Shown: positions 1 through 64,000 of the stretch, one piece after another
Numbering within the stretch: position 1 is the stretch's first letter
Layout of the letters: each line of letters starts with the position of its first letter
From: an uncultured Thermoleophilia bacterium
GTDB taxonomy: Bacteria; Actinomycetota; Thermoleophilia; UBA2241
Direction: 5' to 3'
Length of the DNA stretch: 64,000 bases
Assembly: GCA_963751215.1 (NCBI GenBank)
Contig: CAVVTV010000024.1
Location: forward strand, 1,052,178-1,116,177
Made by a program: the position numbers and the translations under genes
Notes under the pieces: model-generated
Seen by the model: only the letters and a program-made list of their open reading frames with translations
Database searches by the model: none
What the model was told of the DNA's origin: nothing

Positions 1-972
1 GTCCATGCCGGCCGTCACCGGGAGCCAGTCGTCCGCGAACTTCACATGCTCCGCGTAGTCGGGGGAAACGACCACGACCTTCTGCCCCGCGTAGCGCGCC
101 TCGACCATGAAATGCGCGTCCGGCGTGCGCGTGACCGGCACGTTGCTGCCCCAGATCATAAGGTAGGCGGCGTGCCACCAGTCGGCAGACTCAGGCACGT
201 CGGTCTGATCGCCGAGGACCTGCGGCGAGGCCGGCGGCAGGTCGGCGTACCAGTCGTAGAAGGAGTTCTGCACGCCGCCGGTGAGCGCCACGTAGCGCGA
301 GCCCGAGGCGTGTGAGACGGGCGACATCGCAGGGATCGGACTCACGCCCGCGACGCGATCCGGTCCCCAGCGTGCGATCGTGTCCACATGCGCGGCAGCG
401 CAGAGCTCGAGCGCCTCCTCCCAACTCGCGCGCATGAAACCGCCATGGCCGCGCGCGTTCTTGTAGGCGGCGCTCTTGGCCGGGTCGGTCGCGATGCTGG
501 CCCAGGCGTCGACCGGGTCGCCGTGGTCCCGCCGTGCCTCTCGCCACATCGAAAGGAGAGCACCCCGTACGTAGGGATAGCGCACGCGCCCGGGCTGGTA
601 GGTGTACCAGGAGAAGGTGGCGCCTCGCGGGCAGCCCCTGGGCTCCACGTCCGGCATGTCCGGGGAGGTCTCGGGGTAATCGGTCGCCTGGGTCTCCCAA
701 GAGACGATGCCGTCGCGCACGTAGACCATCCAGGAGCACGAGCCGGTGCAGTTGACGCCGTGGGTGGAACGCACTTCGCGGTCGTGACGCCAGCGGTCGC
801 GGTAGAACTCCTCGGAGCGGCCGTCACCCTCGCGCACGACCACGCGGCCGTCGTCGCTAGGCTCGCCGGGCGTCAGATAACGGACCCGCGCGAGCAAGGC
901 CCGCGACGACTCGCCCCGCTCGGTGGGCCGTTTGGTCGCGTCGCCGCGCGCGTTTCTTGTTCGCTGCGTCAC
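1..972 (-). CDS. narG: respiratory nitrate reductase alpha subunit NarG, N-terminal ~324 aa; 3' end lies beyond window start
   Basis: Not in ORF track (no stop within window). Minus-strand translation: ...EFYRDRWRHDREVRSTHGVNCTGSCSWMVYVRDGIVSWETQATDYP...EPRGCPRGATFSWY...GPDRVAGVSPIPAMSPVSHASGSRY...FYDWYADLPPASPQ...VPESADWW...WGSNVPVTRTPDAHF, collinear with the E. coli NarG N-terminus including the H-x3-C-x3-C [4Fe-4S] motif. GTG start at 970-972 follows two in-frame TGA stops and GAGGAGG 9 nt upstream. Confidence 0.85.
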   Translation of the reverse strand, partial: MTQRTRNARGDATKRPTERGESSRALLARVRYLTPGEPSDDGRVVVREGDGRSEEFYRDRWRHDREVRSTHGVNCTGSCSWMVYVRDGIVSWETQATDYPETSPDMPDVEPRGCPRGATFSWYTYQPGRVRYPYVRGALLSMWREARRDHGDPVDAWASIATDPAKSAAYKNARGHGGFMRASWEEALELCAAAHVDTIARWGPDRVAGVSPIPAMSPVSHASGSRYVALTGGVQNSFYDWYADLPPASPQVLGDQTDVPESADWWHAAYLMIWGSNVPVTRTPDAHFMVEARYAGQKVVVVSPDYAEHVKFADDWLPVTAGMD

Positions 973-1246
973 GCCTCCCAGCCTCCTCGCCGGTGGCCTC
1001 GCGCGCTCACCTCATCAACGGCTGCAAGCGAAAGTCTACGGCCTGAGCGAGCCTGGTGCCCTTGACTTCGGTCAAGCCTGCCTGTCCCTACCACGGGGCC
1101 TTATTCCCGACGCGAGCCCATTCATTGCTGTCGCGGTCGCCATCGGTGGCACAGCCTCGCCTACCCGCGGGGTGCAAGTACTCAGGTCACGCCGCGCTCC
1201 TGGGTGAGAAGGACCGGGACTGACTGAGATCGCCCGGGAGGGCAGA

Positions 1247-2062
1247 TCACCCGCCGCCGCCCGTCCCCGCATCCGTTGTGCCGGCCTCGACCGACACCAT
1301 GCCGCCTCTGATCATCCCGTAGCGGTAGTGACGCGGGTGGTCGCGCGAGCCGAGGCCGTAGCAGCCCGGGTCGATGAGGTACAGGCCGGCCGTACGGAAG
1401 TCGGCCTCGGTCCAGTGGCGCAGGACGCTCGGCGTGGTATGGCCGGCGATCTGCTCGATTCCCTCGAGTAAGCGCTCCGGCCCCACGTCGCTGTCGTCGA
1501 CGCGCAGCCACATCGGCGAGTGCCCATCGAGGGTCCGCGGCTCGGGCTGCTTCATGCCCACCGAGAGCTGGCGCTCCACGTCGCGGCGGAACTCCTCGTT
1601 GATCAGTTGCGCCAGGCGTACGGGGTCGCGCCCGACCGCGGCGAAGTCGGGGGCGAAGGCGCGCGCGAGCCCGGCGTGGCTGATCAGCACGCCTTCCACG
1701 TGCGTCACCAGGTTCAGGGCGCCGCTGTTGAAACGTCGCAGCAGTGCCCGGCGGTAGCCCCTGCTGGCCGGCGACTGCTCACCGATGAAGTAGCCGAGCA
1801 TCGTGGCGTGGTCGTGGTCGCCGATCAGCATCTCGGCGCGCAGCTCGTCGAGCCGCTCCAGGCACGCCCCCGGTTGACCGCCGCGGTCGAGCAGGTCGCC
1901 GGCGAACACCAAGTGGTCGACCCCCGCGCGATACCCCGAACGTCGCACGGCGTTCTCGAGGAACTCGGGGAAGGCGTGCACGTCCGAGACGACCAGCGTG
2001 AACGGTGCCGCCGACCGCGAAGCGCCTTCCCGCGCTGCCTCCTGATAGGCCATGGTCACCAT
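1247..2062 (-). CDS. calcineurin-like metallophosphoesterase (Ser/Thr phosphatase-like)
   Basis: ORF 1247..2188, trimmed to the internal ATG (MVTMAYQ). Motifs LVVSDVHAF, FAGDLLDRGG, LIGDHDHA match PPP/ApaH-type phosphoesterase motifs. Confidence 0.7.
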   Translation of the reverse strand: MVTMAYQEAAREGASRSAAPFTLVVSDVHAFPEFLENAVRRSGYRAGVDHLVFAGDLLDRGGQPGACLERLDELRAEMLIGDHDHATMLGYFIGEQSPASRGYRRALLRRFNSGALNLVTHVEGVLISHAGLARAFAPDFAAVGRDPVRLAQLINEEFRRDVERQLSVGMKQPEPRTLDGHSPMWLRVDDSDVGPERLLEGIEQIAGHTTPSVLRHWTEADFRTAGLYLIDPGCYGLGSRDHPRHYRYGMIRGGMVSVEAGTTDAGTGGGG

Positions 2063-2256
2063 GTGCCCGCGACTCGGGCAGCCCAGACGGGAGCACGGGC
2101 GTGGCGGGAATGCGTGAAGGGTACCGCAACGCGAATTCATCATGCCGCGGCCGCACAAAGCGCTTCCTGGCGCACCCGCAGCCGTCATACTTCTAACTGT
2201 TACGCTACTTAGCTCCTGATCACCCAGTGTTCCGAAGGATCCAGAAGGAGTACGCC

Positions 2257-2451
2257 ATGCCCGTCATCACCATTGAAGCGTCCCCACTCTCGCGCGAAGT
2301 GAAGGAGAGGCTCGTCAAAGAGCTTACAGACGCTGCCAGCGAGATCACGACTATCCCCGCAGAGGCTTTCGTCGTCATCGTCAAGGAGAACTCCTTCGAG
2401 AACATGGCCCAGGGTGGCGTGCTCCTCTCGGAGCGACTGAAGAACCGCTGA
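2257..2451 (+). CDS. 4-oxalocrotonate tautomerase family protein
   Basis: ORF 2227..2451. ATG at 2257 gives Met-Pro-Val-Ile (Pro1 catalytic residue of the tautomerase superfamily), 64 aa, AGGAG RBS upstream. Confidence 0.7.
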   Translation: MPVITIEASPLSREVKERLVKELTDAASEITTIPAEAFVVIVKENSFENMAQGGVLLSERLKNR

Positions 2452-2497
2452 TGTGACGTCGGCTCGCGCCGACCAGACCTTCACTGAGAGGAGAACG

Positions 2498-3730
2498 ATG
2501 CAGTATCGAAGCTTCGGCGGGATCGACTTTCGACCGTCGGTTTTGGGGTTCGGAGCCATGCGGCTGCCGCAACTGACGGATGGTACCGCGGCGACAGGCG
2601 ACGCCTACGGCCGTATCGACGTTGAGGCGGCCAACGCCATGTTGCGCCGCGCCGTGGAGGCCGGCGTCAACTACATCGACACGGCCTACCCTTACCACGA
2701 CGGCGCCAGCGAACGCTGGCTCGGCCAGGCGTTGCGCGTGGTGGCCCGGGACCTGTTCGGGCCGGGCGACGCCGGCTTCGCCGAGCTGCGCGCTCGGCTC
2801 AAAGTGGCTACCAAGCTGCCCATGTTCAGGGTCCAGTCGCACGACGACTGTGAGCGCTACTTCAGCGAACAGCTCGAGCGTCTGCAGCTCAACTCGGTCG
2901 ACTTCTACCTGTTGCACGGCCTGCGCGCCGGCAGTGTCGCTAAGCTACGCGAGTACGACGTGCTGGCCTGGGCTGAAGAGGCGCTGGCCGCCGGCCGCAT
3001 CGGCCACTTGGGGTTCTCGTTCCACGACCAGTACCCGATCTTCGAGGAGCTGGTCGACGCCACTGACCTCTGGGAGTTCTGCCAGATCCAGTACAACTTC
3101 ATGGACGAGGAGTTCCAAGCGGGCACGCGTGGGCTCGAGTATGCCGCGGCCAGGGGGCTCGGCGTGATTGTCATGGAGCCGCTACGCGGCGGCCGGCTGG
3201 CGCGGCGGCCGCCGGAGGCGGTCACCGCACTCTGGGCCGCCGCCAACGCGCGGCGCGAGGCCGTCGGCGCGGCGCCGCGCACGCCGGTCGACTGGGCGCT
3301 ACGCTGGGTCTGGGATCACCCCGAGGTCTCCTTCCTGCTCTCGGGCATGAGCAGCATGGAGCAGCTCGAGGAAGACCTCGCCTGCGCCGAGCATGCCGCA
3401 GTGGACGTGCTCAGCGCGGACGAGCTCGACCTGTATCGCCAGGTCCATGACGCATATCGGTCTTGCAGCCCGATCGACTGCACCAACTGCCGCTACTGTC
3501 TGCCCTGCCCCAGCGGCGTCGACATTCCCGAGGTGCTCGGGCTCTACAACGAGGCGATCATCTACAACGGCGGGCCGGCGGCGGCGCGCTTCGCCTACGG
3601 CTGGATCCCGGAGCCGCAGCGCGCCGAGGCCTGCACGCAGTGCCAGAACTGCGAGGAGCTCTGCCCGCAGCACATCGCCATCCCCGAATGGCTCGAGAAG
3701 ATCCGGGAGTTCCTGGCCGTCGGCGAGTAG
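2498..3730 (+). CDS. aldo/keto reductase fused to C-terminal 2x[4Fe-4S] ferredoxin-like domain
   Basis: ORF 2453..3730. AKR body (GFGAMRL, VNYIDTAYPY) plus C-terminal CTNCRYCLPCP and CTQCQNCEELCP cluster motifs. ATG at 2498 with GAGGAG RBS. 2-nt gap from the tautomerase gene. Confidence 0.85.
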   Translation: MQYRSFGGIDFRPSVLGFGAMRLPQLTDGTAATGDAYGRIDVEAANAMLRRAVEAGVNYIDTAYPYHDGASERWLGQALRVVARDLFGPGDAGFAELRARLKVATKLPMFRVQSHDDCERYFSEQLERLQLNSVDFYLLHGLRAGSVAKLREYDVLAWAEEALAAGRIGHLGFSFHDQYPIFEELVDATDLWEFCQIQYNFMDEEFQAGTRGLEYAAARGLGVIVMEPLRGGRLARRPPEAVTALWAAANARREAVGAAPRTPVDWALRWVWDHPEVSFLLSGMSSMEQLEEDLACAEHAAVDVLSADELDLYRQVHDAYRSCSPIDCTNCRYCLPCPSGVDIPEVLGLYNEAIIYNGGPAAARFAYGWIPEPQRAEACTQCQNCEELCPQHIAIPEWLEKIREFLAVGE

Positions 3731-3977
3731 AGCCGGCGTCGACCAGACAGTACTAGCCCCGACCGCTGAGGAGAACCATTCCTAATGGCCAGAAGCGCCA
3801 GGATCTTGCTGGCACAGGCGTCACGGCGCTCAGCCCCCTGGTTGGCCATGCTCGGAACAGGGGACGATACGTGCAAGCGACGCCGTCGGCCGCTCACGAC
3901 CAGCCTTCCGAATCGTCACTCCTCCCTCGACGGGCGAAGTGTCTTCTGGCTCGCAACAGCCATACGATAGGGACACC

Positions 3978-5108
3978 ATGACCGCTTGCCACAAGACATT
4001 ATCGACCGCCCGCGCAGCCCGGCGTCTGGTCTCGTCGCCGCGGCGCCGCTGGTGTGTGGGCGGCGTGGCCATCGCCTTGCTGGCTGCCCTCTTCGTCTCG
4101 CACACGGACCTGGCGCGTATGGGCCGATCGTTCCTGCGCGCCGACTGGCACTGGTTGGCCGTTGCGCTCGGCTTGATGTTTGTCTCGCTGCTGCTCAGGA
4201 GTGTGGCGCTGAAGGTGATCGTCGACGCCCTCGGCGCGCGGCGTGCCCGTCTGAGCGACACCTTCTCTGCGACCAGCATCGGCCTGCTGGCCAACACGGT
4301 GATCCCCGTCCGTGCTGGCACCGTGCTCGCACCGTACACTCTGTACGTGCTGCTGCGCCGCCGGGGGGCTGCACTGCCCTTTGCGACGGCGCTGGGCATG
4401 TCCTTGACCGAGCGGCTCTTTGCCACTGCGTCGTTTGTCGCCCTGTCGCTGCTGTTCGTCTCGGCGCTTTCCGTGCCGGGGTGGGCCGTCGAGGTGCTGA
4501 TCGCCAGCACGGCGTTCGCGGCCACATTCCTCGTCGGTGGGATCGCCCTCGAGCGTCGCCGGCGCAGGCTCGCCGCCGCTCCGGTGCTCGCGGCGCCGGG
4601 AACCGCCGCCGCGAGCGCGCGCCCTGGCGCGCTGCGACGCCACTGGCCAGAGCTCGTCGACAGCCAGCGCATCATGGGCAAGCCGTGGTCGGCGCTGCTT
4701 GTCGCTGCCATCCAGACGGTTGCCTGGTTGATCCAGCTCGCCGCTGCCTGGGCCGCGCTCCAGGCGTTCCACCTGGGCGGCGCCGGCCTGCGAGGCGCCG
4801 CCCTGGTGCTCGTGCTCACCAACCTGATCGGCCTGGTGTCGATCACCCCCGGCAACGTGGGCACGTTCCAGGCGGCCGCGCTGGCGGCGCTCGCAGTCTC
4901 GGGCGTGGCGGCCAGCCCGGCCGTCGCCTACGCACTGGGACTGCAGGGCCTGCAGCTGGCGGTTGCGACCGCTGCCGGGCTCGCGTCACTCAGCCTGCAG
5001 GACCTGACTCTCGCCGACCTTCGTGGCAAGAGCCGCCAAGCCGCGTCGCTGCTCTACCGCGGCGAACAGGCACCGCCCACGCCCGCCGAGGGGCCCGTCC
5101 GGCTCTGA
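3978..5108 (+). CDS. polytopic membrane protein, flippase-like / lysylphosphatidylglycerol-synthase TM-domain family (UPF0104-like)
   Basis: ORF 3939..5108. About 8 predicted hydrophobic helices. Family assignment is by overall resemblance only. Start could be GTG 3939 or ATG 3978. Confidence 0.55.
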   Translation: MTACHKTLSTARAARRLVSSPRRRWCVGGVAIALLAALFVSHTDLARMGRSFLRADWHWLAVALGLMFVSLLLRSVALKVIVDALGARRARLSDTFSATSIGLLANTVIPVRAGTVLAPYTLYVLLRRRGAALPFATALGMSLTERLFATASFVALSLLFVSALSVPGWAVEVLIASTAFAATFLVGGIALERRRRRLAAAPVLAAPGTAAASARPGALRRHWPELVDSQRIMGKPWSALLVAAIQTVAWLIQLAAAWAALQAFHLGGAGLRGAALVLVLTNLIGLVSITPGNVGTFQAAALAALAVSGVAASPAVAYALGLQGLQLAVATAAGLASLSLQDLTLADLRGKSRQAASLLYRGEQAPPTPAEGPVRL

Positions 5109-5194
5109 GGGCCTCAGGGGCGCGACACCCGAGCGCCTCGCACACGCCACCGTCTCGATCGCGCTCTGCGCCGCCATCTGGGAGACGATTTCCG

Positions 5195-5338
5195 CGTGTC
5201 GTCGTGTCGGGCGGCGAGAAACGCTTCGCACGCAAGCTCAAGGAGTGGGGGTTCGAACCCATCGAGTGCCCGTTCTGGGACTTCGAGACCATCGGCGGCG
5301 GCTTTCACTGCGCGAGCGTCGATGTGCGACGACGTGGC
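5195..5338 (+). pseudogene. C-terminal remnant of an amidinotransferase (glycine/inosamine amidinotransferase-like)
   Basis: Frame of ORF 3986..5413 reads RVVVSGGEKRFARKLKEWGFEPIECPFWDFETIGGGFHCASVDVRRRG, matching the conserved C-terminus (GGGFHC-x-T/S-x-DVRRRG, catalytic Cys) of AGAT/StrB1-type amidinotransferases. The upstream part of that frame is Arg-rich out-of-frame noise, so only about 48 aa survive. Confidence 0.5.
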
Positions 5339-5379
5339 GGGGGCTCCGGCGCGGCGGCATTGCCGACCGCGGCGGGCCC

Positions 5380-6840
5380 TCAAGGGGCGGCCCAGAGGTG
5401 CTGTACGGCGTAGGCGCGCCAAGGACGCCAGCGCGCGGAGAGCTCTTCGGCGGCTTTCGCAGTGTGAGGCACCCCGAGAGCCTCGAGCCCACGCAAGACA
5501 CCGTGGTCGGTGGAGGGAAAGGCATCGGTATCGGCGAGGGCCCGCATCGCGATGTACTCTGCCGTCCAAGGCCCTATGCCGGGGATTGCCAGCAGGCGGT
5601 GGCGCGTCTCGTCACGGTCGGCGCCGCCGTCGAGCTCTATCTGTCGCTCGGTGAGAGCTCGTGACAAGGAGCAGATCGCAACCGCGCGCGCGGCCGGCAG
5701 ATGCAGGAGTGCCGGGTCGGCGTCGGCCAGCGCTTCGGCCGTAGGAAAGGTGAAGGCAAGTGAGCCGAGCGGCTGCATCAGCGGCCCACCGAGAGCGGCG
5801 GCCAGCCGCCCGGCGGCGGTTCGAGCCGCAGCGATCGAAACCTGCTGCCCGAGCACGGCGCGAATAGCGATCTCGGCGCCGTCGGCGGCGCCGGGCACGC
5901 GCTTGCCGGGGGCGCGCCGCACGAGCGGCGCGAGCAGTGGGTCGCGGCCGAGAGCCGCGTCTGTCGTCTGCGGGTCGGCGTCGAGGTCGAGGAGGGCACG
6001 GCAGCGACTCACAGCCGCGGCCAAGTCGCGCAGATCGGCGAGCTGGAGTGTGCCGGCGACATGATCGTTGCGCGGCGTGAGCTGCACGATAGCGTTGCCG
6101 TGTCGTAGGCGCAGCGAGCGCCTGAACGTGCCGCCTGAGACCTCCTCCACGCCTTGCACGACGCGCGCGCCGAAGAAGCCGAGCAGGCCATCGGCATCGA
6201 GAGGCAGACGGTGCGGCAACCGCAAGACGATCGCGCCAAGGGGGACGGCCTGGTGCCGGCCGGCGGCGCGCAGCCTTCGGCGCCGCCGCCGCAGCGCTGT
6301 CGGCGTGAGGGCGAACACGTCGCGCACGGTGTCGTTGAACTGCCGCAGGCTAGCGAACCCCGCGGCGAAGGCGACCTCGGCGAAGCGCAGGTCCGTGGTC
6401 TCTATGAGCAGGCGCGCGGTCTGGGCGCGCTGGGCGCGGGCCAGACCGAGCGGCCCTGCACCGAGCTCATCATGCAATAAGCGGCGTAGCTGCCGCGGGC
6501 TGTAGGCCAGCCGCCGGGCCAGCCCCTCGACGCCCTCGCGATCGACGACGCCGTCGGCGATGAGCCGCATGGCGCGCCCCGCAGTATCGGCGCGCAGGTT
6601 CCACTGCGGCGATCCCGGCGAGGCGTCTGGGCGGCAGCGCAGGCAGGCTCGGTAGCCGACCGCCTGCGCCGCCGCGGCCGTGGGGTAGAACGTCACGTTC
6701 TCGCGCTTAGGCAGCCTCGACGGGCAGCTTGGGCGGCAGTAGATGCCGGTCGATGAGACGGCGACGTAGAACCACCCGTCAAAGCGCTGGTCACGGCTTT
6801 GCATGGCACGGTAGCAGGTGTCAGCTGCGGGCAGCATCAT
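5380..6840 (-). CDS. adaA-alkA: bifunctional Ada-N (methylphosphotriester-DNA methyltransferase, AraC-type regulator) / DNA-3-methyladenine glycosylase II (AlkA) fusion
   Basis: ORF 5380..7059 trimmed to ATG ATG at 6838-6840 (MMLPAAD). N-terminal FDGWFYVAVSSTGIYCRPSCPSR and CLRC Zn-binding Ada domain, AraC HTH, C-terminal HhH glycosylase (LLAIPGIGPWTAEYIAMRAL). Confidence 0.85.
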   Translation of the reverse strand: MMLPAADTCYRAMQSRDQRFDGWFYVAVSSTGIYCRPSCPSRLPKRENVTFYPTAAAAQAVGYRACLRCRPDASPGSPQWNLRADTAGRAMRLIADGVVDREGVEGLARRLAYSPRQLRRLLHDELGAGPLGLARAQRAQTARLLIETTDLRFAEVAFAAGFASLRQFNDTVRDVFALTPTALRRRRRRLRAAGRHQAVPLGAIVLRLPHRLPLDADGLLGFFGARVVQGVEEVSGGTFRRSLRLRHGNAIVQLTPRNDHVAGTLQLADLRDLAAAVSRCRALLDLDADPQTTDAALGRDPLLAPLVRRAPGKRVPGAADGAEIAIRAVLGQQVSIAAARTAAGRLAAALGGPLMQPLGSLAFTFPTAEALADADPALLHLPAARAVAICSLSRALTERQIELDGGADRDETRHRLLAIPGIGPWTAEYIAMRALADTDAFPSTDHGVLRGLEALGVPHTAKAAEELSARWRPWRAYAVQHLWAAP

Positions 6841-6862
6841 AGGCCGAGTGTACCCCACCGAG

Positions 6863-6876
6863 CGAGCGTGCGCTCG
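6863..6876. promoter_or_regulatory. perfect 6+2+6 inverted repeat CGAGCGtgCGCTCG in the adaA-alkA/ogt divergent intergenic region (candidate operator)
   Basis: Palindrome read directly, centred about 35 bp upstream of the ada start and about 125 bp upstream of the ogt start. Confidence 0.35.
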
Positions 6877-6993
6877 CGGAAATCGGTCGGGCAGGGCGCA
6901 CTGGTGCCACCCATCAGATCGTGACCGAAACCCGCCGGAACACGCCGCTGGCACCTGCCACAGTTGAGGGGCATTCGAGACAGGAGGACGAAC

Positions 6994-7593
6994 ATGGCGT
7001 CGCCGCTGCGTGCAACGAGAGCAACCGGGCACGACGAGCTTCTCGTCGCCTCGCCGCACGGGCAGTTGCTACTCAAGGCCAAAGACGACAGGCTCACCGA
7101 GGTCACGCTTACGGTACCCCGGCCAAACGGCGACGCGGCGAGTGCCGCCGCGGCCAGAACCACCGCCGTGCCGAGTGCAGGCTCCACGCCGGGCGCCGGC
7201 GGCGTGCTGGCCGAGGCCGCTCGCCAGCTTGCCGCGTATTTCTCCGGCGAGCGGCGCGAATTTGACCTTCCGCTGTGTCTTGTCGGGACGCCGTTCGAGT
7301 TGCGCGTGTGGGCGGCACTGGGAGAGATCGGGTATGGCGAGACCGTCTCGTACGGCGAGCTGGCACGACGTGTGGGCCGGCCGGCTGCGGCCCGCGCGGT
7401 CGGCCGCGCTGTCGGCTGCAATCCGATCGCCATCATCGTGCCGTGCCATCGCGTGGTTGGTGCAAGCGGCAAGCTCACCGGCTATGCGGGCGGCCCTGCG
7501 ATGAAGGCTAGGTTGCTCGCCGATGAGGCGGTGGTCATGCCGCCTGCAGGCCCTGGGTCGCAAGACCATCGAGAGCCGCGCCGATCAGCTTAG
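6994..7593 (+). CDS. ogt: methylated-DNA--protein-cysteine methyltransferase
   Basis: ORF 6964..7593. ATG 6994 with AGGAGG RBS. PCHRVV active-site motif and the helix-turn-helix of O6-alkylguanine transferases. Confidence 0.85.
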   Translation: MASPLRATRATGHDELLVASPHGQLLLKAKDDRLTEVTLTVPRPNGDAASAAAARTTAVPSAGSTPGAGGVLAEAARQLAAYFSGERREFDLPLCLVGTPFELRVWAALGEIGYGETVSYGELARRVGRPAAARAVGRAVGCNPIAIIVPCHRVVGASGKLTGYAGGPAMKARLLADEAVVMPPAGPGSQDHREPRRSA

Positions 7594-7659
7594 CCCGCTC
7601 TCCTTGGAGTCGCTGCGCCTGGGTCTTGCGGTGCGCGTCGAGGAGTACCTCGCCGCCGC

Positions 7660-10600
7660 TCAGGCAAGCCGCAGACACACAACCTGAAGGTCGTCCTTAA
7701 GGCTGCCCGCGAACTCGAGGGCGGCGGTCCGCACGCCGTCGGCAAACTCCTGAGCGGAGAGCCCTCTCAGCCGGCAGGCCAGGTTGGCGAGTCGCTTCTC
7801 GCCATACTGCCGACTACCGCGGCGGGCCTCGGTGACGCCGTCAGTGTAGAACAACAGGTAATCATCCAGGGAGAGCCAGAGATGCTCTTCGCGGTAGTTG
7901 CTCGGGAAGCTGCCGAGGGGAGGCCCGAACATGACCCCGAGCTGCCGGCAGGCGGAGGGAGTCACATGGACTGGAGCGGGATGGCCGGCGCTGGCGTAGA
8001 GCATGTGCCCGGTACGGGGATCGAGCACCACCATGAAGGCGGTGACGTGCGGTTCCTCGGAGTCGTAGCGCAACAAGACGTCACTAGTGTTGGCGAGGAC
8101 GAAGGCCGGAGAGGGGTTAACGGCGGCAAACGCGCGCACCGTGCTGCGCACCGTCTCGGTGTGCCCCGCTGCCTTGATGCCCTTGCCGGCCACGTCGCCG
8201 ATCAGCACCGCAATTCTACCGTCTGCCAGCTCGAAGACCTCGCTGAAGTCGCCGCCGATGAGCTCCGGCTCATAGGCCGTCTGCGAAACGATGCCAAGCT
8301 CGATGCCGGGCACGCCCGGCAGCGGGTGCTTGAAGCTCTCCTGCAGGGTCGTGGCGATGCGCTGCTGCTCTTCGTAGAGCCGGGCATTCTCGAGAGCCGA
8401 CGACATGGCACTGGCCAGCTGGCCGGCAAACTCGACGGTGCGCCGCTCGAACCTCGTAGCGGCTGCATGGCGGTTGAAGAAGACGACGCCCAGGACCTCT
8501 TCTCTGACGATCAGTGGTATGCAGAGAACGGAGCGCACGCCGAAGCGGGCTTGCACATCGGGGAAGCAGCGCGGGTCGGCCTCACAGTCGTCGATAGCGA
8601 TCGGGCGCCGCTCCGTGACCGCAGTGACGACGAACGGCACCTCGTCGGTGCTAACGCTCTCGTGGATGACCCCTGGCACCTCCGGATAGCCGTACTCGGC
8701 GACCCAGTCGTCGCCGTGCTTGAGCGCGACCATGACGCTGTCCGCCTCGACGACGGCGACAGCGCGCTCGACAACGGTCTGCATGATGGCCTTCGTATCC
8801 AGGGTCGAGTTGATCAAGCGGTTGATCTCGTTGAGGGCCGTGGCGAGGCGCGCCGCTTCAGTCTCGCGTGCGAGTAGACGCGCGTTCTCAAGGGCCAGAG
8901 AGACGGTGGCCCCGAGCTTGCGCGCGAAGTCGATCTCGGCGTCCTCGAAGTTGCGTGGCGTCTTGCCGTAGAGCAGCAGGCAGCCCATCGCCGAGCCCCT
9001 GGCTACCAGCGGCACCGCAAGCACGGACCGCACGGCATGGATGTGGACGAAACCGACGTCAAGTGACGGATCGGCGGCCATGTCGGCAATCGCAAAGGGT
9101 TCCAGGATTGCCGCGGCGCGCGTGGCGTTGGGCGCCTCCAGATCGCTCAGCCGCAGGCCGACATCGCCAGGCGAGAAGCCTGTCTGGTAGCTTACTACCC
9201 AGCAGGACTCCTCACGCATCTCGATCGCGCCGGTATCGACGGATAGAGCCCGCACGCCTTCCTCAAGGCCCCGCTGCATGATCACGTCGAGGTCGAGCTT
9301 GGAGTGCACCAAGTTGTCGATCGCGTTGAGCGCCTCGGCGAGGTCGGCGCGCAGTCTCAGCCCCTCCTCCGCCCGCAGGCGGGCTGTGACGTCGTTGAAG
9401 ATGGTCGCGAACTTGCCCGGCGAGGGAGTGTAGGCGACGACCTCATAATGCCGATCGAGAGCAATGGAGTAGTGATCGAAGGTCGCCTGGCGGCCAGTCT
9501 GCGCCACGTTGCCGCAGACCTCGATCCAGAGAGGCTCGCGGCTGGGAAGCACCTCACGAGCGGTGTGCCCGATGAGGTCATTGGCGCGCAGGCCGATGAG
9601 CTCCTCGAAAGCCCTGTTGACCTCGAGGAAACGATAGTCGACCGGGCGACCCTCCGAGTCGCTCACGATCTCGTGGACGGCGAAGCCGCTGGTCATCTCC
9701 GTGAAGAGTCTCTGATACGCGCCACGGCTGGCGGCCAAGCCCGCATTGGACGATTCGATCTCAAGCGCCTGCGCCTGCAACTCCTCGCCCTGAGAACGCA
9801 GCTCCTCGCCCTGCGTACGCAGCTCCTCGAGCGCTTGCTGATGCTCGAACTCGGCTTGCTTGCGCTCCGTGACGTCCGAGAACAAGACCGTGACTCCATC
9901 TGGGCTTGGGTAGTCTCGTTCCTCAACCCAGAGACCTAGCGGTTCGTAGTAGGCCTCGAAGGCGGCGGTCCGGCCCTCCTCCATCGCCTTCCGCTTGCTC
10001 AGCTCGAAGATGCTGCCCGCCATGTCTGGGAAGAGCGCCAGGAAGCTGCGACCGAGCAGCTCCTCCTTGGTGCGCTGGAAGTAGGCGGCCGCCCTGTCGT
10101 TCACGAACGTGAGACGCCAGCGGCGATCGAGCGTGAAGAAGGCGTCGCTGATCGTGCCCAGGATAGTGGCCAGACGCATGTGCGAATTGGCCAACTCCCG
10201 TTCAACGTACTTGCGCTCGTTGATCTGACGGTAGTAGGCGCTGACGCCTGCCGCGGTCGGGTAGATGCGCACCTCATACCAGTCTCTGTCGACGACCGAG
10301 CGATGTTCGAAGATGGAGGGCTGGCCGAGCTCCATGGCATCCCGGTAGTGAGCCGCGAGCGGGGTGTCGACCAGCTCCGGGAAGACCTCCCACGGCGTGC
10401 GGCCGAGCAGCTCTGCAAGCGACGTACCGGTCATCTTGAGGGCGGCGCTGTTGGCGTAGACGTAGCGGTACTGCCAGTCGAGTGCCAGGAAGGCCTCGTC
10501 GATCTCCTCGAGCAGGGCCCTCATCCTGATCTCGCGATGGGTGCTCTGCGGCGTGCCGGCAACCACGGCGAGACCGCTCTCAAGTGACCCCACGGGGCAC

Positions 10601-11034
10601 CCTTCGACCGCGCGCTTGACCATCCTCACGGTGAGACCCCCGTCTGGAGGCGTGTGCAGGCGCAGATCGTCCATCATTCGCGACATCATGAAGAGGCCCC
10701 GTCCGCCCATACTCATAGGGTCGGGCGCCGCCTCGGGGTCAAAAGAGGCGACGTCAAAGCCCCGGCCTCTATCCTTCACCTCGACAATCAGAGTCGCGCC
10801 GTTGATCCCGAGCGAGACCCGCATCTCCTCATCGGACCCCGAGTGAGTGATGACGTTGGCGCAGGCCTCGTCAACGCAGAGAAGCACGTCATCGACGAGA
10901 CCGTCCCCGGCGCAGTGCATGCGCAGGTAGTCGCGAATGCGCTCCCGGGCGCGCAGCAGCAACGCCGGGTCGGGGGCCAGGCGAAAGCGCAGGGACGGTG
11001 GTGAGATCTCAGGGAGGTGACTTGGTGCTGACAC
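7660..11034 (-). CDS. multidomain signalling protein: N-terminal RsbW/SpoIIAB-like HATPase (anti-sigma Ser kinase) - PAS x3 with coiled-coil - GAF x2 - C-terminal PP2C (SpoIIE/RsbU-type) phosphatase
   Basis: 1124-aa ORF with GTG start. N-terminus LRMHCAGDGLVDDVLLCVDEACANVITHSG...GRGLFMMSRMMDDL...GGLTVRMVKRA (HATPase_c of anti-sigma kinases). PAS-like segments, EELRTQGEELRSQGEELQAQ coiled coil, two GAF domains. C-terminus GDFSEV...VLIGDVAGKGIKAAG...YASAGHPAP...YTDGVTEAR (PP2C). Confidence 0.85.
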   Translation of the reverse strand: MSAPSHLPEISPPSLRFRLAPDPALLLRARERIRDYLRMHCAGDGLVDDVLLCVDEACANVITHSGSDEEMRVSLGINGATLIVEVKDRGRGFDVASFDPEAAPDPMSMGGRGLFMMSRMMDDLRLHTPPDGGLTVRMVKRAVEGCPVGSLESGLAVVAGTPQSTHREIRMRALLEEIDEAFLALDWQYRYVYANSAALKMTGTSLAELLGRTPWEVFPELVDTPLAAHYRDAMELGQPSIFEHRSVVDRDWYEVRIYPTAAGVSAYYRQINERKYVERELANSHMRLATILGTISDAFFTLDRRWRLTFVNDRAAAYFQRTKEELLGRSFLALFPDMAGSIFELSKRKAMEEGRTAAFEAYYEPLGLWVEERDYPSPDGVTVLFSDVTERKQAEFEHQQALEELRTQGEELRSQGEELQAQALEIESSNAGLAASRGAYQRLFTEMTSGFAVHEIVSDSEGRPVDYRFLEVNRAFEELIGLRANDLIGHTAREVLPSREPLWIEVCGNVAQTGRQATFDHYSIALDRHYEVVAYTPSPGKFATIFNDVTARLRAEEGLRLRADLAEALNAIDNLVHSKLDLDVIMQRGLEEGVRALSVDTGAIEMREESCWVVSYQTGFSPGDVGLRLSDLEAPNATRAAAILEPFAIADMAADPSLDVGFVHIHAVRSVLAVPLVARGSAMGCLLLYGKTPRNFEDAEIDFARKLGATVSLALENARLLARETEAARLATALNEINRLINSTLDTKAIMQTVVERAVAVVEADSVMVALKHGDDWVAEYGYPEVPGVIHESVSTDEVPFVVTAVTERRPIAIDDCEADPRCFPDVQARFGVRSVLCIPLIVREEVLGVVFFNRHAAATRFERRTVEFAGQLASAMSSALENARLYEEQQRIATTLQESFKHPLPGVPGIELGIVSQTAYEPELIGGDFSEVFELADGRIAVLIGDVAGKGIKAAGHTETVRSTVRAFAAVNPSPAFVLANTSDVLLRYDSEEPHVTAFMVVLDPRTGHMLYASAGHPAPVHVTPSACRQLGVMFGPPLGSFPSNYREEHLWLSLDDYLLFYTDGVTEARRGSRQYGEKRLANLACRLRGLSAQEFADGVRTAALEFAGSLKDDLQVVCLRLA

Positions 11035-11083
11035 ATGACCTCGCAGGCAAGATGACCAGAGCGCGAGCCCCGCGGGAACTGTT

Positions 11084-14000
11084 CTACCCAGCAGCCTGCT
11101 GCCTCAGCCTCTCGTTGTCGACGGCCAGGGCAACCAAGGCGGCGATCTTGGCGGCGAAGTCGATTTGCGCCTCGGAGAAGGCCATCGAGATAACCTTCCA
11201 ATTGAACAGCAACACGCCGACCACGCTGCCGGCAACCACGAGTGGGGCAGCGAGCACCGAGCTCAGCCCCAGTGTCTTCAGCACCTTCGCAGAGACGCCC
11301 TCTGGGCTACTGCCCAGGCTTATCGCCACCGGCAAGCGCGTCTCCGCGGCCAGCACCGCATGCGGAAACTCGGCATCGGAGAAACGAGCTCCTGCGGCGC
11401 TGGGCGGCAGGTTGTGGCTGTGGCGCGCGACCCAAACCGCATCCTCGCGAACGGCGACCGTGGCGGAGTCGGCGCCCAGCGTGGCGCTGGCCTCCTGCAG
11501 CAGCCCGGGCAGAGCGGCAGCCGGCGTCTGGTTTGCGGCAAAGCCGGCGAGAACGCGGTTCACACTCTCGTTCATCGTCAAGGAGATCTGGATCTGCTCC
11601 AGGCTGCGATGCAGCTCGTCGATGTCGAGGAAGGTGAGCACAGCGCCGTCAACGCGCCTCTCTGCCGTCTGGAAGGGCCGCACCCGCAGGGTGTACCAGC
11701 GCCCGGCGGCGTCTCGCACCTCGCGCACCACCGTCGTCGCGTTCTCGATCACCTCGCCGAGAAGCTCTCGCAGGTCGGGGACGACCAGGCCGCTCGAGAT
11801 GTCGGTGACGGGCCGCCCCACGTCTGTGGCGATCAGGTTGAGCACCGCCTCGGTACCCGGCGTGAAGCGCCGAATGGTGAGATCGCGGCCGACGATCACT
11901 GTGGGTACACTCATGGCGCGCAGCAGGTTGCTGACGTCGTCGTAGGCGCCCGCCAGCTGCTGGTTGCGGCTCACGAGCTCCTCGTTGACGGTGCGCAGCT
12001 CCTCGTTTGTTGACTGCAGCTCCTCCTTGGCGGTCTCGAGCTCTTCGTTGATGCTCTGCAACTCCTCGTTTGTAGACTGGATCTCCTCGTTGGCGGCGCG
12101 CAGCTCCTCGTTACTCTTCTCTCGCTGCTGAATGACCGACTGCAGGTAGACCTGGGTAGAGGCACGCTCGCGTCTGAGGGCGAGGATCTCCTGCCTTTCC
12201 GCACCGCTTGGCGGGCTCGTCTCCGGCGAGGCTTCGATCGCCTCCCGGTGAGGCGTCATGAAGAGCACCAGCACGTGCTCTTGATCGGGCGGTCCGGCGA
12301 GCGGCACGGCCTCCAGGTCGACCATCTGACCGGCCTCGGTACCGTGCACGGCGACGCCGGCTTCGCTCTGCGCGCTGGCCTCATGGCGCACGCGCTCGAC
12401 GAGCTCGCGCAGGGGTGCCGAGAGGCCTTCGCGAGCCATGGCGAGCAGGTTGAGCGTAGCGCGCCCAGCGGCATGCTGCAGGTAGGGGTCCGTGTCGCCG
12501 AAGAACTGCACGATCTCAAGGCGGTGATCGACCACTACGGCCGGTGGCGTGAAGTCGGTGAGCAGGGTGTGGGCGGCCGCCTCGAGCGGGTCGGGGTATG
12601 CCACGGAACCCGGCTCGCCGATCGGCTCCACTCGGGGCTCACCGCGATGCTCGAGGATCGCCGGGAAGGGGTAGGCGAACTCGATCGGCAGGCGCGGTGG
12701 CACGTCGTTCTTGACGAAGATCTTGTTGCGATTGTCGATCACGGTGAAGAGATCTCCGGCGGCGCCGAGCGATTCTGAGAGCCCCAGCATGAGGAAGGCG
12801 CCGGGCAGCAGGGCGTAGTGCAACATCGGTAGCACGCGCTCCTGTAACACGCGGCCGAGGTAGATGAGCACGTTGCGACAGACGATCAGGTCGAGCCGTG
12901 AAAAGGGCGGGTCGCGAGTGACGTCGTGGCGGGCGAAGACGCACATGTCGCGAATAGCTCGGTCGATCTGGTAAGCACCGTCGGTGCGCGTCAAGAAGCG
13001 CTCGCGCAGGTCGGCGGGTATGGACGCCACGCGGCTCTCCGGGTACTCTCCCGCCCGCGCCAGCGCCAGCTCACGTTCGTTGATGTCGGTAGCAAGGATC
13101 TTGATGGGGAACCGGTTTCCGGCTCCCTGCATGGCCTCGGCCAGCACCATGGCGAGGCTGTAGGGCTCCTCGCCGGCGGCGCAGCCGGGCACCCAAACGC
13201 GCACCTCGCGGCCGGGATCGCGACCGGCAAGAAGAGCAGGCAAGACGTGCTCTTTGAGACCCTCGTAGGTCTCTGGCTCGCGGAAGAAGTCGGTCACCAT
13301 CACCAGAATGTCGTGATAGAGCTCGTCGAGCTCACCGCGGTCGACGGCGATGAGATTGGCATACGCATGGCGCGAGTCGAGGCGCTGCAGGACCATACGC
13401 CGTTCGATGCGCCGGCTGACCGTGCCGCTCTTGTAGCCCGCGAAGTCGACGCCAAAAGCCTCGCGCAGGGCGATGAGGATGCGCGTCGTGTCGTCGTCCG
13501 TGCGGGCCGTCGGGGCTGATTTCTTGCCAGCGGACTCGCTCACATAGGGGTGTCCGCCGAGGCGCACGAGCTCCCCGGCGATCTGCCCGGGCGCCAGCAC
13601 CTTGTCGGCGACACGGGCGTGGATCGCGCTCGAGGGCATGCCGTCGAAGCGTGCGGTAGCCGGGTCCTGGGCGAAGGCGATGCCGCCTGCGCCTTTGACG
13701 GCAGCGAGGCCCAGCGTGCCGTCGGTGCCCACGCCCGAAAGCACTACGCCGATCGCCCTTTCCCCGAGGTCTTGCGCGAGCGATTTGAGGAACTGATCGA
13801 TGACCAGATGCCGGGCGCTGGGTTCAAGGCGCTCCAGCAGATCGAGGTGGCCATGGTATATCACCATGTCGACGCCGGGCGGGATGACGTAGACATGATC
13901 GGGTTGCACGGCCATGCGGTTCTCGACCTTGACGACCGGCATGGCCGTGTGCCGAGCGAGAAGCTCGGGCAGGATGCTGCTGTGCTGCGGCGCCAGATGC

Positions 14001-14143
14001 TGCACCAGGACGAGCGCCACCCCGGGGCTCTGCGGTAGCTTGTCGAGCAGGGCGGAGACCGCCTCGAGGCCACCCGCGGAGGCGCCTATACCAACGACGG
14101 GGAAGCGCATCGTTACGCCGCGCTTCTGTTTCGCTGTTGCCAT
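11084..14143 (-). CDS. CheB methylesterase - CheR methyltransferase - coiled-coil - PAS - GAF fusion protein
   Basis: ORF 11084..14167. ATG at 14143 (MATAKQ), alternative 14110. VVGIGASAGGLEA (CheB-type), VWVPGCAAGEEPYSLAMVL with MVTDFFREPETYE (CheR SAM methyltransferase), heptad NEELQSTNEELRTVNEEL block, PAS, C-terminal GAF. 50-bp gap to 7660..11034 on the same strand. Confidence 0.8.
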   Translation of the reverse strand: MATAKQKRGVTMRFPVVGIGASAGGLEAVSALLDKLPQSPGVALVLVQHLAPQHSSILPELLARHTAMPVVKVENRMAVQPDHVYVIPPGVDMVIYHGHLDLLERLEPSARHLVIDQFLKSLAQDLGERAIGVVLSGVGTDGTLGLAAVKGAGGIAFAQDPATARFDGMPSSAIHARVADKVLAPGQIAGELVRLGGHPYVSESAGKKSAPTARTDDDTTRILIALREAFGVDFAGYKSGTVSRRIERRMVLQRLDSRHAYANLIAVDRGELDELYHDILVMVTDFFREPETYEGLKEHVLPALLAGRDPGREVRVWVPGCAAGEEPYSLAMVLAEAMQGAGNRFPIKILATDINERELALARAGEYPESRVASIPADLRERFLTRTDGAYQIDRAIRDMCVFARHDVTRDPPFSRLDLIVCRNVLIYLGRVLQERVLPMLHYALLPGAFLMLGLSESLGAAGDLFTVIDNRNKIFVKNDVPPRLPIEFAYPFPAILEHRGEPRVEPIGEPGSVAYPDPLEAAAHTLLTDFTPPAVVVDHRLEIVQFFGDTDPYLQHAAGRATLNLLAMAREGLSAPLRELVERVRHEASAQSEAGVAVHGTEAGQMVDLEAVPLAGPPDQEHVLVLFMTPHREAIEASPETSPPSGAERQEILALRRERASTQVYLQSVIQQREKSNEELRAANEEIQSTNEELQSINEELETAKEELQSTNEELRTVNEELVSRNQQLAGAYDDVSNLLRAMSVPTVIVGRDLTIRRFTPGTEAVLNLIATDVGRPVTDISSGLVVPDLRELLGEVIENATTVVREVRDAAGRWYTLRVRPFQTAERRVDGAVLTFLDIDELHRSLEQIQISLTMNESVNRVLAGFAANQTPAAALPGLLQEASATLGADSATVAVREDAVWVARHSHNLPPSAAGARFSDAEFPHAVLAAETRLPVAISLGSSPEGVSAKVLKTLGLSSVLAAPLVVAGSVVGVLLFNWKVISMAFSEAQIDFAAKIAALVALAVDNERLRQQAAG

Positions 14144-14261
14144 GAGCCTACCTTCGGGGTCGATCACATTCTAGCCCCTCGAGGGTCGGCACGCGGCCGG
14201 CGTCGTTATAGAGGTCTGCCGGCAGCATCTCCTCAACTGATGCCAACGCCTTTGACTCAGC

Positions 14262-14320
14262 CGCCTGGCGGGTACATACATCTTCGCGGTGCCACGAGGT
14301 GGGGCCGAGTGTTCGTAGCG
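14262..14320. promoter_or_regulatory. conserved ~55-nt non-coding motif, copy 1 (ACGAGGTGGGGCCGAGTGTTCGTAGCGCGACGCAGCGCACGCCTGGTACG)
   Basis: About 85% identical to 42243..42300. Lies about 120-180 nt upstream of the CheBR-PAS-GAF start on the minus strand. Coordinates are approximate (+/-2). Confidence 0.5.
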
Positions 14321-14581
14321 CGACGCAGCGCACGCCTGGTACGCAGAAGCAGTCGACCCGGTGCAGCGAGCCCTCGTTGCCAGCTCAGCCCCCCTCGGCG
14401 CGCCTCTTCTTGGCCCCCCATACCCTCTGCTGGACGAGGCCTCGCCTACTGCTGCTCTTACTCGTCGTGCGAGAAGATGGGACAACCTTCACCAGCGACG
14501 CTCCCATGCCACGGAAAGCCACGATTGCCGCCCTCACCTGGTGGGAAGACATCGGCAGTCGCATCACCCGAGGAGGACGTC

Positions 14582-14794
14582 ATGGGCGCATCGCACACCG
14601 AAGAGCATCGCCTGGAGGCGCGCTGGGGCACGAGAAGCTGCGCGCTCTGCGGGGCCACGATTATCCTCGGCCAGCCCTACACGAAGACGCACATCAAGGG
14701 TCGCCGAGTATCGCTCTGTTACGCCTGCGCGACCGAGCCGCGGTCGCTCCTGCGCTCGGCAGAGCCAGGCCAGCGGCTCGCGCGAGCGGCGTAA
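14582..14794 (+). CDS. small zinc-ribbon protein (CxxC...CxxC), hypothetical
   Basis: Frame of ORF 14240..14794 trimmed to the ATG with GAGGAGG RBS. 70 aa, SCALCG...CYAC. Followed directly by hairpins. Confidence 0.45.
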   Translation: MGASHTEEHRLEARWGTRSCALCGATIILGQPYTKTHIKGRRVSLCYACATEPRSLLRSAEPGQRLARAA

Positions 14795-14812
14795 GCGAAA
14801 AGCATGAGCTAG

Positions 14813-14908
14813 TGCGGACCCCCCCTTGTCCGCACATCCGCTCAGCGGTTCCCCCACCGCTGAGCTCCAGGCAAGGGCCTGTTGCCGGTTGCCATGGCGA
14901 CAGGCCCT
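14813..14908. terminator. cluster of three GC-rich hairpins (8-bp, 9-bp and 9-bp stems) between convergent small ORFs
   Basis: GTGCGGAC-cccccct-GTCCGCAC; GCTCAGCGG-ttccccca-CCGCTGAGC; AGGGCCTGT-17 nt-ACAGGCCCT, each read directly. Positions +/-2. Confidence 0.6.
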
Positions 14909-14958
14909 TCGCATGTGCTCCACCGGCATGGCAAGGGCGCGGTTCCGGTGAGGTCGGT

Positions 14959-15135
14959 TTAGGCCTTCAGCGTGAGCGGCTGTCCGCAGCAGGTCACGGG
15001 CTCCGTGCAGGAACAGGTGCCGGAACCGCCGTCGTAGTCTTCGCCGGCGTCGCAGGAACGCATCACCTTGAGCTCCAGGCCGCAGGTTCCGCAGACGTAG
15101 GTCTCGCCCGGCTTCATCTCGTGACAGATCGCCAT
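14959..15135 (-). CDS. 58-aa Cys-rich small protein (8 Cys), hypothetical metal-binding
   Basis: Not in ORF track (<60 aa). MAICHEMKPGETYVCGTCGLELKVMRSCDAGEDYDGGSGTCSCTEPVTCCGQPLTLKA. ATG preceded by GGGAGAAGG RBS. Frame verified against neighbouring track ORF 14564..15187. Confidence 0.45.
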   Translation of the reverse strand: MAICHEMKPGETYVCGTCGLELKVMRSCDAGEDYDGGSGTCSCTEPVTCCGQPLTLKA

Positions 15136-15404
15136 GCCTTCTCCCTTTCGACGGCTGCCGGCGAGGCGCGCGGGCAGCTTCCCACAACGCCTACAATGCC
15201 CACGCAGGCGGGCCGTGAGGCGACGCTGCCGTCTCTCCCAGGACCGGCCGCCTCTGACTTGAGATGGCAGGTCGTTCTGGCCTTTGATTCAAGGCCCCAC
15301 CGGCGGCGGTCGCCCGTGCAACGGAACCCTCGCACTTGAAGACCCGCGACAACGGGCACAGTCAGCCGTGAAGGCCGCTGGTAACTGTGAATCGGGGAGT
15401 CGTC

Positions 15405-16061
15405 ATGGGTACAGGGCTTGCTCGCCTCACCGAAGAGGAGACCGACGAAGAGGTGCTAACGCCCCTTGCCGCTGTGCCGACCAGCACGGCTCCCACCGAG
15501 GCGCAGGACATCGCCGGCGACCAAGCCAACGAGACAGAGCCGACCGTGGGACCTCGGCAAGGCTTGGACCTGGCAGATCACCCGGCGGCGCCCCCGCTCG
15601 CAGCGCCGCCGGCCGCCGGCCTCGCGCTCTCGGGCCAGCGTCGCCGGCGCGCCGTCGAGCTCTGCTGCGTGCTAGCCCTGCTCGGCAGCGTAGCGACCGC
15701 GGGACTGCTCGCCTGGAGTGCTGTCGAGGCAGTGTCGAGCCCCACGCACTTCCGCACCGTGCTGACCATGAGCTCGAGTGACCGGCGGGGCGCCGGCGGT
15801 AGCATGGTCAGCTCCCCCTTCTTGACCTACAACGATGTCCGCGTGCTGCTCTCTACCCCACACAGCGGCTCGCCGGCTCACCTTAGCGGGCTCATCGTCG
15901 CGCTCAATCAGGCCAACGCCTCGAGGCCGCCGACCAGCAAGACCATAACGCTGAGCACCACGGCCGCGGCGACCGTGACCGGGCTTGGGGGCCTCTATGA
16001 GCTGCGCATCACTACGCCCGGTCGGCGACGCTGGTCGCTCGCCATTCAGACGCCGTCGTGA
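15405..16061 (+). CDS. hypothetical membrane-anchored protein (acidic N-terminus, one TM, Ser/Thr-rich C-terminus)
   Basis: ORF 15387..16061. ATG 15405 with GGGGAG RBS. Hydrophobic segment LCCVLALLGSVATAGLLAW. Confidence 0.4.
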   Translation: MGTGLARLTEEETDEEVLTPLAAVPTSTAPTEAQDIAGDQANETEPTVGPRQGLDLADHPAAPPLAAPPAAGLALSGQRRRRAVELCCVLALLGSVATAGLLAWSAVEAVSSPTHFRTVLTMSSSDRRGAGGSMVSSPFLTYNDVRVLLSTPHSGSPAHLSGLIVALNQANASRPPTSKTITLSTTAAATVTGLGGLYELRITTPGRRRWSLAIQTPS

Positions 16062-16239
16062 CGCCAAGCCGTGGCGGCGCCGACCGGCGGACCGCCGGGA
16101 GGCGGCCCGCCGTCCAGCGCTACGCCACGACTCTCACCCGCGCACCGGCAGTCGTGTTGCGCCTGGCTTGCGCTGGGCAGCGGTAACGGTAGTGTGCGGT
16201 GCGCCTGCGGCTCACCACACCTTAGCCCGCCTGCGGTGG

Positions 16240-17004
16240 CTAATCGTGAACGGGAAACTGCGAGACCGATACTTCCCTGGCGCCCGACGGCAGCGTGAAC
16301 CAGCACGTCGCTTGAGCAGCGGCCGGTAGCCAACCGTAGTCGATGGTCACCAGGCCGAGACCGTCGGGACGTTCCAGCATACGGATCGGCAGATACGTCT
16401 GAGGATCGACGTAGTAGCGCCGGTGCATACTGGGCTCCGAGTCAGCCAGCACCAGCACCTGCTGGCCGCGCAGGACGGTCTGGCCCACCCGGGTGATGTC
16501 GGCTGCCTGTAGCGGCGCCTGCAGCGCCGCCAGGGGCGCGGGCACGCCAGTGGCCGGAGCAGTGCTCGGCAGCGCCTGGCCGGGATGAGCGGCCTGCCAG
16601 GCTGCCTGCTTCTGCGCCAGGCCCTTGGCGAGAGCAGCGTGTGAGGTGGCGCCCAGCCGTTCGAGGAGGTCCCAGATGCAAGCCTCCTCCTCGGGAAGTT
16701 GCTCCCAGGCCGGGCTCCCCTCAACGGCCGAGGCTCGCACTGCCTCGCGCACCTCGCGTTGCCGCCGCCGCCGCTGACTGCGCCGCATATTGAGGTGAAC
16801 GTTGCGTGAGGCCGCGAGGAGCCAAGGGAGCGGCGCCTCGCCGGGAATGCCTTCGAGGCGGCGCCAGGCGACGAGGAAAGTCTCTGCGACGATGTCGTCA
16901 GCGAGCGCCGGCTCTCGCCGCCAGGCGAACGCACGCACGGCCCCGTAGTGGGCGTTGTAGAGCGCATTGAACCCGCTCTCTCGCCGCTTTCGATCGAGCG
17001 TCAT
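16240..17004 (-). CDS. ECF-type sigma-70 region-2 domain protein with a non-sigma C-terminal domain (no recognisable region 4)
   Basis: ATG 17004 with GGGGAGG RBS. FNALYNAHYGAVRAFAWRR...DDIVAETFLVAWRRL...PWLLAASRNVHLNMRRSQRRRR is a canonical ECF region 2. The remaining about 150 aa have no HTH or region-4 signature. Confidence 0.55.
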   Translation of the reverse strand: MTLDRKRRESGFNALYNAHYGAVRAFAWRREPALADDIVAETFLVAWRRLEGIPGEAPLPWLLAASRNVHLNMRRSQRRRRQREVREAVRASAVEGSPAWEQLPEEEACIWDLLERLGATSHAALAKGLAQKQAAWQAAHPGQALPSTAPATGVPAPLAALQAPLQAADITRVGQTVLRGQQVLVLADSEPSMHRRYYVDPQTYLPIRMLERPDGLGLVTIDYGWLPAAAQATCWFTLPSGAREVSVSQFPVHD

Positions 17005-17331
17005 AGTCCTCCCCGTCCGGCGTGGATGCTGTCACACGTCACTGTCCACAGCGACCGCCGGAGATTTCGGGCAGACGTCTTCAGCTGTGCTCGGCGGCAA
17101 GATCGCCCTGCTGCAGGACGGTCGGGGGGCGCTCCCGCTCAGCGAGGGCAGGCGGTGCTCAAGGCAAGGGCGGCGTCTGGAAGGTCTCGGCGCCAAGCGT
17201 CGAGGCCCTGCTCAAGCTGGAGCAGAGTCAGTGCGGCAGCCCGCCTTTCGGCGTCGCCATAAGCCGCCGCGCCCGGTGAAGCCAGGCGCGGCGGCTGGTG
17301 TGAATGGCTCTTTCAGAATCGTGGTGCAGCC

Positions 17332-17526
17332 TCAGGCGACGTCCTTCATGCGCTCGTCCATCTGGCGCATCATCTCTGCCTTGTCCTCGTCGCTCATGCC
17401 GGCAAGCATCTCGGAATGAGCGTCCTGGGCGTGCGCCGACAGGTCGTCTTTCACCTCTTCCGCGGTGGGCTTGGTCGCAACGTAGCTGCACTCGATTCCC
17501 ATGTCGTTGCACGAAAGCGTCTTCAT
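17332..17526 (-). CDS. DUF1059 family small protein
   Basis: ORF 17332..17718 trimmed to ATG (MKTLSCNDMGIECSYVAT...), 64 aa, GAGGAAAGG RBS. Confidence 0.6.
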   Translation of the reverse strand: MKTLSCNDMGIECSYVATKPTAEEVKDDLSAHAQDAHSEMLAGMSDEDKAEMMRQMDERMKDVA

Positions 17527-17669
17527 GGTCGGCCTTTCCTCAAGGTTCGCATCTGACTCGGGTGTAGCTACCCAGAACTTGGGCGGGGACGCGACAGTCA
17601 CCGTTGGGCTCCCCACAGGGGAAATTGCCGGCTGAGAGGGTGGCGGTCGGTGCGAACCTGCCGCCGGGC

Positions 17670-18782
17670 TCAGCCGCCCACACGCTGCAGGAAACGCTCG
17701 CGCCGCTCCCTGGGCCAACGCACGCAGTACGCGGGCTTCTGGGCGACGATGCGCTTGCTACACAAGCTGCACCCGGGCGCACACACGGTGATGGGCTCGC
17801 TGATCTGCCCGCGCGCCTTCTTGGGCCACTGCGGGTCGGCAAAGACGATGCGCCCCAGCCCGACCAGGTCGGCAGCGCCATCGCTCAGGACGGTCCGCGC
17901 CGTCTCCGGCCGTTGGATGCGCCCGGCAGCGATGACGGGCATCGCCGGGAGCCCCTGTTTGATGGCGGCCGCAAACGGCACCATGAAAGCCTCACGACGG
18001 TCGTCCTTGGCGTACTCGGACGAGGAGTCGTAGCACCCGGCCATGACGGAGAGGTAGGTCGCACCGGCGCGCGCCAACTCCAGGGCGAACAGGCGCGTCT
18101 CATCCAGCGTGATGCCACCCGGGACGTACTCATCCGCGAGGAAGCGATACCCTACCGGGAACCCGTCGCCCACCGCCGAACGTACGGCTGCGAACACTTC
18201 GAGTGGGAAGCGCATCCGACCCGCGAGCTCGCCGCCGTAGCCGTCGTGGCGCAGATTGGTGCGCGCCGAGAGGAATTGCGTCAGGAGGTAGCCCATGCCG
18301 CCGTGCAACTCCACCGCGTCGAATCCCGCCTCTTGCGCCCGCCTCGCCGCGGCCGCGAAGGCGCGGACGACCCGGTCGATGTCGGCCTGGTCCATGACCT
18401 TCGGTGTAGCTCCCCAGGCCTCCACGGCCGAGGGCGCGATGCGGTCGGCGCGCTTTGCGTACCTTCCGGCGTGATGGATCTGCAGCACAGCCGGCACGCC
18501 GCGCGCCTTGATGGCCTTCGCCAAACGCGCCAACCCCGGAACGAAGCGATCCTCGGAGACGAGGAGGGTGCGCGGGTTGGTGAGGCCGCGCGGCTCGACG
18601 GTGGCGTTCTCTACAACCACCATCCCCGGCCCCGAGTCAGCCATCTCGGAGTAGTAGTCGAGCACGAGACTGTTCACCTCGTGGTCGGGGTCCGGATACG
18701 CGAGGTACATGGGCAGGCAGACGATGCGATTCGCGAGGGTCAGGGTCCCGAGACGGAACGGCGAAAATAGAGGGTCCGGCAT
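17670..18782 (-). CDS. Old Yellow Enzyme family NADH:flavin oxidoreductase with C-terminal Cys cluster (CAPGCSLC...YC)
   Basis: ORF 17670..18986 trimmed to ATG 18782 (AAGGAGTG RBS). FSPFRLGTLTLANRIV, LQIHHAGRY, VELHGGMGYLLTQFLS are OYE/2,4-dienoyl-CoA-reductase N-domain motifs. Confidence 0.8.
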   Translation of the reverse strand: MPDPLFSPFRLGTLTLANRIVCLPMYLAYPDPDHEVNSLVLDYYSEMADSGPGMVVVENATVEPRGLTNPRTLLVSEDRFVPGLARLAKAIKARGVPAVLQIHHAGRYAKRADRIAPSAVEAWGATPKVMDQADIDRVVRAFAAAARRAQEAGFDAVELHGGMGYLLTQFLSARTNLRHDGYGGELAGRMRFPLEVFAAVRSAVGDGFPVGYRFLADEYVPGGITLDETRLFALELARAGATYLSVMAGCYDSSSEYAKDDRREAFMVPFAAAIKQGLPAMPVIAAGRIQRPETARTVLSDGAADLVGLGRIVFADPQWPKKARGQISEPITVCAPGCSLCSKRIVAQKPAYCVRWPRERRERFLQRVGG

Positions 18783-19261
18783 GAACAGTTCACTCCTTGC
18801 CCAAACGACGACGGCGTGGTCACCGCCGACTGATTGTGACCGTATCGTGGTTTGTACTTCCGGCATGATGGTTGCACCATTTCTTGCTCGGGTACAGCCG
18901 GCGCTCCCCACCTGGGCGACCGCCGACGACGTCACCGCTTGAGTCGCCGCCAACGCTCTCATGGGCGTGCACTGGGCTTTGGTCAATCACGTCCGCCGGC
19001 GGGTGCTGGCCGGCACACCTGACCCAAGCGTCGCCCGCGAGGTCCGCTCGCGTGCGCAGCGCGCTCATACTGATCGAGCGAGGGCTTGGCGACTATGCAC
19101 TCAAAGCACGCTGAGCAGGCACTCGCCGTCGCACGCGCTTGAGCCGGAGCCAACGCCTCTCGCGTGATGCTAACCGTACGCGGGCACAATCCGACGATCG
19201 ATGAACCAGGATCGTCCCACAGAGCACGCTGGAAGCAGTAACGGCTGAGCGGCGGGTGCCG

Positions 19262-20440
19262 ATGAGCGAGGCACACGGCGAGCGGGTCTCACTCGCCACG
19301 ATCGCGCGTGAATGGCTGCGCATCGGCGTCACCGGCTTCGGCGGCCCGCCGGCGCATATTGCTCTCCTGAGCAGCCTCGCCGTGAGGCGGCGCGGCTGGC
19401 TTACCGAACGCGAGTTCGAGGAGGGCGTCGCCGCCACCAACCTGCTGCCGGGACCGGCCTCGACGCAGCTCGCGATCTTCATCGCCTGGCGCCTGCGGGG
19501 CGCAGTTGGTGGCATCCTCGCCGGGGTCTGCTTCATCGTCCCCGGCCTCGCCCTCATCCTGGCCCTCGCGACGCTCTTCCTTGCCGCGCACCCGCCGCTC
19601 TGGACCGAAGGAGCCGCTGCAGGAGCCGGTGCCGCCGTGCCGGCCGTCGCCGTGCAGGCGGCCCTGGGCCTGGCGCCGGCGAGCTGGCGGCGGGCGGGCG
19701 CTTCCCGGGCCGCGCAGACGCGCTGGCTGCTCTACCTGCTCGCCGGCGTCGCGGCGTCTGCGGGCCTTGGACCGTACCTGGTCCTCGTGCTGTTCGCCTG
19801 CGGCGCAGTCGAGGTCGCGACCCTGCGCCCGGGCCGCTGTGCTGTGGGCGGACGGACGAGGGTCCTCCTCGCCGTGCCGCTCGCCCTCACCGGCAGCGCC
19901 GTCGGTGGCCTCGCGGCCCTCGTCTGGGTGGCCTTCAAGGTGGGGGCGCTCTCCTACGGCGGCGGCTTTGTGATCATCCCCCTGATGCAGCACGATGCGG
20001 TCAGCACCTACCACTGGATGAGCGCCGCTCAGTTCCTCAACGCCGTCGCCCTGGGCCAGATTACGCCGGGCCCTGTGGTGCAGACGGTCGCGGTGGTCGG
20101 TTACGCCGCTGCCGGGCTCGCCGGCGGCCTGCTCGCGGCGCTCGTCGCCTTCGCCCCATCGTTCCTCTTCGTCATCGTCGGCGGGCCCCGCTTCGGGCGC
20201 CTGCGCACCAGCACCCGGGCGCAAGCCTTCCTGACCGGCGCCGGCGCGGCGGCCATCGGCGCGATCATGGGGGCTGCCATCCCCCTGGCGCTGGCGCTCT
20301 CCCACCTCTGGCAGCTTGGCGTGCTCGCGCTCGCGGCGGCCTGGCTGCTACGACTGCGCCGGGGCGTCGTCCCGGCGCTCCTCGGGGCGGCGCTGCTCGG
20401 CGTCGTCGCGGCACTCTTGGGTGCACCAATTGGCCACTGA
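19262..20440 (+). CDS. chrA: chromate ion transporter ChrA (two CHR domains)
   Basis: ORF 19256..20440. ATG 19262. GVTGFGGPPAHIAL and GALSYGGGFVIIPLM CHR-domain motifs, polytopic. Confidence 0.85.
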   Translation: MSEAHGERVSLATIAREWLRIGVTGFGGPPAHIALLSSLAVRRRGWLTEREFEEGVAATNLLPGPASTQLAIFIAWRLRGAVGGILAGVCFIVPGLALILALATLFLAAHPPLWTEGAAAGAGAAVPAVAVQAALGLAPASWRRAGASRAAQTRWLLYLLAGVAASAGLGPYLVLVLFACGAVEVATLRPGRCAVGGRTRVLLAVPLALTGSAVGGLAALVWVAFKVGALSYGGGFVIIPLMQHDAVSTYHWMSAAQFLNAVALGQITPGPVVQTVAVVGYAAAGLAGGLLAALVAFAPSFLFVIVGGPRFGRLRTSTRAQAFLTGAGAAAIGAIMGAAIPLALALSHLWQLGVLALAAAWLLRLRRGVVPALLGAALLGVVAALLGAPIGH

Positions 20441-20553
20441 GCCTTGGGCAACGGTATGCCGATGCCCCGAGTCGGTGCCCATGGGCAGCGCCCCCAAAGG
20501 CGAAACCGACAGCTACCAAGCAGGAAGTTCTGGTCGGTGGCGGATCGAGCCTC

Positions 20554-21483
20554 TCATTGCTGCTCCCTTTCCTGCATGCGCCGACGGCTTAGGCGCTGCC
20601 GGCAGGCAGCGCTGCAGGTCTTCTGGTCGGTGCGGCAGCGGGGCACAAAGGGCTTGCCGCAGCTCTCGCAGGAGTTCATCTGCCAGATGCCCGAGAGCTG
20701 CTCGGCAAGCATCATGTAGAAGGCGCCGAGCAGCGACTCGACTCTCACTCTGCGGCCGAGTGCCTCGCTTACGTGGGAGGAGGTGTGCTCGCTCAAACGC
20801 CTGTTGATCTCACCATAGAGGTAGTGCTCAAGGGGGGCGATGTAGCGCCCAATGTCGCTCGTTGAGGCGCTCCAGTCCCTTAACTTGTCGTAGGCAACGG
20901 CAGGCGCGGCCTGCGAGATCGTAACGTGGGCGTCCTCATGGGTTCCCGGCCAGCGGTAGACGAGCTTGACGCCACGCAGGCCATCCTGCCAGTGCACGTA
21001 GCGCCTTGCCACGTTCGTATCTTTGCGCTTGCAGATCTGGACTAGCTCGAGCAAGCCGCCCACAGAGCTGATCGCCTGCCCCCAGCCGAACAGGTGCTCG
21101 GCCATATAGACGCCTGCATCTCGTCCATCATCGTCGGCGAGCCAACTCCTGACTGCTCCTTGCGCCCAGCCGAGGGTGCCGTAACGCGAAGCGAAGGCGG
21201 CCAAGACACCGAGGCTCTCCCGGTCGTTGCCGAGCGGCAGGCCGGCGAACTCCACGTGCAGGTTGCGATTCCAGCGCAGAGGCTCGTACACGCGAGCCGC
21301 AAAGTGTGCCCCCACGGGCACCGGCGGCACCAGCCAGGGACCCTGGGGAGCCACTCTCGTCCAAGAGGGCTGCTCCTCTCGGCCTGGTCTGCAGAGCTTG
21401 TACTCGGTGCTCCAGTGGTAGCCATCGTCGGCGACCAGCCAGCGCAGGCGCATGCACGAGTCGTCCATGAGCGACCTTGGCAT
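20554..21483 (-). CDS. hypothetical protein with C-terminal CxxC...C-x3-C zinc ribbon
   Basis: ORF 20554..21513 trimmed to ATG 21483 (MPRSLMDDS) with GGGAGAAGAGG RBS. C-terminus CESCGKPFVPRCRTDQKTCSAACRQRL. The conserved operator module lies 25-55 bp upstream. Confidence 0.5.
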   Translation of the reverse strand: MPRSLMDDSCMRLRWLVADDGYHWSTEYKLCRPGREEQPSWTRVAPQGPWLVPPVPVGAHFAARVYEPLRWNRNLHVEFAGLPLGNDRESLGVLAAFASRYGTLGWAQGAVRSWLADDDGRDAGVYMAEHLFGWGQAISSVGGLLELVQICKRKDTNVARRYVHWQDGLRGVKLVYRWPGTHEDAHVTISQAAPAVAYDKLRDWSASTSDIGRYIAPLEHYLYGEINRRLSEHTSSHVSEALGRRVRVESLLGAFYMMLAEQLSGIWQMNSCESCGKPFVPRCRTDQKTCSAACRQRLSRRRMQEREQQ

Positions 21484-21536
21484 CCTCTTCTCCCGGACAC
21501 GCCCCAGACTCACATGTGAGTGTGCACTCTATCACA
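21472..21536 (-). promoter_or_regulatory. promoter/operator module copy 1: identical 30-mer GACTCACATGTGAGTGTGCACTCTATCACA (CRP-like TGTGA-N6-GCACA plus perfect palindrome CTCACATGTGAG) with conserved RBS/start region
   Basis: 66-bp near-identical repeat of 26692..26757. Contains the ATG and RBS of gene 20554..21483. Confidence 0.6.
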
Positions 21537-21691
21537 TGCACGGTAGGCATGACGGGGACGAGGTGCGGAAGGGAGAAGTGCATACAGACGTGCCGATCCT
21601 GTGCTGCGGCGGACCTCGCGCACCACGATTCCGCTAGCCGACCGTCAGCCGGGCTTCCACATCGCCAGATCAGCCACTCTGTGCCTGCTCG

Positions 21692-22004
21692 TTAGTCCCG
21701 GAGCAACCCGCGGAGCGCGTCTATCTCCAAATCGCGCTCGACCAGCATATGCCTGAGACACGCGTTCTCAGACTCCAGCTCGCGCATGTGCTTTACATCG
21801 GCGGTTGTCATTTGACCGTAGCATCGCTTCCAGCGGTAGAACGTCTGCTCGGAGATGCCATGGATGCGGCAGACCTCGACCGCCGTGGTCACGCCCCCGG
21901 CGGTCGCGGCCAGGATATCGACGATTTGTGCCTCGGTGTGCTTCACTGCAGCCCCCAGATGCGAGCAGTTGGGAACACCAAGTTGCCCCCGGTGAGTGGG
22001 TACA
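21692..22004 (-). mobile_element. IS3-family remnant: putative left inverted repeat (TGTACCCACTCACC...) plus solo orfA (HTH/leucine-zipper InsN-like, 84 aa, GTG start ~21946); orfB absent
   Basis: ORF 21692..22105 C-terminal 84 aa: KHTEAQIVDILAATAGGVTTAVEVCRIHGISEQTFYRWKRCYGQMTTADVKHMRELESENACLRHMLVERDLEIDALRGLL, a typical IS3/IS911 OrfA. No transposase catalytic ORF follows before the operator module. Confidence 0.65.
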
Positions 22005-22164
22005 ATCCCACCCCCTTCCGTATGGCTATCATAGCTCACCAGAGGCCGTCGTGCCCGTTTCAAGCAATGTCCGCACGGCTCGCTGATCGTTCGCCAGCTC
22101 ATCACGGATTCGCACGCCCCACGGTCGCGTCACGGCGACCCGTTGGTTGCAGAGACCGGCCGCC

Positions 22165-22830
22165 ACCCCCTAGTATCGTTCGCCGCGGTAGCCGGCTTCG
22201 GTGGCGCGCTGGAACCAGCGCTCAGCTTCGTCGAGCTCACCCAACTGCTCCAGTAGCAGGCCGAGGTCGAACATCGCATCTGCTTCGCCTGCCTCGGCGG
22301 CCTGCCGATACCACTCTTTGGCCTGCTCGGGCTGGCCCTGTTCCTTCAGCAGGGCGCCGAGGTTGAACATGGCGTGGGCGTCGCCCGCCTCGGCGGCCAG
22401 GCGATACCACTCTTTGGCCTCGCCGATGTCGCCGCGCAGGTAGAGGAGCGCGCCCAGGTTGAACATCGCGCGCACGTCGCCTGCCTCGGCGGCCAGGCGA
22501 TACCAGTGGTCGGCGCCCTCGATGTCGCCGCGCAGGTAGAGGAGCGCGCCCAGGTTGAACATCGCGCGCACGTCGCCTGCCTCGGCGGCCAGGCGATACC
22601 AGTGGTCGGCGCCCTCGATGTCGCCGCGCAGGTACAGCAGGTGGCCGAGGTCGCACCGCGCCTCGGTATCGCCTGCCTCGGCCGCCTGCCGATACCAGCG
22701 CTCAGCGCCCGTGGTGTCGCCCTGCTCTCTGAGCAGCCGGCCGAGGTCGCGCATCGCCTGGGTATCGCCCGCCTCGGCCGCCTCCCCAAGCCTTTCTGCT
22801 TCGTCGGACATGTGGTGCTGCTCCCCTTGT
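22165..22830. repeat. 0.66-kb direct repeat, copy A (about 95% identical to 27143..27808)
   Basis: Contains whole Sel1 gene A plus its start region. Identity breaks about 20 bp upstream of the ATG and at ctagtatcg just past the stop. Confidence 0.8.
22170..22811 (-). CDS. Sel1-like/TPR repeat protein, copy A (213 aa)
   Basis: ORF 22170..22868 trimmed to ATG 22811 (MSDEAERLGE). Repeated 36-aa units EWYRLAAEAGDxxAMFNLGALL. Internal 108-bp tandem units are nearly identical at DNA level. Confidence 0.8.
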   Translation of the reverse strand: MSDEAERLGEAAEAGDTQAMRDLGRLLREQGDTTGAERWYRQAAEAGDTEARCDLGHLLYLRGDIEGADHWYRLAAEAGDVRAMFNLGALLYLRGDIEGADHWYRLAAEAGDVRAMFNLGALLYLRGDIGEAKEWYRLAAEAGDAHAMFNLGALLKEQGQPEQAKEWYRQAAEAGEADAMFDLGLLLEQLGELDEAERWFQRATEAGYRGERY

Positions 22831-23051
22831 GCTCTTCCGGGCACGCCCAGTTCTTGTACGCCGCACACGAATGACGTGCTCAGACGCGATCACGTCGCGA
22901 TCGGCTATCCATTCCCACCCCGCGACTTCTTCATACTGGCAGCTCGAATTGCGGCACGCCGACCGGTGAGGTGTGCGGCCGAACGAGGAATGCGTCTTGA
23001 CCGAGCGTGTCCTCAGAGCCGGCGGTGTGCCTGGCTCCGTCTTGGACCGGG

Positions 23052-23525
23052 CTACGAGCGAAGGCGGTAGAGACTCAGGGTGGAAGGAGCGGCGATCGGC
23101 CAAGACTGCGCAGCTACGACCTGACCGCCGACAGCCACCTTGCTCAGATGCTCGCTGGGCAGCGACATGGCTTCGATCTCATCGAGATTGCCAGCCTTCA
23201 TCTCGCGCGCAATGTTCTGCGCCACGCACTGAACAACGCTGTGCGCGCGATTTGATCCGCGTTCGCCAGCCGGGAAATCGAGAGCCTCCACGACGTCCGG
23301 GTATCTCTTGTAGAGCGCCGTGGCGATCTGAAACGCAGTGAGAAACGGGCGGCCCTGGTGATCGCCCCCAGCCACGCGCACATCCCCAAGAATCGTCAAG
23401 ATCTTGGCGACCAAGTCATGCTCCACCCAGCTATTCACGTGCCACTCCAAACCCAGTACGCGCCCCCGCTTTGGCGCCAAATGGCACCACCAGGTGCACG
23501 GCGCAGGCGCCAGCGTCAACGGCAA
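23052..23525 (-). CDS. hypothetical protein (lower-GC segment)
   Basis: TTG-started track ORF with no family match. GC3 only about 60% versus about 88% elsewhere. Local GC near 52% in places. Preceded upstream by hairpin 23544..23574. Confidence 0.3.
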   Translation of the reverse strand: MPLTLAPAPCTWWCHLAPKRGRVLGLEWHVNSWVEHDLVAKILTILGDVRVAGGDHQGRPFLTAFQIATALYKRYPDVVEALDFPAGERGSNRAHSVVQCVAQNIAREMKAGNLDEIEAMSLPSEHLSKVAVGGQVVAAQSWPIAAPSTLSLYRLRS

Positions 23526-23543
23526 CCATCGTGTGCGGGGAGA

Positions 23544-23574
23544 GGGGCGGGCGGCTCATTGAGCCGCCCGCCCC
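23544..23574 (-). terminator. 14-bp perfect stem hairpin GGGGCGGGCGGCTC-att-GAGCCGCCCGCCCC downstream of the CXXCH-protein gene
   Basis: Read directly, 52 nt after the stop at 23626. Confidence 0.6.
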
Positions 23575-23625
23575 CGCCTCGCCTGCCCCGCTCCGATTGC
23601 GCCGGAGCGCGGGATCAGACGACGC

Positions 23626-24777
23626 TCAGTTGACCTTGAACGACTTCCACAAGGTCGCTGCCGAGCCGAAGAGTGTGGTCTTCGCGACCGACGTCTTCAC
23701 ACGGTAGCTGCCCGTCTTCGTCGGCTTGTAGGTGTAGCTGTAGGCGCCGCTGGTAGCGTTGATGGTGCGCGCCGCCGTCTTCACGTTGACCCACTTCTTG
23801 CCGACCTTGCGCTGGATCGTGACCGTCGCCGTGCCACTGCGCGCCGGCTTCACGGCGCCCTTGACGGTCATCTTCTTGCCGAGTTTCAGTGCCCCGGCCT
23901 TGAGGCCGGTGAGCTTGATGGTTACGCTGCTCTTCTGCAGCGCACTCGTGAACGTCACGGCGAGCGTGTGATTCGCGGTGACGTTATCAAAGGTGTAGTA
24001 GTCGCCGAAGATCGCCTGCACTGCAGCACCATCGGCGAGCAGTGTGCCGATCTTGTAGCCGGCGTCCGGCACGATCAAGCAGGTGACTGTGCCCCCGGAA
24101 GTCACGGTCCAGGGCCCGACCGGGGAGATCTTGCCATGAGCGCCCGCGGTAGCCGTGATCGTGAAGCTCGGGTTGGCGGCAAACGTGGCCGAGATAGTTT
24201 CGTTGGCAGTGACGTTCGTGAACGTGTACGAGCTGACAGCGCCGACAGACGTGCCGTTGACCTTCACGTCGGCGATGGAGTAGCCGGCGTTGGCGGTGAT
24301 GGTGAACGTGACGCTGCCGCCTGACGCCACGCTCTGCGCGGTCGTGGGCGTGATCGATCCGTTCGCACCGGCGGTCGGTGTGACCGTGAAGTTGCCCGTC
24401 CCACCTGTCGACGTAACGTCGGTTTCGCTGATGGGACCTGGGGAGCCGGACACGGAGAAGACCTTGAACGTGTCCCCCGCGGTACCAGTAAACGTGCCAC
24501 CCGAGGTCGTATCGCCGGCGATCCGGGTGGCGCCGTCGAAGGCCGCCCAAGCGGATCCGACCTGTGTGACGCTATACGTCGCAGTGGTACCGTTGTTGCT
24601 TACGAGCGTGACGACGGGGGCCGCGAGGCCGGATCCAGAGTGACACGCGCTGCATATTTGGGTTTCGTCCGGCGTTGCATAGGCACTCGTAGCCAGTACG
24701 GTGAAAAGGGCAGCGACGGCTAGCAACGCCACCGCGAAACTTGCCGATCTCCTCATGTGCCAGGACTCCTTTTTCAT
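23626..24777 (-). CDS. secreted CXXCH (monoheme c-type cytochrome-like) protein with Ig-like/Listeria-Bacteroides-type repeat domains
   Basis: ORF 23626..24861 trimmed to ATG 24777 (GGAGG RBS). Signal peptide MKKESWHMRRSASFAVALLAVAALFTVLATSAYA, then ETQICSACHSG (CXXCH). Repeats TFTNVTANETISATF / YTFDNVTANHTLAVTF. Lys-rich Ig-like C-terminus. Confidence 0.65.
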   Translation of the reverse strand: MKKESWHMRRSASFAVALLAVAALFTVLATSAYATPDETQICSACHSGSGLAAPVVTLVSNNGTTATYSVTQVGSAWAAFDGATRIAGDTTSGGTFTGTAGDTFKVFSVSGSPGPISETDVTSTGGTGNFTVTPTAGANGSITPTTAQSVASGGSVTFTITANAGYSIADVKVNGTSVGAVSSYTFTNVTANETISATFAANPSFTITATAGAHGKISPVGPWTVTSGGTVTCLIVPDAGYKIGTLLADGAAVQAIFGDYYTFDNVTANHTLAVTFTSALQKSSVTIKLTGLKAGALKLGKKMTVKGAVKPARSGTATVTIQRKVGKKWVNVKTAARTINATSGAYSYTYKPTKTGSYRVKTSVAKTTLFGSAATLWKSFKVN

Positions 24778-24818
24778 GGGTGCAGAACCTCCGTCGACTC
24801 GCTCACGATTCCAGAGAC

Positions 24819-26603
24819 TCATTTGACTGCCGGCACATTCTTCGCGGCGTTCATGCCGCAAAGGCGAGCGGCGGTCACGTAGTGGGCCAACGTGTTGTGA
24901 CCCCGGCGATAGCCGACGATATCGCCGGACTCGCCCGCGACGTACAGATGGGGGATCGTCGTCAACTGGTCGATCGACTGCGGCGCGGCATCGCCCTGCT
25001 CGGCCTCGATCACCTGCATCTTGGTGTTGACGCGGAGCCCATTGCGCTGCGTGTGCCGGATCAAGCTCAGCTTCGCACCGTAGAACGGCCCTGTGAGGAT
25101 CTTGCCCTTTGGCGACGGCTTGCCGAAGTCGGCATCCGTGCCGGAGTCGACGAAGCCATTGTAGCGAGTGATGGTGGCCTGCAGATTGGCCGCGTTCACG
25201 CCCATCTTGGCCGCCAGGCCCGCGATCGTGTCGTCGATGGCGAGGCAGGTCGGATCGAGCTGAATCCCACTCTTGGGATCGGGGTTCTGCATCGTGCTAA
25301 TGGGCCACCCCAGAGTGGCAGCGGTGGTCGAGTCCGCGATCATCCACACGTTGCGCGGCTGCGGCAGTGCCAGGTAGGACGTGGTCCACGTCATCTCGGG
25401 GTTCTCGGAGTAGGAGCCTCGTCCCGCAGGGATCGCGTCGAAGCGCGTGGACTCGTTGACGTAACGTTGGCCGTTGTTCGCCACACAGATGGTGCTCTGG
25501 AACGTGGCGGCACTCTGGGTCAGACCCTTGCCGGCGGCATAGTTCGTGTTCGTCGTCCAGTCGATCGGGTCGTGTCCCCAGCCCCAGTACGAGCGGCCAC
25601 CGAAGAAGGTATAGAGGTAGGAAGTGAACGACATATCGGCAAGTCCAGCCCCGATGTCGGCACACGCCCTTTGACCATCGCCGGCGCTGTCGATGTAGAG
25701 CGTCCCGTCGATCGGCGTCCCGCCATCTCCGTAGCAGTCAGGCCCGACTGTCCGCGGGTCCCACTGCTGCATCATGGTCTGGTTGTCGGTCCACGTACCG
25801 GCGGCGACAACGACACCCTTGCGGGCTCTGATGTTCATGAGCCCCTTAGGCCCACGCGCCTGAATGCCGACCACGACGCCGTTCCTGTCCCGGTACAGCT
25901 TCAGCATCCGCGTGTTCAGAAGGATGGGCGTGCCCTGCTTCTGCACCTTCTTCCACATGACCCAGCTGAAGGAGATACCGGTGTTCGGCGTGCCCGACCC
26001 GCCGGGATAGACACCCGGGTTCTGCAGGGCGGTAATGCCACGCCAGATCGGCGGACGCAAGACACCTGCGGACAGCGGCGCATACTTGATGCCGAGATCC
26101 TGGAACCACTTGACTGTGTCCGCACCATTGGCCACCAGCGTGCGCACGATCTCCGGCTGTGCACGGTACTGGCTGGTGTACATCTCGTCCTCGAACCACT
26201 GCTCGTCGTTGTCAACGACGCCGGCAGCCTGCTGCACGACGTTGTTGCCACCCATCGTGAAGCTGCCACCAGCGGTCATGTACAGCCCGCCGACGTGGTC
26301 AGCCTTCTCGACGATGAGCGCGCTGGCGCCGAGGTTCTTGGCCTCAATCGCGGCGGCGAGCCCGCAACCGGTGCCGACCACGACCACGTCGACGGTCCGC
26401 TGCCACTTGCTGGGCAGCTTTGACGACTGTGCCGACTCGGCCAGCGCGGCAGGCACTCCGAGGAAGCCTCGCGAGCCTACGCCAACAACCGCTGCTCCCA
26501 CGGCAGCCCCAGCGAGGAACTTCCGCCGGGTAAAGCCCTTCTTCACGCCATCGTCGTCAGCGACTTCCATCTGACGTTCGTCCTTCTCGTCAATGTCATC
26601 CAT
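24819..26603 (-). CDS. Tat-exported FAD-dependent oxidoreductase (fumarate reductase/succinate dehydrogenase flavoprotein-like, KstD/flavocytochrome flavin-domain-like)
   Basis: ATG 26603. Twin-arginine signal TRRKFLAGAAVGAAVVGVG. Dinucleotide-binding VDVVVVGTGCGLAAAIEA. C-terminus HLYVAGESGD typical of the FRD/SDH flavoprotein superfamily. 41-bp gap to the CXXCH gene. Confidence 0.85.
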   Translation of the reverse strand: MDDIDEKDERQMEVADDDGVKKGFTRRKFLAGAAVGAAVVGVGSRGFLGVPAALAESAQSSKLPSKWQRTVDVVVVGTGCGLAAAIEAKNLGASALIVEKADHVGGLYMTAGGSFTMGGNNVVQQAAGVVDNDEQWFEDEMYTSQYRAQPEIVRTLVANGADTVKWFQDLGIKYAPLSAGVLRPPIWRGITALQNPGVYPGGSGTPNTGISFSWVMWKKVQKQGTPILLNTRMLKLYRDRNGVVVGIQARGPKGLMNIRARKGVVVAAGTWTDNQTMMQQWDPRTVGPDCYGDGGTPIDGTLYIDSAGDGQRACADIGAGLADMSFTSYLYTFFGGRSYWGWGHDPIDWTTNTNYAAGKGLTQSAATFQSTICVANNGQRYVNESTRFDAIPAGRGSYSENPEMTWTTSYLALPQPRNVWMIADSTTAATLGWPISTMQNPDPKSGIQLDPTCLAIDDTIAGLAAKMGVNAANLQATITRYNGFVDSGTDADFGKPSPKGKILTGPFYGAKLSLIRHTQRNGLRVNTKMQVIEAEQGDAAPQSIDQLTTIPHLYVAGESGDIVGYRRGHNTLAHYVTAARLCGMNAAKNVPAVK

Positions 26604-26691
26604 CGAACACGACTCCCCTCATCCATTGGTCTGACAGCTGCAGACGCGCCACGAACGAATAACCTCCTCGAACGGACTTGCCTAGTCGATC

Positions 26692-26757
26692 GACCTTGGC
26701 ATCCTCTCCCTCCACGGAGACATCCCGGACTCACATGTGAGTGTGCACTCTATCACA
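26692..26757 (-). promoter_or_regulatory. promoter/operator module copy 2 (same 30-mer palindrome); carries a decayed 6-codon start MPRSID* of a paralog of gene 20554..21483
   Basis: Near-identical to 21472..21536. About 125 bp upstream of the FAD-oxidoreductase ATG. Confidence 0.6.
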
Positions 26758-26928
26758 ACCACCCCCACAGCCGCACACAAGAAGACATCTGAATTCACGA
26801 TTCTTCACATCGGACACCGCGCGCTGGGGCGTCCGCAGGCCTAGCGTCGTGGGTACGCCTCTTTCGCTGCAGTCCTGTCGCGGCCACCTACCGACTGCCA
26901 AGACCGGCCGTCAGGCGGGGTCGTTCGC

Positions 26929-27147
26929 CGCGCTAACCGCTTCGGTGGCGTGCTGTAGGGCGGCGGCGGCGGCGAGGGCGCTCTTCGCCGCGCAGCCGGC
27001 GTAGTTGGCGCAGGAGAGCAGGGTGCCGTCGACGAGGCGCACGCTGCCGGCCGCGACGAGCTCGGCGACGGCCAGCTGCACGCGCGTGATCTGCGGTGTC
27101 AGGCGACGCAGGCGGCGGTTGAACTGCGACTGCCCGGGCGGGAGCTT
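26929..27147 (-). pseudogene. orphan C-terminal gene fragment (about 72 aa, no start), unknown origin, possibly mobile-element derived
   Basis: Minus-frame ...SQFNRRLRRLTPQITRVQLAVAELVAAGSVRLVDGTLLSCANYAGCAAKSALAAAAALQHATEAVSAANDPA* with about 93% GC3, so it is a coding frame. It abuts the stop of Sel1 copy B with no upstream start. Confidence 0.4.
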
Positions 27148-27808
27148 CTAGTATCGCTCGCCGCGGTAGCCGGCTTCGGTGGCGCGCTGGAACCAGCGCT
27201 CAGCTTCGTCGAGCTCACCCAACTGCTCCAGTAGCAGGCCGAGGTCGAACATCGCATCTGCTTCGCCTGCCTCGGCGGCCTGCCGATACCACTCTTTGGC
27301 CTGCTCGGGCTGGCCCTGTTCCTTCAGCAGGGCGCCGAGGTTGAACATGGCGTGGGCGTCGCCCGCCTCGGCGGCCAGGCGATACCACTCTTTGGCCTCG
27401 CCGATGTCGCCGCGCAGGTAGAGGAGCGCGCCCAGGTTGAACATCGCGCGCACGTCGCCTGCCTCGGCGGCCAGGCGATACCAGTGGTCGGCGCCTTCGA
27501 TGTCGCCACGCAGGTAGAGGAGCGCGCCCAGGTTGAACATCGCGCGCACGTCGCCTGCCTCGGCGGCCAGGCGATACCAGTGGTCGGCCTCGTCGAGCTC
27601 ACCCTGCTCCTTGAGCAGCTGGCCGAGGTCGCACCGCGCCTCGGTATCGCCTGCCTCGGCCGCCTGCCGATACCAGCGCTCAGCGCCCGTGGTGTCGCCC
27701 TGCTCTCTGAGCAGCCGGCCGAGGTCGCGCATCGCCTGGGTATCGCCCGCCTCGGCCGCCTCCCCAAGCCTTTCTGCTTCGTCGGTCATGTGGTGCTGCT
27801 CCCTTTTT
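27143..27808. repeat. 0.66-kb direct repeat, copy B
   Basis: See copy A. Same orientation, about 5 kb apart. Confidence 0.8.
27148..27789 (-). CDS. Sel1-like/TPR repeat protein, copy B (213 aa)
   Basis: ORF 27148..28149 trimmed to ATG 27789 (MTDEAERLGE). About 93% identical to copy A, differing mainly in one repeat (QLLKEQGELDEADHWY versus HLLYLRGDIEGADHWY). Confidence 0.8.
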   Translation of the reverse strand: MTDEAERLGEAAEAGDTQAMRDLGRLLREQGDTTGAERWYRQAAEAGDTEARCDLGQLLKEQGELDEADHWYRLAAEAGDVRAMFNLGALLYLRGDIEGADHWYRLAAEAGDVRAMFNLGALLYLRGDIGEAKEWYRLAAEAGDAHAMFNLGALLKEQGQPEQAKEWYRQAAEAGEADAMFDLGLLLEQLGELDEAERWFQRATEAGYRGERY

Positions 27809-28252
27809 CGTAGGCACCATTGGTGCTGTCGTGTGCCGGCCGCCGTCATCCTGGTCCGGTGAGTCAATGTACGCTTGAGACTAACGTCGGGCAACCGGTC
27901 CTGGACGACCCTGTGCTCGCGGCCGGACGGAAGCGACGACCTCGAGCAGAGATCAGCCGAGCGCGGGCATGCCGCCCCAACCCACAGGCCCGCGGGCCCA
28001 CTCGCGCGGAGCCCCGGGAACTCGTTGTCACGGTCCACGAGGGCTTGCCACGCTTTCCGGGAAGGCCATGCGTCGGCCTCGAAGCGAGCCTGGCTCGCTG
28101 CGCGCCGGGTCCTCCGGCGGAAGAACGCAGCTCCCGCTATGCCACGCATGCCAGGCTGACCGCGAGCGCTCCTGGGTTGACGGTCTCCTCCGCATCAACC
28201 ACGATGGCGGTCAGGTCTTCCGGACTGACTGCTATGCAACGGAGGTAAGAGG

Positions 28253-28495
28253 ATGTTCAGCGGCGCGCTTCAACCCATGCACGTGCTAATCGTGGTCGTC
28301 ATCGTGCTGCTACTCTTCGGCGCCAAGCGGCTGCCCGAGCTGGGCCGCTCGATGGGAACTGGCATTCGCGAGTTCAAGAAGGGTGTCTCCGAATTACACG
28401 CAGACGTATCCGACGAGCAGCCGGGAGGCGCCGCTGCCGGGCCAACTGCCCCCGTCAAGGTAGAGAGCGTTGCCTCTCAGAGCGAGGCTGAGTAG
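28253..28495 (+). CDS. tatA: twin-arginine translocase subunit TatA/E
   Basis: LLLFGAKRLPELGRSMGTGIREFKKG with N-terminal TM. GGAGGTAAGAGG RBS. Confidence 0.85.
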   Translation: MFSGALQPMHVLIVVVIVLLLFGAKRLPELGRSMGTGIREFKKGVSELHADVSDEQPGGAAAGPTAPVKVESVASQSEAE

Positions 28496-28865
28496 GAAGG
28501 CGACCCCGCGCCGCCGCTTCAGGGGTAAGACGAATCACGCCACAACGGCGTGCCTGAGATCGCTCCCACGATCTGCGCCTGCGCCGCGAGATGAAGACCT
28601 GGGAGGCCGCCTCAGATCCCGGCGGGGGATCGTCGTGCAGCACCGTGGCGCGTTCTGCGGCGCTCTTCGGCGAGCTCGGTGCACACATAGCGGCGTAGGC
28701 TGGCGACGCTTGATCGCCGACACGTGGCACACCCCCTCGAGAAGCGGGTGCGGGATGCCCGAGGTGAACTGCTCCTCCGAGTGAGAGGGCCCCGGCTGGG
28801 GCGGTACCGCTAGCAGCGGGCGCGCCGCTGAACGGGCTGCTGCCTAGCGTAGCGGTCGGGCCTGC

Positions 28866-29282
28866 TCAAGGGGCAGGCGAGGCGAACGCGCAGCTCTCGT
28901 ACGGCGACATGCCCGAGATCAGCTCCTCCAGGCAAGCGTGCACCTCGTCGAGCTCGTCGTGCTCGCGCCGCAGTGCGACGCGCTCATCGCGCAGCTCCAG
29001 GGCCAGGTAGCTGTCGATGTCGATCAGTGCCGCGATCTCGTCGGCGGGGAACTCCGCGAGCCAGATCTCATGGAAGATGCGACCATCCCCGGTTGAGGCC
29101 AAGTTTCGAGAGACGTACAGGGAGGGCGTCCTGAGATAGGCGAGCGTCGCCCTGCGGCTGATAAGGCCGTCCGGCAGGTGAGGGTACCGACGCCCGAGGG
29201 CCAGGTTGATCTCGTCGAGCCTCGCGATGGTCACGTTGTCTCGCTTCCTTTCCAAGAGCCAGTTGTGCCTCTTAGGGTGCAC
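28866..29282 (-). CDS. hypothetical protein (about 138 aa; start uncertain, GTG at 29282 suggested)
   Basis: ORF 28866..29483. GC3 rises from about 50% upstream to about 85% downstream of about 29290, indicating the real coding part. No family match. Confidence 0.35.
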   Translation of the reverse strand: MHPKRHNWLLERKRDNVTIARLDEINLALGRRYPHLPDGLISRRATLAYLRTPSLYVSRNLASTGDGRIFHEIWLAEFPADEIAALIDIDSYLALELRDERVALRREHDELDEVHACLEELISGMSPYESCAFASPAP

Positions 29283-29545
29283 AGACCCGGCATCGCATCT
29301 GAGATTTCTATTACAGTGTTCCCCATGTGCCGGCCCGAGCGAGCACGGGAGCGCCGCCCGGAATCGCGGCGACGTGGTCGTCCGGGTCGATCGACGCGGC
29401 GGGCTGATCCACGAGTAACAGCGGACTGCGGCGTGCATCGCGGATAGGCGCATCCTCACCGTAATCGGCAACTTAGGGAACAATCAGAGATGCGGCGCTC
29501 GCAGGCAGGGGCGCCTGGTGGCGATGGAGGCTGAGGAGGCATCTC

Positions 29546-30172
29546 ATGAGCCTGTTAGTTGCGGTCTTCAATCAGAGGTCGGAACGGTCGGGCAAGACCG
29601 TCAGCTATGAAGACGCCCAGCGCCAGTTCATCCTCCAAGACCACGGGCCCATCACCGCCCAGGCCCTTTTGGGCTACGACGCGCAGGGCCAGCTCGACTG
29701 GGCAGACGAGGGTCTGCGCGAGTGGGCCCAGAAGGCGGCACAGGCCGCGGCAGCGCCGGCACGCGGAGCTACCGAACGGCCGTCGCCGACGGTCGAGGCG
29801 GCCGCTGCGCCGTCTCAGGCCATGGCCGGCGCGGAGCCAAAGCGGCAGGCAGGTCGCGGAGTACAAGGTGCTGCGCTTACGGAGTCCTTCGACTCCGGCC
29901 CGGTGCCAGCCGCCGAGGACTCCAGGCCAGGCGCTGAGAGGTCGCGGACCACGAGCGCTTCGAACCCGGGCATCGGGGTAGCCGGGTTCATCTGCTCGCT
30001 GGTCGGTTTTGGCGTCCCCCTCCTCGGTGTTCTTGGGCTCATCCTCTCGATCGCCGGCCGGCGAGAGGCCGAGCGACTCGGCATGGCGAAGGGGCTCTCC
30101 GCCACCGGCATCGTCATCGGCGTCATCAGCACGCTGTTCGGCCTTCTGGTTCTGGTCGCGCTTCTTGGCTAG
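29546..30172 (+). CDS. DUF4190-like membrane protein (Ala/Gln-rich N-terminus, C-terminal two-TM domain)
   Basis: ATG with GAGGAGG RBS. C-terminus GIGVAGFICSLVGFGVPLLGVLGLILSIAGRREA. Confidence 0.55.
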   Translation: MSLLVAVFNQRSERSGKTVSYEDAQRQFILQDHGPITAQALLGYDAQGQLDWADEGLREWAQKAAQAAAAPARGATERPSPTVEAAAAPSQAMAGAEPKRQAGRGVQGAALTESFDSGPVPAAEDSRPGAERSRTTSASNPGIGVAGFICSLVGFGVPLLGVLGLILSIAGRREAERLGMAKGLSATGIVIGVISTLFGLLVLVALLG

Positions 30173-30531
30173 CGCCGGCCTCACGCACTGAAGGTGAGGC
30201 TCCCGGCGCAACAGCAACGCCATCCGCGCTGGCCTGCCGAACCCGACCGCGTGGGCTACGGCGGCTGCACGCGCGCAGTGCGGACCGCTACTTGAGTTCG
30301 CTGCGGCACTACTCGCGGCAGACATCACGGCAGGTGGCCGACGCCAGGGTGCCGCGCGCTCCGATGAGGACGACCACGACCGTGAGGACGATCGCCGAGA
30401 CCGTAAGGCTGACGGTTGTGAGCCTGAATCTCACTTAGTCGAAGGTCCGAGGACGATCGGACGGATCTTGGCGACCGTATTCCTGCACGCTACTTGTGAC
30501 CTGTCGCCGCGCGGCCGGGAACAATGGCATC

Positions 30532-31005
30532 ATGACTCTCTGGAAGCTCCCTCCACCCGCCAAGGTCTATGAAGCGTTCAGCGCCATCGGCGACGACCGC
30601 GTCCGGCTAGAGGAGCCGGGACGCGCCACGGTGCGGTCCTCAGGCGGCGAGAAGGCCTACACGGTCGAGTGGACGGACGATTTGGCGGCCGTCACGTCGA
30701 ACGACAACGCCTCGTACTGGCAGGGCTACCTTGGCTACCCGATCGTGGCTGTCCTCATCGCGGCGGGCAAGGTGCGGGTGGACGAGACCGCGCCCAGAGT
30801 GCTCGCGGGGATCGACTGGCATGCCCTAAACGAGCGCTTCAAGCGCGACTACGATGCCGCGGTCGGCCATGTGCTCGACGGACTCGCTCAGCGCGGAGAG
30901 GATCCCGAGCGCGTCAGGCGCGAGGTCGACAGCGTGATGGGCCAGCTCGCCGAGCTCAAGCTGGAGCGTGCGGGCCGAGGCAGGCGGCCGCCTTCCCCAA
31001 GCTGA
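30532..31005 (+). CDS. hypothetical protein
   Basis: ORF 30496..31005 trimmed to the second ATG (MTLWKLPPP). No family match. Confidence 0.45.
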   Translation: MTLWKLPPPAKVYEAFSAIGDDRVRLEEPGRATVRSSGGEKAYTVEWTDDLAAVTSNDNASYWQGYLGYPIVAVLIAAGKVRVDETAPRVLAGIDWHALNERFKRDYDAAVGHVLDGLAQRGEDPERVRREVDSVMGQLAELKLERAGRGRRPPSPS

Positions 31006-31065
31006 GGCTCACGCGCCATGGTGACGGTCGCGGGCTGAGTAGTCGCAGGCAGCGCTCCGCGCGGT

Positions 31066-31097
31066 GTATGCTAGAAACGTCAGATCGATGCGGCTTC
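31066..31097 (+). promoter_or_regulatory. conserved motif copy 1: TATGCT-agA-AACGTCAGATCGATGCGGCTTC (-10-like hexamer plus conserved 23-mer)
   Basis: 27/32 identical to 50944..50974. About 70-100 nt upstream of the MFS transporter ATG at 31164. Positions +/-2. Confidence 0.45.
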
Positions 31098-31163
31098 CCC
31101 TTGACCGGCCTTCCACTCCGACGTGTTGGCTAGCGGCTGGGCCGCGCCCACAAGGAGCAAGCC

Positions 31164-32948
31164 ATGACTGATGTCGCCGTTGCGACCGCAGCAGAGCCCG
31201 CAGCGACCGTCGACCCCTACAAGGGCAAGTGGTCGACGCTATCCAATACCACCCTCGGCATGCTGATGGCCTCGATCGACGCCTCCATCGTGCTCATCGC
31301 CCTGCCCGACATCTTCCGCGGCATCCACCTCAACCCGCTCCTGCCGGGCAACACCAGCTACTTCTTGTGGATGATGATGGGCTACATGCTGGTAACAGCG
31401 GTGCTGGTGGTGAGCTTCGGCCGCCTCGGCGATATCTTCGGTCGGGTGCGCATGTACAACATGGGCTTCGCCCTCTTCACCGTCTTCTCGATCATGCTCT
31501 CGGTGACCTGGATGCACGGGCGTGACGCCGTCCTGTTCATGATCGTCATGCGCATCTTCCAGGGCGTCGGCGGGGCCCTCATCATGGCCAATTCGATGGC
31601 CATCCTGACCGACGCCTTCCCCCCCAAGCAGCGTGGCCTGGCCCTCGGGACCAACATGATGGCGGCCATCGCAGGCTCGTTCATCGGCCTTGTGCTGGGC
31701 GGCATCCTGGGGCCCATCGACTGGCGCCTCGTGTTCCTGGTCTCGGTGCCGGTGGGCATCGTCGGCACCATCTGGGGCGTGATCAACCTCAAAGAGAAGG
31801 GCGTACGCACCCCGGCCAGGATCGACTGGCTGGGCAACGCCACCTTCGCTCTCGGCCTGGTGGCGCTGCTCACCGGCATCGTCTACGGCATCGAGCCCTA
31901 CGGTCGCCACACCATGGGCTGGAGCAGCCCCTGGGTCCTGGCGGCCCTGATCGGCGGCGTGCTGATGCTCTGCCTGTTCGTGTGGATCGAGACCAGAGTT
32001 GCCTCGCCGATGTTCCACATCCCGCTGTTTCGCATCCGTTCGTTCGCGGCCGGCAACGTGGCCAGCCTCATGGCCGCCCTCGGGCGCGGCGGGCTCATGT
32101 TCGTGCTCATCATCTGGCTGCAGGGCATCTGGCTGCCCGAGCACGGCTACAGCTTCGCTCGGACCCCGCTCTGGGCCGGCATCTTCATGCTGCCCCTGAC
32201 CGGTGGGTTCCTCCTCGCCGGGCCGCTGTCGGGCTACCTCTCGGACCACTTCGGAGCGCGGCCCTTCGCCACCGGCGGGATGCTGGCGGCGGCCGCGAGC
32301 TTCGCGCTCCTGGAGCTCCTGCCAATCGACTTCTCCTACGTCTGGTTCGGGCTCCTGCTGCTGGCCAACGGCTTGGCCATGGGCCTGTTCGCCTCGCCCA
32401 ACCGGGCCGCCGTCATGAACTCGCTGCCCCCCGACCAGCGCGGCGCCGGCTCGGGCATGGGCGCCACCACCATGAACGCCGCCATGGTGCTCTCCATCGG
32501 CATCTTCTTCACGCTGATCATCGTCGGCCTTGCCGCCTCGCTGCCGGGCGCCCTCTACCAGGGCCTCACCGCCCACGGGGTGCCCGCTGCCGCCGCCCAG
32601 AGGGTGGCCGACCTGCCGCCCACCGCCTCGGTCTTCGCCGCCTTCCTTGGCTACAACCCCGTGCAGAACCTGCTCGGACCGAGCGGCGTGCTCGCCCACA
32701 TGCCCCCTGCTCAGGCCGCCTTCCTGACCGGCCGCTCGTTCTTCCCGAGCCTCATCGCGGGGCCATTCAGCCACGGCCTGCACGAGGCCCTCGACTTCGC
32801 CATCGCCGCTTGCCTGCTGGCGGCCGGCGCTTCCGCCCTGATGGGCAAGCAGTACTTTCACGAGGCCCCGACCGAGACCACGCCCGCCGACACCGGGCCG
32901 GTGTTGCCTCGTCTTGATGCCGGCAATCTCTTTGACGATGGTCTGTAG
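31164..32948 (+). CDS. MFS transporter, DHA2 (EmrB/QacA-like, 14-TMS) family
   Basis: 594 aa. GRLGDIFGRVRMY motif, 14 hydrophobic segments. Confidence 0.85.
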   Translation: MTDVAVATAAEPAATVDPYKGKWSTLSNTTLGMLMASIDASIVLIALPDIFRGIHLNPLLPGNTSYFLWMMMGYMLVTAVLVVSFGRLGDIFGRVRMYNMGFALFTVFSIMLSVTWMHGRDAVLFMIVMRIFQGVGGALIMANSMAILTDAFPPKQRGLALGTNMMAAIAGSFIGLVLGGILGPIDWRLVFLVSVPVGIVGTIWGVINLKEKGVRTPARIDWLGNATFALGLVALLTGIVYGIEPYGRHTMGWSSPWVLAALIGGVLMLCLFVWIETRVASPMFHIPLFRIRSFAAGNVASLMAALGRGGLMFVLIIWLQGIWLPEHGYSFARTPLWAGIFMLPLTGGFLLAGPLSGYLSDHFGARPFATGGMLAAAASFALLELLPIDFSYVWFGLLLLANGLAMGLFASPNRAAVMNSLPPDQRGAGSGMGATTMNAAMVLSIGIFFTLIIVGLAASLPGALYQGLTAHGVPAAAAQRVADLPPTASVFAAFLGYNPVQNLLGPSGVLAHMPPAQAAFLTGRSFFPSLIAGPFSHGLHEALDFAIAACLLAAGASALMGKQYFHEAPTETTPADTGPVLPRLDAGNLFDDGL

Positions 32949-33110
32949 AGACCGTGCCTGCGCGGCGCACGACGCCATCGCCGTCGCGCTGGCCCGCTCG
33001 GCTCCTGTGGAGTGCACAAACTCGATCACGCCGCCAGTACAGGGCCGCGGCGGCGACCTGCAGATCCAGTTCCCGGCGTCTGACTGACACGCAGATGGGA
33101 AGACGCACCA

Positions 33111-33152
33111 GAGAGGGGGCCGGCGGAGCGTTTGCTCCGCCGGCCCCCTCTC
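33111..33152. terminator. perfect 19-bp stem hairpin GAGAGGGGGCCGGCGGAGC-gttt-GCTCCGCCGGCCCCCTCTC between convergent genes
   Basis: Read directly. Confidence 0.7.
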
Positions 33153-33318
33153 GCGTGCCGCCCGGCTGACCGTCGCGACGGCGTCTGCGATTGGCCGCTT
33201 ACCGGCTCCTGTAGTGGTTGGGCGGCGACGCTCATCGCGAGGCTGGTGTTCGCTGGAAAGTAGGTCGCGTCGTCAGCCTCACACGGCGGGTCTGCCGCGA
33301 GTCACCCGAGCACAAGGG

Positions 33319-34062
33319 TCACGGCACGCTCTCGTAGACGCCCGCCGCCGCCAGCCTGCCGGCCTCGACCGTCACCGTCGTCGGCGTCATCCCGACACCG
33401 CTGGAGTCGCCCAGCCTGAAGGTGTAGTCGCCTGGCGCCAGCTTGAGAGAGAAGAAGCCGGCCCAATCGGAGCGCACCTTCGTCAGTGGTGGACTGCTGG
33501 CAGGCGCAGCGCCGCCCTGCCAGACCACGACTTGGACATGCGTGAGCGGCCTGGGGCCGCCGGGGAAGGGGCCGCCCTCCATTAAGGCGTGACCCCAGAC
33601 GCCTTCACCGGCGGACGGCGGCGGGACGTAGGAGTGGAGCTGCCCGAGGGGCGCCAGGTGGAGGCCGCGGGCACGGGTGAAGCCGTGCGCCAGATAGATG
33701 TGACCGTCGACCTCCAGGACCAGGTAGAGCCGGCTCGCTTTGGTGCCCGGCGCGTCGGGCGGCCTGAAGTGACCGCGCAGCACGACCACGAAGACCCTGC
33801 CCGAGCCGAAGAGGGAGAGGTAGCTCGTGGCACCGCCCGCGAGGCTGGCGGCGCGCGCCGGAGTCGTCAGAGTCCAGCGGAGGGCGCCGGGCTGAGGGTC
33901 GCCGGCAGCGAGCGCTTGCCAGAGGGCCTCGCGCTGCACCCAGGCGGGCGGTCGCACGACGACAGGGGCCGCGGCACGGGGCTCGGAGGCGGCGCTTGCG
34001 GAGCCGCCGGCAGCGAGTGCCAGCAGGGCGAGTAGCGCAATCACAAGCAGAGCGCGGCGCAT
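33319..34062 (-). CDS. secreted hypothetical protein
   Basis: ORF 33319..34071 trimmed to ATG (MRRALLVIALLALLALAAGGSASA signal peptide). GGAGG RBS. Confidence 0.6.
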   Translation of the reverse strand: MRRALLVIALLALLALAAGGSASAASEPRAAAPVVVRPPAWVQREALWQALAAGDPQPGALRWTLTTPARAASLAGGATSYLSLFGSGRVFVVVLRGHFRPPDAPGTKASRLYLVLEVDGHIYLAHGFTRARGLHLAPLGQLHSYVPPPSAGEGVWGHALMEGGPFPGGPRPLTHVQVVVWQGGAAPASSPPLTKVRSDWAGFFSLKLAPGDYTFRLGDSSGVGMTPTTVTVEAGRLAAAGVYESVP

Positions 34063-34129
34063 GAGGCTCACCTCCGTCTAGACCACCGTTCGCTCACGGT
34101 GAGACGCACGGGTCGGGCGGAGAGTTCGT

Positions 34130-36220
34130 CTACAGAGACCGTCTAGCGCCTGCCTTCCCGGCCCCAAAGCCTGCGGTCGCCGCGGCGGGGGCGAAGCCTC
34201 CCGTGGTCGTCTTCAGGATGTCGCCGCCTTCACCGGCCGCCCAGCCCAGCGTCGGGTTTACGAAGCTCAGGGCGTCGAGAGGCTCAGAGTCGAGATCGTT
34301 GGGTATCAGCTGCTTGGTCCACGTGGCGCCGCCATCGCTTGTGTGGATGATGTAGGCGGCACGGCCGAACTCGCCGCCACCAACCGCCCAGCCGTGCGTG
34401 GCGTCGGCGAAGACCACGTCGCTGAGACTCGGCTGGCCGTACCGCGGCCAGAGCTTCTGGGCGACCCTTGTCCAGGTCTGTCCGCCGTTCGTGGTGCGCC
34501 AGATCTCGGCGTTGTCATCGTCGTAGCCCACGGCGACGGCGTGCTCGGCGTCGGTGCAGGCGACGCTGGTCAGCGTGGCGTCGTCCTCCATGCTCACATA
34601 GGGTGGCGAGAAGTCGAGCTGCTTGGTCCAAGTGGCGCCAGCGTCGGAGGTGTGCATGATCACGGTGCTGTTGAAGGTGGAGTCCGACCCCTGGGTCTCA
34701 CCGACCGCCCAGCCGTCCTGCGCATCGGTGAAGGTGACGGCGCTGAAGGCGACCCCCGCGTTCATCGTGTTGAGGTCGAAGGGCGAGGCGTACTGCGTCG
34801 TCCAGTGCTGACCGCCGTCGGTGGTGTGCAGGATGACGCCGCTGCTGTAGTCGTCGTAGGGGGTGAAGGTCTGGCCGGTGGCCCAGCCCGTTTGGGCGTC
34901 GGTGAAGGTCACGCCGGTGAGGTCATAGCTTGTGCCTGAGCTCTGGGATGCCCAGGTGGCGCCGCCGTCGGAGGTGTGGATGATGGTGCCTTGGTCGCCG
35001 ACGGCCCAACCGTTCGACCGGTCGACGAAATGGACGGCGCTCAGACCCGCGCTGGTGTTCGAGGTCTGGGCGGTCCATGTGAGGCCCCCGTCTGTGGTTG
35101 CCAGGACCTCGCCGCCGCCGCCCACGGCCCAACCGTGCAGGGCATCGCTGAACTGCAGGGCGGTGAGGGTGCCGAAGTAGTCGCCCGCCGCGCGCGTGCT
35201 GGGCTGCCAGCTGGTGCCGCCGTCGGTGGTATGGCTCAGGCGCCCGCTGTAGCCGGTATACGAGGAGTCTGAAGAGGCACCCGTGACGGCCACGAGGGGC
35301 GTGAGCGCTTCGACCCAGCTGGCCGGAGGGGCCGTGCCCTCGGGCGCCCAGTGGACGCCACCGTCGGCGGTGTGGTAGACCGTGCCGTCGACGGCCGCCC
35401 AGCCGTGGTCGCGATCGGCGAAGGAGAGGCCGCTCACCGGCCCGGAGAGCTGGACGGTCCAGTGCAGACCGCCGTCGCTGGTGTGGGCGATCTGGCCACC
35501 GTCTTGGTCGATGTCGCCGACCCAGCCGTTGCGTGCGCCCTTGAAGACGACGAGGCCCGGAGAGGAGACCTGGGCCAGGTGGACATGCTGCCAGCTGCGG
35601 CCGCCATCGACAGTACGGAGCAGCGCGTGGCTGCCGAAGCCGTCGGCGATCCAGGCGCGCCTGGCACTGAGCGCCGCCACGCCTTCCGGCCGGTCGCGGC
35701 TGCCCAGCTTCTGGGCGCTCCAGGTCAGGCCGCCGTTGGTGGTGTGCAGGATGCGGTGCCCGATGGTCGCCCAGCCGACCTTCGTCGTGGCGAAGCCGAT
35801 GGCTTTGATGGCGCCCCGCCACTGCAGGCGCACGCGCGTCCACCTCTGGCCGCCGTTCGTGGTGCGATAGAGGATGCCCGTGCCCTTGGCGCCGGCCGGC
35901 GCGCCGGCCGCCCAGCCACACCTGGTTCCGACGAAGGTGATCGCGCTGAAGTCGACGTTGTGCCGAGCCTGCACGGTCAGCGTGCGGCCTCCGTTAGTCG
36001 TGTGGAAGATGGTGCTGCCGCTGATGAGCCAGCCGTGTGTCGCATCGAGGAAGTAACCGCTGGCGTAGCCGTTGCCCTGAGGCAGCGGGTTCTGCCACTG
36101 CCAGGCACCGTTGCCGGTGCCGATCAGGGCGAGGGCCGCCGCGGGCAGGACGAGCAACGCCAGCACGGCGCCGCACAGCGCCAGGGCGAAAGGCGGTAAG
36201 GAACGTGCCGAGCCTGTCAT
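34130..36220 (-). CDS. secreted BNR/Asp-box (Ycf48/sialidase-like beta-propeller) repeat protein
   Basis: ORF 34130..36241 trimmed to ATG 36220. Signal peptide, then at least 12 repeats of HT[ST]DGGxTW / TTNGGxTW (S-x-D-x-G-x-T-W). Confidence 0.8.
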   Translation of the reverse strand: MTGSARSLPPFALALCGAVLALLVLPAAALALIGTGNGAWQWQNPLPQGNGYASGYFLDATHGWLISGSTIFHTTNGGRTLTVQARHNVDFSAITFVGTRCGWAAGAPAGAKGTGILYRTTNGGQRWTRVRLQWRGAIKAIGFATTKVGWATIGHRILHTTNGGLTWSAQKLGSRDRPEGVAALSARRAWIADGFGSHALLRTVDGGRSWQHVHLAQVSSPGLVVFKGARNGWVGDIDQDGGQIAHTSDGGLHWTVQLSGPVSGLSFADRDHGWAAVDGTVYHTADGGVHWAPEGTAPPASWVEALTPLVAVTGASSDSSYTGYSGRLSHTTDGGTSWQPSTRAAGDYFGTLTALQFSDALHGWAVGGGGEVLATTDGGLTWTAQTSNTSAGLSAVHFVDRSNGWAVGDQGTIIHTSDGGATWASQSSGTSYDLTGVTFTDAQTGWATGQTFTPYDDYSSGVILHTTDGGQHWTTQYASPFDLNTMNAGVAFSAVTFTDAQDGWAVGETQGSDSTFNSTVIMHTSDAGATWTKQLDFSPPYVSMEDDATLTSVACTDAEHAVAVGYDDDNAEIWRTTNGGQTWTRVAQKLWPRYGQPSLSDVVFADATHGWAVGGGEFGRAAYIIHTSDGGATWTKQLIPNDLDSEPLDALSFVNPTLGWAAGEGGDILKTTTGGFAPAAATAGFGAGKAGARRSL

Positions 36221-36304
36221 CTCAAAGTCCTTTCGCACCATGGCATCCGGCCGGACATAGACACACTAACGCTGACACCGGTTAGACGGAAGTTTGGCCG
36301 CAAA

Positions 36305-36337
36305 GTATCGGCCGACAACGGCCTGGGAGAGGCTTCT
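36305..36337 (-). promoter_or_regulatory. conserved 33-nt motif copy X (TTAGACGGAAGTTTGGCCGCAAAGTATCGGCCG) with 5-bp stem / 8-nt loop
   Basis: 28/33 identical to 47615..47647, with compensatory stem change (GGCCG/CGGCC versus GCCGG/CCGGC). About 85-115 nt upstream of the BNR-protein start on the minus strand. Confidence 0.5.
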
Positions 36338-36477
36338 GGGGCTCCATCACTAAGCAGGCTAGCGCACGTGCAGCGTGTTGACCGCCGTCTTGCGCCCGCG
36401 CTTGCCGCCCGCAGCAATCGCCGAGACGTAGAACTTGTCCGGCGCTACGGGCGTGGGCGTCTCGGTATCGCCCCAGA

Positions 36478-37824
36478 TCACATCATGGATGTGGACCTGC
36501 TGACCCTCGGCCAAGGTGATGATCTGGGCCTCCTCGGGGAGACAGGTGCTGTCGTAGTAGCGGCGTGCATGCGCGGCGGGGCGGCGGGGCCGATGCCGCC
36601 GGCGTGCGCACCCGGTGCGACGAAGCCCCCGAGAAGAGCGCCGGGCGCCGCACGCGAGAGTGAGTTGACCCGGACGAAGGCATACCAGCTGGGCTTGCGG
36701 CGCCCCGAGACCTCTACGAGGCCCATGTAGCTGCCGTGCTGAGCGCCTCGCGGGGGCAGATCCTGCACCTCGAACCAGAGCAGCGCCTTCACCTGGGGGT
36801 ACTTCTTGGCCACGAACGCATAGGCCTGGGTGAGGTAACGCGCCTGGTCGGCTGCCGAGACGACCCGGCCGAATACCGACTGGGGGTGCGTATCGTAGCC
36901 GTACTCCGTGAGGTAGAAGGGCTTGCCCGGGAACAGCTTGATGAGCACATTGAGGTTCCCCAGCGTGACGATGCCCGAGGGATGCTTCGCCGGGGGGGCG
37001 CTCGGCGCGGGCTGCGGCGCGGCCGGCAGCGTGTAGGGATGGTGTGAGTAGGCGTCGCAGTACTTGGCCGCCCCGTGCTGGCTCAAGTAGGTCGCGAAGG
37101 CCAGGGGCGACGTGCTGTCGGCGTCGTTGTAGCCGCGCGGGCAGGTGGCCCCGGCGATCACCACGGCGTTGCTCGCGCCACGCTTGGCGCCGTCGTGGAA
37201 GGCCTTCAGCATCTGCAAGTAGACCTGCTCGGCGTAGTGGGCATTGCCGGAGCGGGTCTGGGGACACAGAGAGAGGCTCAGATTGGGCTCGTTCCAGCAT
37301 TCAAAGTGGTTCACGGAGCCGGCGAAGTGCGAGGCCAGAAAGGCGCCCAGGTCGTCGAACTGGGTGCGCACCGTGGAGTTGGCGATGTTCATCGCATAGT
37401 TGGACTGATAGCCCTTCGAGTTCCAGAGCGCCGAGTTGCTGGCCCACCGCGGAACGCTGACGAGCGTGAAGATGACGTTGATCTTGTTGGCGCGCAGCTG
37501 CGCCACGATGTCGTCGAGCTGGGCAACGTAGGCGTCGTTGTAGCCATCGGCGTTGGTGTCGTCCGCAGTGGGGCCGTACGGCGGCGCCGTAGGCTGCAGC
37601 TTGGACCAGTACACCATGACCCGCGTCCACGTCGCCCCGAGCCCCGCAGGGCCCATCTCGCTGGCCATGGCCGGCACCTGAGCAAGATTCACGTCGGCCA
37701 TGGTCTCCAGGCGCCAGTCGGTGACACCCTTGCCCAGGGCGGCGGCCTGCGCAGCGCCAACGGCCAGCGAACCAGCCACGAGCACCAGGACGAGCAGAGC
37801 AAGACACAGCGAGCGGCGGCGCAT
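36478..37824 (-). CDS. secreted glycoside hydrolase, GH5-like (clan GH-A); C-terminus apparently frameshifted (continues in another frame to ~36359)
   Basis: Signal peptide MRRRSLCLALLVLVLVAGSLAVGAAQA. HFECWNEPN (acid/base Glu) and FYLTEYGYD (nucleophile Glu). The track frame ends in noise (...SRSTSMM*) while the overlapping frame of ORF 36359..37300 ends in a protein-like EAQIITLAEGQQVHIHDVIWGDTETPTPVAPDKFYVSAIAAGGKRGRKTAVNTLHVR*. Confidence 0.7.
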   Translation of the reverse strand: MRRRSLCLALLVLVLVAGSLAVGAAQAAALGKGVTDWRLETMADVNLAQVPAMASEMGPAGLGATWTRVMVYWSKLQPTAPPYGPTADDTNADGYNDAYVAQLDDIVAQLRANKINVIFTLVSVPRWASNSALWNSKGYQSNYAMNIANSTVRTQFDDLGAFLASHFAGSVNHFECWNEPNLSLSLCPQTRSGNAHYAEQVYLQMLKAFHDGAKRGASNAVVIAGATCPRGYNDADSTSPLAFATYLSQHGAAKYCDAYSHHPYTLPAAPQPAPSAPPAKHPSGIVTLGNLNVLIKLFPGKPFYLTEYGYDTHPQSVFGRVVSAADQARYLTQAYAFVAKKYPQVKALLWFEVQDLPPRGAQHGSYMGLVEVSGRRKPSWYAFVRVNSLSRAAPGALLGGFVAPGAHAGGIGPAAPPRMHAATTTAPVSPRRPRSSPWPRVSRSTSMM

Positions 37825-38044
37825 GGCGGTCTCCTTCTCTTGACGGCCTCAGGGATCGTCGCGGCACCCATCCGCGCCGCTTCCCGGTCATTGTATCTGT
37901 TGTCAGAGACAGACGACGGCGTCTGCAAGGCCGGCCGTCCCGCAATCGCACGAACGGCTTGAGGCCGGCGCCGTCGGGGCAAACCGCGCCGCAGAGGCTG
38001 ACGCCAGCCACTGCAAGGTAGCACAGACCATCCGGAGGCATGGA

Positions 38045-39424
38045 ATGAGCCCGAACCACGAAAATGGCCGCAATGAGCGCCTGCGCGAGCTCGCCGATTC
38101 GCTGGAGGGCCGGCTCGTCAGGCCCACAGATGCCGACTATGACGAGGTGCGCGCGCTCTTTAATGGCATGATCGATCGCCACCCGGGGGCGATCGCACGC
38201 TGCGCCTCGGTCGACGATGTGCGACGCAGCGTGACCTTCGCCCGCGAGCAGCGGCTGCCGCTCTCTATCCGCGGCGGAGGCCACAACGTCGCTGGCAATG
38301 CGCTCTGCGACGGTGGCCTGGTCATCGACATGTCGGAGAGGCGTCGAGTCGCTGTTAGCGCCAAGGAAGGCCTGGCACATGCCGAAGCGGGGGCAAGGTG
38401 GGCCGATTTCGACGCGGCCACCCAGGCCGAAGGGTTGGCCACCACGGGGGGCCTCGTCTCCACGACAGGCATCGCCGGCTTCACCCTCGGGGGCGGCGTC
38501 GGTTGGCTGGTGCGCAAGCACGGCTTGGCCTGCGACAACCTCGTGGCCGCCGACCTCGTGACGGCAGACGGCGAGGTATTACACGCCAGCGAGAGCGAGC
38601 ATCCCGACCTGCTCTGGGGACTGCGGGGCGGCGGCGGCAACTTCGGCGTCGTGACCTCGTTCGAGTATCGGCTTCACCCGCTCGATCAGGTCTTCGGCGG
38701 GCTCGTAGCCCACCCCCTCGAGAAGGCCCCGGAGGTACTGAGATTCGTGCGCGACTTCGTTGCCGACGCGCCCGACGAGCTCACCGTCCTGGCGGCCATG
38801 CTCACGGCGCCCGACGGCATCCCGGTGATCGGCGTGGCGGCCTGCTATGCGGGCGACCTGGCCGCCGGGGAGCGCCTGATCGCGCCGCTACGCAGCTTCG
38901 GTCCACCAGCGATGGACCTGATGGCGCCCATGCCATACACAGAGCTGCAGACGCATTTCGACGACTCGGCTCCCGCCGGCATGCAGAACTACTGGAAGTC
39001 GGACTTCCTGGGGTCGCTCAGCGACGAGGCTATCGAAACCCTGGCAGCCCACGCGGTGCGGCGCCCCTCACCCATGATGCAGGTGCACATCCATCTCCTG
39101 GGCGGCGCCATGGCGCGGGTATCCGAGGAGGCGACGGCGTTCGCCCACCGCGACGCGCCGTTTCTCTACAACATCATCGGCATGTGGTCGGATCGCGCCG
39201 ACTCCGAGCGCAACACGCAGTGGGTGCGGGAACTCTGGGAGGAGATGCGCCCCCTGGGCAGCGGCGCCTACATCAACTTCCTGGCTGACGAGGACCCCGC
39301 GCGCGTGCGCTCAGCGTACGGGGGCAACTACGAACGGCTCGTCGCAGTGAAAGACAAGTACGACCCTGCCAACCTCTTCCACTTCAACCAGAACATCCCG
39401 CCGTCGGCACCAGGGACGGCCTGA
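38045..39424 (+). CDS. FAD-linked oxidase with C-terminal berberine-bridge-enzyme (BBE) domain
   Basis: FAD_binding_4-like N-terminus (RGGGHNVAG) and C-terminal YGGNYERLVAVKDKYDPANLFHFNQNI BBE signature. GGAGG RBS. Confidence 0.85.
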   Translation: MSPNHENGRNERLRELADSLEGRLVRPTDADYDEVRALFNGMIDRHPGAIARCASVDDVRRSVTFAREQRLPLSIRGGGHNVAGNALCDGGLVIDMSERRRVAVSAKEGLAHAEAGARWADFDAATQAEGLATTGGLVSTTGIAGFTLGGGVGWLVRKHGLACDNLVAADLVTADGEVLHASESEHPDLLWGLRGGGGNFGVVTSFEYRLHPLDQVFGGLVAHPLEKAPEVLRFVRDFVADAPDELTVLAAMLTAPDGIPVIGVAACYAGDLAAGERLIAPLRSFGPPAMDLMAPMPYTELQTHFDDSAPAGMQNYWKSDFLGSLSDEAIETLAAHAVRRPSPMMQVHIHLLGGAMARVSEEATAFAHRDAPFLYNIIGMWSDRADSERNTQWVRELWEEMRPLGSGAYINFLADEDPARVRSAYGGNYERLVAVKDKYDPANLFHFNQNIPPSAPGTA

Positions 39425-39443
39425 GAGGGGGCTGGGAGCAACC

Positions 39444-39769
39444 TCAGCGCGCGAGCCGCCAACCCGGGGTCATGCCGTCAACGTCGAACGTGGCGTAGCG
39501 CCGGCCGTCTTGGCGGCTCAGCACGTAGCGCGACACGTTGAGCACGGGGATGCCTTCGGCAGTGGTTCCTGCGGGCGAGCCGTAGTGAGCGTGGCCGTGG
39601 ACGACCGCATCGGCTCGAGGGCGCGCTCGAGCCTAGCCACCTCGTCGAGGCCGACCTGCACGAAGCTCTTCAGGGCGGCTTCGCCGAAGGCGGCGAGGCG
39701 ATGGCGGAAACTCGCCGGCGATGGGCGTGCGCATGACGGCTCCTTCTCGTCGTGGCGAGCACGACATGG
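39444..39769 (-). pseudogene. metallophosphoesterase C-terminal fragment, internally frameshifted
   Basis: Two minus frames: ...FRHRLAAFGEAALKSFVQVGLDEVARLERALEP then shift to DAVVHGHAHYGSPAGTTAEGIPVLNVSRYVLSRQDGRRYATFDVDGMTPGWRLAR* (GHxH motif of calcineurin-like phosphoesterases). No start. Begins right after the stop of 39770..40135. Confidence 0.4.
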
Positions 39770-40135
39770 CTAGCCCTGCTGCTGTGTCCCCACGGCAGCG
39801 GGCACGCCGTTGCCTGGCTGTGAGCCGATGCAGACCTCGCAGCCACACGAGGCCTGGTGGCGCCAGCCGTCGCTGGGCACGACCGCCATGGCGACCATGA
39901 CGCGCTCGTCACGACGCGGCTGCCACCAGAAGTTGATGCCGTCGAAGCTGTAGGTGGGAAACTCAGCCGAGCTTCCGGGTCGCCACGCCCAGCGTTGCGT
40001 TCGTAGCACGTCGCGTAGAGTGAGCAAGGCGGAAGAGAGGTTCCTCGGTTCTGGGATCTTGCGGCCGACCGCCTCGTGCCGAACGTGCTTGGCCATGAGA
40101 CTGTCGGCGATCGTTTGCAGATCAAACTTGTTCAC
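39770..40135 (-). CDS. small hypothetical protein, DGINFW...SCxCxxC family member 1
   Basis: 121-aa track ORF (start possibly internal). C-terminal half YSFDGINFWWQPRRDERVMVAMAVVPSDGWRHQASCGCEVC aligns with 56358..56585 (YRYDGINFWRMHGEHSLLASAGDAPASGWWHRDSCNCPLC). Confidence 0.5.
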   Translation of the reverse strand: MNKFDLQTIADSLMAKHVRHEAVGRKIPEPRNLSSALLTLRDVLRTQRWAWRPGSSAEFPTYSFDGINFWWQPRRDERVMVAMAVVPSDGWRHQASCGCEVCIGSQPGNGVPAAVGTQQQG

Positions 40136-40261
40136 TGAAGAGACTCCCGCTACTAGTCGCGCTATTGGTGGGCAATAGGTACCCGCCGAGCCGGCAAGAT
40201 GAACGAGGGGCTTAGAGAGCCGACTGCGGCCGGGGCCGAGTGCTCGCGGCCCGATGACTCT

Positions 40262-40648
40262 TCAACCACTCTTGAGATCGAAGGGGTTGGCCCGCTTTTC
40301 GCGGAGGGTCGCGAGCTCTAGGGCGCCGTCTGCGCCGCCGCCGCGGAGGTGTGCCCTGACCTCTCTCAGCTCGCGCAGCGGCCCGCCGCCTTGCAGGCGG
40401 ACGTGCCGGAGGCTCGAGGCGGGGCGGCTGTGCAGCCGCCCGCTGAAACGCTGGCCTTCAGTGCCGGTCGCCGAGAAGCTGGTCGCAGCGATTACCCGCT
40501 CGAAGTCGGCGGGGCGCACGTCGAGTATGCTGATCACCCAGTCGAAGGTCTCCCTTGCGCCACTCTCGCTGATCAGCACGGCGTGCTTGCAGGTAACCGG
40601 CCGACCATCGAGCTTAAGGGCGCTCAGAAGGCGAGAGAGTTCGCACAT
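40262..40648 (-). CDS. hypothetical protein (weak call)
   Basis: Internal ATG (MCELSRLL) of ORF 40262..41089. GC3 not decisive versus the overlapping plus-strand ORF. Confidence 0.25.
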   Translation of the reverse strand: MCELSRLLSALKLDGRPVTCKHAVLISESGARETFDWVISILDVRPADFERVIAATSFSATGTEGQRFSGRLHSRPASSLRHVRLQGGGPLRELREVRAHLRGGGADGALELATLREKRANPFDLKSG

Positions 40649-40873
40649 CGCGACTCCAGCACATGCGTCCCGGTGTGAATCCTCGCCATGACGTCCTCCT
40701 CGATGGTGCACCCTGCTGAGGCATGGTTCCCAACGGGAAGGGGTGGCAATCGTGGTTCGCCGTAGACTTTTGCCGACTGATACCCTGCCGGCGAGCCAAG
40801 GAGGCGGCCGCTGGGTAGCTTGCCTCAACTCGTCGAGGAGGAGGCGGTCTTGGAGAAGACCAGGGTCCTGTTC

Positions 40874-41050
40874 ATGTGCGAGGTTCGCCTGCGGGTCTAT
40901 CATGAGGTTCGCGATGCCATTGAGGTGCGCCTCCACGGCTGGCTCGACGAACTTGCCGCACGGTGAAGGCGCCTGCCCGGCCTCGAGGCGATCCTCGCCG
41001 ACGCCGAGCGGCGCGGCGTGCCCCACGTCATCTGCCTCGGTGACCTCGTC
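40874..41050 (+). pseudogene. possible metallophosphoesterase N-terminal fragment with in-frame TGA
   Basis: Plus frame ...LDELAAR*RRLPGLEAILADAERRGVPHVICLGDLVGYRPE resembles motif II (GDLVGYGP) of YfcE-like phosphoesterases. Short; coordinates +/-3. Confidence 0.25.
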
Positions 41051-41104
41051 GGCTATCGGCCTGAAGCGCAAGGCGCCTCGCGCCGTCACCGGCGGGCAGC
41101 CGCT

Positions 41105-41590
41105 TTAGCCTTCCTGCGGCTCGCCGAGGGGCCGCGGGACGGTCCACTGATAGACGTCCTTGAGCTTCCAGGGGACGAGGGCGGTGCGCGTGCCCGTAAC
41201 GCCGGGCATGACGCCCACGACCTCCTCGACGAAGCGCAGCAGCTCCGCCTCGTTGCGGGCGTACACCTGGATTGAGAGGTCGCCCTGGCCGATCGAGCCC
41301 GCCACGTAGCTTACGTTGGCGAGCGCTGCGAAGCGCTCCGCCAGTTCGTGCAGGCGACCGGGGGAGACCTCGAGGAAGACGTCGGCGATGACCTTGAATC
41401 CCAGGGCCAGAGGGTTGACGATGGCGCTCACCTGGATCACCCCGCTGCGCATCAGACGCGCGATGCGGTAGCGGGCCGTGCGCGCCGAGATCTCGCCGAC
41501 GGCGCGCGCCACGGTGGCGCACGGCGTGCGCCCGTCTTTCACGAGCAGCGCGATGATCTGGCGGTCGACGTCATCGAGGCGCACTGCCAC
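41105..41590 (-). CDS. lrp: Lrp/AsnC family transcriptional regulator
   Basis: GTG start with AGAGGGGA RBS. N-terminal HTH (LDDVDRQIIALLVKDGRTPCATVARAVGEIS), C-terminal RAM domain. Confidence 0.85.
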   Translation of the reverse strand: MAVRLDDVDRQIIALLVKDGRTPCATVARAVGEISARTARYRIARLMRSGVIQVSAIVNPLALGFKVIADVFLEVSPGRLHELAERFAALANVSYVAGSIGQGDLSIQVYARNEAELLRFVEEVVGVMPGVTGTRTALVPWKLKDVYQWTVPRPLGEPQEG

Positions 41591-41648
41591 GGGCTTCCCC
41601 TCTTAGCCTGCCGGCCTGGCAGGGCTTGTCTTCCCGCCCGGCCTGGTC

Positions 41649-42035
41649 TTAGGCGGGCTGGCTGCCCGGCTCTAGAGTTCCCAGGTCTGACGCCGCCAGC
41701 GCCTCGGTGCGCTGCGCGTAGATGGCCAGGATGCGATCGAGGCCGGTGAGCTCGAAGAGGCGCTTGATCGCGGCGTTACTGCAGACGATGACAAGCGAGC
41801 CCTCGGCCGCGGCCAAGCGCTTGACGCCGCCGATCACGACGCCGAGCACCGTCGAGTCGATGAAGCTCACCTCGCTGAGGTCCACGATGACGCGGCGGGC
41901 ACCGTCGTTGATGCCACGCAGAAGAGCCTCCTTGAACTGCGGCGCGGTACAGAGATCGACCTCGCCTTGGAGCGCGACCACCGCGCAGCCCGCAGCTGGC
42001 ACAATGAGCTCCACGTGGAACGGTGGCGTAGTCAC
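41649..42035 (-). CDS. STAS-domain anti-sigma-factor antagonist (SpoIIAA/RsbV-like)
   Basis: ORF 41649..42188 trimmed to the GTG with GGAGAGGTGAGG RBS. ELIVPAAGCAVVALQGEVD...VIVDLSEVSFIDSTVLGVVIGGVKRLAAAEGSLVIVCSNAAIKRLFELTGL with conserved phosphorylatable Ser in DSTVLG. Confidence 0.7.
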   Translation of the reverse strand: MTTPPFHVELIVPAAGCAVVALQGEVDLCTAPQFKEALLRGINDGARRVIVDLSEVSFIDSTVLGVVIGGVKRLAAAEGSLVIVCSNAAIKRLFELTGLDRILAIYAQRTEALAASDLGTLEPGSQPA

Positions 42036-42242
42036 GGGCGGCCTCACCTCTCCGGGTGGCGCCGCCGGCACGCCGACACCCTGCTCCTGATGCGCTTGCG
42101 CCCGCCTTGCAGAGCCCGGCGACTCGGAAGATCTTGGGGCGGCGGCATGAACCCTAGCACAGCGCAGTGGTCGGCGATGTCTCCCCAACTGACGCCAACA
42201 TCTTTGACTCGGGCCGCCTGCCGGGTCGACACACGCTCACGG

Positions 42243-42300
42243 CGTCACGAGGTGGAGCCGAGCGTTCGTAGTATGACGCAGCGCCCCCTGGTATGGGACC
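42243..42300. promoter_or_regulatory. conserved ~55-nt non-coding motif, copy 2
   Basis: ACGAGGTGGAGCCGAGCGTTCGTAGTATGACGCAGCGCCCCCTGGTATG. About 210 nt upstream of the STAS gene start (minus strand). Confidence 0.5.
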
Positions 42301-42418
42301 GGTGTGTGCGAAGCCCAGGACGAGGCTGAGATGCAGGACCTGTTGGCGCATGATCCCGCCAGGGGCCTGCTACGCCATGAGATGCAGCCGTTGGTTCGCG
42401 CAGCCGTCGGCAGCAGGC

Positions 42419-43066
42419 TCACTGGCCGCTCATCCGCCGCCGGGAGCGTCGCCAGAGCATCACCGCGGCCACCAAGCCGATGGCCGTGGCGGCGATCAGG
42501 CCCGCGAGGCCGAGATCGTCGACGAGCGCGTCGAGATGGCGCACTAGAAGTGTGGCGAGCAGGGTTACCGCCGTCGCCCAGGCGACGCAGCCGAGAGCGT
42601 TGAAGGCCGCGAACCGACGCCAGCGTACCTGCGCAGTGCCGGCCGAGAGGGCGGCAAGACCGCGGACCGGAGAGAGCTGCCGCGCAATGATGAGCGTGAG
42701 GCCGGCGTGCAGACCGAAGTAGGCGTCGAGCCGCTCGAGGTGGGCTGAGCGGACATGTAGCAGCCGCAGCAGCCGCACGACCAAGGCGCGACCGCTGCGA
42801 CGACCGAGGAGGTAGGCAAGATTGTCGCCGCTGATCGCCGCCAGGGCGCCGACGACGATGACCCAGCCGAGGCCGAAGACGCCGCGCTGGGCCTCATAGG
42901 CGCCGACCAGGAGGCTCACCTCGCCCGGCACGGGAAAAGCGAAGCTCTCGGCCGCGATCAGGACGAAGAGGATAATGTAGCCGTGGTGCGCGACCTCGTC
43001 CGCGACTTCACGAAGGGCGCCATGCAGGGCGGTTGTGCCGATGAGGTGCACGAGTGCGGTCGCCAT
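42419..43066 (-). CDS. DedA/SNARE-associated family membrane protein
   Basis: ORF 42419..43117 (GTG) or ATG 43066. AESFAFPVPGEVSLLVGAY and ISGDNLAYLLGRRSG DedA motifs. Confidence 0.75.
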   Translation of the reverse strand: MATALVHLIGTTALHGALREVADEVAHHGYIILFVLIAAESFAFPVPGEVSLLVGAYEAQRGVFGLGWVIVVGALAAISGDNLAYLLGRRSGRALVVRLLRLLHVRSAHLERLDAYFGLHAGLTLIIARQLSPVRGLAALSAGTAQVRWRRFAAFNALGCVAWATAVTLLATLLVRHLDALVDDLGLAGLIAATAIGLVAAVMLWRRSRRRMSGQ

Positions 43067-43416
43067 CACCAGATCATTCCAAAGCGCCGGCTCGACATAA
43101 CGACAGCAGTCGCTCACGCGCCCGCCGCGCGATACTGTCTCAGGTGATGAGCGACGGTGACTGCCCCTATCTCAGATGCGAGCGGACGGCGTGGCGGGAG
43201 AGCCTCGACCTCTCCAACGCGGCACCGATGAGCGTCACCCTGACGTGGTGCTGCCAGCACCCGTTCCACGGCATCCCTCTGGATCTCGGGGAGACACGCC
43301 TCACGGTGGAGCGGCACTGCGCGGCCTGCTCGCTGCCACGGCCAGAGACCGACGTTGGTCGCGACTGACGCAGCGAGGATCCGGTGCTGCGTTTGCTTAG
43401 CCCCGCCCTGCCACCG

Positions 43417-43584
43417 TCAGTCCATGAAGGCTCCGCCGTTGATGTTCAGTGCCTCGCCGGTGACAAAGGCGGTATCCGGTCCAAGCAGAAAGGCGATGGT
43501 CCGCGCCACGTCGTCGCCGGTCTCAATGCGCCCGAGCGGCGTGTTGTCGACGAAACCCTGGCGCACCTGCTCCGGCGTTATGCC
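43417..43584 (-). pseudogene. short-chain dehydrogenase/reductase C-terminal fragment
   Basis: ...ITPEQVRQGFVDNTPLGRIETGDDVARTIAFLLGPDTAFVTGEALNINGGAFMD* is a typical SDR C-terminus. The upstream part of the ORF is antisense of the adjacent fragment. Confidence 0.5.
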
Positions 43585-43656
43585 GCGCAGCCGCCGCGCG
43601 AGATGCCCGACGACCTGCTCGAGCATCACCTCGAGGACCACCTCGTCGATCTCGAG

Positions 43657-43992
43657 GATCCCGCGCGCGCGATCTTCAACGTCCACGCGCCTCCCTACGG
43701 CAGCGGCCTCGACCAGGCCCCCGTGTTAGACGCAAGGCCTAAACCGGTGGTCAGCGGTGGGGCCGTGACGGTCACCGCCGTCGGCTCCAAGGCCGTGCGC
43801 GCCGTCATCGAGCGCCACCAGCCGGCGCTCGGGCTTCACGGCCATATTCACGAGTCGCGCGGTATCGCAAAGATCGGCCACACGATCTGCATCAACACAG
43901 GCAGCGCCTATGCTGACGGCGTGCTCCATGGAGCGATCATCACACTGGACCGCAAGAAGGGCGTTAGGCAGCACCTCATGGCGTCTGGATAG
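43657..43992 (+). pseudogene. metallophosphoesterase C-terminal fragment
   Basis: ...AIFNVHAPPYGSGLD...LGLHGHIHESRGIAKIGHTICINTGSAYADGVLHGAIITLD resembles the C-terminal half of a phosphoesterase. No motif I/II upstream, since the N-terminal region is occupied by the antisense SDR fragment. Confidence 0.45.
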
Positions 43993-44041
43993 GGCTGGCG
44001 TCTGGATAGGGCTGGCGTCTGGATAAGGCGTCTGGATAGGG
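43981..44041. repeat. short tandem repeat (GCGTCTGGATAGGGCTG x2, then two shortened units)
   Basis: Read directly. Overlaps the stop codon of the phosphoesterase fragment. Confidence 0.8.
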
Positions 44042-44077
44042 CCCGAGCACAATCCTTTGGCAGCTTCGCGCGTCCCT

Positions 44078-46057
44078 TCAGCTGATCTTCGAGGCGATCG
44101 GGCTGACGGGGGCCGGCGCGCCGACCTGCGGCCGGCGAGGGGGCCGCTGCCGCGCGGGTTCGTTCCTGCCGGTGCGGCCACGCTGCTTGTCCTTCTCGCG
44201 GAACACCTCTTCGGCCGACACGCCGTCGACCAGCGCCTGGAACTCCGAGGCCTCGATGGTCTCGCGCTCCATGAGGATGTGGCTGATCCGGTCGAGCATC
44301 TCACGCTTCTCGGTGAGCAGGTCGCGGGCGCGCTGGTGGGCGTCTTCGATGATGCGCCGGATCTCGTCGTCGATCTGCCGCGCCACCTCGTCGGAGTAGT
44401 CGGCCTGCTGCTGGAACTCGCGTCCCAGGAAGGGCATGGACTGGTCGTGGCCCAGCGTGCGGGGACCGAGCTCTTCGCTCATGCCGTAGCGCATGATCAT
44501 CTGCTTGGCGGTGGCCGTGGCCTTCTCGAGGTCGTTGGCGGCGCCGGTCGTGATCTCGCCGAAGACGACCTCTTCGGCGGCGCGCCCGCCGAGCGTCATC
44601 GCCAGGGTGTCCATGAGCTCACCCTTGGTGGTGAGGAACTTATCCTCGGTGGGCAGCGAGATGGTGAAGCCCAGGGCCTGGCCGCGGCTGACCACGCTGA
44701 TCTTGTGCACGGGATCGGTGTACTCGAGGAAGTGGCCGACCAGGGCGTGGCCCATCTCGTGGTAGGCGGTGATCGCCTTCTCCTTCTCGCTGATGATGCG
44801 GGTCTTCTTCTCGGGACCGGCGAGCACCCGCATGATGCCCTCTTCGAGCTCGTGCATGTCGATCACCTTCTTGCCGTAGCGCGCCGCCAAAAGGGCGGCC
44901 TCGTTCACCAGGTTGGCGAGGTCGGCGCCGGTGAAGCCCGGCGTTTGCGCGGCCAGCGTGTCGAGGTCGATCTCCTTGCTGATGGGCTTGCCGCGGCTGT
45001 GCACCTCGAGGATCGCCTTGCGGCCGGGGCGGTCGGGGCGGTCGACCACGATCTGGCGGTCGAAGCGCCCGGGGCGCAAGAGCGCCGGGTCCAAGATGTC
45101 GGGCCGGTTGGTGGCGGCGATCAGGATGATGTTGTCCTTCATCTCGAAGCCGTCCATCTCGACGAGCAGCTGGTTGAGGGTCTGCTCGCGCTCGTCGTGG
45201 CCACCGCCGAGGCCGGCACCGCGGTGCCGACCGACGGCGTCGATCTCGTCGACGAAGATGATGCAGGGGGCGTTCTGCTTGGCCTGCTCGAAGAGGTCGC
45301 GCACGCGTGAGGCGCCGACGCCCACGAACATCTCGACGAAGTCGGAGCCGGAGATGCTGAAGAAGGGCACGCCGGCCTCGCCGGCCACGGCCCTCGCGAG
45401 CAGCGTCTTGCCGGTACCGGGAGGGCCGAAGAGCAGCACACCCTTGGGAATGCGCGCGCCGAGCTGCTGGAACTTCTTGGGGTTCTCGAGGAACTCCTTG
45501 ATCTCGTGCAGCTCCTCCACCGCCTCGTCGGCGCCGGCCACGTCCTTGAAGGTGACCTTGGGCGAGTCGACGCTGACGCGCTTGGCGCGGCTCTTGCCGA
45601 AGCTCATGACCTGGGAACCGGCGCCCTGCATGCGGCGCAGCATGAGCATCATGAAGCCGATAATGAGCACCACCGGCAGCAGCAGCATGAGCAAGCCGGT
45701 CCACGATGAGCCGCTGCTGCTCGTCGCGGCGACCGTCACCCCCGGGTGCGCAGCAAGCTGCTGAGCGAGCAGGGTGGAGTCGGGGTAGCCCGTCGTGTAC
45801 GTGGGACCGCTCGTCGGCGTAACCTGGATCGTCTGACTGCTCGTATTGATGAGCACGGACTGAACCTTGCCGGCGTCGAGCTGGCTGACGAAGCTCTGGG
45901 AACCACCGGCGTAGGAATAATGGACGGTGCTTCCACTGCCGCCGCGCATTGTCTGCAAGACGGCCAGAAACACGAGAAGTACAAGTAGCGGGATGATGAG
46001 TCGCCCGAATCTGCTCACGTCGGACCTATGCCTTTGAGGTCGTGGGTCATCACTCAT
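44078..46057 (-). CDS. ftsH: ATP-dependent zinc metalloprotease FtsH
   Basis: [23 protein letters not shown] (Walker A), second region of homology, HEMGHALVG zinc site. ATG 46057 (or GTG 46102). Confidence 0.9.
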
Positions 46058-46322
46058 CCTGTATTTACCCTGTTGAGGGTTACCCACCACGGAGTTGCCC
46101 ACTCGAAGTTGGAAAGCGTAGACATGATCGGGCGGTCGGTGCCGAGCGCGCCCAAGTCACGGCGCAGTGCGGGCCCAACAACGGCGCAGTGCGGCGTACA
46201 AGGGGGCGGTGTGGGCTCGCGTCATCCGGAGGCCGGGGGAACAACGCCCGACTAGACATGCTGCCGGGGGGCGCCCAGGGGGACGTGAAGGTGAGCTCGA
46301 CGACCGCGCAGAACGCCTCGCG

Positions 46323-47438
46323 CTATTGGCCGCCTGCAGGGTGGGAGCTCGTGCCAGTAGGTGTCGCGCGCACACCCGCGGCTTTGAAGAGCTCGGGGAT
46401 CGTGACCATCTGGTAACCACGCGCGTGCAGGCCAGCGATGATCAGCGGCAGAGCCTTGGGGGTTTGGCCGCGCGTGTGCATGAGGATGATGCTGCCGTCG
46501 TGCACGTGATCGAGCACGTTGGCCACGATGGTGTTGACGCCGGGCTTGGTCCAATCGAGTGAGTCGACGTCCCAGAGGATGATGCGTGAGTAGCCCATCT
46601 GCCCAGCGAGGGCCAGCAGGTGGGTGTTGAAGGCCCCATAAGGGGGCCGCAGGTAGGGCACCGTGGAGGCATGGAAGTCCTGCCACCAGATGTCGTCCGG
46701 CTGCTTGAGCTGCATGCGCACCTGTGCGTCGGTCACCGTCGTGAGATCGGGGTGGCTCCAGGAGTGGCTGCCGATCGCCATGTGGTCCTTGAGTGTGAGG
46801 CCGGCATCGCGATTGGCGTAGTCGGCTACGTATTCGCCGATCGGAAAGAAGGTGCCCTGGGCGTGCCCGGCGATGAGCTCACGCAGGATCCAGTACCAGG
46901 CGGTCTTGCCGCCACCGTCATCGAAGGTGAGGGCGACGCGCTTGCCGGCGGCCGGAAGGCTGGTGTAGACCTTGGCGGTGACGGGAGGCTGGAAACGCAC
47001 CCAGCCGACCGTGGTTGTGGTGCTCACCGGGGCGCCGTTGGCACCCACCTTGACCAGGTAGAGGCCGGGGCCGGCGGGCGAACCGTTGGCCTGCGTGCAG
47101 CTCCAGCTCACGCTCCCGGTGTGCGCCCCGGCGGCGGTCTGCCCCTTGCCGGAGGCCATCAAGTCACCATAGGCGCCCAGCACCCGCCAGCTCCAGCTGC
47201 TCGGCGCCGCCCCGGCGAAGCGGAAGCTGAAGGTCACGCTCTGCCGGCTGTGCAGCAGCACAGCGTCGGCACCAACGGTGCTCACGCGCACGCGCCGCGC
47301 CGTGCCCACGGAGGATTGGCTGAGGTGCGGCGCCGGGGCGACCGCCCCGCCGCAGGCGTCGGCGAAAAGAAGCAGGCATACCACCACGGGCACTGCCGCG
47401 GTGCGACGAAGAACCCGGGTGAGGCCTCGGGCCGGCAT
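46323..47438 (-). CDS. polysaccharide deacetylase (NodB-homology) lipoprotein/secreted protein
   Basis: ORF 46323..47597 trimmed to ATG 47438 (MPARGLTRVLRRTAAVPVVVCLLLFADACGG). RVALTFDDGGG, HSWSHPDL, LRPPYG NodB motifs. Confidence 0.8.
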   Translation of the reverse strand: MPARGLTRVLRRTAAVPVVVCLLLFADACGGAVAPAPHLSQSSVGTARRVRVSTVGADAVLLHSRQSVTFSFRFAGAAPSSWSWRVLGAYGDLMASGKGQTAAGAHTGSVSWSCTQANGSPAGPGLYLVKVGANGAPVSTTTTVGWVRFQPPVTAKVYTSLPAAGKRVALTFDDGGGKTAWYWILRELIAGHAQGTFFPIGEYVADYANRDAGLTLKDHMAIGSHSWSHPDLTTVTDAQVRMQLKQPDDIWWQDFHASTVPYLRPPYGAFNTHLLALAGQMGYSRIILWDVDSLDWTKPGVNTIVANVLDHVHDGSIILMHTRGQTPKALPLIIAGLHARGYQMVTIPELFKAAGVRATPTGTSSHPAGGQ

Positions 47439-47614
47439 GATCGGGGGGTGCCCTGCCACGCCGCCGAATGTATGGCGCCGCGGCGAAGAGCGCAACCCGC
47501 GACGCTGACGATCGACGGCGAGGGGCGAGGTTGGCCGGGGGGCAGATGTGCCGAACGGCTGCCCTGGCGCCGCAGGCCTCTCCACTTGCAGGCTCACTGG
47601 CCGGGCCGAAAACC

Positions 47615-47647
47615 TTAGACGGAAGTCTGGCCGGAAAGGATCGCCGG
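47615..47647 (-). promoter_or_regulatory. conserved 33-nt motif copy Y (TTAGACGGAAGTCTGGCCGGAAAGGATCGCCGG)
   Basis: See 36305..36337. About 180 nt upstream of the deacetylase start on the minus strand. Confidence 0.5.
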
Positions 47648-48096
47648 CGGCTGCCGGCGGGGGTCCTCGCCACCATGCGCGACTGTGTCTGCGCCCGTTA
47701 CTTCACCTTCAACGCAAGCCACTTCGTGGTGACCGCCGCGTGTCGCGCGGTCTTGGCGATCACGGCCCTCATCCGGTAGGCGCCCTTCTTGGCGGGTTTG
47801 TCAGTTCCCCGCGGACCGTGGTAGCCGGTGAGTCCGTCGTGTTTGCGATCGTCTAACTGGTCTTGCGGCGGCCAAGAGCATGACCCTGGTCGCCGTGCTC
47901 TTCGCCGTCTACGGCTCGCACGAGGGATAGAGCAGCGCCCGCAGAAAGGTTGACGAGCAACGCTCTGGCCTAGCTGATCTGCTGCTGAGAGGTTTGGAGC
48001 TCGACTTGGCGTTGAAGTATGAGGGCAGTCCAGTAACCGCGCACCAGCCGAACTCCTGAGGAAGGACGGCGCAGCGTCCCGCGCAAGGGGAGGAAC

Positions 48097-48999
48097 ATGG
48101 CGAAGCCCATCCACAGACAGCTCGACAAGCTCATCGAGCCACTACTCGTCGAACCGGGGAGCACGGTGTCGCTCGCGCGCGACTTCGATCCTGGCCACCG
48201 AGCCCACTTCCTGCGGCGAGAGGATGCCGCGGAGGAGCTCCAGGCAGGCATCGAGCTGCTGACCGAGTACCAGGCAAGGCTGGCAGCCCAGGACTCTTGT
48301 GCCCTGCTGGTCGTGCTCCAGGCCATGGATGCCGCCGGCAAGGACGGCACGATCAAGCACGTGATGAGCGGCGTGAACCCGCAGGGCGTCCGCGTGACGA
48401 GCTTCAAGGCGCCGTCGTCGGAGGAGCTCGAGCATGACTTCCTCTGGCGCTGCCAGCGGGCGTTGCCCAAACGTGGCGAGATCGGCATCTTCAACCGCTC
48501 GCACTACGAGGAGGTCCTCTCCGTGCGTGTGCACCCGGAGTTCCTCGCCGCCCAGCAGCTTCCAACCGCGGCCACGAGCAAGGGGGTCTGGCAGCGGCGC
48601 TACCGCGAGATCAACGACTGGGAGCACTACCTCGTCGATAACGGCATTCACGTCGTGAAGCTCTTCCTCAATCTCTCGAAAGAGGAGCAGCGGCAGCGCT
48701 TCCTGGCGCGCATCGAAGAGGCCGACAAGAACTGGAAGTTCTCCGCCGCCGACGCTCGGGAGCGCCAGTACTGGGACGCCTACCAGGAGGCGTTCTCAGA
48801 GATGCTCAGCGCCACGAGCACGAAATGGGCGCCCTGGCACGTCATCCCCGCCGACCACAAGTGGTTCAGCCATCTGGCGACGGCCGCCGCGATCATCCGC
48901 GAGCTCGCGGCCATAAACCCGCAGTACCCCACGATGAGCAAGACGCGACGGCAGGCCATGGCCGAAGCCAAGAGAGAGCTCGAAGCCGAGGCGCGATAG
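48097..48999 (+). CDS. ppk2: polyphosphate kinase 2 (PPK2, single-domain class)
   Basis: LLVVLQAMDAAGKDGTIKHVMSGVNPQGVRV (Walker A-like) and IFNRSHYEEVLSVRVHPE. GGGGAGG RBS. Confidence 0.85.
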   Translation: MAKPIHRQLDKLIEPLLVEPGSTVSLARDFDPGHRAHFLRREDAAEELQAGIELLTEYQARLAAQDSCALLVVLQAMDAAGKDGTIKHVMSGVNPQGVRVTSFKAPSSEELEHDFLWRCQRALPKRGEIGIFNRSHYEEVLSVRVHPEFLAAQQLPTAATSKGVWQRRYREINDWEHYLVDNGIHVVKLFLNLSKEEQRQRFLARIEEADKNWKFSAADARERQYWDAYQEAFSEMLSATSTKWAPWHVIPADHKWFSHLATAAAIIRELAAINPQYPTMSKTRRQAMAEAKRELEAEAR

Positions 49000-49090
49000 C
49001 GCGCTCAGCGGGCGATCGGGAGAGGCCGGACATTACGGAACCGGTCAACTCCAACTCCAAGTCTCCCGGCATGGCCGCAGCCACCCTGCC

Positions 49091-49513
49091 TCAGGCCAGC
49101 CCCATGCGCCGCAGCTGCGTCTCCGAATAGCCGAAGAAGTGGGCTGTCTCGTGCAGCACCACGACGCGGATGCGCTCGACCAGCGCCGCACGGGTCGCCG
49201 CGACGCGCTCCAGGTTGGCGCGAAAGAGATGGATGGTGTCGGCGTATGGCGCACCGAAGCTCACCGAGCGCCTCGCCATGGGCACGCCATGATAGAGCCC
49301 GAGGAGGCGCGGGTCGACTCCGTCGGCCACCATCTCCGGTGAGGGGCGCTCGGCGATCAGGACGGCCACGTTGCCCAGCCGCTCGAGATGCTCCTGCGGC
49401 AGCTCGGCCAGCGCCGCCTCGGCGACCGACGCGAACTCCTCCGCTGCCAGAAGCGGCGCGCAGTGCGCCGCGACGGCGTCCAGTCGCAGCACGGTGACCC
49501 ACTCCGCGGTCAT
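49091..49513 (-). CDS. zincin-like metallopeptidase family protein (HExxH; Zincin_1-like); true start probably further upstream (GTG/TTG) with a helical N-terminal extension
   Basis: C-terminus VVVLHETAHFFGYSETQLRRMGL. ORF extends to 49888 with helix-rich sequence but no upstream ATG. Confidence 0.55.
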   Translation of the reverse strand: MTAEWVTVLRLDAVAAHCAPLLAAEEFASVAEAALAELPQEHLERLGNVAVLIAERPSPEMVADGVDPRLLGLYHGVPMARRSVSFGAPYADTIHLFRANLERVAATRAALVERIRVVVLHETAHFFGYSETQLRRMGLA

Positions 49514-50005
49514 GCCGTCGCGGTCTCCGCTCGCCCCGAGTGCGCGACCGAGCAGGTAGCGCACGTCTGCCTCGCGGGCGGGGAGCAGCGGGCCGGCAGC
49601 GAGCACGCCGCGTAGATGCCGTGCCGCGGCGCGGGCATCGCCTACGGCCAGCAGCCGTTGAGCCTCACGCACCTCGTGCTCTGGATGATCCTCGCTCACG
49701 GCCACATCATACGCGGGGACCCCGAGGCGTAGCACGAGCTCCGGCGCAGCTTGGGGCGGCCGGCCTTGCGCTTCAGCACCTTCACCTGGTGGCAAAGGAC
49801 GAGGCTCTCGACCTCGCGGTCTGCCGCTCGCCTGAGAGCGCCAAGCGGAGGACAGCGCGGCCATCGCCGAACGGCCGTGCACCGCCACGACCTGGCGCCG
49901 TCCTCTTCGAGATGTTCATAGCAGGGAAGAAGTTCGGAGACGGCCGGTTGTTGTGTGTCCTTGCGGCGACCGCGATGGAAGCCAACTGAGGAAAGGGAGC
50001 AATTC

Positions 50006-50383
50006 ATGAGACGATTCAGCAGGCTCTTGGCCGTGCTTACCGCAGTGGCGATCGTCTCGGCGATCGTTGTGCCGCTCGCCCTGGCCGCCACAGCGACACC
50101 GTCGCTTAGCCTCAAGGCCAAGCCGGCCTCGATCAAGGTCGGCGAGACCGTCACCTTCAGCGGCACGGTGCAGCACGCCGTCGCCAGGGACACGACCGTT
50201 GAGCTCTGGCTGGTGAAGGCCAAGAGGTCCACCCTGAAGGCAAGCGGCACGATCTCCAGCACGGGCGCCTTCAAGTTCACCGCCAAGGGGGCGAGGGCCG
50301 GCACCTGCACCTTGAGGGTCACCTACAAGGCCGGCAAGACCACCTACAAGAGCAATGAGGTCGAAGTCACAGTCACTAAGTGA
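50006..50383 (+). CDS. secreted Ig-like (Big-type) domain protein
   Basis: ORF 49955..50383 trimmed to ATG with GAGGAAAGGGAG RBS. Signal peptide MRRFSRLLAVLTAVAIVSAIVVPLALAATA. Lys/Thr-rich beta-domain. Confidence 0.55.
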   Translation: MRRFSRLLAVLTAVAIVSAIVVPLALAATATPSLSLKAKPASIKVGETVTFSGTVQHAVARDTTVELWLVKAKRSTLKASGTISSTGAFKFTAKGARAGTCTLRVTYKAGKTTYKSNEVEVTVTK

Positions 50384-50444
50384 CCGCGGTTCGAGGAGTG
50401 AGAGAAGACCCAGACGACGCCATCGCGGGCAGGAGGGCAGGGCC

Positions 50445-50951
50445 ATGGACGCGCGCATCGCCGTGATCTCGGACACGCATGGGCGGCTCGGCCGTCGTGT
50501 GCTCGAGGCCTGCGCCGGCGCCGACCACATCATCCACGCCGGCGACGTGGGCTCGCGCACGGTACTGGACGACCTGGCACGGCTGGCTCCTCTGACCGCG
50601 GTGCGCGGCAACCGCGACAGAGACGCGCTCGGCACCGAGCTGCCGTGCGAGGCCGCCGGCGAGGTGGCGGGCCTCCGCTTCGTGGTCGTGCACAAGCGTC
50701 GCGACCTCAAGGCCGCCCACCCGGATCCGGCGGCCGAAGGGCTGGGGCTCCTCGTGTACGGCCACACCCATCAGCCGGAGCTGCGCTTCGGCGGGCACGT
50801 GCCGGGCCGGCTACCGGTCCTCTGGCTCAACCCCGGCAGCTGCATGGCACCGCTCCCGCACGATCCGCGCCCCAGCATGGCGCTCCTGGTCGTGCGCGAC
50901 GGCGAGCCCGACGCCCACCTCATCTTCCTCCCCTCGCGAGGTATATACTAA
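50445..50951 (+). CDS. YfcE-like metallophosphoesterase (intact copy)
   Basis: ORF 50355..50951 trimmed to ATG (MDARIAVISDTHG). Motifs DTHG, IIHAGDVG, AVRGNRD, GHTHQPE. GCAGGAGGG RBS. Confidence 0.8.
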   Translation: MDARIAVISDTHGRLGRRVLEACAGADHIIHAGDVGSRTVLDDLARLAPLTAVRGNRDRDALGTELPCEAAGEVAGLRFVVVHKRRDLKAAHPDPAAEGLGLLVYGHTHQPELRFGGHVPGRLPVLWLNPGSCMAPLPHDPRPSMALLVVRDGEPDAHLIFLPSRGIY

Positions 50952-50974
50952 AAACGTCAGACCGACGCGGCTTC
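50944..50974 (+). promoter_or_regulatory. conserved motif copy 2: TATACT-aaA-AACGTCAGACCGACGCGGCTTC
   Basis: Overlaps the stop of 50445..50951. About 45 nt upstream of the GTG start of 51020..51529. Confidence 0.45.
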
Positions 50975-51019
50975 ACATGACGGCACGCTGGCTAGAAGGC
51001 CGAGGCGAGGAGCGTCCAC

Positions 51020-51529
51020 GTGAAGGTCCCTCTGCAGTGGGTCTGGGAGAACGACCCCGAAGGACTCCCCGATGATGACCATGCGCGCTGCATCGCCGCC
51101 CCCGGCGAGCGCTTCCTCGCCTGCGACGGGCAACTGTTCAAGCTGATGACGCGCCCCTGCACCTACCTCTCCGGGTCCCACGGCGGGCGCAGCACGACGA
51201 CCTTCGCGACGCTGCAGATGGAGTACCTCGGCCGCAACTGGGCACGTGGCCTTGCGCAGAAGTCCTGGGGCAGTGAGCCCTTCGTCGTCGGGCCGTTCGG
51301 CGGCGAGACCCAGCAGGCGGCCGGCCGCGCCCTGCTTGCCACGCTGAAGGGTGCGCTGACGGCAATGTCGTCAATGCGCCACAAGCCCACGTACCCAGCA
51401 CAGGCCGAGTGTGACGGCCCGGAGCAGCCCCTGCGACCGGCCGGTTGGCCCCCTTGCGGACACGCCGCCCGCGTGCGGCGCCCTGCGCTCCTACCCCTCA
51501 CGGTGGGCCGCGCTGGCGACCTGCGGTAG
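51020..51529 (+). CDS. hypothetical protein
   Basis: GTG start with GAGGAG RBS. No family match. Confidence 0.4.
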   Translation: MKVPLQWVWENDPEGLPDDDHARCIAAPGERFLACDGQLFKLMTRPCTYLSGSHGGRSTTTFATLQMEYLGRNWARGLAQKSWGSEPFVVGPFGGETQQAAGRALLATLKGALTAMSSMRHKPTYPAQAECDGPEQPLRPAGWPPCGHAARVRRPALLPLTVGRAGDLR

Positions 51530-51653
51530 CGGGTACTGAGTCAGCGACAACTCGTGGAACCCGGGGATCGCTAGTATGCTCCGCGAGCTCCCTGGCTAGT
51601 GTCCTGGAGAAGCGCGACTGGCGTTCGCGGCCGGCGGCGCGCGACTGACGAGC

Positions 51654-52391
51654 TCACTCCGACGGGACCGGCGCATTCATCGGGTAGCCGTTCTGCTCCC
51701 AGTAGCCGGTCACGGGATGGTCGGTGACCTCGAGCCGCACCACCCACTTGACGTTCTTGTAGCCGAGCTGCTTGGGGACGACGAGGCGCAGGGGGCCGCC
51801 GTGCGCGTCTGGGAGGGGCTGCTCATCGAGGGTGTCGGCGAGCACGGTCTGCGCGTCGTCGACGAGGCTCAGCGGCAGGCTGTCGGCATAGGTGCCGCCG
51901 AGGGCATGGAAGTTGACATAGGCGGCGCCGGTCTTGAGCACCGCCAGGTCGAGAAGCGTGCGCGGCGCAACGCCCGCCCAACGCAGGCGGTCAACCGACC
52001 AGCCCTCGACACAGTGGAAGTCGGCGGTTTCCGTCTTGCGCGCAAGCGCCGCCCAGGCGGCGTGGTCGAGCCGCAGCGGCTTCTCCACGAGTCCGTCGAC
52101 GGTGACGACCCAGTTCTGCGGCGAGACGTGCGGTACGCTCTCGACGTGCAGGGTCGGGAAGGAAGCCTGCCCGGGAATCCTGCCGCCAGTGGTCGTTCCG
52201 CCAGCGGTTGCGCTGCCGCCGCTTGCGCCCCTGCGGAAGATGACGTCGACCAGCGTGAAGTAGCTGGCGACGCCCGTCAGCAGGGCGCCGAGGCCGATGA
52301 GGAAGCGTTTGCGCGTGGTGCGCAGGTGCCGTTCTTCTTGTCGCTCTTCCTCTTCCCCTTCGGGCTCAGATGCGTCGTCCATGTCGGCCAT
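51654..52391 (-). CDS. sulfite-oxidase-family molybdopterin oxidoreductase (YedY/MsrP-like), Tat-type signal
   Basis: ORF 51654..52559 trimmed to ATG 52391. TRKRFLIGLGALLTGVASY. FHCVEGWS Mo-cofactor motif. Confidence 0.75.
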   Translation of the reverse strand: MADMDDASEPEGEEEERQEERHLRTTRKRFLIGLGALLTGVASYFTLVDVIFRRGASGGSATAGGTTTGGRIPGQASFPTLHVESVPHVSPQNWVVTVDGLVEKPLRLDHAAWAALARKTETADFHCVEGWSVDRLRWAGVAPRTLLDLAVLKTGAAYVNFHALGGTYADSLPLSLVDDAQTVLADTLDEQPLPDAHGGPLRLVVPKQLGYKNVKWVVRLEVTDHPVTGYWEQNGYPMNAPVPSE

Positions 52392-53028
52392 CAGGTACCG
52401 CCTGTTCGCGAGTTCTGGCGCCACTGCAGTGTTCCCGCGGACAAACTCGACGTGAGCTGCTCCTCCCGCCGGCATCCCTTGCTGGGCGCTTGGCCACGGC
52501 GGCGTCTCACTCCCCGCCCAGGCCTTTAGTGCAGCAAGGTGCCGAGGCCGCCACACCACGCCGTGGTGGTGCCGATGGCCACGAGGATGACGACAATCAG
52601 GGGAAGCATTGCCGGGCGGCGCACGATGGCGCGCAAGCGCAGCATCAAGCTCCTTTGCTGGAACGACACTCTTATTGTACCCGTGGTCACCCCGCGCCTC
52701 GCGCCGCGGGAGGGAGTCAGCACGGAGGGAGGCGACAGCCGAGGCGCTGAGGACCGTCGCCGATCGTTACCGCGCGGCCGTGTTCTGCGCCATGGCCTCT
52801 TTCAGCCCTGCGAACTCGGCATTGTGCACGTAGAGACGGTCGAAGTCGCGCTCTGCCTCGGCCCGCTTGCCGAGCGCCTGCTAGCAGGGACGGCGCAGGA
52901 AGAGGCAGTACTGCGGGACGAGGTCGAGGTTCTGGCGGCGCAGCGGCGCCGATCTGGCGTTATTGACAGCAAGCATCTTCTGTTAGAGACTACCAGTAGT
53001 TAGTCAATAACGAAAGGAGGTGGCTGCT

Positions 53029-54666
53029 ATGAAGATCATCGGTGCGCGCCGCTGGTGGGCCCTGGCGGCGATCACGCTGGCGGTACTCGCGGTTGGCATG
53101 GACCTGACGGTCCTGAGCATCGCCTTGCCGACACTCGCCGGCGCGCTCAAAGCCACCGAGTCTGACCTGCAGTGGTTCTCCTCGGGCTATGCCCTCGTGC
53201 TCGCCGCGGCCATGCTGCCGGCTGGGCTGCTGGGCGACCGCTACGGGCGTAAGAAGGTGCTGCTAGGCTCGCTTGCTCTGTTCGCCGCGGGCTCGCTTGC
53301 CTGTGCGCTGTCACGCTCGCCCGACCAGTTCCTCGTTAGCCGGATCGTCCTAGGCCTGGCCGGCGCCGGGATCATCGTCATGGCGATCTCGGCACTGACT
53401 GTGATGTTCTCCGAGGCGGAGCGTCCCCGCGCCGTGGGCATCTGGGCGGCAGCCAACTTCCTCGCCTTTCCCATCGGTCCGATCCTCGGGGGCTGGCTGC
53501 TCACCCACTTCTGGTGGGGCTGGGTGTTTCTGCTCAACGTGCCGGTGGCCGCCATCGGCTTTGCCGCAGTCGTTGCTCTGGTACCGGAGTCGCGCGCGCC
53601 CGTGCGCCCCGGGCTGGACTGGCTTGGGGTACTTGCCTCGAGCGGCGGCCTTGCCGCGGTGACCTACGGCCTGATCGAGGCCGGCCAGAACGGTTGGAGC
53701 AGCCGAGGGGCGTTGCTTGCCATCGTCTGCGGAGTCGCCCTGCTGGTCGCCTTCTTTGCCTGGGAGCGCCGGCTCACACGCAAGCCCGAAGGGCAGCCGC
53801 TCGTCGACCTCGGCCTGTTTGCCTCGGCCTCCTTTACCTGGGGCGTGCTGCTGATGACCATCATGACCTTGGCCATGATCGGCATCCTGTTCACGATGCC
53901 CCAATACTTCCAGGCCGTGCTGGGGACTAGCGCACAAGGCTCTGGTCTGCGCCTGCTGACGATCGTCGGAGGGCTATTGATCGGCGCTCTGCCGGCCGAT
54001 CGCCTGGCGCGCCGGCTGGGCGCCAAGATCACCGTCGTCATCGGCTTTCTCGTACTGGCCGCCGGTCTTGGGCTGGGCGCACAGACCAACCTGGCCTCGC
54101 ATGGCAGCTTCGTCGCTGCCTGGATGGCCCTGGCCGGCGTCGGGGTGGGCATCACCATGGCCACCACCGCCTCGGCTGCCCTCTCGGAGCTTTCCGCAGA
54201 CAAGGCGGGCGTGGGCTCGGGGGTCCTGCAGGCGCTCAAGAACGTGGGCGCACCCTTCGGCGCGGCCGTGCTGGGCAGTGTCCTGGCCTCCGCCTACCGC
54301 AGCCACCTGCCCCTGCCCGGTCTGTCGGGCGCCGTCGCCGGCGCTATGCGTGGCAGCGTCTTTGCCGGCTTGACCGTCGCCGAGAAGCTGGGCTCGCCGG
54401 CACTGGTTGTCTCGGTGCGCGGAGCCTTTGTTAAGGGTATGGATGCAGCCTTGCTAGTATCGGTAGGATTCGCTCTAGCGGGCAGCATCCTGGCTCTGGC
54501 CTTCCTGCCCGCCCGCAGTGCAGCGCGCAAGACAGCGGCCAGCGAAGGAGAACACGCCGAGCATGAGCTCATCGTCGCAAAGCAAGCCGACCCGCCTCAG
54601 CCTGCGGGAGCGCAAGAAGCTCAAGACTCATCTGGCGATCCAGCGCCAGGCGCTTCGTCTCTTTAA
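53029..54666 (+). CDS. MFS transporter, DHA2 family (14-TMS)
   Basis: ORF 53020..54666. ATG 53029 with AAGGAGG RBS. LPAGLLGDRYGRKKVL motif. Confidence 0.85.
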   Translation: MKIIGARRWWALAAITLAVLAVGMDLTVLSIALPTLAGALKATESDLQWFSSGYALVLAAAMLPAGLLGDRYGRKKVLLGSLALFAAGSLACALSRSPDQFLVSRIVLGLAGAGIIVMAISALTVMFSEAERPRAVGIWAAANFLAFPIGPILGGWLLTHFWWGWVFLLNVPVAAIGFAAVVALVPESRAPVRPGLDWLGVLASSGGLAAVTYGLIEAGQNGWSSRGALLAIVCGVALLVAFFAWERRLTRKPEGQPLVDLGLFASASFTWGVLLMTIMTLAMIGILFTMPQYFQAVLGTSAQGSGLRLLTIVGGLLIGALPADRLARRLGAKITVVIGFLVLAAGLGLGAQTNLASHGSFVAAWMALAGVGVGITMATTASAALSELSADKAGVGSGVLQALKNVGAPFGAAVLGSVLASAYRSHLPLPGLSGAVAGAMRGSVFAGLTVAEKLGSPALVVSVRGAFVKGMDAALLVSVGFALAGSILALAFLPARSAARKTAASEGEHAEHELIVAKQADPPQPAGAQEAQDSSGDPAPGASSL

Positions 54667-55171
54667 GAAGCAGGGCTATGAGGCGACCACGGTCGAGCAG
54701 ATCGCGGAGGCCGCCGAAGTCTCACAGACCACCTTCTTTCGCTACTTCGGCAGCAAGCAGGACGTTGTGCTCCACGACGCGCTCGATCCGCTTGCGGTGG
54801 CGGCCCTGGAGGCACAACCGGCCGAGCTCTCGCCCGTGGAGGCGCTGCGCCGAGCAGTGCGCGAGGTCTACGCGGGCCTTGACGCCGAGGAGCTCGCCGC
54901 AGAGCGCGAACGTCAGGCGCTGATACGAGCGACACCCGAGCTGTGGACCGGCATGCTCAGCGACGTCACCGGCGCGCTTGGCATGTTCTGCGACGTCATT
55001 GCCCGGCGCACGGGGCGCAAGACCGATGACATCGCCGTGCTCACCCTGGCCGGCGCCGTCTTTGGGGCCGGCATTGCCGTCTGGCTGAGCCATCCCGCGG
55101 ACGAGGTGGACGACTTTCTGGAGCTCTTCGACGCCGCTCTGGCTCAGCTCGAGGCGGGCCTGAGACTGTAG
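54563..55171 (+). CDS. TetR/AcrR family transcriptional regulator
   Basis: ORF 54518..55171 trimmed to ATG. TetR_N HTH LAIQRQALRLFKKQGYEATTVEQIAEAAEVSQTTFFRYFGSKQD. Overlaps the MFS gene 3' end by about 100 nt. Confidence 0.75.
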   Translation: MSSSSQSKPTRLSLRERKKLKTHLAIQRQALRLFKKQGYEATTVEQIAEAAEVSQTTFFRYFGSKQDVVLHDALDPLAVAALEAQPAELSPVEALRRAVREVYAGLDAEELAAERERQALIRATPELWTGMLSDVTGALGMFCDVIARRTGRKTDDIAVLTLAGAVFGAGIAVWLSHPADEVDDFLELFDAALAQLEAGLRL

Positions 55172-55568
55172 TGCCCACCCATCGGACGAGAATCTTGATC
55201 GGCTTACTGGAGGGGCCGCCTGCGACGGCCCCAGGAGTCTCTTTCCATGCGGCTCTCACCGCACTCTCCTCCCTTTTGAACAGATCTGCCGATTATGGTT
55301 ATTCCGGAGCCGAACACGCTGCTAACAGGGTCCGCAACGACCTGGTCGCCCCTCACTTGCCGCGTAGAACCTGACGCAGCTTGAGGCGCTCGCCAGTGTG
55401 CAGGATCGCCCGGCCGTAGATCGCGCCGGCTACCCGGGCCATCCTAGCTGACGCCTCCCGCGTGATCGGTAGCTCAGAGCGAAGACGGGCGGAGCGATCA
55501 GAGGCACACACTGTTTCTCGGAGAGCGTGTCCGGGTAGCCTGCCGCCAGGCTTTCGAGGAGGGGTGAG

Positions 55569-56036
55569 ATGCACGGTGACGCAAGGGTGATCGACGAGCT
55601 CAACGCCAGGCTGGCCGAGGAGCTTACCGCAGTTAATCAGTACATGGTGCACGCCGCGATGTGCGAGGACTGGCACTACGGCCGCCTGCGTGAGCCGATC
55701 AAGAAGCGCGCCGTCACGGAGATGAAGCACGCCGAGAGGCTGATCGAGCGCCTTCTCTTCCTCGACGCCCACCCGATCGTGAGCAAGCTCAACCAGATCC
55801 ACATCGGGGCGGCCGTGCCGGAGATGCACACCAACGACCTTGCCAGCGAAGTCGAGGCCGTCAAGGCCTACAACGAGAGCATCCGTGTGTGCGCTGAGCT
55901 GAAGGACGACGGCACTAAGGAAATGCTCGAGGCGATCCTCGCCGATGAGGAAGGCCACGTCGACTGGCTCGAGGCCCAGCTTGCCCAGATCGAGCAGGCC
56001 GGCCGCGAGAACTATCTGGCTGAACAGATCGGCTAG
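55569..56036 (+). CDS. bfr: bacterioferritin
   Basis: 155 aa. VIDELNARLAEELTAVNQYMVHAAMCEDWHY, EMKHAERLIERLLFLDA, EEGHVDWLEAQL are ferroxidase-centre and heme Met motifs. GGAGGGGTGAG RBS. Confidence 0.9.
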   Translation: MHGDARVIDELNARLAEELTAVNQYMVHAAMCEDWHYGRLREPIKKRAVTEMKHAERLIERLLFLDAHPIVSKLNQIHIGAAVPEMHTNDLASEVEAVKAYNESIRVCAELKDDGTKEMLEAILADEEGHVDWLEAQLAQIEQAGRENYLAEQIG

Positions 56037-56357
56037 GGGCCACCAGGCGGCTCTCGGGGCGCGGCCGTCAGGAGGGTGGGCTCGGCGCTTCCCTGGCGTC
56101 CCGGGCGGGTTGTTGGCCGGCACGCCGCTCAGCTCTCGCGATGGCGCGACCAGACGAGGCTGTCCGGGCCGGAGGCCCGGTCCATGCTCCCAACGCACAT
56201 TCATCTCAGCCATCTCGAATCAGCCGACTAGCGGAGGTAGGGGCCTGCTCCAGGACTCCATGTAAGGCACGGCCCGAGTCAACTGTTCGACCCCGGCAGG
56301 GGCGGGTAAGAGTCTTGTTTCAATGGGCCAGATAGGCGAAGGAGCCCGGTTTTGGAG

Positions 56358-56585
56358 ATGCGACACGGACCCTACTCACGCGAGCAGATCACGGCCGCAG
56401 GACGGCCTGCGACCTGCGAGCCCCTCAGCCCCGGCGAAGACCACTATCGCTACGACGGCATCAACTTCTGGCGCATGCACGGCGAGCACTCCCTCCTTGC
56501 GTCTGCCGGCGACGCCCCCGCCAGCGGCTGGTGGCACAGGGACAGCTGCAACTGCCCTCTGTGTCGCGGTGAAACGACGGAGTAA
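56358..56585 (+). CDS. small hypothetical protein, DGINFW...SCxCxxC family member 2
   Basis: ORF 56352..56585 (TTG) trimmed to ATG. 75 aa. See 39770..40135. Confidence 0.5.
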   Translation: MRHGPYSREQITAAGRPATCEPLSPGEDHYRYDGINFWRMHGEHSLLASAGDAPASGWWHRDSCNCPLCRGETTE

Positions 56586-56806
56586 TCGACTCCAGCGACA
56601 GTCCAGACGGCCATGCGGCCGTTTCACCCTCTCGGCCGACAAGCGCTGCGGTTCCTGCTAGCAGAACGACCCCCGATGTGCAATATTAGTGGGGACCCCC
56701 GGCACGCCGCCGTCTCGTCGAGATGCACCACGCCGCGGCGTCTGGCCGAAGTCAGGAAGCACCTTGCGGCACGCGACCGGCCAGTCCAGCACCACGAAGC
56801 CAGCAG

Positions 56807-58375
56807 ATGGCGGCTGAAGGTCGCCACTCCACCGGCGGCCCGGGGCAGACAGGTCTCGCGCCGCGGATCCTTTTGATCGAGGACAATCCCGGCGATGCGC
56901 GCCTCGTACGGGAGCTCCTCGCCGAGGCCAACCCGGGTTTCGAGTTGCACTGGGTGCAGCAGCTCGCGGCCGGCCTTGCGTACCTCGCCGAGGGCGATCA
57001 GATCGCCGCCGTGCTGCTCGACCTCTCACTACCCGATAGCCAGGGATTGGCGACCTTCGAACGCCTGCACGCCGCAGCCCTCGAGGTGCCCATCATCATG
57101 CTCACCGGCCTAGCCGACGAGGAACTCGCCCTGCAGGCCCTGCGCGGCGGTGCCGCTGACTACCTGACCAAGGACGACATCAGCGGGGCGCTGCTCGTGC
57201 GCGCGGTGCGCTACGCGGTCGAGCGCCGCCAGAGCAACGAGGTGCTGCGGCTCAGCGAGGAGAAGCTGCGTCTCGCTATGGAGGCGAGCGAGTCGGGCAT
57301 CCTCGACCTCGACGTCCCCACCCGCCAGATGACCTCGAGCGCCGACTGCCAGGCGATGCTCGGCCAGCCGTCGGTCGAGGTGAGCGGCCCACTCGAAGAG
57401 ATCTGGGCCGCCTACATCCACCCCGAGGACCGCGCGGCCAGCTTGCAGGCGCTCGAGGAGACGATCGCGGGACGCTCTCCCTACTTCGAGCGCGAGCACC
57501 GCCTGCGCACCACGCGTGGCGGTTGGGCCTGGGTGTACGACAAGGGCAAAGTGGTCGAGCGCAACGCCCAAGGCGCCGCGCTTCGCCTGCTCTCCACCTG
57601 CACGAACATCACGACGCGCAAGAAGGCAGAGGAAGATGCCGTCACCACGGCCACCCTGCTTGCCGAGCAGCGCCGCATCGCCACCACCCTGCAGGAGAGC
57701 TTCAAGCACCCGCTGCCGGACGTGGCCGGCATCGAGCTCGGCGTGGTCTCACAGACGGCCTACGAGCCCGAGCTCATCGGCGGCGACTTCAGCGAGGTCT
57801 TCGAGCTCCCCGACGGGCGGATCGTCGTCCTCATCGGCGACGTGGCCGGCAAGGGAATCAAAGCGGCGGGGCTCACCGAGACGGTGCGCAGCATGGTGCG
57901 CGCCTTCTCCGCCATCGATCCCTCACCGGCCTTCGTCCTTGCGAAGACCAATGAGGTCTTGTTGCGCTACGACCCCGAGGAGCCCCACGTCACGGCCTTC
58001 CTGGCCGTGCTCGACCCGCAGAGCGGACATCTGAGCTACGCGAGCGCCGGCCACCCCGCCCCACTGCACCTGAGTCCCTTCTCCTGTCGCCCGCTCGGCG
58101 TCGGCTTCGGCTCGCCGCTGCACAGCTTCCCGGGCCCATACCAGGAGGAGCACCTCAGGCTCTCGCTAGACGACTACCTGCTGCTCTACACTGACGGCGT
58201 CACCGAGGCACGCCGCGGCGAGGAGGAGTTCGGTGAGGAGCGGCTGATCGAAGTGGCCAGGCGGCTGCGTGGCGCTTCCGCCCAGGAGGTCGCCGAGGGC
58301 GTGCGCGCCGCGGCGCTCGAGTTCGCCGGCAGCCTGAGAGACGACCTGCAAGTTGTGTGCCTGAGGCTCGCCTAG
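56807..58375 (+). CDS. response-regulator receiver (REC) - PAS - PP2C (SpoIIE/RsbU-type) phosphatase
   Basis: ORF 56723..58375 trimmed to first ATG. RILLIEDNPGDARLV...DLSLPDSQG (REC, Asp pocket). PAS. PP2C about 80% identical to the C-terminus of 7660..11034, with the same terminal DDLQVVCLRLA. Confidence 0.8.
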   Translation: MAAEGRHSTGGPGQTGLAPRILLIEDNPGDARLVRELLAEANPGFELHWVQQLAAGLAYLAEGDQIAAVLLDLSLPDSQGLATFERLHAAALEVPIIMLTGLADEELALQALRGGAADYLTKDDISGALLVRAVRYAVERRQSNEVLRLSEEKLRLAMEASESGILDLDVPTRQMTSSADCQAMLGQPSVEVSGPLEEIWAAYIHPEDRAASLQALEETIAGRSPYFEREHRLRTTRGGWAWVYDKGKVVERNAQGAALRLLSTCTNITTRKKAEEDAVTTATLLAEQRRIATTLQESFKHPLPDVAGIELGVVSQTAYEPELIGGDFSEVFELPDGRIVVLIGDVAGKGIKAAGLTETVRSMVRAFSAIDPSPAFVLAKTNEVLLRYDPEEPHVTAFLAVLDPQSGHLSYASAGHPAPLHLSPFSCRPLGVGFGSPLHSFPGPYQEEHLRLSLDDYLLLYTDGVTEARRGEEEFGEERLIEVARRLRGASAQEVAEGVRAAALEFAGSLRDDLQVVCLRLA

Positions 58376-58715
58376 AGGCGGGGCTCAGACCGCGGCTCAC
58401 CCCTCAAGGCGCACATCACCTGCACCGCTGTGCGTCAGCCGAAGACCGTCATCTGCTGTGGCGGCTCAGCGGGCGGCGCGTGCGGAGCACTTCCTCGGCC
58501 CGACACTGCTCCCACGCCTAAAAGGCCGCCGAACATGTCGCCTGGGGTGGCCGCCAGCCCAGCCAACGGCTGTTGGGAAGGAGCAGGAGCGGGAGGCGAG
58601 AACATGGCGAGGCCATGTAAGGCCTCCCGCCCGGGGGCACGCTGGAGGGCAAGTGCAGTCGTTCTATCTAGCCCGGCGCGCGTCGGCCGCGCGCACGCGC
58701 GAGGCTCTTCGCGCC

Positions 58716-58811
58716 AGGGGCCTTTTCCTCATAGAGCACGTGATGGACGAGGTCACCGTCAGCTCCGATAGTCGGGGCACGACCGTGCGTATGGTCAGGC
58801 GCGTCGCCTGA
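58716..58811 (+). pseudogene. possible remnant of an RsbW-like anti-sigma kinase C-terminus
   Basis: End of ORF 58458..58811 reads RGLFLIEHVMDEVTVSSDSRGTTVRMVRRVA*, resembling GRGLFMMSRMMDDL...GGLTVRMVKRA of 7660..11034. The upstream part of the ORF is Arg-rich noise. Confidence 0.3.
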
Positions 58812-58879
58812 CTGGAATGGCGAAGCATGAGGCGGCGCCTGGCGCGGGGCCTGGATGAGCGGCACAGGTTCCTACTTCA

Positions 58880-59680
58880 CTAGGAGCCTGCTGCCGGCGG
58901 TACTCGTCTGGACGTTGTCGGCCGAGGCTCGGGTGGAGTCTCCGGTCCGGCCTTGACGTGGCCGGCACCTTCGGCAAGGACCTCGTCGACCGACCGCGAG
59001 GCGATGTCGGCCCAGAGCCTGAAGACGCGATCGACGTCCACTCCCTCGGGATCGAGCGCTCGCTGGATGGCCACTCCCTCGACCACCGCAAGCATCAGGC
59101 AGGCATATGTCTTGGCGAGCTCTCGATGCGCCTCGTCTTCGCGATCGGCGAATAGCTGGGCACCGTGGCCGCGATAGGTGTCGTAGAGGCGAGCCACTGC
59201 TGCGCGCAACGCATCGTTGCGTAGCACGTGCGGGAGCAGCTCCCACTCGCTCAAGTACTCCTCGGACTCAGGGAGAATCCTGCTGGCCCGGATCAGCCGT
59301 CCGAGCCGCTCCGGCAGGGGCTCATCCATTCGCAGGCTGGCGAAGACCTCGACGCTGAGGTCGTGTGTGGAAGCATCGATCAGTGCCTGGATCAGACCGT
59401 CCTTGCTGCCGAAGTAGTAGCGGACGGCAGACTGGTATACGCCCGCTTCCCCCGCGACATTCGCAAACGACAGGTGGCTAAAGCCGTCGCGAATGACGAT
59501 CCGCTGCGCGGCGGCTAGAAGCTGGCGGGCCTTGGGCGCGAGCGTCGAGAGAGGTCTCGGCGGACTCGTCTCGAGACTATCGAGAATGCGTGGTCGCTTC
59601 GTCGGCCGATCGGATGCTGGCACCCTGCTGCCCCCTGTTGATCTCCGTCTGGATAAATTGGCTACTGTGTCGCGCTCCAC
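58880..59680 (-). CDS. TetR family transcriptional regulator (start uncertain, GTG)
   Basis: TetR_N HTH LLAAAQRIVIRDGFSHLSFANVAGEAGVYQSAVRYYFGSKDGL. Long N-terminal extension suggests a later real start. Confidence 0.65.
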   Translation of the reverse strand: MERDTVANLSRRRSTGGSRVPASDRPTKRPRILDSLETSPPRPLSTLAPKARQLLAAAQRIVIRDGFSHLSFANVAGEAGVYQSAVRYYFGSKDGLIQALIDASTHDLSVEVFASLRMDEPLPERLGRLIRASRILPESEEYLSEWELLPHVLRNDALRAAVARLYDTYRGHGAQLFADREDEAHRELAKTYACLMLAVVEGVAIQRALDPEGVDVDRVFRLWADIASRSVDEVLAEGAGHVKAGPETPPEPRPTTSRRVPPAAGS

Positions 59681-59728
59681 GCGGTCCAGCCTGCTCGACG
59701 AGCGTACAGGACTCGTGAGGCGAGCACA

Positions 59729-61402
59729 CTACCGACGGCGCAGCACGCGCCCACAACGCTCGCCCGTAGTGCTACCCGCATCGATGGCAAGTTCCCCATT
59801 GACGAACACATAGTCCATGCCCTCGGCGTAGCGTGGCGGCATGTTCTTGAATGGGTAGTCGTGTGGATACTCGTTCGTCGCTCTATCGCGGATCGCCTCC
59901 AGGTCGAACACAACTACGTCTGCCCACAGGCCCGGTCGTAGAACACCACGATCCCAGAGTCCGAACCGTTGCGCCGGGAAGCTAGTCATCTTGCGCACCG
60001 CCTCTTCGAGACGCAAAACACCGCGCTCCTTCACGAAGGACTCGAGCACCCGGGCGTACTCGCCGTAACAGCATGGCCAGTAGTCCGGCGACTCGCCATC
60101 TTGTGAAGGAAGCTGGGCGACGAAGCCGTCGGAGGAGACCATGGAAAGCGGATGTGAGAGAACCTCGTCGACATCGTCGCTTCCGACATAGTCGAAGATC
60201 GCGACGATGTTGTCGTCATTCTCCACTATCAGGTCGAGATACGTCTCGAGAGGGTCGCCAGGGCGCTCGCCCGCGATATCGTCTACTGAACGTCCGACCA
60301 GGCACGCGTTGGATGCCGACATGATGACGATACGGTCGAAGCGCGCATGCCGGAGAAGGCCCGCGTAGCCGGGGGCGGGCAACAGATCGGCAGAGATCTG
60401 CCGTCTGAGTGTCCCCCTTCTGGCCGGATCCGCAAGAATCGCCATCATCTCGGCGTGTTCCAAATCGGCGATCGGCTGCGGAAGGGCACGAGACAGCCGC
60501 GGGGCAAGATCGGTATGCGTGTCGTTGTCGATTGTCACATCGATGCCACGCCGACGGGCCAGCTCGATCTCCTCAAGGCTTCTTGCGGCCGGCGGTCCGC
60601 CCCATTTTGGAGCGTTATGGGATATCTCGACCGGAAGCCCGGTCTCCTCGGCGATAGAGAGCGCCTCTCTCATGGCATCGAGAAGTGTCTCCCGCTCTCC
60701 GCGCACGTGCGACGTGTAGATCCCTCCGTATTTCGCGACGACACCCGCGAGCTCCTGGAGCTCTGCGGTCTGCGCATAGCAGCCGGGGGGGTAGACAAGG
60801 CCAGTGGACAGACCGAGCGCGCCGTCTGCCAGGCTCTGGGCGAGGAGCTCCTTCATCGTATCCATCTCGTCGCTGGTGGGCACCCGACGCTCAAAGCCCA
60901 TGGCAGAGGCGCGCAGCGTTCCGTGACCGACGAGCGGAGCTACGTTGATGCCGATGCCCCGCGCCCCGAGGACATCCAGGTACTCCTTGAACGAGGTCCA
61001 ATTCCACTCGAAGCCACTGACGTCCCAGTAGTACGAGAGCTGATGAATCACATCGTCACGTCGCGCTTCCAAGATGGGCGCCGACGACATGCCGCAGTTG
61101 CCGGTGACATGGGTGGTTACGCCCATCCTAAGGATGCTCTCCGCACCCGGAGACCCGAGTATGGTGACGTCAGAATGCGTGTGTGGGTCGATGAATCCGG
61201 GTGTCACGTAGCGATCCTCGGCCTCAATCACGCGCACGTCGGAGCTATCGGATGGTGCGCGAAGCCGTCCCGGAGAAGCGATCTCGGCAATCACACCACC
61301 GTCGATGAGCACGTCGGCTCTCACCCAGGGATTGCCACAACCGTCAATGACGCGACCGCCGCGTATGACAGTCTTCTCAGCAGTGTCTCGCTTGGCGCTC
61401 AT
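59729..61402 (-). CDS. N-acyl-D-amino-acid deacylase (D-aminoacylase, amidohydrolase superfamily)
   Basis: Part of track ORF 59729..62527. ATG 61402 with ACGGAGGGAAGAG RBS. IRGGRVIDGCGNPWVRADVLIDGGVIAEI, PGFIDPHTHSD metal-ligand motif. Confidence 0.8.
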   Translation of the reverse strand: MSAKRDTAEKTVIRGGRVIDGCGNPWVRADVLIDGGVIAEIASPGRLRAPSDSSDVRVIEAEDRYVTPGFIDPHTHSDVTILGSPGAESILRMGVTTHVTGNCGMSSAPILEARRDDVIHQLSYYWDVSGFEWNWTSFKEYLDVLGARGIGINVAPLVGHGTLRASAMGFERRVPTSDEMDTMKELLAQSLADGALGLSTGLVYPPGCYAQTAELQELAGVVAKYGGIYTSHVRGERETLLDAMREALSIAEETGLPVEISHNAPKWGGPPAARSLEEIELARRRGIDVTIDNDTHTDLAPRLSRALPQPIADLEHAEMMAILADPARRGTLRRQISADLLPAPGYAGLLRHARFDRIVIMSASNACLVGRSVDDIAGERPGDPLETYLDLIVENDDNIVAIFDYVGSDDVDEVLSHPLSMVSSDGFVAQLPSQDGESPDYWPCCYGEYARVLESFVKERGVLRLEEAVRKMTSFPAQRFGLWDRGVLRPGLWADVVVFDLEAIRDRATNEYPHDYPFKNMPPRYAEGMDYVFVNGELAIDAGSTTGERCGRVLRRR

Positions 61403-61428
61403 CTCTTCCCTCCGTAATACGAAACTCG

Positions 61429-62527
61429 TCATGACTCTCCCGCGGCCACCCTCAAGCAGGCGGCGTAGTGGTCCCCGGCGATCTGCACGTCGGCGGGGTC
61501 GCTCTCGGAGCAGGCCGCGATGGCCTCCGGGCATCTCGGGTGAAAGCGGCAACCCGAGGGGATGTCGACCGGGTTCGGGGTCTCGCCCTTCAAGATCACG
61601 TGCTCCCGCTTGGCCAGCGGGTCGGGCACCGGGATCACGCTGATCAGCGCCTTGGTGTAGGGGTGCCGGGGGTGGGCGACGACCTCCTCGGTCTCGCCGA
61701 TCTCGACGATCCGTCCCAGGTACATCACGGCGATGCGATCGCTGATCACCCAGGCGAGCGAGAGGTCGTGCGTGATGAAGATGTAGGTGACGCCGAGGCG
61801 CTCCTTCTGCTCGACCATGAGCTTCAAGATGTCGTTGCGGATCGAGACGTCGAGCGCTGGCCACCGGCTCGTCGGCGACGATCACGTCGGGTGAGAGCAC
61901 CGTGGCGCCGGCGATGCAGACGCGCTGCCGCTGCCCGCCGGAGAGCTCGTGCGGGTAGCGGTAGAGATACTCGGTGGCGGGCCGCAGGCCGGCCTCGCTG
62001 ATCGCCTTGATGACGCGCTCCTCCTTCTCGCGCTCGCTGGCGCAGAGGCCATTGACCTCGAGCGGCTCGGCGACGATGTCGAAGATCGTCTGCTTGGGGT
62101 TGATCGAGTTGTAGGGGTCCTGGAAGATGATCTGCGCCTTCTTGCGGTACTCGTGGAGCGTCTTCTGCGTGAAGCGCTCCACGGGCAGGCCCTTGTAGAG
62201 GATGTGGCCGCCGGTGGGCTCTTCGAGGCGCAAGAGGGTGCGCCCGGTGGTCGTCTTGCCGCAACCGCTCTCGCCGACCAGGGCGAGGATCTCGCCCTGG
62301 CGGACCTGGAAGGAGATGCCGTCGACGGCGCGCACGAACTTCTTCTCGGAGGAGACCAGGCCGCGGAAGAAGCCCTGCTGGATGGGGAAGTGCACCTCGA
62401 GCGCGCGGATATCGAAGAGCACGCCGTCGGTGATCTGGGCCGCGGCGAGGTCGCGGACGGCGACCTTGCCCTTCTCGTAGGTGGGGCCGGGAGCGCTGCC
62501 GGCGGGGGCCTGCTGTGTGGCAGCCAT
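61429..62527 (-). CDS. peptide ABC transporter ATP-binding protein (DppF/OppF-like) carrying an apparent 2-nt frameshift near 61845
   Basis: N-terminal frame (ORF 59729..62527): [16 protein letters not shown] (Walker A), [14 protein letters not shown] (signature), ...ADEPVASA then noise. C-terminal frame (ORF 61429..61827): ...[26 protein letters not shown] plus oligopeptide C-terminal domain. Expected [16 protein letters not shown] is restored by inserting 2 nt in a GCGCGC context. Confidence 0.7.
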
Positions 62528-62532
62528 CGCTT

Positions 62533-63551
<1,019 letters not shown>

Positions 63552-63555
<4 letters not shown>

Positions 63556-64000
63556 GGTGCGCCCCGTTTCGCCTCACGCGCGCCGGCCAGACCACTACCG
63601 GGCCCACCCGCATCGTCGACGCCGTTGGGGAGGCCCTGCTTCCTTGGCATGCGCGAACCACCGGCGGAGCGCTTGCGCAGCTTGGGATCGAGAATAGCAT
63701 CGAACGCCCGCCCGATGAAGGTGAAACCCAGAACCACGAGAACGATGGCTGCGCCTGGAGGAACGATATACCACCACGCAGGAAGACTGGCGCCGCCGGA
63801 CACCCAGGCATTGCGCAGCATGGTACCCCAGCTGAAGTTGAGCGGGTCGCCGAGACCCAGGAAGGAGAGCGTCGTCTCAGCGAGGATGGCGATGGCCACA
63901 ACCAGAACGGTGTTGGCGAAGACCAGCGGCAGCACGTTGGGCAGAACATGGCGGCGCATAACGTGGACGTCGCCGGACCCGATCGCCTGAGCCCGCTCGA
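63552..64000 (-). CDS. ABC transporter permease (DppC/OppC-like), C-terminal part; start beyond window end
   Basis: Binding-protein-dependent transport inner-membrane component region (...LAETTLSFLGLGDP...). Overlaps the ATPase start by 4 nt. Confidence 0.8.

Follow-up and report, generated by a model that had tools for sequence, protein, structure and literature searches.

A desulforedoxin-like eight-cysteine small protein encoded opposite a probable zinc-finger gene across a hairpin cluster

Introduction

Two very short Cys-rich open reading frames (ORFs), one of 70 aa on the plus strand and the other of 58 aa on the minus strand, converge on a 164-nt spacer (14795-14958) with a cluster of hairpins in the window, the whole 64-kb stretch of DNA analyzed here. 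The source genome has a GC content of 67%, and its nearest relatives are soil/peat metagenome contigs and "uncultured Actinomycetes" MAGs. This arrangement raises the question of whether both ORFs are genuine genes, what their products would do, and whether the ORFs, the hairpins, and the chromate transporter and OYE genes nearby belong together. The explanation that we favor on balance, with a little more than even confidence in the picture as a whole, is that the locus holds two independent small genes, one for a desulforedoxin (Dx)-type mini-protein with two metals and the other for a C4 zinc finger, and that the hairpins lie at the 3' ends of their transcripts.

The 58-aa gene and its conservation

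As summarized in Table 1, reading of the sequence confirmed both ORFs as the first-pass annotation had described them, namely, a 70-aa ORF with two CxxC motifs and a 58-aa ORF with eight Cys residues, each with a good ribosome binding site; both ORFs begin with an ATG codon. The GC3 value of the 58-aa ORF (0.864) was comparable to those of the neighboring genes. An AAGGAG-type Shine-Dalgarno (SD) sequence, placed at the same distance from the start codon, was also present in the homolog loci L003, L004, L007, L008, and L009, and the SD was the sole common feature detected on comparison of the upstream regions of the homologs.

Table 1. Features of the convergent locus and of related loci (window positions unless a locus is named)
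Feature	Position	Strand	Remarks
SD of the 70-aa ORF, GAGGAGGA	14570-14577	+	four bases upstream of the ATG; identical in the sister-strain contig L017
70-aa C4 zinc-finger ORF, C20xxC23...C46xxC49 (CxxC-x22-CxxC)	14582-14794	+	ATG start, read in the sequence
Hairpin 1, GTGCGGAC/GTCCGCAC	14812-14835		perfect 8-bp stem, 8-nt loop; unchanged in L017
Hairpin 2, GCTCAGCGGT/ACCGCTGAGC	14840-14865		perfect 10-bp stem, 6-nt loop
Hairpin 3, AGGGCCTGTTGCC/GGCGACAGGCCCT	14874-14886/14896-14908		13-bp core; flanking pairs extend it to 14871-14912
Gene for the 58-aa, 8-Cys desulforedoxin-like protein	14959-15135	-	ATG start, read in the sequence
SD of the 58-aa ORF, GGGAGAAGG	15137-15145	-	reverse complement of these positions; just upstream of the ATG, read in the sequence
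OYE gene (Oxidored_FMN)	17670-18986	-	Pfam scan
Chromate transporter gene (ChrA)	19256-20440	+	Pfam scan
108-aa C4 zinc-finger family	L003 15397-15756	-	also L011-L014; Actinomycetes MAGs, peat metagenomes

Conservation in other genomes, by which the ORF had been proposed to stand or fall, was borne out. A search of 5.8 billion proteins retrieved 7 close homologs with 67-91% identity, and a profile of these close homologs reached approximately 133 clusters (50% identity) at E<=1e-3 among 1.84 billion representatives. The gene is under strong purifying selection, with dN/dS values of 0.07 against L008 and 0.20 against L007, its two nearest non-strain relatives, at dS of 0.54-0.60. Taken with its relationship to Dx described below, we are highly confident that the 58-aa gene is real and Dx-related.

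A second profile search gathered 92 proteins, all of which were unnamed or "hypothetical," and neither Pfam nor NCBIfam contains a dedicated model for the family. The few named sources were Anaerolineae, Methanomassiliicoccus, Methanosarcina, Deltaproteobacteria, Peptostreptococcaceae, Tissierellia, and Actinomycetota, and a genome scan added two "uncultured Actinomycetes" MAGs, Salidesulfovibrio brasiliensis, and one Pirellulales MAG. Thus defined, the family comprises members of 50-65 aa carried by anaerobic bacteria, methanogens, and soil Actinomycetes. The family HMM detected no second copy in the window, and a literature search on desulforedoxin-like small proteins returned nothing relevant.

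Desulforedoxin-type core of the 58-aa protein

Dx, the textbook example of a minimal iron-sulfur protein, has been described from a few sulfate reducers. It is a homodimer with Fe held in a distorted tetrahedral thiolate site, and the adjacent-Cys pair is the hallmark of this iron site. In an alignment of 60 diverse members of the 58-aa family, C15, C18, C49, and C50 were invariant, and these residues aligned to C9, C12, C28, and C29 of Dx. The best PDB match of the family profile was desulforedoxin itself (1CFW/1DXG, E 7e-4); the alignment took in Dx residues 2-36 and was broken by one 13-residue gap, located at the site of the family's insertion. The family HMM scored 23.1 bits against Dx, a score that none of 500 composition-preserving shuffles attained. 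In addition, the Pfam model Desulfoferrod_N (PF06397) was matched at E<=0.01 by 16 of the 60 members (best E 2.6e-6), while the window protein scored 9.7 bits, under the gathering cut-off of 23. Based on the invariant Cys residues, the PDB profile match, the HMM score relative to the shuffles, and the Desulfoferrod_N matches, the core of the 58-aa protein is predicted to be a Dx-type CxxC...CC tetrathiolate site, a prediction in which sequence, profile, and model agree. The AlphaFold model adopted the Dx fold, with 35 of 36 residues superposing on desulforedoxin at 1.4 Å; its N-terminal segment had a pLDDT of 84, and disorder was limited to an acidic loop at residues 33-37.

The resemblance extends to ligands and flanking residues. 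The CxxC...CC ligand set, including the unusual CC pair, is common to Dx from Desulfovibrio gigas (1DXG/1CFW), the N-terminal domain of desulfoferrodoxin (PF06397), and the 58-aa family, and Dx and the family share the pattern G-[DE]-x-Y-x-C-x-x-C-G...V...CCG-x-x-[LM]-x-x-K. There are also differences. Dx is a compact domain of ~36 residues with a single metal site, a description that the 58-aa protein does not fit, since family members carry a 13-25-residue insertion between the two halves of the fold, an 11-residue N-terminal extension, and four more conserved Cys residues that would imply a second site. The family also extends beyond the sulfate reducers, unlike Dx, into Actinomycetes, Anaerolineae, Pirellulales, Clostridia, and methanogens. 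With a predicted Dx-type Cys4 site and four further conserved Cys residues, the product of the 58-aa gene very probably binds metal, and on this point the earlier interpretation, which holds up in part overall, was supported.

Additional cysteine residues and a possible second site

Among the eight Cys residues of the 58-aa protein, C4, C28, and C43 were conserved in at least 90% of the 60 aligned members. Across 190 family sequences, a Cys lay exactly 11 residues before the CxxC in 152 and exactly 10 residues after it in 174, and the commonest pattern was one N-terminal Cys plus three in the loop, giving a total of 8. Because the extra Cys residues occupy fixed or near-fixed positions, a second Cys4 site composed of C4, C28, C41, and C43 is predicted, their clustering being deduced from conservation and not from geometry; we regard the existence of this site as slightly better than an even prospect. 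We hence describe the 58-aa protein as a Dx-type domain carrying an insertion and, in all likelihood short of certainty, another Cys4 site, from an unnamed, widespread family.

A sister subfamily (P0196-P0218; 50-77 aa) with the pattern PKKGDRFRCQKCGMEIQVTADCKC..HH.RFECCGQPL retains the Dx-type CxxC...CC and, 10 residues past the CxxC, the Cys. It is without the N-terminal Cys; its shorter loop contains instead a conserved pair of His residues, so that its second site may be a Cys/His one. One of its members carries the UniRef name "Desulfoferrodoxin N-terminal domain-containing protein."

Proposed function of the 58-aa protein

In the mechanism that we propose, C15-x2-C18 and C49-C50 would form a Dx-type tetrathiolate site I, a one-electron Fe(Cys)4 redox center as in Dx and rubredoxin. 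The loop of 13-25 residues inserted between the Dx halves would supply the Cys 10 residues after the CxxC and two more, and these, together with the Cys 11 residues before the CxxC, would provide four extra ligands for a Cys4 site II, occupied either by Zn in a structural role or by another Fe. The protein would then be a free-standing small electron carrier or redox protein with two metals. This redox reading is favored because the CC pair is retained and many of the hosts are anaerobes; as a choice over a metal buffer it is tentative, and we place it slightly short of even.

The principal competitor is a metallothionein-like buffer or chaperone, in which the eight thiolates would together coordinate a cluster of Cu(I), Zn, or Cd ions. 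The precedent is MymT, a metallothionein from pathogenic mycobacteria that binds several Cu(I) ions and is copper-inducible. Eight Cys in 58 residues would suit such a thiolate cluster: MymT is of similar length (53 vs 58 aa), has as many Cys residues and an equal Cys density (8 of 58 here), and comes from an actinobacterial host, and the host here is apparently an actinomycete. The MymT sequence used for comparison was validated by its score of 99.6 bits against the NCBIfam MymT model (NF052418). The 58-aa family HMM scored a marginal 8.4 bits against MymT in collinear register, a value equaled or exceeded by 3 of 500 composition-preserving shuffles, and hhalign returned a local 20-residue match with 50% identity at a probability of 52%. 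Against this, NF052418 did not match the 58-aa protein even at E<=10, and the two proteins differ in their motifs, in that MymT has neither the CC pair nor the CxxC knuckle, whereas the 58-aa protein is devoid of CxHxxCxC, the His-containing motif of MymT. A defined mononuclear site is instead indicated by the constancy of the CxxC...CC spacing and by a Dx-like fold modeled with confidence. Furthermore, methanogens and sulfate reducers commonly carry the family, and no metal-resistance genes lie near its members. Its sole metal-related neighborhood among the contexts examined was L009, where, at 2255-6608, a 51-aa family member lies downstream of lgt with the genes for a ZnuA-type binding protein, an ABC ATPase, and a Fur-family regulator within ~1-4 kb; this zinc-related context would agree with metal handling, yet it is limited to one lineage. 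On reading the 120 nt upstream of the 58-aa gene, no CsoR/RicR-type palindrome (TACCC...GGGTA) was seen. Altogether, we consider the metallothionein-like buffer rather improbable.

Beyond the preferred redox-carrier reading, the family may constitute a phylogenetically wide, undescribed class of two-center Dx-like mini-metalloproteins, with a fold perhaps common with or ancestral to that of MymT, a proposal that we consider unlikely on present evidence. If true, it would link a redox-protein fold to the bacterial metallothioneins. The family would offer bioinorganic chemists a natural two-site scaffold, and it could point to a general small protein for redox chemistry or metal handling that genome annotation has ignored.

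Genomic context of the 58-aa family

The neighbors of the 58-aa family genes differed by lineage across about ten independent genomic contexts. They were an S41 peptidase gene in L003 and L004, YjbQ and CobM in Salidesulfovibrio, an aldehyde dehydrogenase in L007, a DinB-type polymerase in L008, Lgt in L009 (ZnuA and the Fur-family gene being further off), a pyridine-nucleotide oxidoreductase and methyltransferases in L018, RadA in the Methanomassiliicoccus loci, and PFOR on a Peptostreptococcaceae contig. Since the neighbors differ in every lineage, the 58-aa protein appears to stand alone and probably acts by itself, not within an operon-encoded system.

This diversity also bears on the suggestion that one or both small ORFs encode precursors of ribosomally made and modified peptides (RiPPs), for which small size and Cys richness were the sole points in favor. 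No radical-SAM, YcaO, lanthipeptide, or other maturase gene was present among the Pfam-scanned ORFs located between 5.4 and 24.9 kb of the window, and no modifying enzyme within about 10 kb; the family had no conserved neighbor in any of the about ten contexts; and the 58-aa protein was conserved over its full length as a folded domain, with no pattern of leader plus variable core. With neither maturases nor a conserved partner gene and with the whole folded length conserved, the peptide-precursor idea was rejected, and we give it hardly any weight.

The 70-aa ORF

The 70-aa ORF presented a less uniform picture. Its GC3 was 0.817, compared with 0.605 in the same frame directly upstream. A search of 5.8 billion proteins returned identical copies only, and neither Pfam nor NCBIfam gave a match above threshold. 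A cluster look-up identified a sister-strain variant of the protein (P0219) with 93% identity, in which all four Cys residues are kept. Comparison with L017, the contig of that strain, revealed 5 non-synonymous and 2 synonymous changes (dN/dS ~0.9).

The sole relatives found beyond strain level were distant ones, those of a 108-aa protein family, first met by chance in the Actinomycetes MAG locus L003, 7.5 kb from the 58-aa family copy of that locus, and with four relatives in peat metagenomes. An HMM of this family matched, among the 1128 six-frame ORFs of the window, the 70-aa frame only (E 5e-7; the next best was above E 1). The family has the pattern MG..HGHSF.DRFR...ALERRWGVATCARCGRAIMLGEP...LCVECL...SDLERAA and no Pfam match.

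An AF2 model of the 70-aa protein, built from two near-identical sequences, was treble-clef-like with a C4 site and had a pLDDT of ~80-85 over residues 21-50. In this model, the predicted strand-helix order, with the second Cys pair at the helix start, resembles that of the L24e/TRASH treble clefs, with which the ORF also has in common a CxxCG...G...C spacing of ~22 residues. The second pair, however, is CxxC in the 70-aa ORF and CxxxC in L24e and TRASH, and no sequence-level match was obtained in Pfam, NCBIfam, or the PDB, where the best profile hit had an E of 0.04 and fell on unrelated proteins.

One may therefore ask whether the 70-aa ORF is a gene at all, or whether the locus consists of one small gene and a structured 3' region or non-coding RNA. 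The finding of identical copies only in 5.8 billion proteins, the dN/dS of ~0.9 against the sister strain, and the lack of a family-library match at threshold would fit the non-coding alternative. The coding signs tell against it, namely, the GC3 value, the strong SD at the correct spacing, the four Cys residues kept in P0219, the selection of this very frame by the 108-aa family HMM, and the pLDDT of ~80-85 in a near-single-sequence model; in addition, Rfam found nothing at the ORF. We thus hold the non-coding alternative to be unlikely and the 70-aa ORF to be a real gene with good probability. The earlier expectation of conservation was borne out in part: the ORF is kept in L017 and has the 108-aa relatives, whereas no close homolog was found outside its own lineage. 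It is probably a fast-evolving, lineage-restricted zinc-finger gene, whose product would be a C4 zinc finger of treble-clef type and possibly a binder of nucleic acid or protein. For annotation, the lesson is that both of these sub-75-aa ORFs look real.

Hairpin cluster between the convergent genes

Three consecutive perfect hairpins forming a terminator cluster had been claimed for the spacer. All three hairpins were indeed present between the convergent genes; the third contains one T:G position in its core and is therefore perfect only as plus strand RNA. The plus strand RNA of the spacer folded at -88.2 kcal/mol compared with -67.9 +/- 4.3 kcal/mol for dinucleotide shuffles (z -4.7; 0 of 200 as good), and the minus strand RNA gave a z of -2.6. 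The whole 64 kb contains 22 perfect hairpins of at least 8 bp, two of them adjacent in the spacer, and no further copy of any of the three stems is present in it. Rfam gave no match, whether for the whole window at the gathering threshold or for 14100-15500 at E<=1.

The sister-strain contig L017 is collinear with the window at ~95% identity and contains both ORFs and all three stems. In hairpin 2 of L017, the closing A is replaced by G, which gives a U:G wobble on the plus strand RNA, and the sole change in hairpin 3 is in the loop. The flanks and a weaker fourth stem (14921-14950), which is not kept in L017, carry substitutions and an indel, and the three main stems show no disruptive change. 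This conservation fits selection at the RNA level, with a slight preference for the plus strand transcript, although the divergence of L017 is too low for it to be decisive.

Whether the cluster terminates transcription is a separate matter. The hairpins are real and fold better than shuffles, and they resemble intrinsic (bidirectional) terminators in having GC-rich perfect stems directly after both stop codons and RNAs stable on both strands. They differ from canonical ones in that there are three tandem stems instead of one and no U-tract follows any stem directly on its 3' side on either strand; a CUUUUC run on the minus strand, the closest that is rich in U, begins 9 nt past hairpin 1. A promoter/terminator consensus scan returned nothing, with 0 terminator-like sites in 14000-15800. 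Mycobacterial RNA polymerase is reported to require a U-tract at intrinsic terminators (PMC3993855). Because the stems have no U-tracts and such a requirement is reported, the word "terminator" can be applied to the cluster only as an interpretation.

In L008, the region downstream of the 58-aa homolog was without such a cluster, and in L007 one canonical hairpin with a T-tail takes its place; for this reason, the cluster seems to go with this particular convergent arrangement. Such confinement to one strain-level lineage, as well as the missing U-tracts, would be compatible with a remnant of a repeat or mobile element, or with an array of protein-binding palindromes, having nothing to do with transcript ends. 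The single occurrence of the stems in 64 kb and their position exactly between two convergent stop codons speak against this origin, as do the retention of the stems while the loops vary and the preservation of plus strand wobble pairing by the changes in L017, and we judge it improbable. A role of the hairpins at the 3' ends of transcripts is fairly likely by comparison. As 3'-end structures on both transcripts, they would block antisense read-through and/or protect the RNAs from exonucleases, which we regard as the most parsimonious roles. The two genes themselves would be independent monocistronic units transcribed toward each other.

Neighboring genes and the question of a joint system

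The convergent pairing of the two ORFs was limited to the strain-level relatives L001, L002, and L017; in L003 a distance of 7.5 kb separates the two families, which were adjacent in no other locus. A functional pairing was accordingly not upheld, and there is no evidence of the pair as a unit: both small genes look real, and we regard them as functionally unlinked. The chromate transporter and OYE genes do exist nearby, 2.5-5.3 kb away from the 58-aa gene; two genes, for a 224-aa membrane protein and a sigma factor, intervene. Owing to these intervening genes and to the different neighborhood of the 58-aa family in every lineage, the link to them is unsupported. The pairing of the small ORFs, the hairpins, and the nearby chromate transporter and OYE genes thus do not make up a joint system.

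The products of the Pfam-scanned ORFs located between 5.4 and 24.9 kb of the window were Ada/AlkA, a SpoIIE phosphatase, CheB/CheR, a sigma factor, OYE, ChrA, a TPR protein, and an InlB-repeat protein. Two very large signaling genes in tandem (7660-14167, minus strand) adjoin the small ORFs. One encodes a 1124-aa protein with HATPase_c_2, PAS, GAF, and SpoIIE (PP2C) domains and the other a 1027-aa CheB-CheR fusion with PAS_10 and GAF, the L017 counterpart of which was called as two genes. The non-coding stretch 14168-14505, between the start of the CheB/CheR gene and the conserved upstream region of the 70-aa ORF, diverges from L017 far more than the flanking genes, and conservation picks up again ~65 nt upstream of the 70-aa start codon.

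The octamer GTGGGAAG occurs upstream of both small ORFs (14542-14549, plus strand; 15182-15189, minus strand), ~35-55 nt from the start codons, and GGGAATAG was found at a similar upstream position of the 58-aa homologs in L007 and L008. The sharing of one 8-mer by two regions of roughly 100 nt is compatible with chance.

Approximately 770 nt of L017 (6086-6856), spanning the junction between the genes for a 192-aa ECF sigma factor (regions 2 and 4) and a 320-aa downstream product, are missing from the window, where the junction falls at 16653/16654 inside the ORF 16240-17004 (minus strand; 254 aa). Since this ORF has Sigma70_r2 as its only sigma region and the ~770 nt are missing relative to L017, it looks like the product of a deletion that fused the N-terminus of the sigma factor to the C-terminus of the neighboring gene.

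Follow-up and report, generated by a model that had tools for sequence, protein, structure and literature searches.

Promoter capture, or the rewiring of gene regulation through segmental duplication with a 5' fusion in frame, is a general phenomenon. Integrative elements and satellites carry repressor-integrase modules, an example being the int-stl / str-xis-pri-rep layout of SaPIs. The operator sites of GlxR have a central TA in their spacer. The GlxR consensus is TGTGA-N6-TCACA (PMC7999487). In Actinobacteria and Firmicutes, the 18-bp Rex operator (ROP), TTGTGAA-N4-TTCACAA, is the binding site of Rex, a repressor that senses NADH/NAD+ (PMC5355995; PMC2883068). The operator consensus of Rex is TTGTGAANNNNTTCACAA; TTGTGCACGCGTTCACAA and TTGTGATACGGTTCACGA are among its footprinted sites, some of which have a half-site next to them (PMC5355995).

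The locus described here lies in a 64-kb stretch of DNA (the window) and contains two copies of a short module. Comparisons with relatives identify this module as a conserved, putatively promoter-proximal control region together with the 5' leader of a TPR/Tat-flavoprotein/CxxCH-protein locus of uncultured Actinomycetota. We propose that it resembles other cases of promoter capture in that a promoter, an operator, a ribosome-binding site (RBS) and a start codon would have been copied onto another gene, which inherits the regulation of the donor. What is peculiar here is that the recipient would be an orphaned integrative-element gene (gene X), the donor a chromosomal operon leader, and the junction five codons into a leader uORF. 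The features are listed in Table 1.

Table 1. Features of the window, with positions, strand and remarks.
Feature	Positions	Strand	Remarks
Module copy 1	21469..21536	-	Probably the derived copy; core, 5'UTR, RBS, ATG and four more codons, in-frame fusion to gene X
Module copy 2	26688..26757	-	Probable ancestral position; putative promoter/operator and first part of the FAD-operon leader
16-bp dyad TGTGA-TAGAGT-GCACA, copy 1	21521..21536	-	-10-like TAGAGT at 21526-21531
16-bp dyad TGTGA-TAGAGT-GCACA, copy 2	26742..26757	-	Spacer is the -10-like TAGAGT (26747-26752)
Perfect 14-bp palindrome ACTCACATGTGAGT, copy 1	21508..21521	.	Sequence
Perfect 14-bp palindrome ACTCACATGTGAGT, copy 2	26729..26742	.	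Third and fifth TCACA/TGTGA pentamers joined tail to tail
Gene X, 309 aa	20554..21483	-	Orphan integrative-element gene; C-terminal CxxC...C..C zinc ribbon
IS3-type orfA remnant (HTH_Tnp_1)	21692..22105	-	Between TPR-A and module copy 1; Pfam PF01527 6e-14; orfB missing
TPR/Sel1 gene A	22170..22811	-	97% identical duplicate of TPR-B
Operon gene 2, secreted or anchored protein	23626..24861	-	One CSACH motif, Flg_new_2 repeats; start codon uncertain
Operon gene 1, Tat-signal FAD_binding_2 flavoprotein (flavocytochrome c / fumarate-reductase-like), 594 aa	24819..26603	-	RRKFL motif
Shortened leader uORF MPRSID*	26682..26702	-	RBS GGAGGGAGAGG at 26703-26713
TPR/Sel1 gene B, about 213 aa from MTDEAERL	27148..27789	-	Immediately upstream of module copy 2

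As the original prediction had stated, an exact 30-mer (GACTCACATGTGAGTGTGCACTCTATCACA) occurs twice, at 21507-21536 and 26728-26757; there was no third match with up to three mismatches in the window, and none of 100 shuffles gave any match. The repeat around it had been put at 66 bp, and BLAST lengthened it to about 70 nt (21469-21536 against 26688-26757; 88.6% identity in 70 columns, with a 2-nt indel among them). The module had also been described as locally AT-rich in a 70% GC genome; the 30-mer has 47% G+C, and the window about 67% instead of 70%. The genes that the two copies face are on the minus strand, where the order is TGTGA-TAGAGT-GCACA-c-TCACATGTGAGT, then the RBS, then the ATG. 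Copy 1 was correctly said to hold the RBS of gene X (CCGGGAGAAGAGG) as well as its ATG (21483-21481). Copy 2 continues into ATGCCAAGGTCGATCGACTAG (MPRSID*, 26702-26682), and the ATG of the FAD gene follows 78 nt further at 26603, so that the 125 bp claimed between the 30-mer and this ATG matches the 125 nt measured. The core of about 30 nt (TGTGATAGAGTGCACACTCACATGTGAGTC) is unchanged in four of four copies, two in the window and two in strain L004, and the stretch from the core to the RBS holds all eight differences between the copies. Assuming uniform placement of the differences, P is 0.011 for all eight lying outside the 30-nt core and 0.0002 for their lying outside the core plus the RBS/ATG block, in keeping with selection on the core.

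A larger duplication, absent from the original prediction, is found in the same order at 22170-22825 and 27148-27803, with 97% identity over 656 nt that include the whole TPR/Sel1 gene. The module and TPR repeats are co-oriented, follow the same order about 5 kb apart, and both module copies are also present in L004. This locus has thus undergone a local segmental duplication, as had been claimed, and the event is older than the divergence of two strains with 96-97% identity. One simple duplication does not explain everything, however, because the TPR copies are 97% identical versus about 70% for the neutral part of the module, and the TPR-to-module spacers are unrelated. L018 and L024 likewise have a TPR gene ahead of the module. 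In front of copy 2, the spacer contains a fragment (26911-27147) that looks coding-like; we dropped the guess that it is a transposase relic, as it had no Pfam or plasmid match.

With IS remnants by both copies, namely the IS3 orfA 155 nt from copy 1 and the coding-like fragment before copy 2, the module could be taken for an IS end, a MITE or another dispersed repeat. However, only two copies exist in 64 kb, with neither terminal inverted repeats nor target duplications; exact-pattern scans for the core (a 21-mer, and a 24-mer with N4) gave no match in 185,579 species genomes and the JGI metagenome collection, respectively; and the position of the module is conserved upstream of orthologous FAD genes. 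This explanation is effectively refuted and we grant it hardly any credence. An IS end or dispersed repeat was also the finding that the original prediction had named as contradicting it, and it was not borne out, given the two copies only and their orthologous location.

The operon downstream of copy 2 had been described as a Tat-flavoprotein/CXXCH operon, which agrees with the RRKFL Tat motif of its first gene and the single CSACH motif of the second. The flavoprotein matches Pfam PF00890 (2e-33) and TIGR01813 (2e-50), and the function of the operon is inferred from family annotation only. The gene for the CSACH protein comes after the FAD gene in L004, L018, L024 and L026 as well. Orthologous module blocks were found upstream of the FAD genes of L018, L019, L017, L024/25 and L026. 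In L018, whose FAD gene is 79% identical, the TPR stop is followed by 38 nt, TTGTGATAGTGCGCACACTCACATGTGAGTG, GGAGGATGCCAACGTCGATCGAT and then the FAD gene. The sites in the other FAD leaders are TGTGATTGTGTGCACGCTCACATG in L019, TTGTGATGGTATGCACAATCACAA in L017, TGTGATAATGTTCACA in L024/25, where the core is perfect, and TGTGATAATGTCCACA in L026. The motif was absent from the FAD lineage L020-23. Taken together, TGTGA-N6-NCACA around a -10-like hexamer is kept in six lineages upstream of orthologous FAD operons, in support of the gene-proximal promoter/operator-like module that had been proposed. In a 7-sequence alignment, TGTGAT and CAC are invariant and the whole leader aligns as far as the FAD ATG.

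These leaders also bear on the direction of the capture. The original prediction held that the FAD operon had captured a promoter by duplication. While the duplication stands, the direction most likely has to be reversed, since the module is like FAD leaders (local-alignment z of 17, 8-10 and 4-5) and unlike the upstream or 5' regions of nine X-family genes (z < 1.1, no similarity). Judged from these alignments, orphan X most likely acquired the promoter, operator, RBS and first five codons of the operon. The converse, in which the module is native to the X family, the promoter of an X paralog was taken over by the FAD operon and only a 6-codon stub is left of that paralog, would account for the presence of the X ATG and codons 2 to 5 inside the repeat, for a BLAST alignment of X between L001 and the window that runs to 21488, beyond the ATG, and for the TAnnGT -10 that X relatives share about 42-50 nt ahead of their start codon, followed by short repeats. 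However, the low z values against X-family 5' regions contrast with the strong similarity to FAD leaders, the stub continues as leader DNA or as a 17-codon ORF in four FAD lineages with no X sequence there, and X is linked to the module in this strain pair alone (the window and L004). We therefore regard a module native to X as improbable. As for the first codons of X (MPRS..), they are loosely like X-family N-termini, with P-K/R at the same offset, and L001 DNA is about 54% identical to the X start over 24 nt (hand count), likenesses that leave some chance of a native origin of these codons.

The stub MPRSID* had been read as a relic of an X paralog, a claim that does not hold, as orthologous FAD-operon leaders are found in its place in L018, L024 and L026. 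The leader ORFs of these relatives are MPTPINHASASEHVVRS in L024, MPTPIDHVDASEHVVRS in L026 and MPTSIDHV.. in L018. The ORF of 17 codons is intact in L024/25 and L026, and in L024 and L026 it has a strong SD. In L018 it is altered, and the uORF overlaps the FAD start. Elsewhere, it is stopped at codon 7 (window), has CTG for ATG (L019) or is absent (L017). The TAG of the window aligns with the CAC codon 7 of the L024 and L026 ORFs, and the DNA beyond is about 72% identical (eyeball count). MPRSID* is thus the start of the orthologous leader, cut here by a stop codon.

A conserved leader of about 190 nt, the 17-codon ORF with its strong SD in L024 and L026, and the uORF overlapping the FAD start in L018 might point to an action at the RNA level, through a leader hairpin, an attenuator, a riboswitch or uORF control. 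The fate of the uORF in the window, L019 and L017 argues against this, as does the folding of the module and leader, which was no better than that of shuffles (z = +0.6 to +1.1). Moreover, Rfam returned no match at E <= 1, and a loopless 14-bp palindrome cannot form a useful hairpin. We consider RNA-level control extremely unlikely.

Gene X is a member of a rare family; in actinobacterial integrative elements, these genes are normally flanked by an HTH_17 gene and a tyrosine integrase. In the nine loci that we fetched, the X relatives adjoin int and are divergent from HTH_17 (Xis/AlpA-like) and a D5-type primase, with an HTH_17-X spacer of 75-120 nt, mostly about 82 nt, in which each element has its own repeats around the -10. 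This arrangement is reminiscent of SaPI-type modules. In contrast with these, X alone survives of the element in the window, its control region appears to have been replaced by the FAD leader, and X has no recognisable HTH. No HTH_17 gene, integrase, D5 remnant or tRNA gene was found in the 64-kb window, where X is all that remains of a decayed integrative element. The pN/pS of X is 0.58 versus 0.16 for the FAD gene (the latter against L004), and the constraint on X is relaxed here. A search for the X family in viral contigs found no members, and no PDB sequence matched a profile of X.

The explanation that we first favored, with X relatives lying between HTH_17 and int, was that a decayed integrative element had left the module behind as its immunity-type operator, the repressor being X (a Zn ribbon with an ABATE/CGNR-like fold) or a lost HTH protein. 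The repressor-like position of X by int and divergent from HTH_17 in nine loci, the repeats that each element has around its -10, and the lineage-specific 14-bp palindrome are all in keeping with it. We dropped it, as the module is present in the FAD leaders and bears no similarity to the X upstream regions: the orthologous FAD leaders have no element genes nearby, and the X-family control regions resemble the module only generically, in having a -10 and then repeats. The relaxed constraint on X and the lack of HTH_17, integrase and tRNA genes in the window speak against it too, leaving this model very improbable.

Within the module, a dyad close to the CRP/GlxR consensus had been pointed out, and TGTGA-TAGAGT-GCACA does fit TGTGA-N6-TCACA at 9/10 positions. 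The adjoining perfect palindrome is likewise present, with a length of 14 bp (ACTCACATGTGAGT) instead of the 12 bp claimed; the window, L004 and L018 alone share it in full, and L024 has half of it. Matches to TGTGA-N6-TCACA with at most one mismatch were confined in the window to the two copies, taken together as a single event, versus 0.94 expected, so the CRP-like match within the window alone is at chance level. Across 32.3 kb of six FAD loci, TGTGA-N6-NCACA gave nine strand-hits at seven distinct sites, with 0.12 expected. Two of these seven sites are additional ones: one lies upstream of tatA in L019, where TGTGAGCACAATCACA is a perfect TGTGA-N6-TCACA, and the other precedes the TPR gene of L024. 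The invariant form across lineages is TGTGA-N6-(G/T/C)CACA: the right half-site varies at its first base alone, the symmetric positions are fixed, and one or two extra TCACA/TGTGA pentamers often come after the dyad. TGTGA-N12-TCACA was also considered as the real dyad; it occurs in four lineages but is missing from L024 and L026, and N6 is thus the conserved geometry.

The dyad encloses or overlaps a match to the actinobacterial sigma-A -10 consensus, TG-A-TAGAGT in both copies and TG-T-GATAAT, GATAGT, GATGGT or GATTGT in relatives; TGTGAT of copy 2 also fits an extended -10 (TGnGATnnT). No -35 element is conserved in the 7-sequence alignment, and a simple sigma-70 scan of 20400-28400 called no promoter because this element is absent. 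The conserved block could be a core promoter only, made of an extended -10 (TGnGATAAT-like) and a CA start site, with the dyad and the palindrome being incidental. The TG-T-GAT(A/G/T)(A/G)T with exact extended -10 geometry in five of six lineages, the invariant CAC where the start site would fall, and CRP and Rex matches that are at chance level within the window would all be expected of such a promoter. However, the tatA site of L019 and the TPR site of L024 have no -10-like spacer, the half-site variation is restricted to a first base while symmetric positions stay fixed, and additional TCACA/TGTGA pentamers flank the site. A core promoter alone is rather unlikely in our opinion.

Turning to the protein that may bind the dyad, the core by its sequence fits the CRP/GlxR and Rex consensus alike and does not discriminate between them. 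As in Rex operators, the core is TGTGA-N6-TCACA, a full site is accompanied by an adjacent half-site, the site overlaps the putative promoter in a manner compatible with repression, and the half-site variants TTGTGAT and TGCACAA seen here are also present in footprinted Streptomyces sites (PMC5355995). The genes downstream, by their annotation, are in line with the respiration and fermentation genes that Rex controls, with a respiratory-type oxidoreductase (the flavocytochrome-c/fumarate-reductase-like flavoprotein) and a CxxCH protein here, and tatA as another putative target in a relative (L019). On the other hand, the sites of the window have 3-4 mismatches at 14 positions, position 6 is changed from A to T in all FAD-leader sites, and ROPs lack the extra palindrome with its tail-to-tail pentamers. 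Over the 14 specified positions, the mismatches to Rex number 3 in copy 2 and 4 in copy 1 and, by hand count in the relatives, 2 in L017, 3 in L024, 4 in L018 and 5 in L019; a Rex-like match of this quality is expected 0.32 times per window, and footprinted Streptomyces Rex sites tolerate similar deviations (PMC5355995).

With CRP/GlxR, the module shares the 16-bp dyad, which reaches 10/10 positions in L024, and its conservation across orthologous promoters. Unlike classical activation sites of CRP (class I/II, about -41.5 or -61.5), the dyad encloses the only -10-like hexamer. Being centered on the -10, it fits repression: a bound protein would repress if the hexamer, at its predicted position, is the promoter. 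The spacer here also differs in that it is without the central TA of GlxR sites. CRP is a candidate regulator, no better matched by the core than Rex, and part of the conservation could also be due to an extended -10 promoter alone. In the 64-kb window, we found neither a CRP/FNR gene (tblastn with an approximate E. coli CRP query; Pfam scans of ten ORFs of 169-254 aa) nor a rex gene (tblastn with an approximate B. subtilis Rex query).

The explanation that we favor is a copying of the FAD-operon control region to orphan X, combined with a Rex- or CRP-type repressor bound to the dyad, and we hold this whole explanation to be probable. The TPR gene was duplicated locally, and the first ~70 nt of the FAD control region (core, 5'UTR, RBS, ATG and four codons) were most likely copied separately or together with it; the copy is joined in frame to X. 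A dimeric repressor of TGTGA/TCACA half-sites, with Rex (NADH/NAD+ sensing) and a CRP/GlxR-type protein as the two candidates, would sit on the dyad and block RNA polymerase. The respiratory-type flavoprotein operon would thereby be switched by the redox or cAMP state, and borrowed operon signals would now drive the transcription and translation of X and regulate it. The finding is a modest one, in which a local duplication has rewired regulation in an ordinary but clean way; it provides fresh instances of known mechanisms and leaves current concepts unchanged. It illustrates how a gene left over from a mobile element may stay expressed, through copying of the promoter, operator, RBS and start codon of a neighboring operon. 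It also defines a conserved putative operator, TGTGA-N6-NCACA, for Tat-exported flavoprotein reductases, tatA and TPR genes in uncultured Actinomycetota, which gives a handle for predicting redox or cAMP control.

Finally, X may have been domesticated, being co-regulated with the flavoprotein operon via the borrowed signals and perhaps itself binding the 14-bp palindrome. We view this as a long shot; if true, X and the palindrome would form a new pair of regulator and operator on top of a Rex/CRP-type switch, in which case the lineage-specific palindrome arose beside an older dyad. Of note, X has a candidate alternative in-frame start at Met6 (21468), in addition to the putatively borrowed ATG at 21483.

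The 30-mer GACTCACATGTGAGTGTGCACTCTATCACA occurs in two exact copies in the window, and self-BLAST placed them in a wider repeat that is 88.6% identical over 70 columns, so the predicted duplication is real. No third 30-mer copy with up to three mismatches was found in the window (0 matches in 100 shuffles). With only two copies there, the module is not an IS end or dispersed repeat, the alternative named in the original prediction. Exact-match scans of the module core (its invariant part of ~30 nt) in genome and metagenome contig collections gave 0 matches. As described earlier, the repeat is locally AT-rich, the 30-mer having 47% G+C versus ~67% for the window. The genes downstream of both copies lie on the minus strand, on which the module reads TGTGA-TAGAGT-GCACA-C-TCACA-TGTGAGT, followed by a short UTR, RBS and ATG. 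The palindrome ACTCACATGTGAGT is perfect, as predicted, but measures 14 bp rather than 12 bp. Copy 1 holds the RBS and ATG (21483) of gene X, a 309-aa ORF. Copy 2 is followed by ATGCCAAGGTCGATCGACTAG, a stub encoding MPRSID*; 78 nt beyond it, at ATG 26603, starts the gene for a FAD_binding_2 protein of 594 aa that bears an RRKFL twin-arginine motif, and the gene after it in this operon contains one CSACH motif. Apart from the palindrome length, sequence and self-BLAST agreed with the earlier description.

Coordinates of features in the window and in related loci
Locus	Position (strand)	Feature
Window	7653-8370 / 57665-58381	inverted repeat
Window	7660-11034 (-)	large gene, 1124 aa
Window	17670-18986 (-)	gene neighbour, Old-Yellow-Enzyme-type FMN oxidoreductase
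Window	19256-20440 (+)	gene neighbour, chromate transporter, directly 3' of gene X
Window	20554-21483 (-)	gene X
Window	21469-21536	module copy 1 (30-mer 21507-21536)
Window	21692-22105	IS3-type orfA remnant between TPR-A and module copy 1
Window	22170-22825	656-nt repeat, first copy (TPR-A gene 22170-22811)
Window	24819-26603 (-)	FAD gene
Window	26688-26757	module copy 2 (30-mer 26728-26757)
Window	26702-26682	MPRSID*
Window	26911-27147 (-)	stop-free fragment
Window	27148-27803	656-nt repeat, second copy (TPR-B gene 27148-27789)
Window	28253-28495 (+)	gene neighbour, tatA, upstream of TPR-B
Window	56723-58375 (+)	large gene, 550 aa
L002	12537-12719	integrase C-terminal fragment
L004	10001-10957	range with 27-nt duplication in gene X
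L004	11030-11927	IS (DUF4096, IS4/IS5-type)
L005	10931-11011	integrase C-terminal fragment
L007	10528-10587	integrase C-terminal fragment
L019	148-163	dyad site, perfect TGTGAGCACAATCACA, 64 nt upstream of tatA
L024	428-443	dyad site, TGTGAACGGTCGCACA, upstream of TPR gene

The leaders of FAD orthologues in related lineages read TGTGATTGTGTGCACGCTCACATG in L019 (FAD protein 76% identical), TTGTGATGGTATGCACAATCACAA in L017 (69%), CATGTGATAATGTTCACACGCATATGTGAGTC in L024/L025 (71%) and TTGTGATAATGTCCACAC in L026 (71%); in L018 (79% aa identity) the TPR stop is followed after 38 nt by TTGTGATAGTGCGCACACTCACATGTGAGTG, GGAGGATGCCAACGTCGATCGAT and FAD. A seven-sequence alignment, in which TGTGAT and CAC are invariant, covers the entire ~190-nt leader to the FAD start, and copy 1 can be aligned only up to ATGCCAAGGTCGCTC. 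In local alignments against shuffles, the module reached z = 17 (L018), 8-10 (L019) and 4-5 (L017) with FAD leaders, versus z < 1.1 with the upstream and 5' regions of nine X-family genes. The stub position is occupied by the ORFs MPTPINHASASEHVVRS* in L024, MPTPIDHVDASEHVVRS* in L026 and MPTSIDHVSWGVLPNG* in L018, the last overlapping the FAD ATG. Codon 7 is TAG in the window and CAC in the relatives, and the DNA past this TAG is still ~72% identical to L024 (hand count on the alignment). By sequence comparison, the stub is the start of orthologous FAD leader DNA, not a relic of an X paralogue. Since FAD leaders carry the module, the stub is leader DNA and X upstream regions are dissimilar, copy 2 is most likely the ancestral site and copy 1 derived, which reverses the original prediction that the FAD operon captured the promoter of an X paralogue. 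The copied segment would comprise promoter, operator, UTR, RBS, ATG and four leader codons, and its fusion to X is in frame; the junction lies at ~21469, beside Met6 of X, which aligns with Val10 (GTG) of the closest relative. As a caveat on this direction, the first residues of X loosely resemble X-family N-termini. The sister strain (L004, 96-97% identical) already has both module copies.

Gene X had no Pfam or NCBIfam match, and a collection of 5.8 billion proteins contains only 17 members of its family, all from metagenomes or Actinomycetota MAGs. In the nine fetched loci, a D5-type primase or DUF3631 gene and an excisionase-like HTH_17 gene occupy one strand and, after a 75-120 nt spacer (mostly ~82 nt), X and a tyrosine integrase the opposite strand. 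Searches for integrase, HTH_17 and tRNA genes found none in the window; its gene X is therefore an orphan remnant of a decayed integrative element. Constraint on gene X is relaxed, since pN/pS between the window and L004 is 0.58 for X versus 0.16 for the FAD gene, and X of L004 contains a 27-nt tandem duplication (9 aa). An IS is inserted just 3' of gene X in L004, with no such insertion in the window. X relatives have a TAnnGT hexamer 42-50 nt upstream of X, surrounded by element-specific repeats. In the HTH_17-X spacers of L001, L002, L005 and L008-L013, the -10 is TATGGT or TATAGT, flanked or followed by such repeats (e.g., GTGTGAC-N5-CGTGAC, CCGTGAC-N4-CCGTGAC, GGATAAGA..TCTTATCC, GGAACGTC..GACGTTCC), which resemble immunity-type operators; the small actinobacterial integrative elements carrying them belong to an undescribed family. 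We rejected the module as the corresponding operator of X's element because FAD orthologues in other lineages carry it upstream. In X-family elements, a piece of int encoding 20-61 aa of the C-terminus (89-97% identical) recurs 0.9-2.4 kb downstream of int; duplication of the att site, or insertion into the 3' end of an int gene already present, may explain it.

A second repeat, overlooked in the original prediction, is 97% identical over 656 nt, contains a whole TPR/Sel1 gene (~213 aa) and has the same order and orientation as the module pair. At least two steps, or gene conversion, lie behind this arrangement, because apparent ages differ (TPR copies 97% identical, neutral part of the module ~70%) and the spacers at the two copies are unrelated and hold IS debris. 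The TPR genes consist of 96-nt (32-aa) internal repeats, mutually 62-82% identical, which could favour gene conversion between them. The stop-free fragment between TPR-B and copy 2 (..QFNRRLRRLTPQI..VRLVDGTLLSCANYAGC..) had no match in Pfam and plasmid searches; a 36-nt piece of it resembles the TPR 3' end (26921-26955 to 22176-22211).

The predicted promoter/operator module with a CRP-type dyad was borne out, TGTGA-N6-(G/T/C)CACA being the feature kept across six lineages; only the window, L004 and L018 have the perfect 14-bp palindrome, and L024 has half of it. A -10-like element (TAGAGT or TAATGT) lies within the dyad or overlaps it, and in the other phase TG-T-GATAAT/GATAGT/GATGGT/GATTGT has exact extended -10 geometry. 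In the six FAD loci, 32.3 kb in all, the dyad pattern is found at seven separate sites (9 strand-hits), where 0.12 would be expected. Two of them are not in the FAD leader but upstream of tatA (L019) and of the TPR gene (L024), and have no -10-like spacer, which argues for a transcription-factor motif over a bare promoter; they also suggest a small regulon. All eight differences between the window copies sit between core and RBS (P = 0.011 for a spared core, P = 0.0002 for spared core plus RBS/ATG block, if differences are taken to fall uniformly). Selection acting on both copies of the core would account for this pattern, short-tract gene conversion being another possible cause of the spared core. 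RNA folding of the module was unremarkable, an Rfam search gave no match, and no intrinsic terminator was found between the TPR gene and the module. Given the conserved, enriched dyad, the spared core and the absence of an RNA-structure signal, the most likely mechanism is a dimeric repressor, which would sit on the dyad covering the -10.

The GlxR/CRP consensus TGTGA-N6-TCACA (PMC7999487) is also the core of the Rex operator TTGTGAANNNNTTCACAA (PMC5355995). Rex footprints in Streptomyces cover, among others, TTGTGCACGCGTTCACAA and TTGTGATACGGTTCACGA, as well as full sites with adjacent half-sites (PMC5355995). The module likewise has a full site with adjacent half-sites, and the TGCACAA half-site in the reverse complement of TTGTGCACGCGTTCACAA is found in the L017 leader; position 6 is T, not A as in the Rex consensus. 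Within the window alone, CRP-type and Rex-type matches are at chance level, and no rex or crp gene was found in these 64 kb. From motif likeness, CRP would be one of two equally tenable names for the candidate regulator, the other being Rex. The targets (a flavocytochrome-c/fumarate-reductase-like Tat flavoprotein, a CxxCH protein and tatA) suit a redox regulon. The locus adds one more case to two known phenomena: a respiratory operon with a putative Rex/CRP-type operator, and regulation rewired through a local duplication and in-frame 5' fusion. Elsewhere in the window, self-BLAST detected an inverted repeat (80.6% identical, 722 nt) between two large genes, in the 3' part of each, which probably reflects a paralogous domain common to both.

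Follow-up and report, generated by a model that had tools for sequence, protein, structure and literature searches.

Genes and features of the locus

Within a window of 64,000 nucleotides (the whole stretch of DNA that was analysed), two TPR/Sel1-like genes in direct orientation bracket a flavoprotein operon, a layout that a sequence-only reading of the same DNA had described and that we recovered. The features are listed below, with P/O denoting a putative promoter/operator module and L082 a contig from a related strain.

20554..21483, minus strand: h319, member of a conserved hypothetical family with a C-terminal CxxC...C...C motif, lying behind the copied promoter module
21472..21537, minus strand: P/O_A, secondary copy of the module, fused in frame to h319, with the codons MPRS apparently derived from a uORF
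21692..21946, minus strand: IS3-family orfA remnant of 84 codons, conserved in L082
22170..22811, minus strand: TPR_A, second TPR copy, 240 nt downstream of h157 (tract 22170-22824; derived patch 22611-22641)
23052..23525, minus strand: h157, lineage-specific hypothetical ORF, called as 128 aa in the contigs L001 and L082
23626..24789, minus strand: c411, Sec-signal protein with a conserved CxxCH and InlB-B-repeat Ig-like domains, downstream of the flavoprotein
24819..26603, minus strand: predicted Tat-exported FAD-dependent reductase (the flavoprotein), 594 aa, with TRRKFLAG motif, of the flavocytochrome c / FrdA-like family
26682..26758, minus strand: P/O_B, putative native promoter/operator of the flavoprotein operon
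26909..27147, minus strand: probable N-terminal fragment of an IS982-family transposase pseudogene (a weak match), starting directly at the TPR_B stop codon
27148..27789, minus strand: TPR_B, 213-aa cytoplasmic TPR/Sel1-like protein with 6.5 units of 32 aa (apparently conversion-homogenised tract 27148-27802)
28253..28495, plus strand: TatA, divergent from TPR_B (Pfam TatA_B_E 4.9e-18; TIGR01411)

The flavoprotein matches Pfam FAD_binding_2 (PF00890) at 2.2e-33 and NCBIfam TIGR01813 with 171 bits, below the cut-off of 285, and its TRRKFLAG motif is conserved among orthologues; the twin-arginine signal together with the FAD_binding_2 domain marks it as a predicted Tat-exported reductase. Homologues of 52-57% identity are found in Gordonibacter and Desulfitobacterium. 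The dN/dS ratio is 0.13 for the flavoprotein and 0.42 for h157. Searches of PADLOC and PHROGs with h319, h157, c411 and h205 returned nothing relevant.

P/O_B consists, in order, of TGTGATAGAGT (extended -10-like), the palindrome ACTCACATGTGAGT, a ribosome-binding site and a 6-codon uORF (MPRSID, followed by a stop). The earlier claim of an operator module before each TPR copy held up: 28 nt at 21508-21535 and 26729-26756 are identical, with 0 matches expected by chance, and they include the perfect 14-bp palindrome ACTCACATGTGAGT. We infer that the module at 26682..26758 is a putative promoter; a consensus scan found no sigma-70 consensus promoter there. L084 has this module ahead of its flavoprotein and L083 has part of it, and the palindromic "operator" appears from these comparisons to belong to the flavoprotein promoter. 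The second copy appears to be fused onto the unrelated gene h319, replacing its 5' end; homologues of h319 have different N-termini that lack the MPRS start, the closest of them aligning from TVDDS..RLRWLV. The operator TAGAGT-N4-ACTCACATGTGAGT had 0 matches among the JGI metagenome contigs scanned, and no Rfam family was found in 20400-29600. A riboswitch in the flavoprotein leader was considered and rejected, as folding was no better than that of shuffled sequence (z = 0.03) and there was no Rfam match.

Remnants of insertion sequences lie on the far side of each TPR stop codon. The sequence-only reading had proposed a solo IS3 orfA with an inverted repeat, of which the orfA stood (HTH_Tnp_1 5.6e-14; positions 5-79 of 369 in the NCBIfam IS3 model) and the inverted repeat did not, the best pair being 16 nt at 75% complementarity. 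No orfB ORF accompanies this remnant, which therefore falls short of a functional IS3-family element. The startless "orphan fragment" of that reading does exist, at 26909-27147, and is probably an N-terminal piece of an IS982-family transposase pseudogene, judging from its match to positions 2-86 of 243 in NF033520 (E = 0.013 in the window, 8.8e-5 for the longer version in L082); these scores are weak, 15-22 bits against a cut-off of 130. Its reading frame is broken in L082, and the window copy is shorter than that of L082 by a further 137 bp, lost between CTCCCG..CG microhomologies. A tblastn search with the fragment against plasmids gave no match. The L082 contig also carries an IS5 insertion in the region. 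Two different IS families occupy the same spot after each TPR stop codon, which the explanation proposed below leaves unaccounted for.

Extent and reality of the repeat pair

The direct repeats had been put at about 95% identity, each with a whole 213-aa gene. Both statements were confirmed: the segments 22165-22830 and 27143-27808 agree at 643 of 666 positions (96.5%, direct orientation), and each holds the gene as a minus-strand ORF with matches to Pfam TPR_2, TPR_8 and Sel1. More than half of the mismatches (14 of 23) fall in one 31-bp patch, 22611-22641, outside which TPR_A and TPR_B are 99.4% identical. The homologous tract, 22170-22824 and 27148-27802, extends from the stop codon to nt -13 before the ATG, and each copy comprises exactly one 213-aa TPR/Sel1-like CDS and 13 nt of ribosome-binding site. 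The limits are sharp, with identity falling to background at nt -14 and at the stop codon, and the flanks of the two copies are unrelated on either side.

Comparison with related genomes, a check that the sequence-only reading had proposed, found the same two-copy layout in L082. This contig is colinear with window positions 20482-36299, about 96-97% identical (approximately 3.5% diverged), and carries both TPR copies, both promoter modules and both IS remnants with orthologous flanks. With its many frameshifts, it looks like an error-prone long-read metagenome assembly, and polishing with mis-mapped reads could exaggerate the similarity of its copies. The short-read contig L001 is 100% identical to window positions 22778-26726 and ends inside TPR_A and inside P/O_B; because these sequences are repeated, such breaks are to be expected of a second copy.

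Probable concerted evolution of the two TPR genes

To describe the relationship among the four TPR coding sequences, we aligned the A and B copies of the window and of L082. At nine sites (nt 30, 129, 152, 154, 221, 234, 317, 330 and 471) the two copies within each strain are the same and the strains differ, whereas no site within the CDS groups the orthologues; the flanks at -39..-14, in contrast, group perfectly by orthology. The site pairs 221/317 and 234/330 are each spaced 96 nt apart and therefore represent the same change in adjacent units, and the patch at 22611-22641 of the window TPR_A, unique among the four copies, matches the sequence of the neighbouring units 3 and 4. With paralogues closer to each other than orthologues, orthologous flanks and sharp ends of homology in the two genomes compared, we read the alignment as suggesting that the TPR copies are kept alike by concerted evolution via non-reciprocal gene conversion, and not by recent duplication or artefact, and we propose that conversion also acts between the 96-bp units inside each gene. 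The promoter copies behave differently: the differences between P/O_A and P/O_B are retained in both strains and hence the two are not being converted. As the two-copy layout is present in two genomes only, the conversion events can be dated and counted only roughly.

Two other accounts of the likeness between the copies were weighed against this reading. That one TPR gene has been placed twice by the assembler is conceivable in principle, as repeats of 0.66 kb with internal 96-bp repeats do break short-read assemblies and L001 stops inside the repeats, but the copies differ at 23 positions and have distinct unique flanks on either side, the junction between h157 and TPR_A is present in L001 with A-specific variants, an independent assembly from a different sample (L082) has the same layout with orthologous flanks, and the source contig spans 1.17 Mb; we regard an artefact as extremely improbable. 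A very recent duplication that would make gene conversion unnecessary accords with the 99.4% identity outside the patch, yet both strains share the junctions, the IS remnants and the divergence of the promoter copies, so that the duplication predates the split from L082, and it is the paralogues that share the nine lineage-specific substitutions while zero CDS sites group the orthologues, which makes this account very improbable.

Repeat units and predicted fold of the TPR protein

The internal units had been described as 108 bp long and near-identical. The period is instead 96 bp (32 aa), a value on which DNA, protein and all orthologues agree, and near identity applies to units 3 and 4 only (95-96%), the remaining unit pairs being 57-77% identical. 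The variation in unit number that had been predicted is absent within the two strains, where all four copies have 6.5 units, and is seen only in the more distant orthologue L083, which at 181 aa is shorter by one 32-aa unit.

Profile scores for the TPR proteins are well above the cut-offs for Pfam TPR_2 (74.9-77.8 bits against 27), TPR_8 (74-81 against 25.7; TPR_B 81) and Sel1 (PF08238; 63.5-64.7 against 30.7; TPR_B 63.5). The 32-aa period departs from the 34 residues of the TPR clan, and also from Sel1-like repeats, which are approximately 36-44 residues long with a longer loop between the helices (the Pfam Sel1 model has a length of 36). The AF2 model of TPR_B (pLDDT 97.1) has 13 helices of 13 aa joined by 3-residue turns, and in Foldseek it reached TM 0.73-0.84 to CTPR and SLR structures (0.79-0.84 to the SLR structures). 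The protein is thus predicted to form a helical-hairpin superhelix of tandem antiparallel helix pairs, resembling in its Pfam matches and modelled shape the SLR/TPR solenoids of E. coli c5321 (4bwr), Legionella LceB (8sxq), H. pylori HcpC (1ouv) and the consensus CTPR. It differs from TPR (34) and SLR (about 36-44) proteins in its period, 13-aa helices and 3-aa turns, and from Hcp proteins in lacking Cys pairs, as well as a signal peptide, being made of repeats only. We take the TPR protein to be a cytoplasmic alpha-solenoid of 6.5 units, as the model predicts, and it is under purifying selection (TPR_B dN/dS = 0.10 against the L082 copy).

Exact look-ups of both copies found nothing, and in a word-indexed protein search no TPR relative exceeded 61% local identity (top match 45%) and no true orthologue came up; this search cannot speak for rarity of the family, because it missed orthologues of 48-98% identity on the contigs that we fetched. 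TorD, DmsD or NarJ families were not among the Pfam or NCBIfam matches of the protein, and TIGR02552 matched at 1e-7, far below its cut-off, which amounts to generic TPR-level similarity.

A conserved gene neighbourhood

In all four further lineages examined (L084, L085, L083 and L086-88), the TPR orthologue adjoins the flavoprotein; these orthologues are 48-71% identical and share the 32-aa period and the termini. c411 is also adjacent in all of these lineages, in L085 as a fragment upstream of the flavoprotein, and TatA is adjacent in L086-L089. Two flavoprotein homologues of approximately 60% identity have no TPR or c411 homologue alongside, none of 80 generic SLR loci has the flavoprotein, c411 or TatA within 5 kb, and the more distant TPR matches P0002 and P0003 lie in unrelated contexts. 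When loci were anchored on ChrA, 0 of 80 carried any gene of the region, the best genome relatives found in this way, Acidimicrobiales and Dormibacterota MAGs among them, reaching only 58-71% identity. The comparisons indicate that the TPR gene, promoter module, flavoprotein, CxxCH protein and TatA form a conserved and previously undescribed gene neighbourhood, and the TPR gene is thus not debris. A literature search for a link between TPR proteins and Tat flavoproteins found nothing, and found neither experimental nor published support for the TPR function.

Origin and history of the locus

The sequence-only reading had described a mosaic island with a gene of 52-60% GC in the bracketed segment. 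No such gene exists: the bracketed genes have 62-64% GC (h157 62.4%, c411 62.5-62.9%, flavoprotein 63.8%; window mean 67.4%), and their GC3 of 0.75-0.86 is normal, matching neighbouring genes. The GC and codon-usage profile, which that reading had also suggested, shows a native codon composition, and this, together with the conserved neighbourhood and the same layout in a strain about 3.5% diverged, contradicts a mosaic island. Native GC3, mismatched IS families, presence in L082 and the lack of a tRNA in the region set the locus apart from genomic islands and composite transposons, and the region holds no integrase, plasmid/phage or defence genes.

The explanation that we consider likely begins with an ancestral unit like that of L084, comprising the TPR gene, the palindromic promoter/operator with its short uORF, the Tat-exported flavoprotein and the CxxCH secreted protein. 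The 5' part of this unit, beginning 13 nt before the TPR start codon and ending at uORF codon 4-5, would have been duplicated and the second copy placed downstream of the operon, where the copied promoter and first codons would have replaced the native 5' end of h319. In the simplest route, one possibility among others, the whole unit would have been duplicated in tandem and the second flavoprotein-c411-h157 block then deleted. Later, IS982-family and IS3-family elements would have entered the interval that separates TPR stop codon and promoter module at each copy, and would have degenerated there. RecA-type non-reciprocal recombination would have repeatedly homogenised both TPR coding sequences, and also the 96-bp units within each, while the short promoter copies, split from the TPR genes by unrelated IS DNA, would evolve independently. 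Because its linkage to the flavoprotein, c411 and TatA is conserved, the TPR protein may be a protein-binding accessory of this module, perhaps a holding or maturation factor for the Tat substrate; of all the steps, this role is the least supported.

Direct repeats on this map could also have arisen in one step, if a circle carrying TPR, P/O, flavoprotein, c411 and h157 had integrated by a single (Campbell-type) crossover into a resident TPR-P/O-h319 locus. Such an event yields exactly the observed arrangement, the IS remnants and the IS5 insertion in L082 attest to mobile-element traffic in the region, and the GC of the bracketed block is slightly lower; GC3 is native, however, integrase, tRNA and plasmid/phage genes are lacking, and the resident P/O-h319 fusion would itself have needed an earlier event, because P/O belongs to the flavoprotein elsewhere and homologues of h319 have other N-termini. 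We consider this integration unlikely. In a further scenario the region would be a mobile or mosaic island whose TPR repeats, as recombination ends, turn the flavoprotein operon on or off by deletion and amplification, since direct repeats of such length and identity (0.66 kb, 96.5-99%) are adequate RecA substrates. Deletion or amplification of the operon is a reasonable prediction, and a crossover would delete it because the copies are direct repeats 5 kb apart. Against such a switch, which we hold to be improbable, the operon is retained in every locus copy compared (two-copy in the window and L082, with L001, which breaks inside the repeats, consistent), the flavoprotein is under purifying selection, and neither a deletion junction nor an amplification was seen among the assembled loci. 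The recombination that is visible appears, from the alignments, to be non-reciprocal gene conversion and not deletion or amplification.

Comparison with known systems

Concerted evolution has been surveyed in prokaryotes (PMC6053082), and in the tufA/tufB pair of Salmonella and E. coli, 1185 nt long with 12 differences, it proceeds by RecA-dependent gene conversion (PMC5485169). Like tufA and tufB, the TPR genes are near-identical paralogous coding sequences with homology stopping at the gene ends and unrelated flanks. The tuf genes, however, are inverted and 762 kb apart and encode a highly expressed core protein, whereas the TPR copies are direct repeats 5 kb apart and accessory, and each is a tandem array of 96-bp units that would also convert one another. 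The process is already known, and the locus, a fairly ordinary genome feature, does not overturn current understanding; what it offers is a clean natural example of concerted evolution at two levels, between gene copies and between units within a copy, in a gene neighbourhood that had not been described.

Pairs of a Tat-exported flavin reductase and a cytochrome, such as Cgr2/Cgr1, are known in Eggerthellaceae and Desulfitobacterium. In those pairs as in the genes described here, a FAD_binding_2 reductase with a twin-arginine signal precedes a partner that carries a haem motif and is secreted or membrane-bound. The partner described here, however, combines a single CxxCH with Ig-like B-repeats and is linked to TatA and a dedicated TPR gene, and its host is an uncultured bacterium (67% GC over the window). 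By analogy, the small, all-helical TPR protein encoded beside a predicted exported client may recall the LcrH/SycD class II T3SS chaperones, NrfG, CcmI and the Tat REMPs (TorD/DmsD), although the similarity is only at the generic TPR level and does not support membership in any of these groups. NrfG and CcmI, which are apocytochrome chaperones, act outside the cytoplasm, and to our knowledge the known Tat chaperone families (TorD/DmsD/NarJ, NapD) are not TPR proteins.

The small TPR/SLR-like protein, whose gene is a conserved neighbour of one clade of Tat-exported flavin reductases in uncultured bacteria, is a concrete candidate accessory factor for these extracytoplasmic enzymes, which are poorly understood. 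One may go further and suggest that the TPR proteins with a 32-residue period are a new family of dedicated cytoplasmic accessory factors for the module of Tat flavoprotein, monohaem Ig-repeat protein and TatA, acting as a chaperone (signal-peptide-binding or maturation) or as a partner-switching regulator, with one copy under its own promoter and the other under the palindrome-controlled promoter of the operon; we put this forward as a tentative and rather doubtful possibility. The case of h319, in turn, would be one in which a module of promoter and start codon has been copied onto an unrelated gene.

The repeated unit

A repeat search of the window returned a single family of long direct repeats, its members lying at about 22156-22830 and 27134-27817. 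An ungapped comparison of 22165-22830 with 27143-27808, the limits proposed in the sequence-only reading, bears out the near-identity of these segments, with 643/666 identities (96.5%) and 14 of the 23 mismatches concentrated in one patch (22611-22641). The features concerned are:

20554..21483 (-), h319, conserved hypothetical gene
21472..21537 (-), promoter/operator module A, fused to h319
21692-22105, ORF containing IS3 orfA
22170..22811 (-), TPR_A, 213-aa TPR/Sel1-like gene
23052..23525 (-), h157, hypothetical ORF
23626..24789 (-), c411, secreted CxxCH protein
24819..26603 (-), flavoprotein, Tat-exported FAD-dependent reductase
26682..26758 (-), promoter/operator module B, before the flavoprotein
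26909-27147, startless fragment, after TPR_B
27148..27789 (-), TPR_B, 213-aa TPR/Sel1-like gene

Beyond the repeat tract, on both sides, identity is immediately at background level. On the minus strand, in gene orientation, the tract starts at nt -13, takes in a GGAG ribosome-binding site and ends with the stop codon, and therefore the repeated unit is exactly one coding sequence. Each repeat does contain a whole 213-aa gene, as had been noticed, and both ORFs have strong Pfam matches to TPR_2, TPR_8 and Sel1. The internal unit is not of 108 bp; the repeat finder, TRF and the protein all give a period of 96 bp (32 aa), and the reported near-identity of units holds for units 3 and 4 (95-96%) but not for the remaining pairs (57-77%).

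Independent copies of the locus

Through the flavoprotein sequence we reached two further assemblies. The first (L001) is a short-read contig of 3949 bp, 100% identical to window 22778-26726, that ends within TPR_A on one side and midway through the palindrome module on the other, where an assembler would stop if the TPR and module sequences occur twice. The second (L082), assembled from a different sample, is a contig of 27.7 kb that aligns colinearly with window 20482-36299 (96-97% identity) and carries two TPR copies, two promoter modules, the IS3 orfA, the IS982 fragment (discussed below) and the operon. Since the layout is the same, the duplication is real and predates the split of the two strains. 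We consider the finding real and partly reinterpreted: it adds a further case to an established process, together with an undescribed, testable gene association.

In L082 the stop codon of TPR_B lacks 2 bp ('TA'), so the protein reads on to 234 aa. A transposase fragment of the IS5 family (about 0.9 kb; NF033580, 1.9e-29) is inserted between h319 and ChrA (L082 16154-17181; window about 20463-20592), and the final 130 bp of the contig repeat 111 bp from before this insertion, 100% identical to the window, a repetition that may come from mixed strains or be an artefact of the contig end. Window 29500-30750 (1.25 kb; a DUF4190 gene and its downstream region) has zero substitutions against L082, with neighbouring 250-bp bins reaching about 8%; this suggests a recent between-strain recombination tract or a consensus artefact. 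TatA (28253-28495) is likewise 100% identical.

Concerted evolution of the TPR copies

We aligned four TPR copies, A and B of the window and A and B of L082, representing two genomes only, of which L082 is apparently a long-read assembly prone to errors and frameshifted at many points.

Differences in the TPR coding sequence
Within the window, A to B: 18, of which 4 lie outside the patch
Within L082, A to B: 10
Window to L082, A to A: 32
Window to L082, B to B: 14

At 9 sites both copies within a genome share a base that differs between the genomes, and no coding-sequence position pairs the two A copies and the two B copies; all 26 variable positions in the flank just upstream group by orthology. 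Two of the shared changes recur at 96-nt spacing (221/317 and 234/330), and therefore one substitution is present in adjacent units of both copies. The patch in copy A of the window, found in no other copy, has the same sequence as units 3 and 4. As read from the alignment, this pattern bears the signature of gene conversion that has occurred repeatedly, from one TPR gene to the other as well as among the units inside a single gene. The A/B differences of the promoter modules are unchanged in both strains, so that the modules are not undergoing conversion. The two TPR copies thus behave as in the classical bacterial concerted evolution of tufA/tufB, where conversion stops at the ends of the repeated gene (PMC5485169, PMC6053082). 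The direct repeats exchange sequence non-reciprocally, and they could also recombine reciprocally, deleting or amplifying the operon; among the assemblies compared, no product of either kind was seen.

The promoter/operator module and the origin of the duplication

The operator module noted earlier is indeed present as 28 identical nt at 21508-21535 and 26729-26756, with a perfect 14-bp palindrome within. Similarity between the modules spans about 70-80 nt in two blocks, TGTGATAGAGTGCACACTCACATGTGAGTC and AGAGGATGCCAAGGTCG, the latter comprising a ribosome-binding site, ATG and three codons. A contig with a flavoprotein homologue (L084) shows a TPR stop codon, about 45 nt, the same module with a 20-bp palindrome, a uORF beginning ATGCCAACGTCGATCGA and the flavoprotein; another (L083) retains the TGTGA-N12-TCACA core, and therefore the module belongs to the flavoprotein operon. 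The palindrome appears to overlap the point where transcription from an extended -10 promoter probably begins, an arrangement that would suit a dimeric repressor. A consensus scan gave no classical promoter at the module, and no riboswitch was detected in the leader.

Members of the h319 family have N-termini that differ from that of window h319; in the closest homologue (65% identity) the alignment begins TVDDS..RLRWLV, where window h319 begins MPRSL-MDDS..RLRWLV. Thus the module copy took the place of the promoter and first codons that h319 originally had. The family is small, conserved and hypothetical (about 307-316 aa, without a Pfam domain), with a C-terminal motif, C.sCG..FVP..R.DQKTCS.ACRKRLSR, that resembles a zinc ribbon and to which a weak PHROG HNH match (5.7e-5) is confined.

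We propose that the duplication initially took in everything between nt -13 of the TPR gene and codon 4-5 of the uORF. If the whole unit was first duplicated in tandem and the second flavoprotein-c411-h157 block was then deleted into h319, these two steps would account for both junctions. The main alternative is integration of a circle carrying the unit; the available data are compatible with either route.

Insertion-sequence remnants and base composition

The IS3 orfA is present within its ORF (HTH_Tnp_1; IS3 model positions 5-79 of 369) and orfB is absent; the inverted repeat suspected there was not recovered, no convincing terminal repeats being found. The startless fragment reported for copy B also exists and matches the N-terminus of IS982-family transposases weakly (E = 0.013), and its longer, frame-corrected version in L082 matches model positions 2-86 (E = 8.8e-5). 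L082 has 137 bp more here (window 27131-27147 vs L082 9311-9460), deleted in the window between CTCCCG..CG microhomologies. Assignment to IS982 is likely but not secure, because both scores fall under the curated cut-off.

The gene of 52-60% GC gave way on measurement to bracketed genes of 62.4-63.8%, where the window as a whole has 67.4%. At third positions the GC of these genes (0.75-0.83) agrees with that of their neighbours, and the lower overall value therefore comes from amino-acid composition and not from foreign codon usage. None of the tests applied marks the region as a mobile island.

Conserved neighbourhood and the TPR protein

Contigs with flavoprotein homologues at 79%, 73%, 69% and 67% identity carry a TPR orthologue beside the flavoprotein, plus a c411 homologue.

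Identity to the window proteins
L084: flavoprotein 79%, TPR orthologue 71%
L085: flavoprotein 73%, TPR orthologue 48%
L083: flavoprotein 69%, TPR orthologue 62%
L086-L088: flavoprotein 67%, TPR orthologue 50%

In L083, L084 and L086-L089 the c411 gene is the immediate downstream neighbour of the flavoprotein, and in L085 it is present as a fragment only, upstream; its product carries a signal peptide and, after this, a conserved CxxCH motif (CxxxCH in one lineage). TatA is adjacent or near in several of these contigs. The orientation of the TPR gene varies and its proximity to the flavoprotein is constant. The orthologues share a 32-aa period, an MTD(D/E) start and an AG.R.ERY end, and that of L083, at 181 aa, is shorter by exactly one unit. 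As controls, flavoprotein homologues at about 60% identity have neither a TPR gene nor c411 nearby, and none of 80 metagenome loci found by TPR profile (<=54% identity) has flavoprotein, c411 or TatA within 5 kb.

The AlphaFold model (pLDDT 97) has 13 helices of 13 residues separated by 3-residue turns, and in structural comparison it comes closest to solenoids of Sel1-like and consensus TPR type. Its profile matches and predicted fold place the protein in the TPR/SLR superfamily; its 32-residue period is unusual, so that it matches the canonical repeat length of neither family. Purifying selection is alike on TPR_B (dN/dS = 0.10) and the flavoprotein (0.13). From synteny and purifying selection, we hypothesize that the TPR protein may act in the cytoplasm, binding proteins as an accessory factor of the Tat-exported flavoprotein module; we found no literature support for such a role with Tat flavoproteins.

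Alongside its flavoprotein homologue, the L085 locus (ENA ERZ25039502 contig_119616) has a TatA-TatC-TatA/B cluster, a gene for a LuxR-type response regulator and several FAD_binding_2 fragments; it could represent a more extensive reductase cluster, or else an assembly with many frameshifts.

Other features of the window

A 709-nt inverted repeat with 80% complementarity (7662-8370 / 57665-58373, 49 kb apart) probably represents paralogous genes. At 34130-36241 (-), a 703-aa BNR/PSII_BNR (Ycf48-like) repeat protein with seven internal 44-nt DNA repeats is adjoined by a GH5/DUF5722 protein.

Follow-up and report, generated by a model that had tools for sequence, protein, structure and literature searches.

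Why do a transporter gene and a conserved hypothetical gene, lying far apart in one stretch of actinobacterial DNA, share nearly the same sequence directly behind a promoter-like hexamer? The window, by which is meant the whole 64,000-nt stretch analysed (G+C content ~67%), contains exactly two matches to the 23-mer AAACGTCAGANCGANGCGGCTTC, which in its variable form reads AAACGTCAGA-N-CGA-N-GCGGCTTC, at 31075-31097 (site 1) and 50952-50974 (site 2), both on the plus strand. The count is still two with three mismatches permitted, the chance expectation is 0.01, and none of 100 shuffled sequences held two or more matches. Site 1 follows the hexamer TATGCT (31067-31072), which begins 61 nt past the stop of a 169-aa open reading frame without a family match (30496-31005), and ends 66 nt ahead of the ATG of an MFS transporter gene at 31164; site 2 follows TATACT (50944-50949), a hexamer that runs into the TAA stop (50949-50951) of a phosphoesterase gene (YfcE/Metallophos_2), and 45 nt separate the end of site 2 from the GTG at 51020. 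Codon-position G+C content agrees with both downstream open reading frames being genes. The preliminary description had reported a near-identical 23-mer behind TATGCT or TATACT in two intergenic regions, each past a stop codon and 45-100 nt before a plus-strand start, and both the repeat and its placement are confirmed. By direct reading the likeness extends to about 37 nt, GGTRTATRCTARAAACGTCAGAYCGAYGCGGCTTC, with five differences, all of them transitions. It does not extend further downstream: 3' of the 23-mer the two intergenic sequences show no similarity by local alignment (p = 0.32), so that the common unit comprises the -10 region and about 19-24 nt rather than the whole leader, and the shared leader is shorter than a conserved promoter with its entire 5' leader would imply. 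Given this pair, with copies counted within the 64-kb window, promoter duplication and capture is the most likely explanation, rather than a shared regulon.

Other repeats are present in the same window. An intergenic element of about 145 nt occurs twice on the plus strand with ~80% identity (14230-14345 and 42185-42300) and contains TTGACT, CACGAGGTGGRGCCGAGYGTTCGTAG, and GACGCAGCGC; its 42-kb copy has no Rfam match at E<=1, and a further shared promoter/leader and a small RNA are both possible readings of it. Two TPR/Sel1-repeat genes on the minus strand (22156-22868 and 27134-28149) share a 300-nt stretch that is 98% identical and contain 96-nt (32-aa) tandem repeats, which points to recent duplication or gene conversion between loci about 5 kb apart. 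Likewise, an inverted repeat of 709 nt with 80% identity (7662-8370 / 57665-58373) joins the 3' part of an 1124-aa open reading frame (7660-11034, minus strand) with the SpoIIE/PP2C C-terminal domain of a response-regulator/PAS protein (56723-58375, plus strand), and its arms are paralogous phosphatase domains.

At both sites a TANNNT/TATAAT-like -10 hexamer lies at a suitable distance before a gene. Promoter activity, like the transcription start sites, translational control, and any co-regulation considered below, is something that we infer from sequence, promoter function in particular from the presence, position, and conservation of a TANNNT box. An E. coli-type two-hexamer scan found no -35 hexamer (TTGACA-like, 16-18 nt upstream) at either locus, because there is no -35 box to find, and the alignment of family promoters likewise contains no conserved one. 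Promoters lacking a -35 element are common in actinobacteria, where SigA-type promoters rely on the -10 TANNNT box. TATACT and TATGCT fit this type, as do the missing -35 conservation, the location directly before a gene, and the G that usually stands immediately 5' of the hexamer in the family described next. What sets the family apart from ordinary SigA promoters is that conservation of the hexamer's inner bases (TATACT) and of the 19 nt transcribed first goes far beyond what a promoter needs.

That conservation becomes apparent from the gene behind site 2, which encodes a conserved hypothetical protein of 169 aa (51020-51529, plus strand, GTG start) of what is here called the WVW family (WVWxNDPxxLPDxDHARC...). 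The family comprises 81 full-length homologues, almost all of 166-170 aa, with an invariant N-terminus (WVW-NDP-LPD-DH-RC, or "WVW...NDP...DDDH"), and the genomes that carry the gene are labelled uncultured Thermoleophilia. Protein-guided scans of genome and metagenome collections yielded 31 further loci, and 29 distinct leader sequences, from orthologous loci of Thermoleophilia-like MAGs, were assembled into an alignment (A3) with 85% mean column identity and the consensus TATACT-AAAAAA-GTCAGACCAACGCGGCTTCACACGACGGCACGCTGGCCCCAAGGCCGAGGCGAGGAGCGTCGAG-GTG. In the window, the hexamer at 50944-50949 is kept at the same position, with at most one base variant, in 27 of the 28 other distinct family promoters. 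It is followed by the purine-rich spacer AAAAAC (50950-50955), the most variable stretch on the way from -10 box to start codon, although the 6-nt distance from hexamer to GTCAGACC that this spacer spans is fixed across the family. The conserved 5' UTR of about 64 nt (50956-51019) comprises the 19-nt 5' module (50956-50974) and the conserved block CGACGGCACGCTGGC. It also holds a small hairpin, GGCT-AGAA-GGCC, at 50990-51001 and, at 51007-51012, the Shine-Dalgarno sequence GAGGAG. Counted from the start codon, positions -58 to -29 show 95% conservation, compared with 89%, 89%, and 83% at the first, second, and third codon positions of the adjacent gene, so that constraint on the leader exceeds that on synonymous sites. 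A search for the exact AAACGTCAGANCGANGCGGCTTC in the genome and metagenome contig collections returned no matches, which is uninformative on conservation given that the pattern is one base too strict: orthologous leaders carry AAAAGTCAGACCAACG or GAACGTCAGACCGACG in its place.

The promoter and leader are also independent of what lies upstream of them. In L007 and L008, whose WVW proteins share 86% and 72% amino acid identity with that of the window, the upstream genes differ, yet everything between TATACT and the start codon, the box included, is nearly the same, and promoter and leader are kept in these two and in L004 (a contig whose site-2 locus is identical to the window's) despite unlike upstream genes. 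Conservation across species regardless of flanking genes was found for the site-2 leader only, in 29 distinct versions, and site 2 is best regarded as the probable native version of the element. Here the proposal of a conserved promoter with a 5' leader holds up well, with box, spacing, and leader retained at loci with differing upstream genes. One homologue (L017:3780-4040) has no leader and lies 22 nt behind an open reading frame whose product ends in ...CEAWGCTTILSKYNSSHFCAVHDRIRAERSRS, a Cys/His-rich tail, which suggests an operon in that lineage. An upstream open reading frame or leader peptide within the leader was considered and rejected, as it has no conserved start codon and is interrupted by an in-frame TGA in the window, L007, and L028. 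About 1.5 kb away from the window's WVW gene there is another MFS gene of DHA2 type (53020-54666), with an MftR-type tetR gene behind it (54518-55171); the neighbourhood of WVW, molybdopterin oxidoreductase, MFS, and TetR genes recurs in L004 and L007.

A covariance model built on the 29 leaders (R1) scored 102.8 bits at site 2 and, in eight loci, also picked up a diverged second copy of the leader directly past the WVW gene, at 24-42.5 bits (L008:3521-3602, L013:4511-4595, L016:4505-4593, L018:4521-4605, L023:1040-1124, L025:787-873, L029:795-883, and L030:1359-1447). This second copy has its own TACRCT box with the same 6-nt spacing as the WVW leader, and it precedes a tandem paralogue whose product starts with MLWHW or MFWHW (...NDP...DDDH). 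Given that the paralogue has a box and leader of its own, the promoter-leader unit moves together with the WVW family. The window carries no such tandem paralogue downstream of 51529, as judged by the R1 scan.

What the native leader does is suggested by where its conservation lies rather than by any fold. In single-sequence folds CUUCAC pairs with GUGAAG (the start codon and codon 2), the partner of CGAYG is the spacer that separates start codon and Shine-Dalgarno sequence, and two GGCC stretches pair round a variable loop. Over the 29 leaders this hairpin model is 90.8% paired, against 30-44% when the partners are slid by one to three columns, and the sequences would allow a hairpin to cover both ribosome-binding site and start codon. 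Covariation within the 29 leaders, on the other hand, was no better than in column shuffles (the measures were reached by 78-204 of 500), an alternative hairpin register behaved alike and no better, RNAalifold with the paralogues added gave six invariant pairs and no compensatory changes, and the test of own against swapped duplexes was non-significant (p = 0.077). Minimum-free-energy z-scores of the folds, at only -0.3 to -1.2, indicate no unusual stability. A long-range pairing between 5' UCAGACC and the WVW codons GGUCUGG was discarded, being broken or uncompensated in L014, L018, and L037. Conservation nevertheless starts at the presumed +1 and stops at the start codon, and most indels lie either in the loop of the small hairpin or in the spacer leading from the Shine-Dalgarno sequence to the start codon. 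Together with the lack of an operator-type dyad, the span of conservation and the placement of indels favour a role at the RNA level. Since it is primary sequence and not pairing that is conserved, a sequence-specific partner may be supposed, be it a protein, a small RNA, or a ligand-binding tertiary fold, and the leader would then act as a translational cis-regulatory element read by that partner through its primary sequence. For the full site-2 leader, the suggestion of a small cis-acting RNA element is therefore a plausible one.

The nearest comparison is with translational leaders that mask the start codon or Shine-Dalgarno sequence, such as riboswitch platforms, ribosomal-protein autoregulatory leaders, and RNA thermometers. 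The WVW leader resembles them in its ~64-nt conserved UTR ending at the start codon, its indels in loop and spacer, its possible occluding hairpin, and its lack of a terminator-like U-run; it differs from them in lacking covariation support, unusual stability, and a counterpart in Rfam, where none of the 4227 families of release 15 matched at gathering score over the whole window or at E<=10 around either site. The leader might represent a new class of translational riboregulator, ligand-sensing or protein-binding via primary sequence or tertiary contacts, with the 5' 19-nt module being the part recognised and the pump placed under the same signal, a combination that we regard as rather unlikely.

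Site 1 presents a different picture, being a partial copy. Its -10-like hexamer TATGCT fits TANNNT and has the 6-nt spacing to GTCAGA seen in all family promoters, the intervening purine-rich spacer AGAAAC (31073-31078) separating the box from a putative transcription start that, judging from the usual distance between -10 box and +1, would lie at or next to G31079. The 19-nt 5' module that follows, GTCAGATCGATGCGGCTTC (31079-31097, plus strand), would form the 5' end of the MFS transcript. R1 ranks site 1 second in the window at 15.2 bits (E about 0.05), against 102.8 bits for site 2, and only its first ~19-24 nt align. The resemblance also reaches upstream, where the region 5' of the box (31044-31066, plus strand), including AGGCAGCGCT at 31047-31056, resembles that of some WVW promoters: in a fixed register, the 30 nt 5' of the hexamer match the promoters of L009, L010, L025, and L028 at 19 of 30 positions (null mean 13.5; p about 0.004). 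Given that this match is in register, the copied segment would span about -30 to +19.

Across the ~283 kb compared, the 19-mer GTCAGAYCRAYGCGGCTTC with up to three mismatches was found in family leaders, at site 1, and in one viral coding region only, and other matches to the 5' module were weak, with four mismatches. The viral match, to TCAGACCRACGCGGCTTC, is attributed to chance, as it lies inside a coding region of lower G+C content and is accompanied by no other leader features. Seventeen of the 19 leader positions are kept at site 1, which could reflect either selection or recent origin. The two exceptions, T31085 and T31089, stand for C residues that are invariant in all 29 leaders of the family (WVW-A), and this pair of C-to-T changes appears to fit relaxed constraint better than a retained family-specific function. 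Moreover, no module is present upstream of the MFS orthologues in L001-L003 and L040-L042 (78-90% identity), so far as these loci indicate making site 1 specific to the lineage of the window. The reading of site 1 as a conserved promoter with a 5' leader consequently survives in part: the promoter-like segment is there, but as a lineage-specific partial copy that is absent before the orthologous pump genes and mutated at two invariant positions.

The sequence between this copy and the pump accounts for the rest of the intergenic region. The pump itself (31164-32948, plus strand; GC3 = 0.92) is a DHA2 (EmrB/QacA-type) MFS transporter (Pfam MFS_1, 7.9e-38; TIGR00711, 4e-49), and its homologues of 75-90% identity come from MAGs labelled Acidimicrobiales; no identical protein was on record. 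Taken with the G+C content and the Thermoleophilia label of the WVW genomes, this places the window in an uncultured lineage of the Actinomycetota. Aligning the MFS upstream regions revealed homology to tetR: positions 31105-31167 (plus strand) translate as the final 20 codons, now non-coding, of a tetR gene of MftR type, PAFHSDVLASGWAAPTRSKP followed by a stop, whose TGA overlaps the MFS ATG and within which the MFS Shine-Dalgarno sequence AAGGAG (31152-31157) is embedded. The remnant is identical at 11 of 17 positions (E = 2e-6) to the C-terminus, ...LAFHLDVLGAGLAEPERSMP, of the TetR_C_14 protein in L042, where the MftR-type tetR gene (Pfam TetR_C_14, 2.7e-13; L042:1-396) is intact, precedes the MFS gene, and overlaps its start (GTGA). 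L040 and L001 align to 31105-31167 as well and lack an intact tetR gene directly before it, which may mean that the repressor gene disappeared on more than one occasion. The homologies of module and remnant thus make site 1 a probable junction of three parts: a promoter module of the WVW type, the 3' remnant of a tetR gene, which still provides the ribosome-binding site of the pump, and the pump gene.

Could the two copies instead be bound by one protein? If a trans-acting DNA-binding regulator used +1 to +24 as its operator, pump and hypothetical gene would belong to a single regulon, and several features are as expected: the common block lies just 3' of the -10 box, a frequent position for repressors, what is conserved is primary sequence rather than base pairing, and site 1 retains 17 of its 19 positions. 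Yet the family conservation covers the whole 64-nt transcribed leader from the presumed +1, unlike a 20-bp operator, and orthologous pump genes do without the site, which in the window is mutated at two invariant positions. Nor does the block contain a convincing dyad or direct repeat. The TetR/MarR-type dyad that had been proposed within the 23-mer is absent on inspection of the 23-mer and alignment A3, with the best pseudo-palindrome, GTnAnnCC-N5-GGnnTnAC, pairing 5-6 of 10 positions and using columns that vary among orthologues. Boxes of the CsoR, CRP, LexA, ClgR, and GlnR types do not appear to fit by inspection. On balance a shared operator is unlikely. Equally, the 5' 19-mer might be a self-contained RNA module, whether a protein or small RNA site or an anti-Shine-Dalgarno/anti-start strand, that places both genes under the same post-transcriptional control. 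Pairing with the initiation region can be drawn at both sites, ACGUCAGAUCG with UGACUGAUGU and GGCUU with AAGCC at site 1 and the CUUCAC-GUGAAG pairing at site 2, but it stands at chance level (p = 0.05-0.3 with shuffled modules as the reference; 0.10 and 0.20 with random genomic targets), the partner segments are unlike between the sites, and in L026, L033, and L035 codon 2 changes while GGCUUC shows no compensating change. We consider one cis-acting RNA common to both sites improbable.

Two further readings are disfavoured. A pattern scan matched an intrinsic terminator on the minus strand at 50968-50954, with the hairpin GCGUC-GGUCU-GACGU followed by a U run; no minus-strand gene ends nearby, however, the plus-strand WVW gene lies between, most orthologues lose the stem through replacement of GACCGACG by GACCAACG, and site 1, which gave no match in the pattern scan, has only UUUC after a weaker stem, all of which makes termination a most improbable function. 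The presence of two direct copies 19,877 nt apart might also recall attL/attR sites or the ends of a mobile element bounding a 19.9-kb insert. Against this, the interval contains housekeeping-type genes, for FtsH, PPK2, an AsnC regulator, and a BBE oxidase and no integrase or transposase, the copies, of which the window holds only two, differ at 5 of 37 positions, and site 2 is kept at orthologous loci with unrelated flanks. There is scarcely any likelihood that the pair marks such an insertion.

Taken as a whole, the account that we consider probable is that the two sites are homologous promoter-leader copies, with site 2 native and site 1 captured before the pump in place of a tetR gene. At site 2, a housekeeping-type actinobacterial promoter with the box TATACT would start transcription at or next to the G of GTCAGACC and produce a 5' UTR of some 64 nt. 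This leader has barely changed within the genes for a family of 169-aa proteins from Thermoleophilia-like Actinomycetota, and control of translation initiation is its most likely role. In the lineage of the window only, a copy of a WVW-type promoter, from about -30 to +19, would have become fused to the final 20 codons of a tetR gene of MftR type, which ancestrally would have preceded the DHA2 MFS pump gene and been translationally coupled to it. The pump would thereby have lost its cognate repressor gene, and the captured promoter most likely drives it now. The 23-mer would then be untranscribed spacer together with the first 19 nt of both mRNAs, common by descent. This sequence of events builds on direct observations: the repeat, its homology, a conserved site-2 leader, orthologues without site 1, and a remnant of tetR.

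De-repression of a pump through loss of a TetR repressor or through promoter capture is a general concept, and promoter capture upstream of an efflux gene is reportedly discussed in one paper; a search of the literature returned nothing specific to this element. The locus resembles known pairs of tetR and efflux pump genes in that L042 has tetR before the pump, of which the window keeps 20 codons with a foreign promoter module upstream. Unlike selected de-repression mutants, it would be a rearrangement that arose and became fixed in nature, in an uncultured actinobacterium from soil. This has implications for the inference of regulons from motifs, given that a promoter and leader motif common to two genes can mirror duplication history and not common control. 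For the organism, it points to natural regulatory rewiring in which a DHA2 pump, minus its TetR repressor gene and plus a foreign promoter, may be expressed free of its original repressor. The WVW leader is the more interesting object: unusually well conserved and not described before, this promoter with its 5' UTR belongs to a family of proteins without known fold or function from a barely studied actinobacterial class (Thermoleophilia-like MAGs), and it is a concrete candidate for a new cis-regulatory element.
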